DNA of 32,000 bases from contig NZ_VFPH01000001.1 in the NCBI RefSeq assembly GCF_006717045.1, positions 3,643,462 to 3,675,461 on the forward strand, written 5' to 3'. Position 1 is the stretch's first letter. The number at the start of each line of letters is the position of its first letter. Both the position numbers and the translations under genes were made by a program. This document shows, piece by piece, positions 1 to 32,000 of the stretch. This DNA comes from Pseudonocardia cypriaca (GTDB lineage Bacteria > Actinomycetota > Actinomycetes > Mycobacteriales > Pseudonocardiaceae). Below the pieces are notes generated by a model. The model worked only from the letters and a program-made list of their open reading frames with translations. It was not told the origin of the DNA and ran no database searches.

Positions 1-162
1 GAGCACCCGAGAGGCCGGGGCGGAGGCGAGCGCAGGAAGGCCCGAGCCGGGACGGCGCGCCCACCGGCCTGATCATTGACCAGAGCAACCCGAAGGGTAC
101 CGATCAACAGAGTGCAGGGAACGGGCTGGCGGGCCGCCCGGACGACCATGATCCGAACTAGC

Positions 163-287
163 GGTTGTTCGTGGTTGCCCCCACAACCATGGACAACCGA
201 TACACCGGATCATGAACGCCAAGATCGCGAGTAGAGGTTGTCCACGGCTGCTGCCACAGCCATAGACAACCGACACAACGGATCGTG
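163..287. repeat. Two tandem copies (163-214 and 236-287, period 73 nt) of a ~52-nt imperfect-palindrome unit
   Basis: Hand alignment gives about 41 of 52 identical positions. Each copy has outer arms GGTTGT/ACAACC (163-168/193-198; 236-241/266-271). Inner arms are GGTTG/CAACC in copy A (173-177/184-188) and GGCTG/CAGCC in copy B (246-250/257-261), so a T>C change in one arm is matched by A>G in the other. Confidence 0.6.
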
Positions 288-651
288 GCCGGGACCACCA
301 CCGCGCGGGCCCGGTGACAGCGCCTGACACACCATGATCACGCTCGCCGGTCCGCGGTCGAAGGACCCTCGGCGTCGGCAGGGGCCGCCAATGCCCGCGC
401 ACCTCGTGTCGGCCCGTGCGGGTGGTGTGCGGCTACGCAACCCGTCGAACGGGTGCGCGGCCGGACACGGCGCCCGCGAGCCGCCCGCCGCTCCACGACC
501 AAGGGCGGATGGTCGCTCCCAGAGATCAACTGGCGCCCATCTGCCCTTGATCGGCGACGAGTCGGGCGATCCCCGGGGCATTCGGCACCGGGTAACGCGT
601 GCCCTGATCGGGACGAGGTCGAGGGATTCCCCCGAGCAATGGGAGTCGACG

Positions 652-1503
652 ATGACGACCATCCCGACGTTCAACCTCCTGGAGCCCTATCGAATCGCAG
701 AGGAGACGTTCGTCATCCCGTGGGCCCTCGAGGCCCCGCCGGTCGGGCACTTCCCCATGAACTCGATGGCGATCCGCGGGGCGGAGCCGGTGCTCGTGGA
801 CACCGGCTCGCCGGCCGTGCGGGCACAGTGGCTGGAAGCCGCGTGGTCGGTGGTGGACCCGCTGGACGTGAAGTGGGTGTTCCTCACCCACGACGACCGC
901 GACCACTCGGGCAACCTGTTGCCGGTCCTCGCGGCCTGCCCGAACGCAACTCTGCTGACGACCTGGTTCTCGATCGGCCGGATGGCCGAGGAGTGGGAGA
1001 CCCCGATCAACCGGTGTCGTTTCGTGATCGAGGGCGACACCGTCGACGTGGGCGACCGCACGCTGGTGGCGAAGCGGCCGCCGCTGTACGACAACCCGAC
1101 GACCCGCGCCCTCTTCGACACGAAGACGAGCGTGGTGTGGTCGGTGGACACGTTCGCGACGAACCTGCCCGCTCCGATGCCCGAGATCGGCGAGCTGACC
1201 GACGACGAGTTCCGGGACGGCCAGTTCTTCGGCGGCCGCCTGGTCTCGCCGTGGTACACGCTGCTCGACGCGGGCAAGTTCCGGGCGGTCGTTGACGACT
1301 TCCAGCGGCTCGGCGCCGAGGTCGTCGCCGGCTGCCACTCGCCCGTGCTCAACGGCCACCGGGTCGACGAGGCGTTCGACCTGCTCCGGCGGCTCCCGGA
1401 CGTTCCGCCGTGGCAGGAGTTCACGCAGGCCGACCTGGACAGGTGGATGGACGCCGCCGAGGGGTCGGTCCCACCGGAGCAGCCCCGCCCGTCCGCCACC
1501 TGA
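652..1503 (+). CDS. MBL-fold metallo-hydrolase
   Basis: ATG at 652 inside the 334..1503 ORF; the upstream part is Arg/Pro-rich and not protein-like. The protein starts MTTIPTFNLLEP and contains VFLTHDDRDHSGN, a variant of the HxHxDH metal-binding motif of the beta-lactamase fold. Confidence 0.7.
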   Translation: MTTIPTFNLLEPYRIAEETFVIPWALEAPPVGHFPMNSMAIRGAEPVLVDTGSPAVRAQWLEAAWSVVDPLDVKWVFLTHDDRDHSGNLLPVLAACPNATLLTTWFSIGRMAEEWETPINRCRFVIEGDTVDVGDRTLVAKRPPLYDNPTTRALFDTKTSVVWSVDTFATNLPAPMPEIGELTDDEFRDGQFFGGRLVSPWYTLLDAGKFRAVVDDFQRLGAEVVAGCHSPVLNGHRVDEAFDLLRRLPDVPPWQEFTQADLDRWMDAAEGSVPPEQPRPSAT

Positions 1504-1555
1504 CGAGCCCGGTCGGCCTTGACGGCCCGACCCGTTCCCCGGGCATGCTGACGCG

Positions 1556-2776
1556 GTGACGCACGCCGGCATCCCGGAGCTCCCGGCCGCCCTGTGGCGC
1601 AACCCGGAGCCGAAGCGCTCCTACGACGTGGTGATCGTCGGTGCGGGCGGGCACGGCCTGGCCACCGCCCACTACCTCGCGAAGAACCACGGAATCACGA
1701 ACGTGGCAGTGCTCGAACGGGGCTGGCTCGCCGGCGGCAACATGGCCCGCAACACCACGATCATCCGCTCCAACTACCTCTGGGACGAGAGCGCCGCCAT
1801 CTACGAGCACGCGCTGCGGCTGTGGGAGGGCCTCGAGGACGACCTCGGCATGCCGATCCTGTTCGACCAGCGCGGCGTGCTCAACCTGGCGCACAGCCTG
1901 CAGGACGTGCGCGAGGGCGTCCGGCGCGTCGAGGCCAACGTGCTCAACGGGGTCGACGCGCAGTGGCTCACCCCGGACGAGGTCCGCGAGGTCTGCCCGA
2001 TCGTCAACACCTCCCCCGACCTGCGCTACCCGGTGCTCGGCGCGACGTACCAGCCGCGGGCAGGCATCGCGAAGCACGACTACGTGGCGTGGGGCTTCGC
2101 GCGGCGGGCCGACGCCGCGGGCGTGGATCTCATCCAGGACTGCGAGGTCACGGGCTTCACCACCGACGGGGACCGGGTCACCGGCGTGAGCACCAGCCGG
2201 GGCGACATCGCCGCCGGCAAGGTCGCCCTCTGCGCCGCGGGCCACACCTCGGTGCTCGCCGACCAGCTGGGCCTGCGCCTGCCGCTGCAGAGCCACCCGC
2301 TGCAGGCGCTGGTCTCCGAGCTGCTCGAACCCGTGCACCCCACCGTCGTCATGTCCAACGCCGTGCACGTCTACGTCTCGCAGGCGCACAAGGGCGAGCT
2401 GGTGATGGGTGCGGGCGTCGACTCCTACAACGGCTACGGCCAGCGCGGCGCGTTCCACATCATCGAGCGGCAGATGGCCGCGGCGGTGGAGCTGTTCCCG
2501 GTGTTCGCCCGGGCGCACCTGCTGCGCACGTGGGGCGGGATCGTCGACGTCTCCCCCGACGCATCCCCGATCGTCGGGCTCACCCCCTACGCGGGGCTGT
2601 ACCTCAACTGCGGGTGGGGCACCGGCGGGTTCAAGGCCACGCCGGGGGTCGGGTGGTGCATGGCGCACACGATCGCCCACGACGAGCCGCACCCGCACAA
2701 CGCGCCGTTCACCCTCGAACGCTTCACGACCGGCGCCCTGATCGACGAGCACGGCGCCGCCGCCGTGGCGCACTGA
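1556..2776 (+). CDS. soxB: Sarcosine oxidase subunit beta (FAD-dependent)
   Basis: GTG start. N-terminal Rossmann motif [18 protein letters not shown]. Length (406 aa) and sequence are typical of heterotetrameric SoxB, and delta, alpha and gamma subunit genes follow. Confidence 0.9.
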
Positions 2777-2788
2777 GCGGGAGGGCGC

Positions 2789-3064
2789 ATGCAGCTGATC
2801 GAGTGCCCGTGGTGCGGCCCCCGCGAGGAGGTCGAGTTCCACTACGGCGGTCAGGCCCACGTCGCCTACCCCGCCGACCCGGCCACGCTCACCGACGAGG
2901 AGTGGGCGCGCTACCTCTTCTTCCGCGACAACCCGAAGGGCACGTTCGCCGAGCGCTGGCAGCACGCGGCGGGGTGCCGCCGCTGGTTCAACGCGGTGCG
3001 CGACACCGCGACCTACCGGTTCCAGGCGGTCTACCGCCCCGACGAGCCCCGCCCGGAGATCTAG
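2789..3064 (+). CDS. soxD: Sarcosine oxidase subunit delta
   Basis: 91 aa starting MQLIECPWCGPREEVEFHYGG, the characteristic SoxD N-terminus. GGGAGGG Shine-Dalgarno at 2778-2784. Sits between soxB and soxA. Confidence 0.9.
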   Translation: MQLIECPWCGPREEVEFHYGGQAHVAYPADPATLTDEEWARYLFFRDNPKGTFAERWQHAAGCRRWFNAVRDTATYRFQAVYRPDEPRPEI

Positions 3065-5854
3065 TTGACCGAGACCTTCCGCACCGCCTCCGGCGGCCGG
3101 ATCGACCGCATCACGACGCTGCGGTTCACGTTCGACGAGCGCGAACTCACCGGCCACCCCGGCGACACGCTCGCCTCGGCGCTGCTCGCCGCGGGCGTGC
3201 ACGAGATCGGCACGAGCGTGCGGTACGCCCGGCCGCGCGGGATCGGCGCGGCGTGGGCCGAGGACCCCGGCGGGCTCGTGCAGATCGAGCGGCCCTTCCC
3301 GGAGCCGATGCTGCAGGCGGCCACCGTGGAGTTGGTCGACGGCCTGGTCGCGAGCAGCATCGGCGGTCGCGGCCACCTCGCCCACGGCTCCGACCCCGCC
3401 CGCTACGACGCCTCGCACGCCCACGCCGACCTGCTCGTGGTCGGCGCCGGCCCCGCCGGTCTCGCGGCGGCGCTCACCGCCGCCCGGGGCGGGGCGCGGG
3501 TCGTGCTGGTGGACGAGCAGTCCGAGGCGGGCGGCGCCCTGCTCGCCGCCACCGACCGTCCCGCGCTGGACTGGGTCGCCGCCACGACCGCGGAGCTGGC
3601 GAGCGCCCCGGACGTGCTGCACCTGCAGCGCACCACCGCCTTCGGCCACTACGACGACGGCTTCGTGCTCGCCCTGGAGCGGCGGACGGATCACCTGAGC
3701 CGCGTTCCGCGGAACGTCTCCCGGCAGCGGATCTGGCGGATCCGGGCCCGGCACGTGCTCGTCGCCGCCGGGGCGCACGAGCGGCCCGTCGTGTTCACCG
3801 ACAACGACCGCCCGGGGATCATGCTCGCCGGGGCGTCCCGCACCTACCTGCACCGGTACGGCGTGCTGGCCGGCCGGGAGGTGGTGGTGTTCACCACCGA
3901 CGACGCCGCGTACGCCGCGGCCGTCGACCTCGCCGATGCCGGTGCCCGCGTCGCCGCCGTGGTCGACGCGCGGCCATCGGCCCCGCCGGAGTGGCGGGCG
4001 GCGTGCGCGGAGCGCGGGATCCCCGTGCGGGAGGACGCCGTCGTGACCGGCACCGCAGGCGTGGAGCGCGTACGGGCGGCGCTGGTGGACGGCGAGCCGG
4101 TGCACTGCGACCTGCTGCTGGTGAGCGGCGGCTGGAACCCGGCGGTGCACCTGGTGAGCCAGGCCGGCGGGACCCTGCGCTACGACGAGCCGCTCGGCGC
4201 CTTCCTGCCGGCCACGCTCCCGCCAGCCACCAGCGTGGCGGGCGCCGCCAACGGCACCCTCGACCTCGCGGGCTGCCTCGCCGAGGGCGCGCGGGCCGCC
4301 GCGACGGCGCTCGGGGTCGACCCGGTCCCGCTCCCCCGAACGGAACCCGCGCCACAACGCACCGCGCAACGAGTGCTGTGGCGGGTGCCCGGTGACGAGC
4401 ACGCCCAGTTCGTCGACGTCCAGCGCGACGCCACCGTCGCCGACATCGCCCGCGCCCTCGGCGCAGGGATGCGCAGCATCGAGCACGTCAAGCGGTACAC
4501 CACGATCGGCACCGCGCACGACCAGGGCAAGACGTCCGGCATCGTCGCCGCCGGGATCACGGCCGAGCTGCTCGGCGTGCCCGTCGCGACGCTCGGCACC
4601 ACGACGTTCCGCGCGCCCTACACGCCGGTGGCGTTCGCCGCGCTGGCCGGCCGCCACCGCGGCGTGCGGTACGACCCGGAGCGCACCACCCCGGTGCACG
4701 ACTGGCACGTCGCGCGCGGTGCCGTGTTCGAGGACGTCGGCCAGTGGAAGCGGCCCCGCTACTACCCGCTTCCCGGCGAGGACATGGAGGCGGCGGTGCT
4801 GCGCGAGTGCGCGGCCGTCCGGCGGGGCGTCGGGATCATGGACGGGTCGACGCTCGGCATGATCGACGTGGCCGGCCCGGACGCCGGTGAGCTGCTCGAC
4901 CGGCTCTACACCAACGTGATGAGCAGCCTGCGGGTCGGCCGGATCCGCTACGGCGTGATGTGCAAGGCCGACGGGATGGTGTTCGACGACGGCACCGTCA
5001 TGCGGCTTGCCGAGGACCGCTTCCTGGTCTCCACCACCACCGGCGGGGCCGCCGCGGTCCTGGACTGGATGGAGGAGTGGCTGCAGACCGAGTGGCCGCA
5101 CCTGCGGGTGCGCCTCACCTCGGTCACCGACCACTGGGCGACCTTCCCCGTGGTCGGCCCGCGCTCCCGGGACGTGATCGGCGCGGTCTTCCCGGACGTC
5201 GACGGGTCGGCGGCCGGGTTCCCGTTCATGACCTGGCGGGACACCGGCCTCGGCGGGGTGCCGGTGCGGCTGGCCCGGATCAGCTTCTCCGGCGAGCTGG
5301 CGTTCGAGGTGAACGTGGACGCCTGGCACGCCCGCGCGGTGTGGGACCGGCTGATCGCCGCGGGCGAGCCGCACGGCATCACCCCCTACGGCACCGAGAC
5401 GATGCACGTGCTGCGCGCCGAGAAGGGCTACCCGATCGTCGGCCAGGACACCGACGGCACGGTCACCCCGCACGACCTGGGCATGGAGTGGATCGTGTCG
5501 GCGAAGAAGCCCGACTTCGTCGGGAAGCGCTCGTTCGCCCGCCCGTCCGACCAGGACCCGCAGCGCAAGCACCTGGTCGGGCTGCTCCCCCGCGACCCGG
5601 CGTTCCTCCTGCCGGAAGGGGCGCAGCTCGTCGGCACACCGACGCTGCCCGAGCCGCCCGTGCCGATGCTGGGCCACGTCACGTCCAGCTACCGCAGCGC
5701 CGAGCTCGGCCGCACCTTCGCCCTCGCGCTGGTGCGCGGGGGCCGCGACCGGATCGGACAGACCCTGCACGTGCCGGTCGGCGGCACGACCGTTCCGGTG
5801 GAGGTCACCTCGCCGGTGTTCGTCGACCCGGAGGGAACCCGCCGTGACGGCTGA
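3065..5854 (+). CDS. soxA: Sarcosine oxidase subunit alpha
   Basis: TTG start immediately after the soxD stop. 929 aa with the dinucleotide-binding motif LLVVGAGPAGLAAAL and a C-terminal aminomethyltransferase (GcvT-like) folate-binding region. Confidence 0.9.
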   Translation: MTETFRTASGGRIDRITTLRFTFDERELTGHPGDTLASALLAAGVHEIGTSVRYARPRGIGAAWAEDPGGLVQIERPFPEPMLQAATVELVDGLVASSIGGRGHLAHGSDPARYDASHAHADLLVVGAGPAGLAAALTAARGGARVVLVDEQSEAGGALLAATDRPALDWVAATTAELASAPDVLHLQRTTAFGHYDDGFVLALERRTDHLSRVPRNVSRQRIWRIRARHVLVAAGAHERPVVFTDNDRPGIMLAGASRTYLHRYGVLAGREVVVFTTDDAAYAAAVDLADAGARVAAVVDARPSAPPEWRAACAERGIPVREDAVVTGTAGVERVRAALVDGEPVHCDLLLVSGGWNPAVHLVSQAGGTLRYDEPLGAFLPATLPPATSVAGAANGTLDLAGCLAEGARAAATALGVDPVPLPRTEPAPQRTAQRVLWRVPGDEHAQFVDVQRDATVADIARALGAGMRSIEHVKRYTTIGTAHDQGKTSGIVAAGITAELLGVPVATLGTTTFRAPYTPVAFAALAGRHRGVRYDPERTTPVHDWHVARGAVFEDVGQWKRPRYYPLPGEDMEAAVLRECAAVRRGVGIMDGSTLGMIDVAGPDAGELLDRLYTNVMSSLRVGRIRYGVMCKADGMVFDDGTVMRLAEDRFLVSTTTGGAAAVLDWMEEWLQTEWPHLRVRLTSVTDHWATFPVVGPRSRDVIGAVFPDVDGSAAGFPFMTWRDTGLGGVPVRLARISFSGELAFEVNVDAWHARAVWDRLIAAGEPHGITPYGTETMHVLRAEKGYPIVGQDTDGTVTPHDLGMEWIVSAKKPDFVGKRSFARPSDQDPQRKHLVGLLPRDPAFLLPEGAQLVGTPTLPEPPVPMLGHVTSSYRSAELGRTFALALVRGGRDRIGQTLHVPVGGTTVPVEVTSPVFVDPEGTRRDG

Positions 5855-6362
5855 CCCGCTCCCCCGCACCGGCCCCCTGGACGCCTGGGCCGACCGGTTC
5901 GCCGCGCTTCCCGCGGGCATCCGGATCACGGCCGACCCGTTCGTCCCGATGGCCGACGTCCGCGCCGACGCGGCCACCGCAGCCGCGCTCGGGCTACCGA
6001 CCACGCCGAACACCTGGGCGGGCCGCGGTGGCGGGCGGGCGATCTGGCTGGGGCCGGACGAGTGGCTGGTCACCGGTTCGCCCGGGGACCTGCCGGGCGC
6101 GGACGTCGTGGTCGACGTGTCCGGCCAGCGCACCACCCTGCACCTCGCGGGCGAGCACGTACGCGCCGTGCTCGCCACCGGTTGCGCCCTCGACCTGCAC
6201 CCACGGGCGTTCCCGGCGGGCTCGGCTGCGCAGACCCTGCTCGGACTGGCCGGGGTGGTACTGCTCGCCCTGGACGACGCCGAGTACGAGGTCCTCGTCC
6301 GCACCTCGTTCGCGCGCTACCTGGCGGACTGGCTGCTCGACGCGGCAGCGGAGTACTCCTAG
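5844..6362 (+). CDS. soxG: Sarcosine oxidase subunit gamma
   Basis: 172 aa. GTG start overlaps the soxA 3' end by 11 nt. Position and size fit SoxG; this subunit family has weak sequence conservation. Confidence 0.8.
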   Translation: MTADPLPRTGPLDAWADRFAALPAGIRITADPFVPMADVRADAATAAALGLPTTPNTWAGRGGGRAIWLGPDEWLVTGSPGDLPGADVVVDVSGQRTTLHLAGEHVRAVLATGCALDLHPRAFPAGSAAQTLLGLAGVVLLALDDAEYEVLVRTSFARYLADWLLDAAAEYS

Positions 6363-7105
6363 GCCGCGCGCAAGGAACCCCAGAACGAACGCAGCGCATC
6401 CGCAGCCGCCGCCGGGTCCTGCGCCATCCACCAGTGGCCGAGGCCTTCCAGCCGCTCCGTGCGAGCACCGAGCCGGGCGGCGACCTCCGCGGACCGGTCC
6501 GGGTCGTCGAACGGGTCGGCGGTCGGTTGCAGGACGAGACCCGGCGCCGGGGCGGGCCCGGTGAGCTCCCGGCCCCAGTCGGCGTACGGGTTGGGCACGG
6601 CCGACCGGTACAGGTCGAGGATGCAGCCGCCCATCGTCTCGTCGTAGGCCGCGGCCATCACGGCGGCATCGGCCTCCGGCACACCCGCGCCCTGCAGGAA
6701 CCCCGTGCGCCCGGCGGGTCCGGCGGCCGCCGTGGCCCCCGTCCACTCCTCCCCGGCGCCCGGGGTCTGCCACACCTGCGCGATGTCGTGCCAGACGTAG
6801 TCCGGGTGGAACACCGCGGCCACGTCCACGGCCCAGCTGCGCAGCGGGACGTCGTGTGCCGTGGCCACGCGCACGACGAAGCCGGCTCCCCAGTCGTGCC
6901 CGACCAGGTCGAGCGGCCCGTCGAGCCCGCGCAGCGCGTCGGCCAGCCACCGCGCGTACTCGTCCTTCGTCGCGCCGAAACCGGCCGGCCGGGGTGTGCC
7001 GAAGCCGGGCAGGTCGAGGGCGACCGTGTCGCCGCCGAGGTGGGCGCGCACGCCCGTCCAGACCGCGCTCGTCTCGGGGACGCCGTGCACGAAGACCACC
7101 GTCAT
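6359..7105 (-). CDS. Alpha/beta-fold hydrolase
   Basis: ATG at 7105 inside the long 6359..8188 ORF. The protein starts MTVVFVHGVPETSAVW and has the nucleophile-elbow-like VGHDWG. 248 aa. Confidence 0.75.
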   Translation of the reverse strand: MTVVFVHGVPETSAVWTGVRAHLGGDTVALDLPGFGTPRPAGFGATKDEYARWLADALRGLDGPLDLVGHDWGAGFVVRVATAHDVPLRSWAVDVAAVFHPDYVWHDIAQVWQTPGAGEEWTGATAAAGPAGRTGFLQGAGVPEADAAVMAAAYDETMGGCILDLYRSAVPNPYADWGRELTGPAPAPGLVLQPTADPFDDPDRSAEVAARLGARTERLEGLGHWWMAQDPAAAADALRSFWGSLRAA

Positions 7106-7177
7106 ACACCGATGGTGTCCTGCCCCGTACGGCCGCGCCACCCTGCTGATCTGCCCCGGATGGAGTAGAACCTGCGG

Positions 7178-7813
7178 ATGGCACTCAGGTTGACGCCACA
7201 TGAACGGGGCTTCTACCCGCTGTTCACCCGGGCCGCGGAGAACATCGCCCGTGCAGCCGACGACCTCGCGGCACTCGTGGCCGCGCCGCCCTCCGAGCGG
7301 GCCGAGCTCGCCAGGCGGGTGAAGGATGCCGAGAACGCGGGCGACGCGCTCACCCACGAGATCCTGGTGAAGCTCAACAAGACGTTCGTGACCCCGTTCG
7401 ACCGCGAGGACATCTACCGCCTCACCTCGTCGCTCGACGACGTGATCGACGCGATGGAGGAGGCCGCCGACCGGATCGTGCTCTACCGGCTCGGCGACCT
7501 GCCGGCCGGCATGAAGACCCAGACCGACGTCCTGCAGCGCGCGGCCGCCGCGACCGCCGAGGCGATGCCGCAGCTCGTGACGATGTCGAAGCTGCAGGAG
7601 TACTGGGTGCACGTCAACTCCCTCGAGGACGAGGGCGACGTCGCCTACCGCGCCCTCCTCGAGGAGCTGCTCTGCCCGCCCGGCGACGTGGACGCGGCAG
7701 GCGTGCTGACGATCCTCAAGATCAAGGAGGTCATCGACTCCCTCGAGGAAGCGGCCGACGCGTTCGAGACGGTGGCCAACACCGTCGAGAGCATCGCCGT
7801 CAAGGAGTCCTGA
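7178..7813 (+). CDS. DUF47-family (PhoU-like) phosphate-transport accessory protein
   Basis: 211 aa with TPFDREDIYRLTSSLDDVIDAMEEAA, typical of DUF47 proteins. A PiT transporter gene starts 1 nt after its stop. Confidence 0.8.
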   Translation: MALRLTPHERGFYPLFTRAAENIARAADDLAALVAAPPSERAELARRVKDAENAGDALTHEILVKLNKTFVTPFDREDIYRLTSSLDDVIDAMEEAADRIVLYRLGDLPAGMKTQTDVLQRAAAATAEAMPQLVTMSKLQEYWVHVNSLEDEGDVAYRALLEELLCPPGDVDAAGVLTILKIKEVIDSLEEAADAFETVANTVESIAVKES

Positions 7814-8809
7814 GTGGAGCTCGCCACGATCATCGTGGTGATCGTGATGGCCGTCGCGTTCGACTACACCAACGGCTTCCACGACGCCGCCAACGCCATC
7901 GCGACCTCCGTCGCCACGCGGGCCCTCACCCCCCGCGCCGCGCTGATCATGGCCGCGCTGATGAACCTGGTCGGTGCGTTCCTCGGCACCGCGGTCGCCT
8001 CCACGGTCGGCAGCGGCATCATCGACCCACCGCAGGGGATCTCGGGCCTCGTCGTGGTGCTCGCGGCCCTCGTCGGTGCGATCGTGTGGAACCTCATCAC
8101 GTGGTGGTTCGGCATGCCGTCCTCGTCGTCGCACGCGCTGATCGGCGGGCTCGTGGGCGCCGCGCTCGCCGCGGCGGGCACGGTGCACTGGAGCGGCGTG
8201 CTGGACAAGGTCGTCATCCCGATGGTGCTGTCACCGATGGTGGGCTTCCTGCTCGCCGGGCTGCTGATGACCGCGTTGCTGTGGACCTTCCGGAGGGCCT
8301 ACCCGCAGCGGCTCAGCCGCGGCTTCCGCTACGCCCAAACCCTCTCGGCCGCCGCGATGGCCCTCGGACACGGCCTGCAGGACGCCCAGAAGACGATGGG
8401 CGTGATCGTGCTGGCGCTCGTCGTCGGCGGCTACCACCAGGGCTTCGAGGTGCCGTGGTGGGTGGTCCTGCTCGCGGCGGGTGCGCTGTCGGCCGGCACC
8501 TACGCCGGCGGCTGGCGGATCATGCGGACGCTCGGGCGGCGGATCATCGACCTCGACCCGCCTCGCGGGTTCGCCGCGGAGATGACGGCGTCGGCGGTGC
8601 TCTACACCACCGCCTTCGCGTTCGCCGCCCCGATCTCGACCACGCAGACCATCACCTCGTCGATCCTCGGCGTCGGCGCCACGAAGCGGCTCTCCGCGGT
8701 GCGGTGGGGTGTGGCGGGCAACATCGTCGTGGCGTGGGTGCTCACGATCCCGATGGCCGCCTTGGCCGCCGCACTCTCGTTCTGGGCGCTGCACCCCCTC
8801 CTGCAGTAG
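7814..8809 (+). CDS. PiT-family inorganic phosphate transporter
   Basis: GTG start. 331 aa polytopic membrane protein with FDYTNGFHDAANAIATSV, the PiT-family signature. Confidence 0.85.
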   Translation: MELATIIVVIVMAVAFDYTNGFHDAANAIATSVATRALTPRAALIMAALMNLVGAFLGTAVASTVGSGIIDPPQGISGLVVVLAALVGAIVWNLITWWFGMPSSSSHALIGGLVGAALAAAGTVHWSGVLDKVVIPMVLSPMVGFLLAGLLMTALLWTFRRAYPQRLSRGFRYAQTLSAAAMALGHGLQDAQKTMGVIVLALVVGGYHQGFEVPWWVVLLAAGALSAGTYAGGWRIMRTLGRRIIDLDPPRGFAAEMTASAVLYTTAFAFAAPISTTQTITSSILGVGATKRLSAVRWGVAGNIVVAWVLTIPMAALAAALSFWALHPLLQ

Positions 8810-8815
8810 CTCCCC

Positions 8816-10277
8816 TCACGCGCCGCGGACGGCCCGGCCCGGCAGCGCGCCGGTGTCGAGCACGCCGTCGCGCACCACGAACCGGCCCCCGACCAGGACG
8901 TGCCGGATGCCCTCCGACGGGCGGGTGGTGTCGGTGTAGGTCGACCGGTCGGACACGGTGTCCGGGTCGAAGATCGTGACGTCGGCGTCGCTCCCCGGCT
9001 GCAGCCGCCCCTTGCGGCGCATCGCGGGCGCCGCCGGCTGCACGATCCGCGCCGGCACGAGCGTGCAGCGGCGCACGGCCTCCGGCAGGCTCAGCGCCCC
9101 TTGCTCGCGCACGAGCAGCCGCAGGGTGCGGGCGAACGTTCCGGCTGTGCGCGGGTGGGTCGCGACCCGGGGCGGAAGCGGCCAGGCCAGCGGGTCGCGC
9201 GGGCCCGCCGTCCACTGGGGCGCGATCGCGTCGCTCGCCACCGCGGCGTCCGGGAAGGCGAGCGCCCGCTGCACGACGCCGAACGCGGCCGGGTCGGACT
9301 CGTCGACCTGGTGCACGAAGGCGAGCGCGCCCGGATCCTCCGCGCGCACCCGGCGCAGCTCGTCGGCGTCGGCGATGCGCCTGCCGAGGGCGAGGTGGCC
9401 GATGGAGCTCGGGGTGAGGCCGCGCCGGTGCAGCAGGCGCGAGGAACGCGGCCCCGATCCCGGTCATCCCGGCGCCGTACGGGTAGGCCTCCGTGGTGAC
9501 CGCCGAGCCCTCGCCGCGGACCCGCTCCACCAGGGCCAGCACGCGGTCCACGTGCCGGCCCGACGTGCTGTTGAGGTGGCAGTAGTGCATGTGCGCACCG
9601 GTCTCGCCCGCCGCGCGCACGATCTCCTCCGCCCCGTCGACCGCGACGTGCGGGTCGGCCTCCACCAGGTCCCGGGCGTGGGTGTAGGTCGGCACGCCGT
9701 GCCGCGCGGCCAGCGCCGCGACGGCGAGGTACTCGGCGGGATCGGTGCCCGGCGCGTACCCGACGAGCACACCGATCCCGAGCGCGCCCGCCGCCAGGTC
9801 GGCCTCGAGAAGCGCCAGGATGCGCTCGACGTCCGCGGGCGGGGCCGCGGCCTGCCAGCGCGGGTCGGCGACGTGGACGAGCAGCTGGTCGAGGTCACCG
9901 ACCGCGGGCGCGCCGGCTAGGACGTGCATGCGGGCGGCCGCCCACGACGTCGAGAAGCCGTAGTTGACCGGCCGCCCCTCGGCGGCGGCCCGGCGGTAGG
10001 CCTGGTCCACCGGCAGGGCGCCCGCCTCGAGCTCGAGCGCGGTGGTGACCCCGTCGAGCGCCTGCAGCCGCTGGCCCGGGATGTCCTGGCTGTGGCTGTG
10101 CAGGTCGACGAACCCCGGGCACACGACGAGCCCCGTGGCGTCGACGGTGGTGGCTCCGGGAAGGGGCTGCTCGCTGACCTCCCGGACGGCACCGCCGGAG
10201 ATCCCGACGTCGCGGACCGAATCGAGGCCGGACTCGGGGTCGATCACCCGGCCGCCGCTGAGGACGAGGTCGTACAC
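8816..10277 (-). pseudogene. D-aminoacylase / amidohydrolase-family gene with a frameshift near 9437-9466
   Basis: The N-terminal part (VYDLVLSGGRVIDP...GFVDLHSHSQ...TTEAYPYGAGMTGIGAAFLAP) lies in the frame of ORF 8742..10418. The C-terminal part (LLHRRGLTPSSIGHLALG...RVRAEDPGALAFVHQVDE...GRLQPGSDADVTIFDP) lies in the frame of ORF 8816..9349. After the shift the first frame reads Arg/Pro-rich nonsense. The GTG at 10277 is preferred as start because AGGGGG lies 8 nt upstream. Confidence 0.7.
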
Positions 10278-10279
10278 GG

Positions 10280-10302
10280 TCGACACCCCCTGACCGTAGA
10301 TC
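10280..10302. repeat. attL core (TCGACACCCCCTGACCGTAGATC)
   Basis: Identical 23-mer at 24981-25003. The bases on either side differ, so the repeat is exactly 23 bp. Confidence 0.85.
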
Positions 10303-10397
10303 TCCGCTGATCCGTCTGCAGCAGTCCGCCGAGGGCTCTGACGTCGCACTGCCCGACAGCCCACGCCCGTAGGAGTTTGCGCTGCCCAGGGACCGTT

Positions 10398-10416
10398 GCT
10401 GTCGCTGTCAGCTGTC
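10398..10416 (+). repeat. Three tandem GCTGTC(A/G) motifs, candidate integrase/Xis arm-type sites (P' arm)
   Basis: GCTGTC GCTGTCA GCTGTCA starts 96 nt inside attL. The same heptamer occurs twice, in the same orientation, between the int stop and attR (24903-24922). Confidence 0.45.
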
Positions 10417-10898
10417 AACCCCGACCTTCGGTGCTGCCTGTAAGCCGGACCATGGCTTGATCCTGGGCATTGGTCGCAGCACCGCCCTGACCAGCGACTA
10501 CGCCTTTCAGCAGTTGGCGGTGTTCACCAGCTTGTTGTGGGCTCCCGTGCCCCCCGTGTGCCCCGCGAGATGATCTATCTGGCGAAGCTGGCCTTGACTG
10601 CCAGGACGGCGAGCTAGGCGCAACTGCTGCTCTGCGGGCTGCGATGCCCGTTCGGACGGACGTGCGAGGTGGGCACTGTCTGCTCCCGTGCAGGACGTGT
10701 GGTCCCCGGCTCTGGTCCCCACCTTGTAAGGCCTCGACTGCGCGCCACACCCATGTCTAGCCGACGCGCCGACCGACTCCCCCTGCAGTTGGCTGTAGTA
10801 GTTGGTTGCAACGAACAGCATGCGGACCGCACGCGGTGTCTAGTGCTACTCCGGCATCGACGACGTAACGCTGGCGGCCGCACCGCGACGTCTTCACC

Positions 10899-12290
10899 GT
10901 GAACGAGTCTCGGCCGGAGAATGACACCTCAGTAGAGGATGGGTGCCCAACACCGACTGCACACAAGCGGCTACATGAAGGCCATCGCTGGTGGCACGGA
11001 TGTCTTTCCTCTTACGACAACCCGCAAGAGTTTCAAGTCAATTTGAATGCATGTTTGCAGGCTTTGCGCAATGTAACCTGGGTCCTACAGAAGGAACACG
11101 ACCTAGTTCCCGACTTTGTCACGTGGTACCCCGCGTGGCAGCAACAGATGAAGGACGATCCATTGATGAGGTGGCTCGTCAAATCTCGCAATCGTGTTGT
11201 CAAGTCTGGAGATCTAGACCTCCATTCGACTGCCCGTCTCCGCTTAGTGGAGAGCTATTACCACATGGCCGACGCGTTCGACGAGAGCATGCTGAGTCGG
11301 GATACCGAAGCTGAAACCGTTAAGATTGTTCCGCCAAGAACGATGCCGAGTGAGTATGCAACGTATCTATCAGGGCTTCCTGAAAGGGCACTCGCCAGCA
11401 AGCTCATACTTGCTGAACGGCGCTGGGTCGATAAGGCACTGTCGAATTATGAACTACTGGACGCGCTAGCGCATTGCTATGGCGTTCTAGCCAATCTTCT
11501 GGCCGATGCACATCAGCGAAAAGGGGGTGCAAGCGCAGGCACTGCACGCCTTCTGCACGAGGGTCGATTGCCTTGCATGGTTACAACGCTTGACGTTCGT
11601 ACGGCACATTACCGCGTCACTGATGGCTCTCTAGTTACTGTAATGGGCCGAGGAATTGCCGAGATAGGCAACTTTCGAAGCACGGCAGTCCGCCGATACA
11701 AGACTCAGCTACCGGAACTTATTGATGCGGCGCAGCCGCAGTCTGTAATCGATCTAGTCGACCCGATCTTTACGCAAGCGAAGAATGTCCTATCGAAAGA
11801 CAAGACCCACAGCCACATAACAATGCTCTACCGCGGCACAGAGCTCATCGATGTCAGGCAAACTCTATTTTCGGACCGGGCGGATAAATATGTATACGCC
11901 AGAGATCTCGCGAAGGCCGTACTGATGACCGGAGCAGACGGAGTCATTACGATCGGCGAGATCTGGCAATCAAAGGTCACTCTTGATGATCAAGGCGTCG
12001 TACTTCCACCGGCCGAGGTGCCCGACCGATTGGAAGCTCTTGAGGTTTATGCAGAAACCTCAGATGGATCTATCCGAGCTAAGTATGCATACTTCCGAAA
12101 GCGCTTCGGAAGGATTTCGTATTATGGAGAACAAGAGATAACTGAGTCGCTTGAGAACAATATGTACGCTCCAACTCGCGCTGTCTGGGGAAGCAGATCC
12201 AAGGAGCGCGAACAGGATGCAGCAGAGAAGTTCGTCGAGAATGTGCGAGAGGCAGCGGATTCCGACAATCTAACTGATCCAACGAATTAG
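10899..12290 (+). CDS. Hypothetical protein, 463 aa, AICE cargo, no recognisable family
   Basis: Long ORF in visibly A+T-richer DNA, where stop codons are frequent by chance, using A/T-ending codons. GTG is the only start codon before residue ~85 and no clear Shine-Dalgarno precedes it. No Walker, HTH or TM motif seen. Confidence 0.75.
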   Translation: MNESRPENDTSVEDGCPTPTAHKRLHEGHRWWHGCLSSYDNPQEFQVNLNACLQALRNVTWVLQKEHDLVPDFVTWYPAWQQQMKDDPLMRWLVKSRNRVVKSGDLDLHSTARLRLVESYYHMADAFDESMLSRDTEAETVKIVPPRTMPSEYATYLSGLPERALASKLILAERRWVDKALSNYELLDALAHCYGVLANLLADAHQRKGGASAGTARLLHEGRLPCMVTTLDVRTAHYRVTDGSLVTVMGRGIAEIGNFRSTAVRRYKTQLPELIDAAQPQSVIDLVDPIFTQAKNVLSKDKTHSHITMLYRGTELIDVRQTLFSDRADKYVYARDLAKAVLMTGADGVITIGEIWQSKVTLDDQGVVLPPAEVPDRLEALEVYAETSDGSIRAKYAYFRKRFGRISYYGEQEITESLENNMYAPTRAVWGSRSKEREQDAAEKFVENVREAADSDNLTDPTN

Positions 12291-12344
12291 TTCCAATGTG
12301 ACAGAGGTACCTATCATGCGTCGGCAAGGCAGTCCGCTCGGCTC

Positions 12345-12424
12345 ATCACCGCGATCCTGGCCGGGTCCTTTAGATGATCACGAACTGTCTGCCCAGGTAG
12401 GGGGGCTGACCAGGCATGATCGCT
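12345..12424. repeat. G+C-rich palindromic element, short copy
   Basis: 12345-12397 aligns with 13557-13608 at about 39 of 53 positions. The arm 12373-12394 pairs imperfectly (14 Watson-Crick plus 2 G-T pairs of 22 positions) with 12403-12424 across an 8-nt loop. Confidence 0.5.
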
Positions 12425-12616
12425 GCGTGTGATCCGCTGACCTGCGTGCGTATACGTTAGCGCTGGCTGTCGGCGTTGATCGGTCCGTGGGCGTCCCACG
12501 GGCCTGAGGACGGCTTGATCTTGGGCGCACCGGCGCCCCCAGCCCGAACTTGTGGCGATGCAGCTTCGCATAGACTCTCTCTACCTTTCGGGAAGCGATG
12601 GAGGCGGATTCCGGGC

Positions 12617-13522
12617 GTGACCCTCAATATTACAGTCGTGTCATCGTGGCTGATTGGGCAGACCTCTGATTTCAAGCTATTTCGGTCAAACGGCAACCGA
12701 AGAGATTATGACGATTCCAGCCAGAAGCAGGTTGTCATAAAGTATCCCTCTTGGGCCGGACTCCTTTGCTACACTGGAGTAGCGGAGCACGACAGTCATA
12801 AGACTGCGGAGTGGCTCATCGAGATGCTGACTCATGATGATGGTAGACATAGGACACCAAACGGTATTACGAAGATCCTCGCAAAAGAAGGTAGTAGTTG
12901 GCTTCGTTCAGTGCCTCGCAAGTATCGGTATCACACATTTACATTGACCTACTTCCAGAAGGGTGTACCGCATCTGCAGGTCATTTCCAACTTTCAGCGG
13001 GCAGCTGGACGAAACATCGACGAACCGCTAGATAGATTTATTGTTTCGCATTTTCGTCCCCGCGAGCCTAGGTGTATCGTTACCGGGACGGAAGTGTACC
13101 GCGTTAGCCCCTCCGTCACTAAACCGATAATGACAGCCGAGGAGCGAGCGCAACTCGAGAGGGCGATTACAGATACTTCGGATTTGCAGCGCTTCCGCAG
13201 AAGAATGGCCGAGGCGAGCAGGGGATGCGCTTCGCGCGCCCCACGGTATATTAGCCAGAACTGCGTATCATCCCACCTATTGCCGGACGGCTCTGGCGAA
13301 ATGCAGTTATTTGGAAATATGAATGAAAAGTACCTCCCTTCGCTTATAGTTGCCGGGCATGATCTGTCACCTTCTGTTCCTCTAGCGCTTGAGCAGTCGG
13401 GGTCTCAAGACCTCCCGCACCGACTAGTTGGCGCGACATGGACTGCTGACCGGACTGGAATGGCGGCAATGGTGTACGCCGTGCGGGAGCTGCGACGGCA
13501 GACGGGTACTGGGTGGGAGTAG
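12617..13522 (+). CDS. Hypothetical protein, ~301 aa, AICE cargo, no recognisable family
   Basis: The A+T-richer part of ORF 12476..13522. The upstream 47 codons lie in the G+C-rich intergenic island. GTG at 12617 (VTLNITVVSSW...) is the first plausible start; GTG at 12638 is an alternative. Confidence 0.7.
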   Translation: MTLNITVVSSWLIGQTSDFKLFRSNGNRRDYDDSSQKQVVIKYPSWAGLLCYTGVAEHDSHKTAEWLIEMLTHDDGRHRTPNGITKILAKEGSSWLRSVPRKYRYHTFTLTYFQKGVPHLQVISNFQRAAGRNIDEPLDRFIVSHFRPREPRCIVTGTEVYRVSPSVTKPIMTAEERAQLERAITDTSDLQRFRRRMAEASRGCASRAPRYISQNCVSSHLLPDGSGEMQLFGNMNEKYLPSLIVAGHDLSPSVPLALEQSGSQDLPHRLVGATWTADRTGMAAMVYAVRELRRQTGTGWE

Positions 13523-13556
13523 GGGCTCCCCCGGGTCTCATTCCAGTCTTCGCCCG

Positions 13557-13715
13557 ATCCCCGCGATCGTGGCCCGCTCTTCACATGATCACGAGGTGTC
13601 AACCCGGAACCCCCGATCCCGCGACCCGACCACGGACCGAACCGGCCTATGTCTTGCCAGCGCGGCCCACCGGCGGGATCGGGGCGCGCAGCGGGGTTGA
13701 CTCCTCGCGATCATG
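13557..13715. repeat. G+C-rich palindromic element, long copy (~130-nt extended hairpin)
   Basis: Outer arms 13584-13605 / 13694-13715 pair at 20 of 22 positions. Inner arms 13611-13622 (CCCCGATCCCGC) / 13673-13684 (GCGGGATCGGGG) are 12 bp perfect. The 5' part is homologous to 12345-12397. Confidence 0.6.
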
Positions 13716-13868
13716 GAAGACGATGTGCGGCCAGCGGGGATGGCCACTACTCGCCGTAGTCCAGCTTTCCCCCATCGCCGGCGCATGGCCGGCGGCCCAT
13801 AGGCGCACGGCCGCCCGTGAGCGGAGCGGCAAGGTAGCGGCCGCGCATGCCGTCCGGCGCAGTCCGGC

Positions 13869-13888
13869 CCGTCCCCGGCAGGGGACGG
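13869..13888. terminator. Short GC hairpin between convergent cargo genes
   Basis: CCGTCCCC-GGCA-GGGGACGG, an 8-bp stem with a 4-nt loop. No U/T tract on either strand, so terminator function is uncertain. Confidence 0.3.
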
Positions 13889-13930
13889 CTTGAAGACGTA
13901 TAGAAAGTTCTCACCACGCAACCGCAGTGA

Positions 13931-14464
13931 CTACGAGGCCCTCCCTGCTGCGCGCTTGTTGACGCGGACGAGGATGGACCGGGTTGGCTGCGAAGGCGTG
14001 AAGTCGTCGCCCTCCGTCGACGTCAGCAGGGAGTATTCGAGTTCGCCCGCTAGCGCGTCCAGTGGTTCAGTTGAGCTCATCGATATCACCGCAGTGCGGA
14101 ATTCGATGTGCGGAAGCAGGGCGATCAATGACGGGGTTATCCCGTGGGGAAGATTGCTGAGCATCACATCGCAGGTTAATGCCCCGTCCCGCAGTAGTGT
14201 CACACCGTCCGCGTTGAGCACGACCGCGTGAGGGACATTCTGCTTTAATGAATCGATTAGGCGTCCGTCGAACTCGACTAGCGTCAAGCTCGCCGAGCGT
14301 GGTAGTGCTTGGGCAATCGTACCGACTCCGGCACCAATTTCAACGACCTTGTCGCCGGGTCGAATGTCGGCTGCATCAATAATAAGCGCAAGCTTGTCGG
14401 GCGCAGTGAGAAAGTACTGACCCTTTGATGGATCAGCGAGTGCCATCAGGGCCTCTTGGTTCAT
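13931..14464 (-). CDS. Minimal Erm/KsgA-family (rRNA adenine dimethylase-like) SAM-dependent methyltransferase, 177 aa
   Basis: Contains GQYFL (family GQNFL), VVEIGAGVGTIAQAL (SAM motif I), LVEFD, SNLPHGITPSLI (family NLPYNIS) and a terminal DDFTPSQPTRSILVRV. These are collinear with the KsgA catalytic domain; no C-terminal domain is present. Confidence 0.75.
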   Translation of the reverse strand: MNQEALMALADPSKGQYFLTAPDKLALIIDAADIRPGDKVVEIGAGVGTIAQALPRSASLTLVEFDGRLIDSLKQNVPHAVVLNADGVTLLRDGALTCDVMLSNLPHGITPSLIALLPHIEFRTAVISMSSTEPLDALAGELEYSLLTSTEGDDFTPSQPTRSILVRVNKRAAGRAS

Positions 14465-14472
14465 GAGTGGAA

Positions 14473-15696
14473 TTATAGCGCGCTGTCGTCAAGTACGCGA
14501 CGTAGATGCTCGCCTTCATCGTGGATGATCCCGGGGATTCGATTTCCGTCTACTTCGGAGGCCGTGGACAATGCGTCGCGAATTATGCGCATTGAGCGGT
14601 TAGATGCGACCTGCAGAGTGAGTGGCCGAAGCTGTTTAATTGTTTCCGCAGCAGCATCCCATGATCGCGACAGCGTCTGAGCTTTGAGCAGATAGGCTCG
14701 ATGCAGATATTGGCTTCGCGTCTCGTGTGGAGGCGTCGCCTCTACGGAGAGTTCAAAGTGATCCAAGGCCTGACCGGTATCCCCGAGTGCTTGCCGGCAC
14801 ATTGCCTCGTGCCACTGAAGCTCGCGCTCGTCGATCCACCATGCCCAAGCGGGATCTGTGGCGCTGGTTCCGTCTTCGTACAGGGAACGAGCCTCTTTGA
14901 TGAGCTGCAGGGCCGATGCGTCGCCGCCCTGCGCCAGGGCACGCGCCTTGCGGATCAAGAAGAGCGCCCGCACGCGTGGAGTCAGATGATATGAACCGTC
15001 AAGAACCGAGTTCGCGATATCAAGAGCTTCGTGGGGGCGATTGAGGAACCCAGCATGCATGCTTGCATTCTGCAGAGTAAGAAGCTCGATGCTCGTATCG
15101 CCAGCCAGACGCGTAAAATATAGCGCTTCCTGATTCATGCGGCGAACAAGATCATGCTCGTCCGCATCATAAGCAAGCCATCCAGTGATCTCGGCGAGTT
15201 CACCGGCCGTGGCGATGAGGTCTTTGCGAATGCTGGGCTGATGCGCACCCGTGCCGATGCTTTCATGGAGAGAGCGAAAGAGGCGCCCGCCAAGACGTGT
15301 GAGTTCGGCGCCCCCGTGGCGGTTATCCAGAGACACCATTGCCTGCATTGAACTCTTGATGTCGGCCAGGTCATCATTGCCCAAGAACGTGGCCATTCGC
15401 AGTTCAAGTGGGCCGGAGCGGAGCGTGGCCGGGTCGCGATTTGGTGCAGTGCCGGCTGTCCTGTCCGGCTCGTTACGGTGCGGATCAGGACGTAGACCGA
15501 GTTCTACCTCGGAAGCAAGGTAGAGCTCCTTGTACGCGCGTTGGTAGACAGGGCTCGGGCGGGAGATGCCACGTTCGTGTCGACGGACCATCTCAGCTGT
15601 GATGCCGATCCGTTCGGCAACCTCCTCCTGGGTGCCATGCTGAAGCCGGTATTCACGCAGGTGGGGACTGAAGGGAACACGCTTCGGGCGGGCCAT
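14473..15696 (-). CDS. XRE-family HTH transcriptional regulator with a ~300-aa helical (TPR-like) C-terminal domain
   Basis: N-terminal LREYRLQHGTQEEVAERIGITAEMVRRHERG is a classic XRE HTH. The rest is repetitive and helix-prone. The gene is divergent from the Pra-like gene, and its stop lies 8 nt before the methyltransferase start. Confidence 0.8.
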   Translation of the reverse strand: MARPKRVPFSPHLREYRLQHGTQEEVAERIGITAEMVRRHERGISRPSPVYQRAYKELYLASEVELGLRPDPHRNEPDRTAGTAPNRDPATLRSGPLELRMATFLGNDDLADIKSSMQAMVSLDNRHGGAELTRLGGRLFRSLHESIGTGAHQPSIRKDLIATAGELAEITGWLAYDADEHDLVRRMNQEALYFTRLAGDTSIELLTLQNASMHAGFLNRPHEALDIANSVLDGSYHLTPRVRALFLIRKARALAQGGDASALQLIKEARSLYEDGTSATDPAWAWWIDERELQWHEAMCRQALGDTGQALDHFELSVEATPPHETRSQYLHRAYLLKAQTLSRSWDAAAETIKQLRPLTLQVASNRSMRIIRDALSTASEVDGNRIPGIIHDEGEHLRRVLDDSAL

Positions 15697-15698
15697 GT

Positions 15699-15812
15699 GG
15701 TCGCTCTCCGGTCGCTCCTGGGCGGGTGATCTGAGTGTAGCGGGGACAGTGGTTGCTGCGGGGGGTTTTGGTTGAGGTCGCGCGAGGGGTAACTATTGGG
15801 GTTTCGCGACCT
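15699..15812. promoter_or_regulatory. Candidate operator cluster in the divergent regulator/pra-like intergenic region
   Basis: GGTCGCTC at 15699-15706 and 15710-15717, and GGTCGCGC at 15776-15783. An inverted partner CGCGACCT at 15805-15812 forms an 8-bp inverted repeat (AGGTCGCG/CGCGACCT) with a 22-nt spacer. Confidence 0.35.
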
Positions 15813-15903
15813 GGGGCACGTGGTCCTCCGATGGTCTCCTTGTAGTGCGTCCCCGACCGGAGGCGCACAACCTGCAAGTTGATCCAAAGGGAGCACAGCA
15901 GTC

Positions 15904-16245
15904 ATGAAGCTCATCCTCGACACGTCCAACACGAAGTTCCAGCTCGGTGGCGAGTTCACGCCGCGTCTGGACAAGGACGGTAACCAGCGTCGGGACAAGA
16001 GTGGTGGTACGAACCTGCCCCTGTGGGCCGCGAACCTTGTGGCCTGGTCAGACGGGACTGTTGAGACGATTCTGGTGACCGTCGCCCTCGCTGAGGCTCC
16101 GAAGGTTTCCCAGGGTCAGTACGTGTCCGTTCAGGGTCTGCAGGCGATGCCGTGGGTGCAGAACGGAAACTCTCGGGTGGCGTTTCGTGCCGATTCCATC
16201 GTTCCGACCAGCAACGGGGCCGCTCCGGCTCCGAAGGCCAGCTGA
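15904..16245 (+). CDS. Pra-like protein (plasmid replication/integration/excision activator family)
   Basis: 113 aa with AAGGGAG as Shine-Dalgarno. The pattern RRDKSGG..LPLW..NLV....ILVTVA..AP......YVSVQGLQAMPWV..N.SRVAFRADSI resembles, from memory, the conserved small AICE activator family. Position upstream of the transfer genes fits. Confidence 0.45.
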   Translation: MKLILDTSNTKFQLGGEFTPRLDKDGNQRRDKSGGTNLPLWAANLVAWSDGTVETILVTVALAEAPKVSQGQYVSVQGLQAMPWVQNGNSRVAFRADSIVPTSNGAAPAPKAS

Positions 16246-16285
16246 CCATCTACCGGACCTCTGGTCCACGGAAGGTAGTAGTCGC

Positions 16286-16618
16286 ATGGCCGAGACCAAT
16301 GGCAAGCCGGCGACCATGCCGGAATCCGCTGAGCGGAAGGCCGACCAGTACCGGCCTGATGCCAGCACGCAGAAGGTGCATGACACGATCGCTCATTCGC
16401 TGAGTGATGTCGTGCTCGCCTCGGTTCGTGAAGCTGACAAGTTCGTGAGCTTGTTCGACTTCTACGACAAGAAGGTGACCCTCGGGGTCCGTTACGGGCA
16501 CCTGGTCGATGCGGCCGAGTGTCTGGAGATCGCCCTGACCCATCTGGGCCAGCTGAAGGCAGCGGTGTCCTACCGGCTGCTGATCGAGGACGAGCAGAAC
16601 GGCCCGATTCCGTTCTGA
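16286..16618 (+). CDS. Hypothetical AICE protein, 110 aa
   Basis: ATG at 16286 with GGAAGG upstream, inside ORF 16187..16618. No recognisable motif. Confidence 0.55.
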   Translation: MAETNGKPATMPESAERKADQYRPDASTQKVHDTIAHSLSDVVLASVREADKFVSLFDFYDKKVTLGVRYGHLVDAAECLEIALTHLGQLKAAVSYRLLIEDEQNGPIPF

Positions 16619-17302
16619 CAGATCGTCCTGCATGTAGGGCAGCGGTGGACACGGGACCGCCGGTTACCAGGCCGATGTGCGGCCCCGCGTCCACCTCTGT
16701 TCCCACTCACCACACCAACAAGGCTTTGAGAGTGAGGCATCCATCATGGCACGTACACGCTCGCGTGGCAGTGCACGACCGGGTCGTTCCGGCCGCACCA
16801 ACAAGGCACACGCCCTGACCCCTGCGATCGAGTTCTTCACCCAACCCGAACGGCACTTGGCCTGGCGGGTACTGGGGTTCCTCGTCCGCGCCCGCGCGGA
16901 AATCATCATCGCCACGACCCTGCTGGTCGTGTTCGTCCAACTCCAGGCCTGGCTCACGCCTACGCCTGAGGACACCGGCACGCCGCCGGAGGCGGCACCG
17001 GTCATGGTTGACGAGCCACCGTGGCTCGAACCCCCACACCTCGCACTACTGATCATGCTCGGGGGGTTCACGGTTCTGCTCGTGATCCCGGCATCCCGCC
17101 GGTTCCTGATTCGCCGGGTCTGGTGTGTCATCACCCGGCACCGGATGCGGTCCTGCTTTGTGCAGTCCCGCACGATGACCCTCGACGGCAGAATGCCGTT
17201 CCTGCTGTGGTCCCGGCCCTCCCCCGTGGGGGAACGAGTCCGAGTGTGGCTCCCGGCCGGCCTTTCCGTCAAGGACATCGAAGACGACGGTGAACGCCTC
17301 GC

Positions 17303-18780
17303 GGGCCTGTCAAGAAGTCTGTGTAAGTCGATCTAGGAATCGGTCAGGTCAGGTAGGGGTTGATGCGCTCGGGGTAGGCCAGGGCGAGCGAGCCGAGGGC
17401 CTGTTTCCAGCCCTGGACGACGGCGCCTTCGACCAGCCGGCCCGGGGCCTTGCGTTCGTTGGCTGGTAGGCCCTTCTCCTTCGCCCGGGCGCGGGCGCGT
17501 TTGTCCTCAATGTCGCGGATCGCCAGCCACAGCAACTTGATCGCGGCGTCGTCGTTCGGGAAGTGCCCCCGGTTCTTGATGATCTTCCGAAGTTGGTAGT
17601 TCAGCGACTCGATCGCGTTCGTCGTGTAGATGATCTTCCGGAGCTCGGGTGGGAACGCCAGGAACGGGATGAACCGCTCCCAGGCGTTCACCCAGGTCGC
17701 CACGGCGGCCGGGTACTTCTTGCCGAGGCTGGAGCTGGCGAAGCTGTCCAACTCGGTGCGGGCGATCTCGTCGGTGGGGGCGGTGTAGATCGGCCGCAGC
17801 GCCGCGGCGACCTTCTTGCGGTCGGCGTAGGAGACGAACCGCATCGCCGCGCGCAGCAGGTGCACCGTGCAGGTCTGCACGATGCTCTGCGGCCAGGTCG
17901 CTTCGATGGCCTCGGGGAATCCGCTCAGCCCGTCGCAACACACGATCAGCACGTCCCGCACGCCGCGGTTGCGCAGCTCGGCGCACACCCCGGCCCAGAA
18001 CTTCGCCCCCTCGGCTGCCTGCACCCAGATCCCGAGCACGTGCTTGACGCCGTCGAGGTCGACCCCGACGGCCAGGTGCGCGGACCGGTTGCGGACCTGG
18101 TGCCCGTCCCGCACTTTGATCACCAGCGCGTCCAGGTAGACGATCGGGTAGATCTCCTCCAGCGGGCGGGACTGCCAGGCCTTCACCTCCTCCAACACCG
18201 AGTCGGTGATCTTGGAGATGGTGTCGTGGGACAGCTCGGTGCCGATCGTGCGCTGCAGGTGGTGGGCGATGTCGCGCACGGTCATCCCACCCGCATACAG
18301 CGAGATGATCATCTCATCCAGGCCGCCGGTGCGCCGCGAACCCTTCGGCACCAGGCGCGGTTCGAACGTGCCAGACCGGTCCCGCGGAACGTCCAGGGCC
18401 ACGTCGCCGACCTCGGTGGCCACCGTCTTCGGGCTGGTGCCGTTGCGCGAGTTCGGCGTCCCACGCCCGGCCGGGTCGCCTTTCTCGTAGCCCAGGTGCG
18501 CGGTCTGCTCGACCGCCAAGCCGCGTTCGAGCACCGCTTTGATCATCTCCGGGAGGAAACCACCATCGCCGGTCAAGGCGAGCTCGCCCGCATCGACCTG
18601 GGACATGAGCTGATCCAGCAGGCCGGCCTCGATCATGCTGTTCACCGCGTCCCGCGCGGTCACCGGCCCGGCATCATCGTCGGCGCCGAGAGGATGGCCA
18701 GCCCGTGGCTCACCGGTCATGGTCATCTGTGTACTCCTCAACTCAAGAGGATCTTGTTACACAGACCATCTGACACGCTC
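17303..18780 (-). mobile_element. IS256-family insertion sequence, 1478 bp
   Basis: 8-bp target duplication CGCCTCGC at 17295-17302 and 18781-18788. Imperfect terminal inverted repeats GGGCCTGTCAAGAAGTCTGTGTAAGTCGATC / GAGCGTGTCAGATGGTCTGTGTAACAAGATC match at 20 of 31 positions and share a GTCTGTGTAA core. Single Mutator/IS256-type transposase gene. Confidence 0.85.
17344..18726 (-). CDS. IS256-family (Mutator-type) transposase
   Basis: 460 aa from the ATG at 18726, with GAGGAG 7 nt upstream; the ORF track starts at a TTG at 18741. Family-typical stretches: NSRNGTSPKTV, FEPRLVPKGSRR, MIISLYAGGMTVRDI, IVYLDALVIKVR, TTNAIESLN. Confidence 0.9.
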   Translation of the reverse strand: MTMTGEPRAGHPLGADDDAGPVTARDAVNSMIEAGLLDQLMSQVDAGELALTGDGGFLPEMIKAVLERGLAVEQTAHLGYEKGDPAGRGTPNSRNGTSPKTVATEVGDVALDVPRDRSGTFEPRLVPKGSRRTGGLDEMIISLYAGGMTVRDIAHHLQRTIGTELSHDTISKITDSVLEEVKAWQSRPLEEIYPIVYLDALVIKVRDGHQVRNRSAHLAVGVDLDGVKHVLGIWVQAAEGAKFWAGVCAELRNRGVRDVLIVCCDGLSGFPEAIEATWPQSIVQTCTVHLLRAAMRFVSYADRKKVAAALRPIYTAPTDEIARTELDSFASSSLGKKYPAAVATWVNAWERFIPFLAFPPELRKIIYTTNAIESLNYQLRKIIKNRGHFPNDDAAIKLLWLAIRDIEDKRARARAKEKGLPANERKAPGRLVEGAVVQGWKQALGSLALAYPERINPYLT

Positions 18781-19320
18781 CGCCTCGCCGCCGCCTGCTG
18801 GGCCCACGAGGTCCGCATCGCGCCCACTCGCCATCAGGCCGCACTGGTGGTCGTCGACGTGATTCGACGTGACCCGCTCGCGGCCCGCACCGTGCTCACC
18901 CCCGCCGTCCTGGACGACCTCGACGGGGACGACACGTCACCGCGCTCCAGGAACGGTGCCACTGCGCCGCTCCCGGACCGCTCCACCCTGCAGCCCAACG
19001 CACCCGCGGACTTCCCGACCGTGCAAGCCACCCGCAACGGCACCAGCACCAACGGCTCGGGCCCGCGCAACACCGGCAAGACCCCGGCCACCACACCGGC
19101 CGGTAGCGCAAGCGACTCCGAACCATCCGTGACCGGGTTCGGAGGCGTGGACGTCAGCGACTACGTCTAGCCACACCACTCGCCCATACGGGCAGAACTC
19201 GTCTGATCGTCCACATCGGACGGGGAACGGGATGCGAGGACCACGCACCCCGACAGGGGAACCGCGCTCGCACCCCGCTTCTCCGCCAGCAAGGAGAACA
19301 CCAACGACACCACGACACGC

Positions 19321-20166
19321 ATGAAGGACACGATCACGATGACCCGCCCACACCGCCGCCGGCGCACCCGCCGCACCTGCCAACCGCTGTCGATCTACAG
19401 CCCGATCCACTTCGGGATTGACGAGAACGGCCTCCCCGTGGAGGTCACCCTGATGTACCGCAACCTGCTCATCGGAGGCGAACCCGGCTCCGGCAAGTCC
19501 AGCCTGCTCAACACCATCATCGCCCACGCCGCCCTAGCTTCGGACGTGAAGCTGTGGCTGTTCGACGGCAAGATCGTCGAACTCGGCTTGTGGCGTTCGG
19601 TGGCCGACGTGTTCGTCGGCAACAACATCCGCCACGCCCTGGACAAGCTCCGCGAGCTCCAGGCCGAGATGGACCTGCGCTACCGGCAGCTCGACGCCGT
19701 CAAGCGCCGCAAGATCGTCGACACCGATGGTCTGGACACGATCCTGTGCGTGATCGACGAGATCGCCTACTTCACCGCCACGATCGGCACCAAGGAAGAA
19801 CAGGACGAGTTCCGCAACCTGGTCCGTGACCTCGTCGCCCGGGGTCGGGCCGCCGGAATCATCGTCGTCGGTGCCACCCAGCGGCCGTCGGCCGACATCA
19901 TCCCGACCTCGCTGCGGGACCTGTTCGGGTTTCGGGTCGCCTTCCGCTGTACCACCGACTCCAGCTCGGACATCATCTTGTCCCAGGGTTGGGCCAAGGA
20001 AGGCTATTCCGCTAAGAACATCCGCCCGGAAGACATCGGGGTCGGATGGATCCTCGCCGAAGGCGGCCTCCCACGCCGATTCAAGGCCGCCTACCTGACC
20101 GACGCACAGATCGAAGCGGTCATCACCACCGCACTGCGTATTCGCGGCATCGACCCCGCCGCATAA
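19321..20166 (+). CDS. FtsK/SpoIIIE-family DNA-translocase ATPase (TraSA/TraB-like conjugal transfer protein)
   Basis: 281 aa with Walker A GGEPGSGKSS, Walker B LCVIDEIAYF and the family-typical IIVVGATQRPS. Confidence 0.85.
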   Translation: MKDTITMTRPHRRRRTRRTCQPLSIYSPIHFGIDENGLPVEVTLMYRNLLIGGEPGSGKSSLLNTIIAHAALASDVKLWLFDGKIVELGLWRSVADVFVGNNIRHALDKLRELQAEMDLRYRQLDAVKRRKIVDTDGLDTILCVIDEIAYFTATIGTKEEQDEFRNLVRDLVARGRAAGIIVVGATQRPSADIIPTSLRDLFGFRVAFRCTTDSSSDIILSQGWAKEGYSAKNIRPEDIGVGWILAEGGLPRRFKAAYLTDAQIEAVITTALRIRGIDPAA

Positions 20167-20229
20167 CCCACACCAGCAAGAACCATCCCGGATAGCACCC
20201 GCTATTCGGATCACAGGAGGAGTCTGCCC

Positions 20230-20388
20230 ATGTTCACCCTGATCGTGACCGCACTCGTGGTCCTGGCCGCGCTCGGAATCCTCGTCCGGATCGCCGATGC
20301 GACCAGCACGGATTCCGTGACCACCTCACGGGCTCCCAGAGTCTCCGTGACGGTCCGGCCCTCCGCTCACCTGCGGGCCATCCGATGA
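20230..20388 (+). CDS. Small membrane protein, 52 aa, below the ORF-track length cutoff
   Basis: AGGAGGA lies 8 nt upstream of the ATG. N-terminal hydrophobic helix MFTLIVTALVVLAALGILV. Its stop overlaps the next start (ATGA at 20385-20388). Confidence 0.55.
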   Translation: MFTLIVTALVVLAALGILVRIADATSTDSVTTSRAPRVSVTVRPSAHLRAIR

Positions 20389-20717
20389 GCGCCCCGACCG
20401 TCAACCCAGCCTTGACACCAAACCGACCCAACCGGTCCCGTCCTGGTCGGACCACCCGGGCCCGCCGGAACGTGGTGGAGAACGACGACTACGCCGCCTT
20501 CACCCGCCGCGTCATCGCCGCCCACGGTCGACGCATCGCCCGCGGCGACATCGAAGGCCTCGCCACCCTGGCCGGCCTCGCCGACGACATCAACACCGCC
20601 CTCCAGCAGGCCATCACCGGCCTACGCGCCGCCGGCTTCTCCTGGGCCGACATCGCCACCCGGCTCGGCATCACCCGCCAAGCCGCCCAGCAACGCTGGG
20701 GAGGCGAACCCTCATGA
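20385..20717 (+). CDS. Small AICE protein with C-terminal helix-turn-helix
   Basis: 110 aa. C-terminal FSWADIATRLGITRQAAQQRWG is HTH-like. ATGA coupling at both ends. Confidence 0.6.
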   Translation: MSAPTVNPALTPNRPNRSRPGRTTRARRNVVENDDYAAFTRRVIAAHGRRIARGDIEGLATLAGLADDINTALQQAITGLRAAGFSWADIATRLGITRQAAQQRWGGEPS

Positions 20718-21001
20718 CCACCACACCGCAGTACGTCCACGACGACTACCTGCAGCACAACCTGATGCTCGTCAAAACCGGCCGCAAATCACGGGCACCC
20801 GGCATCCGCCGCTGCCCCGACTGCGCCGAACCGTTCATTGACGACCACACCGGCCTCCCACACTGCCCGAACTGCCGCACCGGGCACCGCCGCCGCTGCG
20901 AAAGCTGCCGACAGCTCATCACCAACACCGCCGAAGGTGACCGGTACTGCCTGTCCTGCCAAAACCAACCCACCCTCTTCGAAACGGAGTTCACCCCATG
21001 A
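20714..21001 (+). CDS. Zinc-ribbon-like Cys-rich small protein
   Basis: 95 aa with CPDC...CPNC...CESC...CLSC, four CxxC pairs. Translationally coupled on both sides. Confidence 0.55.
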   Translation: MTTTPQYVHDDYLQHNLMLVKTGRKSRAPGIRRCPDCAEPFIDDHTGLPHCPNCRTGHRRRCESCRQLITNTAEGDRYCLSCQNQPTLFETEFTP

Positions 21002-21207
21002 CCAACACCCAGCTTCCGACCGAAGCCCAGCGATTCATCCTGGTCTGCTCCGCATGCCACGAACTTGCAGCCATGAAGCCACCCCGGGAATGGACCCCCG
21101 CGTGGGGATCTCCACCACCGCACTCCCATTGGGACGGCGAACCGCTCTGTGCGGTCATGACCCGCACCGGCTACCGGTCGGCCGAACCCATGCTTGTGGA
21201 GACCTGA
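20998..21207 (+). CDS. Hypothetical small AICE protein
   Basis: 69 aa. ATGA overlap with the upstream gene. One CSAC motif. Confidence 0.45.
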   Translation: MTNTQLPTEAQRFILVCSACHELAAMKPPREWTPAWGSPPPHSHWDGEPLCAVMTRTGYRSAEPMLVET

Positions 21208-21209
21208 CC

Positions 21210-21581
21210 ATGAGCATCGAACACAGCCGCTGCTACATCGTCACCTGCGATACCTGCCACGTCACGTTCGACGAAACCGGCGCCGACTACGTCGTCCATT
21301 TCGACACCCCTGATGAGGCCATCGGCTACATCACCGAACACGGCTGGACCCTCACCGAAGACGGGGAACCACGCTGCCACCGCTGCACCGCAGCCATCCA
21401 CTGCGCCCGCGACGGGCACGACTACAGCCCCTGGCATCCCTGCGCCTGCCAAGGGCGCGTCCCGGATCACGCCCTCTACGGCTGCGGACTGTTCCGCTTC
21501 TGCCACGACTGTGATCACCACGAAACCGCCACCCTCGCAGACCTACCGACGGTCGAAGAGCCACACACCTTCGGTCGTTGA
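21210..21581 (+). CDS. Cys/His-rich hypothetical AICE protein
   Basis: ATG at 21210 inside ORF 20838..21581. 123 aa starting MSIEHSRCYIVTCDTCH, with many C/H pairs (CHRC, CHDCDHH). Confidence 0.5.
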   Translation: MSIEHSRCYIVTCDTCHVTFDETGADYVVHFDTPDEAIGYITEHGWTLTEDGEPRCHRCTAAIHCARDGHDYSPWHPCACQGRVPDHALYGCGLFRFCHDCDHHETATLADLPTVEEPHTFGR

Positions 21582-21681
21582 CGGCGACCCCCACCCCCGG
21601 CCCACCCCACACGCCCACGTGATCAGGGAGTCCGGGGGTGGTGGTGACCGCCAACCACCAACCACCAGCAAGGAGAACCCC

Positions 21682-22035
21682 ATGACCGCCACCCTCGACA
21701 CCCCCGCCATCCCGACCACGACCACCGCCAGCGCAAGCACCACCGCGGTGCCGAACGCCCGTGGGGAAGCCGCGTTCCTGCGCGCCGAGACCTACAGCCT
21801 GACCGCCCGCGAGATCGTCTACGCCCTCGCCGCGCACCTGACCAACTTCGGCGACACCCTCGCCATCCAGGTGGTCGACCCCCTCACGGCGATCGACGCG
21901 CACATGCGGTTCAACGGCGACCTCACCGCCTGGACCCGCGGCCGCACCCCCACCGACGTGGCCGCCGTCCGCGCCCGCGCCGAGCAGATCGCCCGTGACT
22001 ACTTCGGCACCTACTTCCCCGCCATCCCCTGGTAG
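21682..22035 (+). CDS. Hypothetical AICE protein, 117 aa
   Basis: ATG at 21682 preceded by AAGGAGAA, inside ORF 21313..22035. Confidence 0.55.
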   Translation: MTATLDTPAIPTTTTASASTTAVPNARGEAAFLRAETYSLTAREIVYALAAHLTNFGDTLAIQVVDPLTAIDAHMRFNGDLTAWTRGRTPTDVAAVRARAEQIARDYFGTYFPAIPW

Positions 22036-22041
22036 CCGCCC

Positions 22042-23556
22042 ATGCCCACCACTCAAGCTCTGTCCCTGCATGAGCGGAAACTGCTACGCCGCGCGAGCTC
22101 TGACCACCTCAACCGCTGGCTCGCCCACACCGCCAGCACCCGGGGCTGCCGCCGACCCGTCCGCCTCACCGGCTCCATCGACACCGTCGAACGCGCCACC
22201 GGCCGCATCCTCGACACCCGCCACACCGCCTCGGACATGCCCGATGGGGTGCTCTATGTGCCCTGCGGGGACCGCCGCGCCTCGGTCTGCCCACCCTGCG
22301 CCGAGACCTACCGCGCCGACACCTACCAACTCATCAAAGCCGGCCTCACCGGAGGCAAGGGCGTCCCGTCATCTGTGGCCGGGCATCCGGCCGTGTTCGC
22401 CACCCTCACTGCGCCCTCGTTCGGGCCGGTCCACTCCCGCCGGGTCAATCCCAAGACGGGCAAGGTCGCCCCCTGCCACATGCGCCGCTCCGCCACCCGC
22501 TGCCCGCACGGGAGGCTCCTGGTCTGCACCGCCCGCCACACCGACAACCACCCCTCGTTGGGCCGGCCGTTGTGCCTGGACTGCTACGACCACGCTCACC
22601 ACGTTGTCTGGAACGCCTGGGCCGGCGAACTCTGGCGCCGCACCATGATCCGACTCGGTCGCAACCTCCGGCCGTACGAGCATGCCTACGGGATCCGGCT
22701 ACGGGTCTCCTACGGCAAGGTCGCCGAATACCAACGCCGCGGAGTCGTTCACTTCCACGCCCTCATCCGGCTCGACGTCCGCCCGAACACCGACCCGAAG
22801 CGCGGCCCGGTCGGGGACCCGGATGCCATACTCGCCCCGCCAGCGGACATCACCGCACAGGACCTCGCCGAGCTCGTCGCCGCCGCCGCACAGTCCACCG
22901 GGTTCGACACCATCCCGTATGCGGACACCGGCCACACCTGGCCCATGCACTGGGGATCCCAACTCGACGTCCGCCCCGTCGGGAACCTCGGCACCGGACA
23001 GATCACCTCAGAGGCCGTCGCCGCCTATCTTGCGAAGTACGCGACCAAGGCCACCGAAACCACCGGCCTCCCGCCCACCGGCCGCATGACGGCTGAGGCT
23101 GCCGAGCACTACAGCGACGCCCACACCCACCTCGGACGTCTCGTCGCCTACGCCTTCCAGCTCGGCACCCTGCCCCAGGACTGGACCACCGACGAACAAC
23201 AAGCGGAATGGCACGCCACCTGGGGCCGGCTCCGCCGCTGGACCCACATGCTCGGCTTCGGCGGCCACTTCGCCACCAAATCCCGCCGCTACTCCACCAC
23301 CCACAAAGCCCTCCGCGCGCAGCGCCGGGCCTGGCACCGCCACCAGCACACCGACTGGCGCCGCCGCCACACCGACCGCCTCGAGCACCAACACGAACAC
23401 GACGATGACACCACGTTGATCGTCTGCCAGCTCACCCTGGCCGGGATCGGCTGGAACACCACCGGCGACGCCCAACTCGCCGCCGACGCGGCAGACCGCG
23501 CCCGTGCGCACCGGCAGCTGGTGAAGCAGGAACGCACCACCGCACGACCCGCGTGA
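22042..23556 (+). CDS. repSA: RepSA-type replication initiator protein
   Basis: 504 aa with family-typical segments VPCGDRRASVCPPCAETYRADTY, FATLTAPSFGPVH, LCLDCYD and YQRRGVVHFHALIRLD. Located immediately upstream of xis-int, as in pSAM2. Confidence 0.9.
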   Translation: MPTTQALSLHERKLLRRASSDHLNRWLAHTASTRGCRRPVRLTGSIDTVERATGRILDTRHTASDMPDGVLYVPCGDRRASVCPPCAETYRADTYQLIKAGLTGGKGVPSSVAGHPAVFATLTAPSFGPVHSRRVNPKTGKVAPCHMRRSATRCPHGRLLVCTARHTDNHPSLGRPLCLDCYDHAHHVVWNAWAGELWRRTMIRLGRNLRPYEHAYGIRLRVSYGKVAEYQRRGVVHFHALIRLDVRPNTDPKRGPVGDPDAILAPPADITAQDLAELVAAAAQSTGFDTIPYADTGHTWPMHWGSQLDVRPVGNLGTGQITSEAVAAYLAKYATKATETTGLPPTGRMTAEAAEHYSDAHTHLGRLVAYAFQLGTLPQDWTTDEQQAEWHATWGRLRRWTHMLGFGGHFATKSRRYSTTHKALRAQRRAWHRHQHTDWRRRHTDRLEHQHEHDDDTTLIVCQLTLAGIGWNTTGDAQLAADAADRARAHRQLVKQERTTARPA

Positions 23557-23593
23557 CCCTCACCCACCCCCATGAATCAGGAGCTAGGAAGCC

Positions 23594-23782
23594 ATGGAAC
23601 GCGTACTACTGACCGCCGAGGAGGTCGCCGAAGCCCTCCACATCGGCCGCTGCACCGTCTACGACCTGATCCGCACCGGACAACTCCGATCCTTCAAGAT
23701 CGGCAAGCTCCGCCGCATCCCCGTCGACGCCCTCCACGAGTACGCCCGCCGCATGCTCGACGAGGAAGGCGACGTGGCATGA
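23594..23782 (+). CDS. xis: Excisionase (MerR-like HTH_17 family)
   Basis: 62 aa with LLTAEEVAEALHIGRCTVYDLIRTGQLRSFKIGKLRRIP. Its stop overlaps the int start (ATGA at 23779-23782). Confidence 0.85.
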   Translation: MERVLLTAEEVAEALHIGRCTVYDLIRTGQLRSFKIGKLRRIPVDALHEYARRMLDEEGDVA

Positions 23783-24893
23783 GCGGCCGCAACATCAACG
23801 GCGAGGGCAGCGTCTACCAACGCAAGGATGGACGGTGGGTCGCCGCCGCCTACGTGCCCGTTGTCGGTGGGAGCGTCCGCCGGCAAGCCCTCTACGCCAA
23901 GACCCGCGCGGAGGCGAGCGAGCTGCTGGACCGAGCCGAGAAGCACATCCCGGTGGCTCCCACGAGCCTGACTGTGGCGGGCTACCTCGACGAGTGGTTG
24001 ATCCACGTCAGGCAGCACGTGCGGGCGACGACCTGGGAGGCGTACGAGCGCAATGTTCGGCTCTACCTCATACCTCGCATCGGCAGGAAGAAGCTCACCC
24101 GGCTCACTGTGCGTGATGTGCGGCTGATGATCGACGCTCTACGGGCAGAGGGCATTGGGGCCCGCACGATCCAGTATGTGCACGCCACCTTGCGGGCTGC
24201 TCTCGAACACGCCTATCGGGAGGAGTTGGTCAGTCGCAACTAGCCAAGCTCGTCCGGGTCGAGCGACCGAAGCCGGCGCCCAAGAAGCCGCTCACCATCG
24301 AAGAGGCACGCAAGCTCCTCGACGGCACGACTGATGATCGGTTGCACGCGCTGTGGGTACTGCTGCTCATGCTCGGTCTGCGTCGTAGTGAGGCGTGCGG
24401 GTTGCGCTGGGAGCACATCGACTTCGTCGCCCGCACGCTGCAGATCGTCCAGACCGTTCAGCGGGTGGACGGAAAGCTCCGGGAGTTGCCCACAAAGCCT
24501 CGACGCTCGAACCGTACGGTGCCCCTGCCACCGCGAGTGCTCTTCGCCCTTGCCCGGCACCATCGCCACTTGCAGGAGCACTACGGGGCTCCGGGTCAAC
24601 CTTGGCCACCAGAGGGGTACGTCTTCGGTACACGCCATGGGACTCCGCTGGATCCTCGGAACCTGACCCGCATGTGGAGCGAACTGTGCGCCGACCACGG
24701 CATCCGCGTTGTGCCCCTGCACGGCCTCCGCCACACCTGCGTGAGCTTGTTGCTCGCGCTCGGCGTACACCCGCGGATCGTGATGGAGATCGTCGGTCAC
24801 AGCGCCATGGAGATGACCATGAACGTCTACGGCCACGTGAACCTGGAGGCTCAGCGCAGCGCGCTCGACCACCTCGACGAGCAGCTCTCATGA
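23779..24893 (+). pseudogene. int: Tyrosine integrase interrupted by a 1-nt frameshift at ~24240
   Basis: The N-terminal SAM-like domain ends ...YREELVSRN-TAG at 24241-24243. The catalytic domain continues in another frame from 24240 as LAKLVRVERPKPAPKKPLTIEEARKLLDG...LRRSEACGLRW...HGLRHTCVSLLL...MNVYGHV, which contains the R, HxxR and Y catalytic residues. No stop occurs in the second frame near the junction. Confidence 0.8.
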
Positions 24894-24902
24894 GGGGCTG
24901 TT

Positions 24903-24922
24903 GCTGTCATTTTGAGCTGTCA
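24903..24922 (+). repeat. Two GCTGTCA motifs, candidate arm-type sites (P arm)
   Basis: GCTGTCA at 24903-24909 and 24916-24922, 59-78 nt before the attR core. AGCTGTCAA is shared with 10410-10418. Confidence 0.45.
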
Positions 24923-24980
24923 AAGCGAGGCAAGATCGCTGATCAAGCTTCCGACATGGGACATCCGAGGAATTTCAAGA

Positions 24981-25003
24981 TCGACACCCCCTGACCGTAG
25001 ATC
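24981..25003. repeat. attR core (TCGACACCCCCTGACCGTAGATC)
   Basis: Identical to 10280-10302 and lies 88 nt after the int stop. Confidence 0.85.
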
Positions 25004-25015
25004 AGGGGGTGTCGA
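24981..25015 (-). terminator. Perfect 14-bp-stem hairpin downstream of the MFS gene; the original attB palindrome
   Basis: TCGACACCCCCTGA-CCGTAGA-TCAGGGGGTGTCGA, starting 10 nt after the MFS stop codon on the minus strand. No U tract follows. The left arm, loop and 2 nt constitute the att core. Confidence 0.5.
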
Positions 25016-25024
25016 CCGCAGGGG

Positions 25025-26416
25025 TCACGCCGCGGCGAGCTCGCGGCCTCCGGGCTCCGCGGCCGGCTCGACGGGCGCCGCCTGCTCCGCGCCCTCCAGG
25101 TAGCGGCGCGACAGGCGCCGGTAGTGGCGGGAGGCGAACGCCACCAGCGTGAGGATCAGGCCGAGGATGCCCGCGATCGTGAACAGCAGCGCGAGACCGC
25201 GTTCGGGTCCGGTGCCGAACCACGGACCCAGCACCTCGGCGCCCGCTCCGGTGGTCATGAACGGCACGAACACGAACTGGGCGATCGGGCTGATCAGGAA
25301 CGCGGTCAGCGGTGACGCGGCCTGCTCCACGCTCTGCGCGAACCCGAAGACCCGGCCCTGCCGCTCGAAGGGCACGACCTTCTGCAGCACGGTCTGTTCG
25401 GATGCCTCGGCGTAGGGCACGACGCACAGGTAGATGAAGAACCCGACCGCGAGCAGGACGATCGAGGACCGCAGCGCGAAGACGCTGCAGACGCTCCAGA
25501 GCACGAGGTTGGCCAGCAGCAGGGTCCGCACCGGGTTGCTGCCGAGCCCTCGCTTGCTGATGAGGAGGCCACCGATGATGAACCCCGTGCTCAGCACACC
25601 GAAGAGCAGCCCCCACACCTCGACCGACACCAGCGACAGACCGTAGGGGTCCGCCAGCGCCATGAGGATCCCGCCGAGGAAGTTGTTGATCGTCGAGAAC
25701 GCGATCAGGGCGAGCAGGCCGGGCACCGCGGCGACGAGGGCGATGGTGCCGCGCAGGTCGGTGCGGTGCGAGTCGTCACCCGCCGTCCGGACGGCGCGCA
25801 CCTCGGGGATCGACAGCGCCGTGAGGTGCACGATCACGGCGGCGGTGAGCGCGAGCGCCACGAGGATCACCGACAGCATGCCCGACAGCCCGATCAGCAG
25901 GCCGCTGATCACCGAGGTCACGAGGAACGAGACGCCGGTGGTGGTCCCGACCATCCCGTTGGCGCGGTCCCGCCCGGACTCGGGCACCAGCAGCGTGACG
26001 ACCGTGGACATCGCGATGCCGCGGATGTTGCCGACGATCACGCCGCTCATCAGCAGGAGCACGAGGCCCCACAGCACGGGGCTCGCCGGGTCGCGGAAGG
26101 GCTCCGGCCCGGCCGCGAGGTAGACCACGAGGCTCGCCCCGTACAGCACCAGCGACACCGCGCTCGAGCCGAGCATCACGTTCCGCTTGCGGTAGCGGTC
26201 GACCAGACCGCCGAACCACACCCCGGAGAGCGCCGTGAGGCCGAGGAACATGCCGGCGACGACGCCGGTCGCGAACACCGAGCGCGTCTCGAGGTAGACC
26301 CAGAACGTCACCGCGAACCACACGGTGGCGTTGACGACGGACGCCACGAGCGTGTTGGCCAGTGCGTGGTGGAAGGTGCGGCGGTGCGCTGCGGGGGAGC
26401 TGCTCGTGGCGGTCAT
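25025..26416 (-). CDS. MFS transporter
   Basis: ATG at 26416 (MTATSSSPAAHRR...) inside ORF 25025..27031; the ATG at 26449 is an alternative. About 12 hydrophobic segments. The upstream part of the long ORF is Arg-rich and overlaps the CGNR gene. Confidence 0.8.
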   Translation of the reverse strand: MTATSSSPAAHRRTFHHALANTLVASVVNATVWFAVTFWVYLETRSVFATGVVAGMFLGLTALSGVWFGGLVDRYRKRNVMLGSSAVSLVLYGASLVVYLAAGPEPFRDPASPVLWGLVLLLMSGVIVGNIRGIAMSTVVTLLVPESGRDRANGMVGTTTGVSFLVTSVISGLLIGLSGMLSVILVALALTAAVIVHLTALSIPEVRAVRTAGDDSHRTDLRGTIALVAAVPGLLALIAFSTINNFLGGILMALADPYGLSLVSVEVWGLLFGVLSTGFIIGGLLISKRGLGSNPVRTLLLANLVLWSVCSVFALRSSIVLLAVGFFIYLCVVPYAEASEQTVLQKVVPFERQGRVFGFAQSVEQAASPLTAFLISPIAQFVFVPFMTTGAGAEVLGPWFGTGPERGLALLFTIAGILGLILTLVAFASRHYRRLSRRYLEGAEQAAPVEPAAEPGGRELAAA

Positions 26417-26445
26417 GCCGATGAGACCACCCGGAGCCGCGGAAC

Positions 26446-27033
26446 TCATCGGTCGCGCCGCGCCCGGTGCCGGTCGTAGTGGCGGGCCACCCGCGCCCGG
26501 TTGCCGCAGCCCGCCGAGCACCACCCCCGCCGGGGGTGGTCCTTCAGGTAGTACAGGACGCAACCCGGGCCCCCGCAGGCCCGCAGCAGCCCTGCCTCCT
26601 CGTCGGTGAACAGCCGGGCCGCTGCGAGCGCGAGCTCCGCACGCGAACGGTCGGTCTCCCGCGGGCCGGGGTGCCACCTGAGCGCGAGGCCGCCGCCGTC
26701 CGGCACCAGCGCAGGTGCGCAGGACGCGGCGTCCGCGTTGAGGTCGGCGAGCGCGGAGGCGAGCTCGCCTGATCCCGCGGTCGCCGCAGGGCGCTCGTCC
26801 CCGGTGACGTGCGCCGCGATCCGGCGCGCCGCGTCCCGGAGCCGCCGGAACGCGGCGAGGTCGTCGGGTCCGGCCTCGTCCGCACCGGCGAGTCCGGTCC
26901 GCCGCAGCCACTCCCGCAGCCCGTCGACGGTCTCCAGGTCGTCGTGGCGGCCGTGCCGATCGGCCCACACGGTGTTCATGAGCCGGACCGGCAGCGGCTC
27001 GTCCGGCAGCAGGTCGGCGATCTCGGAGCACAC
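26446..27033 (-). CDS. CGNR zinc-finger domain protein (ABATE + zf-CGNR)
   Basis: 195 aa with GTG start. C-terminal CGGPGCVLYYLKDHPRRGWCSAGCGNRARVARHY contains the CGNR motif. Confidence 0.85.
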   Translation of the reverse strand: MCSEIADLLPDEPLPVRLMNTVWADRHGRHDDLETVDGLREWLRRTGLAGADEAGPDDLAAFRRLRDAARRIAAHVTGDERPAATAGSGELASALADLNADAASCAPALVPDGGGLALRWHPGPRETDRSRAELALAAARLFTDEEAGLLRACGGPGCVLYYLKDHPRRGWCSAGCGNRARVARHYDRHRARRDR

Positions 27034-27042
27034 ATGGCGACT

Positions 27043-27119
27043 CTAATGGAAAGACCGCTTGACAGCATTAGCCACGCCGTGATCTGCTCTTTAACGGCAA
27101 CAGGGTCTACAACCATTAG
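27043..27119. promoter_or_regulatory. A+T-richer divergent intergenic region with CATTAG half-sites
   Basis: CTAATGG (27043-27049) and CCATTAG (27113-27119) form an inverted pair. A third CATTAG lies at 27066-27071. The region sits between the CGNR gene and the VOC gene. Confidence 0.3.
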
Positions 27120-27128
27120 GGAGCTACC

Positions 27129-27572
27129 GTGGCCTTCAAGACCGGGCACGTCGCGCTGAACGTCACCGACCTGGCGCGCTCGACCGCCTTCTACCGCACG
27201 GTCTTCTCGTTCGACGTCCTCGGCGAGCGCACCGACGGCGAGCAGCGTTTCGCACTCCTGGGCCAGGACGGCGCGCTCGTGCTCGCCCTCTGGCAGCAGA
27301 GCGCCGGCACGTTCGCCACCGACCGCCCCGGGCTGCACCACCTGTCGTTCGAGGTGGCGGACATCGAGGCCGTGCGCCGGGCGGAGGCGGTGCTGCGCGG
27401 GCTGGACGTCACGTTCGCCTACGACGGGATCGTCCCGCACGGCGAGGGCGCCTCGTCCGGGGGCGTCTTCTTCAGCGACCCGGACGGCGTCCGGCTCGAG
27501 ATCTACGCCCCGACCGGCGCCGATGTCGCGCCCGCACCCACACCCGCCGCTCCCACCTGCGGGTTCTTCTGA
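27129..27572 (+). CDS. VOC-family (glyoxalase/bleomycin-resistance/dioxygenase) protein
   Basis: 147 aa with GTG start and AGGGAG upstream. Contains HVALNVTDLARSTAFY and GLHHLSFEV, typical of the VOC fold. Confidence 0.8.
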   Translation: MAFKTGHVALNVTDLARSTAFYRTVFSFDVLGERTDGEQRFALLGQDGALVLALWQQSAGTFATDRPGLHHLSFEVADIEAVRRAEAVLRGLDVTFAYDGIVPHGEGASSGGVFFSDPDGVRLEIYAPTGADVAPAPTPAAPTCGFF

Positions 27573-27597
27573 TCAGGCCGACGAGGAGGAGAGAACC

Positions 27598-28485
27598 GTG
27601 GACCATCCGGGCGAGCGGGCGGTGCAGCGCCGGGCCGGGTTCCCGGACCGGCCGTGGGGCACGGCCAGGGTCGGCGCGCCCGTGCCGCCGGTGGCGGCCG
27701 ACTTCCTGCGCCGGCAGCGGCTGGTCGTGATCGGCGCCGCGACACCGGACGGGGCGATGTGGGCAGGCGCCCTGACCGGGCCGCCGGGGTTCGTCACGGC
27801 CCCCGACGAGCAGACGGTCGCGGCGCGGCGGACACCCGTGCCCGGCGACCCACTCGCGGACGTGTTCGCGACCGAGCACGACGTCGGCATGCTCGCGATC
27901 GAGCCGGCGAGCCGGCGCCGGATGCGGGTCAACGGCCGCGCCCGCCAGGTGGACGGGCTGCTCGTCGTGCACACGGAGCAGGTGTACGCGAACTGCCCGA
28001 AGTACATCCAGGCCCGCGACATCGAGGCGCACGTGGCCACCGACCCGGGCGACGCCGTGCAGTCCGACCGGCTGTCCCCCGACCAGCAGGCCTGGATCGC
28101 CGCGGCCGACACGTTCTTCGTCGCCACGCACGCTCCGGGGTTGGGCGCGGACGCGTCGCACCGCGGCGGCCGTCCCGGGTTCGTGACGGTGGCCGGCGAG
28201 CGGAACCTGAGCTGGCCCGACTACTTCGGCAACTCCATGTACATGACGCTCGGCAACCTCGAGCTCGACCCGCGCGCCGGGCTGCTGTTCCTCGACTGGG
28301 AGCAGGGTCGGTCCCTCCAGCTCACCGGACGCGCGTCGGTCGACTGGGACCCGGAGCGCGCCGCTCGCGAGCCGGGCGCCCAGCGCCTCGTCGACTTCGA
28401 GGTCGAGCGGGTCGTGCAGATCGACGGCGCCGTGCCGCTGCGCTGGACACCGCCGCAGTACTCGAAGTTCAACCCCGCGCGGTGA
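27598..28485 (+). CDS. Pyridoxamine 5'-phosphate oxidase-like FMN-binding protein
   Basis: GTG at 27598 with GAGGAGGAGAG upstream, inside ORF 27523..28485. Contains FFVATHAPGLGADASHRGGRPGFV and NSMYMTLGNL, typical of the split-barrel family. Confidence 0.7.
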   Translation: MDHPGERAVQRRAGFPDRPWGTARVGAPVPPVAADFLRRQRLVVIGAATPDGAMWAGALTGPPGFVTAPDEQTVAARRTPVPGDPLADVFATEHDVGMLAIEPASRRRMRVNGRARQVDGLLVVHTEQVYANCPKYIQARDIEAHVATDPGDAVQSDRLSPDQQAWIAAADTFFVATHAPGLGADASHRGGRPGFVTVAGERNLSWPDYFGNSMYMTLGNLELDPRAGLLFLDWEQGRSLQLTGRASVDWDPERAAREPGAQRLVDFEVERVVQIDGAVPLRWTPPQYSKFNPAR

Positions 28486-28496
28486 CGCGGGGAGGC

Positions 28497-29492
28497 CTAG
28501 GTCGCGGCCGCGCTCCGCCTCGCCAGCACCCGTTGCAGCACCACGAACACCAGCAGCAGGAGCCCGATCACGATCCGGGACCACCACGAGCTGAGGGTGC
28601 CCTCGAACGAGAGGATCGTCTGGATCGTGCCGAGTACGAGCACCCCGAGCACGGACCCGAGCACGAACCCGGAGCCGCCGGTGAGCAGGGTGCCGCCGAT
28701 GACGACCGCGGCGATCGCGTCCAGCTCCATGCCCACGGCGTGCAGGCTGTAGCCGGAGAGCATGTAGAAGGTGAAGAGCAGGCCGGCGAGCGCCGAGCAC
28801 GCCCCGCTGATCACGTAGACGCCCACCCGCGCCTGCGCCACCCGCAACCCCATGAGCATCGCCGACTGCTGGCTGCCGCCGACGGCGTAGACCGTGCGCC
28901 CGAAGCGGGTCATGTGCAGGACGTAGACCGCCACGGCGACCACCACGAGCGCGACGACGGCGCTCGGGCTGACGAACAGGTCGTCGCCCAGCGGCACCGC
29001 GGTCTGCGCGATCGTCCGGAACAGCGGGTCGTTGATCGAGATCGACTGCAGGTCGATCACGTAGCACAGGCCCCTCGCGAGGAACATGCCGGCGAGCGTG
29101 ACGATGAACGGCTGGATGTCCAGGTAGTGGATCACCGCGCCCATCGCGAGCCCGAAGATCGCGCCGCCCAGGAGCACCATGAGCATCACGACAACCGGTG
29201 ACCAGCCGGCCCGCAGCAGCGCGGAAGCCACCATCGTGGACAGCGCGACGACCGACCCGACCGACAGGTCGATGCCCCCGGTGAGGATCACGAACGTCAT
29301 CCCGACCGCGAGCACCACCAGGAACGAGTTGTCGATCAGCAGGTTGAGCAGCACCTGGCCGGACGCGAACGAGTCGTAGCGCAGGCTCCCCCCGGCGAAC
29401 ATCAGCACGAACAGCGCGAACGTGACCACCACGGGGAGGAAGCGGGTGGGGATGCTCTTCACGGCGCGAGCGCGCTCGGCGAGCGCGGTCAT
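28497..29492 (-). CDS. Sugar ABC transporter permease (YjfF-like)
   Basis: ATG at 29492 inside ORF 28497..30230. 331 aa, polytopic, with TGGIDLSVGSV and a RibC/AraH-type permease pattern. Confidence 0.8.
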   Translation of the reverse strand: MTALAERARAVKSIPTRFLPVVVTFALFVLMFAGGSLRYDSFASGQVLLNLLIDNSFLVVLAVGMTFVILTGGIDLSVGSVVALSTMVASALLRAGWSPVVVMLMVLLGGAIFGLAMGAVIHYLDIQPFIVTLAGMFLARGLCYVIDLQSISINDPLFRTIAQTAVPLGDDLFVSPSAVVALVVVAVAVYVLHMTRFGRTVYAVGGSQQSAMLMGLRVAQARVGVYVISGACSALAGLLFTFYMLSGYSLHAVGMELDAIAAVVIGGTLLTGGSGFVLGSVLGVLVLGTIQTILSFEGTLSSWWSRIVIGLLLLVFVVLQRVLARRSAAAT

Positions 29493-30577
29493 CGGGAGGT
29501 CCCCGTGGTCTCGGCGGCACTGGTCTCGGCGGGGGCGGCCTCCACCGGGGCGGCGGGCGGCGCTGCCGGCGGCACGGCCTCGTCCCGACGGCGGCGGCGC
29601 GTGAGCAGCGCCTGCACCTTCGGCGCCTGGGCCAGGAACACCAGGATCACGACGACCGCCTTGAACACGAGGGAGACCTCCGGCGGGATGCCGACCGAGT
29701 AGATCGTGGTGGTGAGCGTCTGGATGGTGAGCGCGCCGAGCAGGGTGCCGGCGATCGAGTACCTGCCGCCGGCGAGCGAGGTGCCCCCGATGACGACGGC
29801 GAGGATCGCGTCCAGCTCCAGCCACAGGCCCGCGTTGTTGGCGTCGGCCGCGTGGACGTTCGCGCTGATCATCAGGCCGGCGACGGCGGCGCAGAACGCG
29901 GCGAAGACGTAGACGGTCCAGACGATGCTTCGCGACCGCACGCCGGCGAGCCGGCTGGCCTCCGGATTGATGCCAACGGCCTCGACGAGCGTGCCGAGCG
30001 CGGTGCGCCGGGTGACGAGCGCGACCAGCGCGTACACCGCGGCGGCCACGATCACCGTGAGCGGCACGGTGAGCAGTGCGCTCCCGCCGATGCCGGAGAA
30101 GGTGGCGTTGTTGACGGTGACGATCTGGCCGTCGGTCACGAGCTGGGCGAGGCCTCGGCCCGCCGTCATCAGCACCAGCGTCGCGATGATCGGCTGGATC
30201 CCGAGGCGGGCGACGAGGAACCCGTTCCACGCCCCGAGCGCGACCGCCAGTGCGAGCGCGAGCCCGATGCCGGCGAGCGCGGCGCCCGGGCTCGCCGGGT
30301 CGGGGCTGCCCGCGATCCAGGTGCAGATCACGGCCCCGGAGATCGCGACGACGGCGCCGACGGACAGGTCGATCCCGCGGGTGGCGATCACCAGCGTCAT
30401 CCCGAGCGCGGTGAGCGCCAGCGGGGCACCGTTGTGCAGGATGTCCACGAGGCTCCCGTAGAGCCTGCCGTCCTGCACCCGCACGGCGAAGAAGCTCGGC
30501 GTCACCGCCAGGTTGAGCAGCAGCAGCGCGACGAGCGGCCAGATCGGCTTGCGCAGGAGCTCACGCACCGGCCTCAC
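29489..30577 (-). CDS. Sugar ABC transporter permease (YtfT-like)
   Basis: 362 aa with GTG start. Contains TRGIDLSVGAV. Its stop overlaps the downstream permease start (ATGA). Confidence 0.8.
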   Translation of the reverse strand: MRPVRELLRKPIWPLVALLLLNLAVTPSFFAVRVQDGRLYGSLVDILHNGAPLALTALGMTLVIATRGIDLSVGAVVAISGAVICTWIAGSPDPASPGAALAGIGLALALAVALGAWNGFLVARLGIQPIIATLVLMTAGRGLAQLVTDGQIVTVNNATFSGIGGSALLTVPLTVIVAAAVYALVALVTRRTALGTLVEAVGINPEASRLAGVRSRSIVWTVYVFAAFCAAVAGLMISANVHAADANNAGLWLELDAILAVVIGGTSLAGGRYSIAGTLLGALTIQTLTTTIYSVGIPPEVSLVFKAVVVILVFLAQAPKVQALLTRRRRRDEAVPPAAPPAAPVEAAPAETSAAETTGTSR

Positions 30578-32000
30578 CCCCTGTCGCGATCAGCTCCATC
30601 ACGTGCTCCATCTCGACGTCCTCCCCCGCGAGCTCCGCGACGGGCCTGCGGTCGCGCAGCACCAGCACCCGGTCGGACAGGCGGACCACCTCGTCCAGCT
30701 CCGCGGAGATGAACACGACCGCCGTGCCCTCGCGGGCCTGCTCGGCCACGAGCGCCTGGATCTGGGCCTTCGCGCCGACGTCGATGCCGCGGGTGGGCTC
30801 GTCGAGGATGAGCAGGCGCGGCTGGGTGATCAGCCACCTGGCCAGCAGGACCTTCTGCTGGTTGCCGCCCGACAGGTTGCGCAGGAGCGCGTCCGGGTCG
30901 GTCGGCCGGATGTCGAGCAGCTCGATCCAGCGCCGGGCCAGCTCGTCCTGCTTGCGGCCGGGGATGCGGCGCATCCATCCGCGGGACGCCTGCATGGCGA
31001 GCACGATGTTGTCGCGCACCGACAGGTCGCCCACCACACCGCCCGCCTTGCGGTCCTCCGAGCTGAACGCGATGCCGGCGTCGATCGCGGCGCGCGGGCT
31101 GCGGATCCGGACCGGTCGCCCGTCCACGGCGATCTCGCCGTGATCGGCGCGGTCGGCGCCGAACAGCAGCCGGGCCAGCTCGGTGCGCCCGCTGCCGAGC
31201 AGGCCGGCCAGCCCGACGACCTCGCCGGGACGCACCACGAGGTCGACCGGCTCGATCGCTCCCCTGCGCCCCAGCCCGACGGCCTCGAGGACGGGCGGCT
31301 CCTCCTCGTCGGCGGGTGCGGCCGGCGCGCGATCGAGGCGTTCCAGGACCTCGAGCTCGCGCCCGACCATCGCGGACACCAGTTGCCTGCGCGAGATCTC
31401 CGCGGTGCGGTACTCGCCGACGCGCCTGCCGTTGCGCAGCACCGTCATCCGGTCGGAGATCTCGTAGACCTGCTCGATGAAGTGCGAGACGAACAGGATC
31501 GCCACGCCGTCGTCACGCAGCCGGCGGACCACCCGGAAGAGCTCCTCGACCTCGCTCGCGTCCAGGCTGGACGTTGGCTCGTCGAGAACGAGCACCCGGG
31601 CGTCCACCTCGACGGCGCGCGCGATCGCCACCAGCTGCTGCTGGGCGATCGGGTGCGCGCCGAGCGGGGAGGACGGGTCGAGGTCCAGGTGCAACCGTCC
31701 CAGCACCTCGGTGGCCCGTCGCCGGGCACCGCGCCAGTCGATGCGACCGGCGCGGCGCGGCTCGCGGCCCAGCAGGAGGTTCTCCGCGACCGACAGGTTC
31801 GGACACAGGTTCACCTCCTGGTAGACCGTGCTGATCCCGGCGGCCTGGGCCGCGGCCGGCCCGCTGAACGCCACCGGTTCGCCCTGAACCTGGATCTGCC
31901 CCGCGTCCACCGGGTGCACGCCGGTGAGGGCCTTGATCAGCGTCGACTTGCCGGCGCCGTTCTCGCCCATCAGCGCGTGCACCTCACCCGGGTACAGCCG
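30561..32000 (-). CDS. Sugar ABC transporter ATP-binding protein with two NBDs (YtfR-like); 5' end lies beyond the window
   Basis: Walker A GENGAGKST, Walker B LVLDEPTSSLD, second-domain signature LSGGNQQK and LLILDEPTRGIDVGA. The reading frame stays open to the window edge. Confidence 0.85.
   Translation of the reverse strand, partial: RLYPGEVHALMGENGAGKSTLIKALTGVHPVDAGQIQVQGEPVAFSGPAAAQAAGISTVYQEVNLCPNLSVAENLLLGREPRRAGRIDWRGARRRATEVLGRLHLDLDPSSPLGAHPIAQQQLVAIARAVEVDARVLVLDEPTSSLDASEVEELFRVVRRLRDDGVAILFVSHFIEQVYEISDRMTVLRNGRRVGEYRTAEISRRQLVSAMVGRELEVLERLDRAPAAPADEEEPPVLEAVGLGRRGAIEPVDLVVRPGEVVGLAGLLGSGRTELARLLFGADRADHGEIAVDGRPVRIRSPRAAIDAGIAFSSEDRKAGGVVGDLSVRDNIVLAMQASRGWMRRIPGRKQDELARRWIELLDIRPTDPDALLRNLSGGNQQKVLLARWLITQPRLLILDEPTRGIDVGAKAQIQALVAEQAREGTAVVFISAELDEVVRLSDRVLVLRDRRPVAELAGEDVEMEHVMELIATGGEAGA

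Follow-up and report, generated by a model that had tools for sequence, protein, structure and literature searches.

Low-G+C accessory genes at one end of a pSAM2-type element in Pseudonocardia cypriaca: a likely mosaic of three independently inherited units

The integrated element and its A+T-richer end

The window, a 32,000-nucleotide stretch of Pseudonocardia cypriaca DNA, carries a 14.7-kb integrated element of the pSAM2 type (AICE). A 23-bp direct repeat marks its boundaries, with the right copy of TCGACACCCCCTGACCGTAGATC at 24981-25003, and the DNA enclosed by the two copies encodes RepSA, a tyrosine integrase, and an FtsK/SpoIIIE protein, which bears out an earlier, sequence-only reading that an AICE is present. 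The left copy extends into the 5' end of an amidohydrolase gene on the minus strand, and no tRNA gene was found in the window. Four open reading frames, g1 to g4, lie at the integrase-distal end of the element, and the coordinates and strands first proposed for them were confirmed (Table 1). Because g1 and g2 run rightward and g3 and g4 leftward, there is one convergent junction and not the two convergent pairs described before.

Table 1. Features of the integrase-distal end of the element
Feature	Position	Strand	Basis or remark
Left copy of 23-bp direct repeat (att core), TCGACACCCCCTGACCGTAGATC	10280..10302	.	Element boundary; repeat search
g1, lambda Ea47-family protein (PF26900), 463 aa	10899..12290	+	Homologue set, tblastn to lambda ea47
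g1/g2 spacer, G+C-richer (0.61-0.69)	12291..12616	.	Shuffle folding z = +0.78, structure at chance level
g2, predicted stand-alone proteasome-beta/Anbu-like Ntn-hydrolase homologue, 301 aa	12617..13522	+	Predicted structure and residue pattern
Nested imperfect palindrome, g2/g3 spacer	13584..13715	.	Just outside block common to related elements
G+C-rich hairpin	13869..13888	.	About 45 nt downstream of g3 stop codon; conserved in L012/L013
g3, KsgA/Erm-superfamily SAM methyltransferase, catalytic Rossmann domain only, 177 aa	13931..14464	-	PF00398
g4, NsdA-family regulator, N-terminal XRE HTH and TPR-like C-terminal domain, 407 aa	14473..15696	-	NF053720, HTH_3
g4/pra-like divergent intergenic region, 207 bp	15697..15903	.	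Contains AGGTCGCG-N22-CGCGACCT
g5, SCO3933/Pra-like small protein, element backbone	15904..16245	+	NF051478

The G+C content was 0.49 to 0.60 over positions 10900-15400, versus 0.69 to 0.78 in the flanking chromosome and 0.62 to 0.71 in the remaining element. GC3 was 0.54 in g1, 0.56 in g2, 0.66 in g3, and 0.61 in g4; values were 0.87 to 0.91 in repSA, ftsK, and the IS transposase gene and 0.85 to 0.97 in chromosomal genes. The codons AAT, TTT, ATA, and AAA together occurred 25, 14, 5, and 14 times in g1 to g4, respectively, and not once in the four chromosomal genes tested. Thus, the low G+C content and A/T-ending codons previously remarked on held by all three measures, and these data support the view that one end of the AICE consists of accessory DNA, g1 to g4, with a foreign base composition. 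The structured G+C-rich islands reported between the genes were only partly reproduced. The G+C-rich g2/g3 spacer (13523-13930) folded better than 100 of 100 shuffled sequences (z = -3.79), and its palindrome has arms at 13584-13605/13694-13715 (91%) and 13611-13622/13673-13684 (100%). The g1/g2 spacer, however, showed no such structure, and an open reading frame inside it had no match in Pfam.

The AICE appears to be decaying. It holds an IS256/Mutator transposase gene at 17344-18741, its FtsK/SpoIIIE gene codes for 281 amino acids only, and its integrase is broken by a frameshift near 24235. These signs of degradation would fit a reading in which the cargo genes are inert remnants of a dying element, but we consider that very unlikely, because all four frames are intact with every family-invariant residue present and, compared with the related element L012, g4 has a dN/dS of 0.11 and g3 one of 0.21. 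Furthermore, the two frameshifts in the element could be assembly errors. Judged from these sequence comparisons, g4-g3 is under purifying selection.

A conserved operon beside a pra-like gene

g4 is the first gene of its operon, and g3 begins 8 nt past the end of g4, to which it is probably translationally coupled. In 7 of 9 g3 loci, a small and mostly metagenome-derived sample, the gene directly preceding the g3 homologue was a g4 homologue. Most of these recurrences were on AICE-like elements, and in L014, L015, L042, and L043, the pair was accompanied by FtsK/SpoIIIE and integrase or recombinase genes. These observations support a conserved, functionally linked operon. The related element L012/L013, 87 to 88% identical at the nucleotide level, has only the pra-like gene, g4, and g3 in common with the P. 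cypriaca element. The similarity spans 13777-16060 only, ending about 160 bp past the g3 stop codon, and the common block ends at about 13770. The conserved hairpin downstream of g3 is likely the terminator of the operon.

The proposal that g4 is an XRE-TPR-like regulator was upheld by matches to NF053720 (186.8 bits; cutoff, 75) and HTH_3 (27.4 bits; cutoff, 23). g4 resembles NsdA and NsdB of Streptomyces in scoring above the NCBIfam NsdA-family cutoff, but its scores against NsdA and NsdB proper are weak (48 and 41 bits versus cutoffs of 830 and 700). It also matches phrog_10886 (E = 1e-36) and has the HTH and TPR-like architecture of regulators from temperate Streptomyces phages (Vondra gp24 and SV1 gp24); g4 homologues in such phages adjoin the integrase, in lysogeny modules. 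Unlike the Nsd proteins and the phage regulators, g4 shares an operon with a methyltransferase gene and is divergent from a pra-like gene.

The pra-like gene, g5, lies outside the four-gene stretch and anchors g4-g3 to the regulatory end of the element. It matches NF051478 over its full length (E = 2.5e-11); the score of 43.7 bits falls short of the cutoff, which is 80. SCO3933 is the homologue of pSAM2 Pra, and SCO3932, a KorSA homologue, is divergent from it in an AICE remnant of S. coelicolor (PMC8584621). Like SCO3932, g4 is transcribed away from a Pra/SCO3933-like gene. The intergenic region between g4 and the pra-like gene is strongly conserved, being 94% identical to that of L012/L013 (measured over 15660-15930) despite a dS of about 0.5 in g4. 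This region is probably a promoter-operator region. However, g4 is an XRE-TPR protein and not a GntR/HutC protein. No GntR KorSA-like gene was found among the open reading frames scanned in the element, but L014 and L015 hold a GntR gene together with a g4 homologue; therefore, g4 does not just stand in for KorSA. g4 occupies the position of the kor repressor opposite the pra-like activator gene, and we propose that it would bind the 207-bp intergenic region, autoregulate, and gate activation of the element.

For g3, a PF00398 match of 42.2 bits (cutoff, 24) agrees with its earlier description as a minimal KsgA/Erm-like methyltransferase. The g3 family profile matched KsgA/Dim1 (E = 5e-16) and ErmC' (E = 4e-10) in the PDB, over the catalytic domain only. 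In common with KsgA/RsmA/Dim1 and Erm enzymes, g3 has a Rossmann catalytic domain with GQxFL and SAM-binding motifs I to III and keeps the N-L-P of motif IV and the F-x-P of motif VIII (in g3, GQxFL, ExGxGxG, ExD, NLP-x, and DDFxPxQ). In contrast to those enzymes, it lacks the C-terminal helical (substrate-binding) domain, and on AICE-like elements it is found together with an HTH-TPR gene. The motif IV aromatic residue conserved in those enzymes is missing in g3 and variable in its family (x = H, N, T, A, S, W, or C), and therefore canonical adenine-N6 chemistry is not assured. g3 may still methylate adenine N6 in RNA or DNA, with its targeting coming from a partner, most plausibly g4.

Alternatively, g4-g3 could be an inducible antibiotic-resistance cassette in which a truncated Erm/KsgA-type rRNA adenine methyltransferase, comparable to the 179-aa Erm(37) of M. 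tuberculosis, is paired with a drug-responsive g4. The best sequence matches of g3 are indeed rRNA adenine dimethylases (TIGR00755, E = 3.6e-16; NF000499, E = 2.3e-13; KsgA and ErmC' in the PDB), the family-specific GQxFL is retained, and the host actinomycetes live amid antibiotic producers. The Erm(37) model is also close to g3 in length, and Erm(37) functions without a C-terminal domain. Nevertheless, g3 falls far under every equivalog cutoff (59 versus 171 for KsgA, 50 versus 212 for Erm, and 31 versus 350 for Erm37), the KsgA/Erm motif IV aromatic is not conserved in its family, g4-g3 sits at the regulatory end of AICE-like elements and not in resistance islands, and g3 was absent from all of 72,556 plasmids. 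We judge this reading unlikely; it is compatible with the mosaic model given below.

Two single-gene units, g2 and g1

Both large proteins had been described as orphans, which no longer fits either of them: g1 is a lambda Ea47 homologue, and g2 is predicted to adopt an Ntn fold of the proteasome type, and its N-terminal Thr is conserved. Using the g2 structure model (pLDDT 90.5, pTM 0.90), Foldseek returned Anbu, 20S beta subunits, and taspase, with a probability of 1.00 for most and a best E value of 1.8e-5. Sequence-profile methods found no link from g2 to proteasome families (including Pfam Proteasome, HslV, and T. acidophilum beta), and no Pfam or NCBIfam model covers its family of at least 1,320 cluster representatives (E<=1e-3). 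The assignment is made because of the predicted structure and the residue pattern, in which Thr/Ser2, Asp18, Lys37, Ser124, and Gly157 are 99 to 100% conserved among 141 diverse members.

Proteasome-like families are recognized by Thr1/Ser1, Asp17, Lys33, Gly47, and a beta-sheet core with two helix pairs (PMC8665760). Among known proteins, g2 stands nearest to the proteasome-like Ntn hydrolases, which comprise Anbu, HslV, BPH, and 20S beta as well as 22 families from Fuchs, Alva, and Lupas (2021), DAH ("Distant Actinobacterial proteasome Homolog") among them. The predicted fold agrees with Anbu and 20S beta, Thr (rarely Ser) stands right after the initiator Met, Asp and Lys have catalytic-triad spacing, and, as in Anbu, there is no propeptide. 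g2 differs in having about 70 additional C-terminal residues, a Lys at mature position 36 instead of 33, and a stand-alone gene on mobile elements without an ATPase partner. The model is a confident one for a proteasome-beta/Anbu fold, with Thr2 the predicted nucleophile. g2 would then be a single-gene cassette for a propeptide-less proteasome-like hydrolase, perhaps an N-terminal-nucleophile peptidase or transpeptidase using Thr1, Asp17, and Lys36 (mature numbering). Some relatives have 300-aa C-terminal extensions, part of them TPR repeats. Homologues lie among integrases, IS elements, a HEPN/DUF5343 pair, and a NACHT/Bub/GmrSD island, and neighbor clustering gave no conserved neighbor.

PF26900 was present in 79 of 79 g1 homologues, and g1 matched lambda ea47 by tblastn (27% identity, 81% coverage, E = 6e-28) and phrog_19262 (E = 1.2e-32). 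Its structure model (pLDDT 83.5) had no fold match in the PDB. Shared with Ea47, the product of an early-left gene of the lambda b region, are the blocks NLN..R.VT..LQK, WY, SRN...K.GDLE, ERRW, and GE.W, and both are accessory, non-backbone genes of integrating elements. In contrast to lambda Ea47, g1 begins with an additional segment rich in Cys and His (CPTPTAHKRLHEGHRWWHGC) and contains an invariant Cys226-Met227, and its carrier is an AICE and not a phage. The match therefore supplies a family name but no mechanism. Lambda ea47 is non-essential. Homologues of g1 form distal cargo of a Nocardia AICE, adjoin an nSTAND3 NTPase gene, and are present on large actinobacterial plasmids. g1 behaves as a single-gene mobile unit and is probably a non-essential "moron"-type gene of prophages, plasmids, and AICEs.

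It is possible, though doubtful, that g1, g2, or both are single-gene anti-phage or anti-plasmid defense (or counter-defense) morons, a reading also compatible with the mosaic model. Both regularly exceed their hosts in A+T content (in L004, the Ea47-like gene has a GC3 of 0.28 versus 0.54 to 0.87 for its neighbors) and adjoin integrases, IS elements, and the conflict genes NACHT, Bub, GmrSD, HEPN_Swt1/DUF5343, and nSTAND3. Lambda ea47 adjoins the ea31 (HNH) and ea59 (AAA ATPase) pair, and the TPR arrays of some g2 relatives resemble those of many immune sensors. However, this is guilt by association from a handful of loci, and we found no experimental phenotype of Ea47 in the literature. In addition, PADLOC families did not match g1 and gave only Cas7fv for g2, at chance level (E = 0.033), and g2 was not found in phage and plasmid collections.

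Linkage of the four genes

The sequence-only reading had joined all four genes in one regulator-controlled defense or addiction system, in which g3 would serve as modifier or as immunity component, with g1 and g2 providing the effector or sensor, and had set beforehand scattered homologues without conserved linkage as what would refute it. The genes are adjacent, have a common low G+C content, and occupy the variable end of a mobile element. Furthermore, g3 partially matches PADLOC mad2 (E = 1e-15), and in another AICE (L018), the neighbor of a g1 homologue is a TPR gene distantly related to g4. Over 41 related loci searched by tblastn, however, neither g2 nor g3 was found in any of 11 g1 loci and none of g1, g3, or g4 in any of 21 g2 loci; only the g4-g3 link survived, and the closely related L012/L013 element has g4-g3 without g1 and g2. 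Pfam, NCBIfam, and fold searches revealed no nuclease, ATPase, or toxin domain, and PADLOC gave no usable match for g1 or g2. The mad2 match of g3 (55 bits) is no stronger than its generic KsgA match (59 bits), no further mad genes are present alongside it, and there is no nuclease partner for a restriction-modification reading. This linkage analysis largely refutes the four-gene system, which we regard as extremely improbable, and leaves the roles assigned to the methyltransferase and the large proteins unsupported.

Taken together, these results make it likely that the A+T-richer 4.8-kb stretch combines three accessory units with separate inheritance, g4-g3, g2, and g1, in a mosaic that built up at the integrase-distal end of the AICE. 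A lack of conserved linkage does not imply the absence of functional interaction in P. cypriaca, and g4 could regulate g1 or g2 there in trans. The A+T-rich genes are set apart by G+C-richer spacers, which counts for independent units.

An AICE and the cargo at its variable end

The genes g1 to g4 lie at one end of a 14.7-kb element bounded by a 23-bp direct repeat. The element combines RepSA, a tyrosine integrase, an FtsK/SpoIIIE Tra protein and flanking direct repeats, which are the features of a pSAM2-type AICE, and it is apparently an AICE of this type in decay. Both g1 and g2 are 100% identical to Pseudonocardia cypriaca proteins. The element has inserted into an amidohydrolase gene at its 5' end, not into a tRNA gene, none of which occurs in the window. 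Rfam families are also absent from the window, no KorSA-like GntR gene was found among the element ORFs scanned, and promoter and terminator scans gave counts no higher than the shuffle expectation.

Features of the element, its cargo and the adjoining target gene
Feature	Coordinates	Strand	Details
Amidohydrolase gene with att site	8742-10418		Amidohydro_3 at residues 91-320
Amidohydrolase domain, C-terminal part	8816-9463		other frame
Direct repeat, copies	10280-10302 / 24981-25003		23 bp
Interval from repeat to g1	10303-10898		~600 bp
g1	10899-12290	+	Ea47-like by sequence
Inverted repeat, copies	11450-11471 / 14048-14069		22 nt; g1 coding / g3 coding
First G+C-richer spacer	12300-12650
g2	12617-13522	+	predicted proteasome-like fold
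Second G+C-richer spacer	13400-13950
Nested palindrome	13584-13715		imperfect
g3	13931-14464	-	methyltransferase
g4	14473-15696	-	regulator
g5	15904-16245	+	pra-like, divergent from g4
IS256/Mutator-family transposase	17344-18741		E 8e-119
FtsK/SpoIIIE gene, short	19321-20166		281 aa; FtsK_SpoIIIE E 2e-17
RepSA	22042-23556		E 9e-150
Tyrosine integrase, N-terminal ORF	23572-24243		integrase domain
Tyrosine integrase, C-terminal ORF	24342-24893		integrase domain

Several irregularities were seen in the backbone and the target gene. The frame change in the integrase, near 24235, reflects either a pseudogene or an error in the assembly. The amidohydrolase gene has a frame change too, at about 9400-9460, in that its Amidohydro_3 stretch runs into an Arg/Pro/Ala-rich translation and the remaining C-terminal portion of the domain is read in another frame. 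Because two frameshifts fall within one window, sequencing errors may be involved. The transposase gene lies within the element, some 0.6 kb from the start of the short FtsK/SpoIIIE gene and upstream of it; no ends of the IS were found, and the element's transfer function may be disrupted. No recognizable gene lies between the direct repeat and g1.

The sequence-only reading had presented g1 to g4 as a single regulator-controlled defense or addiction module of A+T-richer genes. Its account of the four ORFs, of their position, and of g3 as a methyltransferase and g4 as a regulator was borne out, as was the strong contrast in composition. GC3 is 0.54, 0.56, 0.66 and 0.61 in g1, g2, g3 and g4, respectively, against 0.87 to 0.91 in repSA, ftsK and the IS transposase gene and 0.85 to 0.97 in chromosomal genes; the codons AAT, TTT, ATA and AAA occur 5 to 25 times per cargo gene and are absent from the four chromosomal genes tested. 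G+C-richer spacers do separate the A+T-rich genes, but of the two that had been called structured, only the second is more stably folded than its shuffled controls (z = -3.79 over 408 nt); the first is not (z = +0.78).

The structure of the second spacer comes from the nested palindrome. Its 22-nt arms match at 91% and its 12-nt arms at 100%, it lies just beyond the block common to related elements, and it may represent a MITE-like element or the scar of a recombination event. Separately, a 22-nt inverted repeat (95% complementary) joins g1 to g3; both copies encode LDALA with identical codons, and a rough estimate of the chance expectation is about 0.01. A 10-nt direct repeat around g2 and a 23-nt inverted repeat with 78% complementarity were judged to be due to chance.

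The proposal of one module did not survive the linkage analysis. Neither a g2 nor a g3 homologue was near a g1 homologue at any of 11 loci, and no conserved neighbor of g2 was found across 21 loci. The homologues of g1 and g2 are thus scattered, the outcome that the proposal had itself named as counting against it, and the four genes resolve into three units, each with its own distribution, linkage and history. These results carry a caution: being neighbors in the variable end of an integrative element, with the same low G+C content, does not turn genes into one system. Only genomic context makes a defense role for g1 or g2 singly plausible. What is of real interest here is the proteasome-like family of g2, which is unannotated, and the recurrence, on AICE-like elements, of an HTH-TPR protein paired with a minimal KsgA-like methyltransferase.

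A predicted proteasome-like family

The description of g1 and g2 as orphans gave way for both, to the Ea47 family for g1 and to a predicted proteasome-like fold for g2. No Pfam or NCBIfam model matched g2, and its only PADLOC match was at chance level. We found 66 full-length homologues in actinomycetes, and their alignment begins with MTLNITVA..SSDFRLT..QKQVV, in which T2 is nearly invariant. Foldseek, which the sequence-only reading had suggested for both proteins, gave no PDB match for g1 but placed the AlphaFold model of g2 (pLDDT 90.5, pTM 0.90) with Anbu, 20S beta subunits from all domains of life and taspase. Most top matches had a probability of 1.00, E values reached 1.8e-5, and target-normalized TM-scores were 0.52 to 0.67 for the Anbu and 20S subunit matches. 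Proteasome-like proteins have been described as having a beta-sheet core with two helix pairs, a Thr1/Ser1-Asp17-Lys33 triad and Gly47 (Fuchs, Alva and Lupas, PMC8665760). The order of strands and helices in the predicted structure of g2 agrees with that description, and the modeled fold is of the proteasome type, alpha-beta-beta-alpha.

Next to this fold stands a candidate active site. When 1.84 billion representatives were searched with a profile, at least 1,320 relatives of g2 were returned, 686 of them at E<=1e-10, with family clusters set at 50% identity. Residue 2 is Thr in 136 and Ser in 5 of 141 diverse members, a set chosen on that feature; in an unselected list, 99 of 142 begin with M/V-T/S-L, and the remainder are fragments or apparently over-extended start calls. 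Across the 141 members, D18 and K37 are each conserved in 140, and S124 and G157 are conserved in all. D18 and K37 occupy mature positions 17 and 36, and their spacing and strand position suggest equivalence to Asp17 and Lys33. There are two candidates for Gly47: G54, which is invariant, and G48, which is Gly in 105 of the 141 and Ala in 34. The family profile matched nothing among PDB sequences, and hhalign found nothing against HslV and the T. acidophilum beta subunit, one of the runs having used an ill-suited global mode. Because these sequence-profile comparisons were empty, we assign g2 by its predicted fold and active-site pattern.

Many relatives of g2 are about 600 aa long and open with the g2-like domain at residue 1, and 4 of the 10 longer ones scanned have C-terminal TPR repeats. 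The settings include an AICE edge by an integrase gene, a NACHT/Bub/GmrSD island in which the gene is flanked by IS elements, and the vicinity of an integrase gene and a HEPN_Swt1/DUF5343 pair. The family was absent from phage, plasmid and IMG/VR collections, and WP_085249540.1, the representative of the DAH family of Fuchs et al., was not among the g2 cluster accessions in a look-up by accession alone. Going by the modeled fold, the large unannotated family of g2 may consist of proteasome-like enzymes that use Thr1 and lack a propeptide, some of them fused to TPR arrays. Such enzymes would work solo, without an unfoldase, as conflict effectors of mobile elements or as specific protein processors or ligases. 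Connectase, a useful ligase, comes from the group of proteasome-like enzymes. g2 is an entry to a large protein family for which the Pfam and NCBIfam copies searched contain no model; if active, it would extend the proteasome-like enzymes by a member that stands alone and is associated with mobile elements.

The g4-g3 pair

The regulator g4 matches the NsdA-family model NF053720 over residues 20 to 382 (186.8 bits against a cutoff of 75) and has an N-terminal XRE HTH (HTH_3, 27.4 bits against a cutoff of 23). An RRNPP-type reading of g4, in which a gene for a small secreted peptide would adjoin that of the HTH-TPR receptor, was not borne out at the adjoining position: the gene 8 nt downstream encodes a 177-aa methyltransferase, here and at seven related loci, and g4 had no sequence relatives in the PDB, PlcR, PrgX and AimR included. 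That methyltransferase, g3, matches Pfam RrnaAD PF00398 (42.2 bits against a cutoff of 24), and its family profile finds KsgA/Dim1 at E 5e-16 and ErmC' at E 4e-10 by the catalytic domain only, the matches spanning residues ~7 to 190 of the KsgA and Erm chains. The family keeps the SAM-binding motifs, GQxFL, motif IV N-L-P and motif VIII F-x-P, with Q16, F18, L19, E42, G44, G46, E64 and D66 of g3 invariant. The aromatic residue of motif IV N-[LI]-P-[YF] is not conserved (the fourth residue is H in g3 and H/N/T/A/S/W/C across the family), and the C-terminal helical RNA-binding domain is missing, since the protein stops after motif VIII. The scores of g3 fall far below the NCBIfam equivalog cutoffs for KsgA (TIGR00755, 59.3 versus 171), Erm (NF000499, 50.1 versus 212) and Erm(37) (NF000468, 30.7 versus 350). 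No relatives of g3 were found in IMG/VR or plasmid collections.

Two known kinds of system were considered for this methyltransferase, and neither fitted. The PADLOC mad2 profile of the MADS defense system matches g3 at profile positions 260 to 382 of 492 only, and no further PADLOC mad match was found among the g1 to g4 proteins. A restriction-modification system with a controller protein would need a nuclease; g1 and g2 show no nuclease domain or fold, and neither is linked to g3 elsewhere.

The association of g3 is with g4. At seven of nine loci, a g4 homologue (49 to 89% identity) lies directly upstream of the g3 homologue, abutting or overlapping it, and the two loci lacking this arrangement hold the most distant g3 relatives. 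Most of the paired loci are AICE-like. Three (L014, L015 and L042) have FtsK/SpoIIIE and an integrase or serine recombinase, with a GntR gene just upstream as well in L014 and L015; in another (L043), an integrase gene is accompanied by a weak tblastn match to FtsK. A closely related element (L012/L013) is 87 to 88% identical in nucleotide sequence over 13777 to 16060, which covers only the pra-like gene (g5), g4 and g3, and the similarity stops abruptly ~160 bp beyond the g3 stop codon. The dN/dS ratio is 0.11 for g4 and 0.21 for g3. The divergent region between g4 and g5 is 94% identical despite a dS of ~0.5, pointing to constraint on a control region. The pra-like g5 is similar to SCO3933, a homologue of Pra that in S. 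coelicolor is divergent from the KorSA homologue (PMC8584621), and the phage homologues of g4 sit by integrase genes in lysogeny modules. The pairing, the intergenic constraint, the pra-like neighbor and the phage lysogeny-module homologues together suggest that g4 regulates the element's own switch and that g3 is its coexpressed enzymatic partner.

The g4-g3 pair may be a control module of AICEs that has not been described before. In the proposed mechanism, the HTH-TPR protein g4 would recruit the domain-stripped KsgA-like g3 to a nucleic-acid target, and this recruitment would set the activation state of the element. Recurring by the kor/pra region of AICE-like elements, the pair may point to a regulatory layer of AICEs that has gone unrecognized or to a KsgA/Erm-like enzyme in a new arrangement. 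We consider the control-module reading and that of g2 as a family of lone Thr1 enzymes unlikely.

Two further observations touch these genes. A search of the protein collection returned no protein identical to g3 (best, 94% identity); in the source genome g3 may therefore lack an annotation or have a different start. A Nocardia tengchongensis AICE (L018, 5922-9392) carries, between GntR and Ea47-like genes, a 451-aa PF27520 SP15_N protein with 29% identity to the TPR portion of g4; TPR-type regulators may be recurrent at such AICE ends.

Relatives of lambda Ea47

Precomputed annotation places PF26900, named Phage_lambda_Ea47 at the context loci, on 79 of 79 g1 homologues, including one 100% identical to g1. 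By tblastn, lambda ea47 and g1 share 27% identity over 81% coverage (E 6e-28), g1 matches phrog_19262 at E 1.2e-32, and the conserved blocks of g1 and lambda Ea47 align convincingly. Judged by sequence, g1 is a member of this family. The NCBI model of g1 is 374 aa long and starts at Met90, inside the conserved N-terminal region; homologues favor the 463-aa form. The AlphaFold model (pLDDT 83.5) found no PDB match below E 0.1 and, in BFVD, only uncharacterized phage proteins with ~150 to 220 residues covered. Two enzymatic readings were rejected. HEPN was suggested by R97-x4-[K/H]102 in an N-terminal helical bundle; the His is Lys in most members, lambda included, and Ala in one, and no Pfam HEPN match appeared among 23 members even at E<=10. 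A PD-(D/E)xK reading of the block DGVITIGEIW was set aside by inspection because it lacks ExK.

The family ranges over Actinobacteria, Chloroflexi, Nitrospirales, Bacteroidota and others and occurs also on large Streptomyces and Nocardia plasmids; a scan of IMG/VR for g1 relatives returned none. Homologues are found as distal cargo of a Nocardia AICE, beside an integrase fragment and beside an nSTAND3 NTPase. These varied settings and the lack of linkage to g2 or g3 suggest that g1 behaves as a single-gene mobile unit. Lambda ea47 is described in the literature as nonessential and of unexplained function, and the presence of its family in actinomycete AICEs and plasmids provides a second genetic context for the function of this gene.

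In a deltaproteobacterial MAG (L004, 9935-11695), an Ea47-like gene with a GC3 of 0.28 is flanked by pyruvate:ferredoxin oxidoreductase subunit genes with GC3 values of 0.80 to 0.87, and it resembles a selfish single gene that has inserted itself into a housekeeping operon. In phage lambda itself (22686-26973), ea47 adjoins ea31, annotated as an HNH endonuclease, and ea59, annotated as an AAA ATPase. Because ea31 and ea59 resemble a defense system, the lambda b-region may be a small accessory or defense island.
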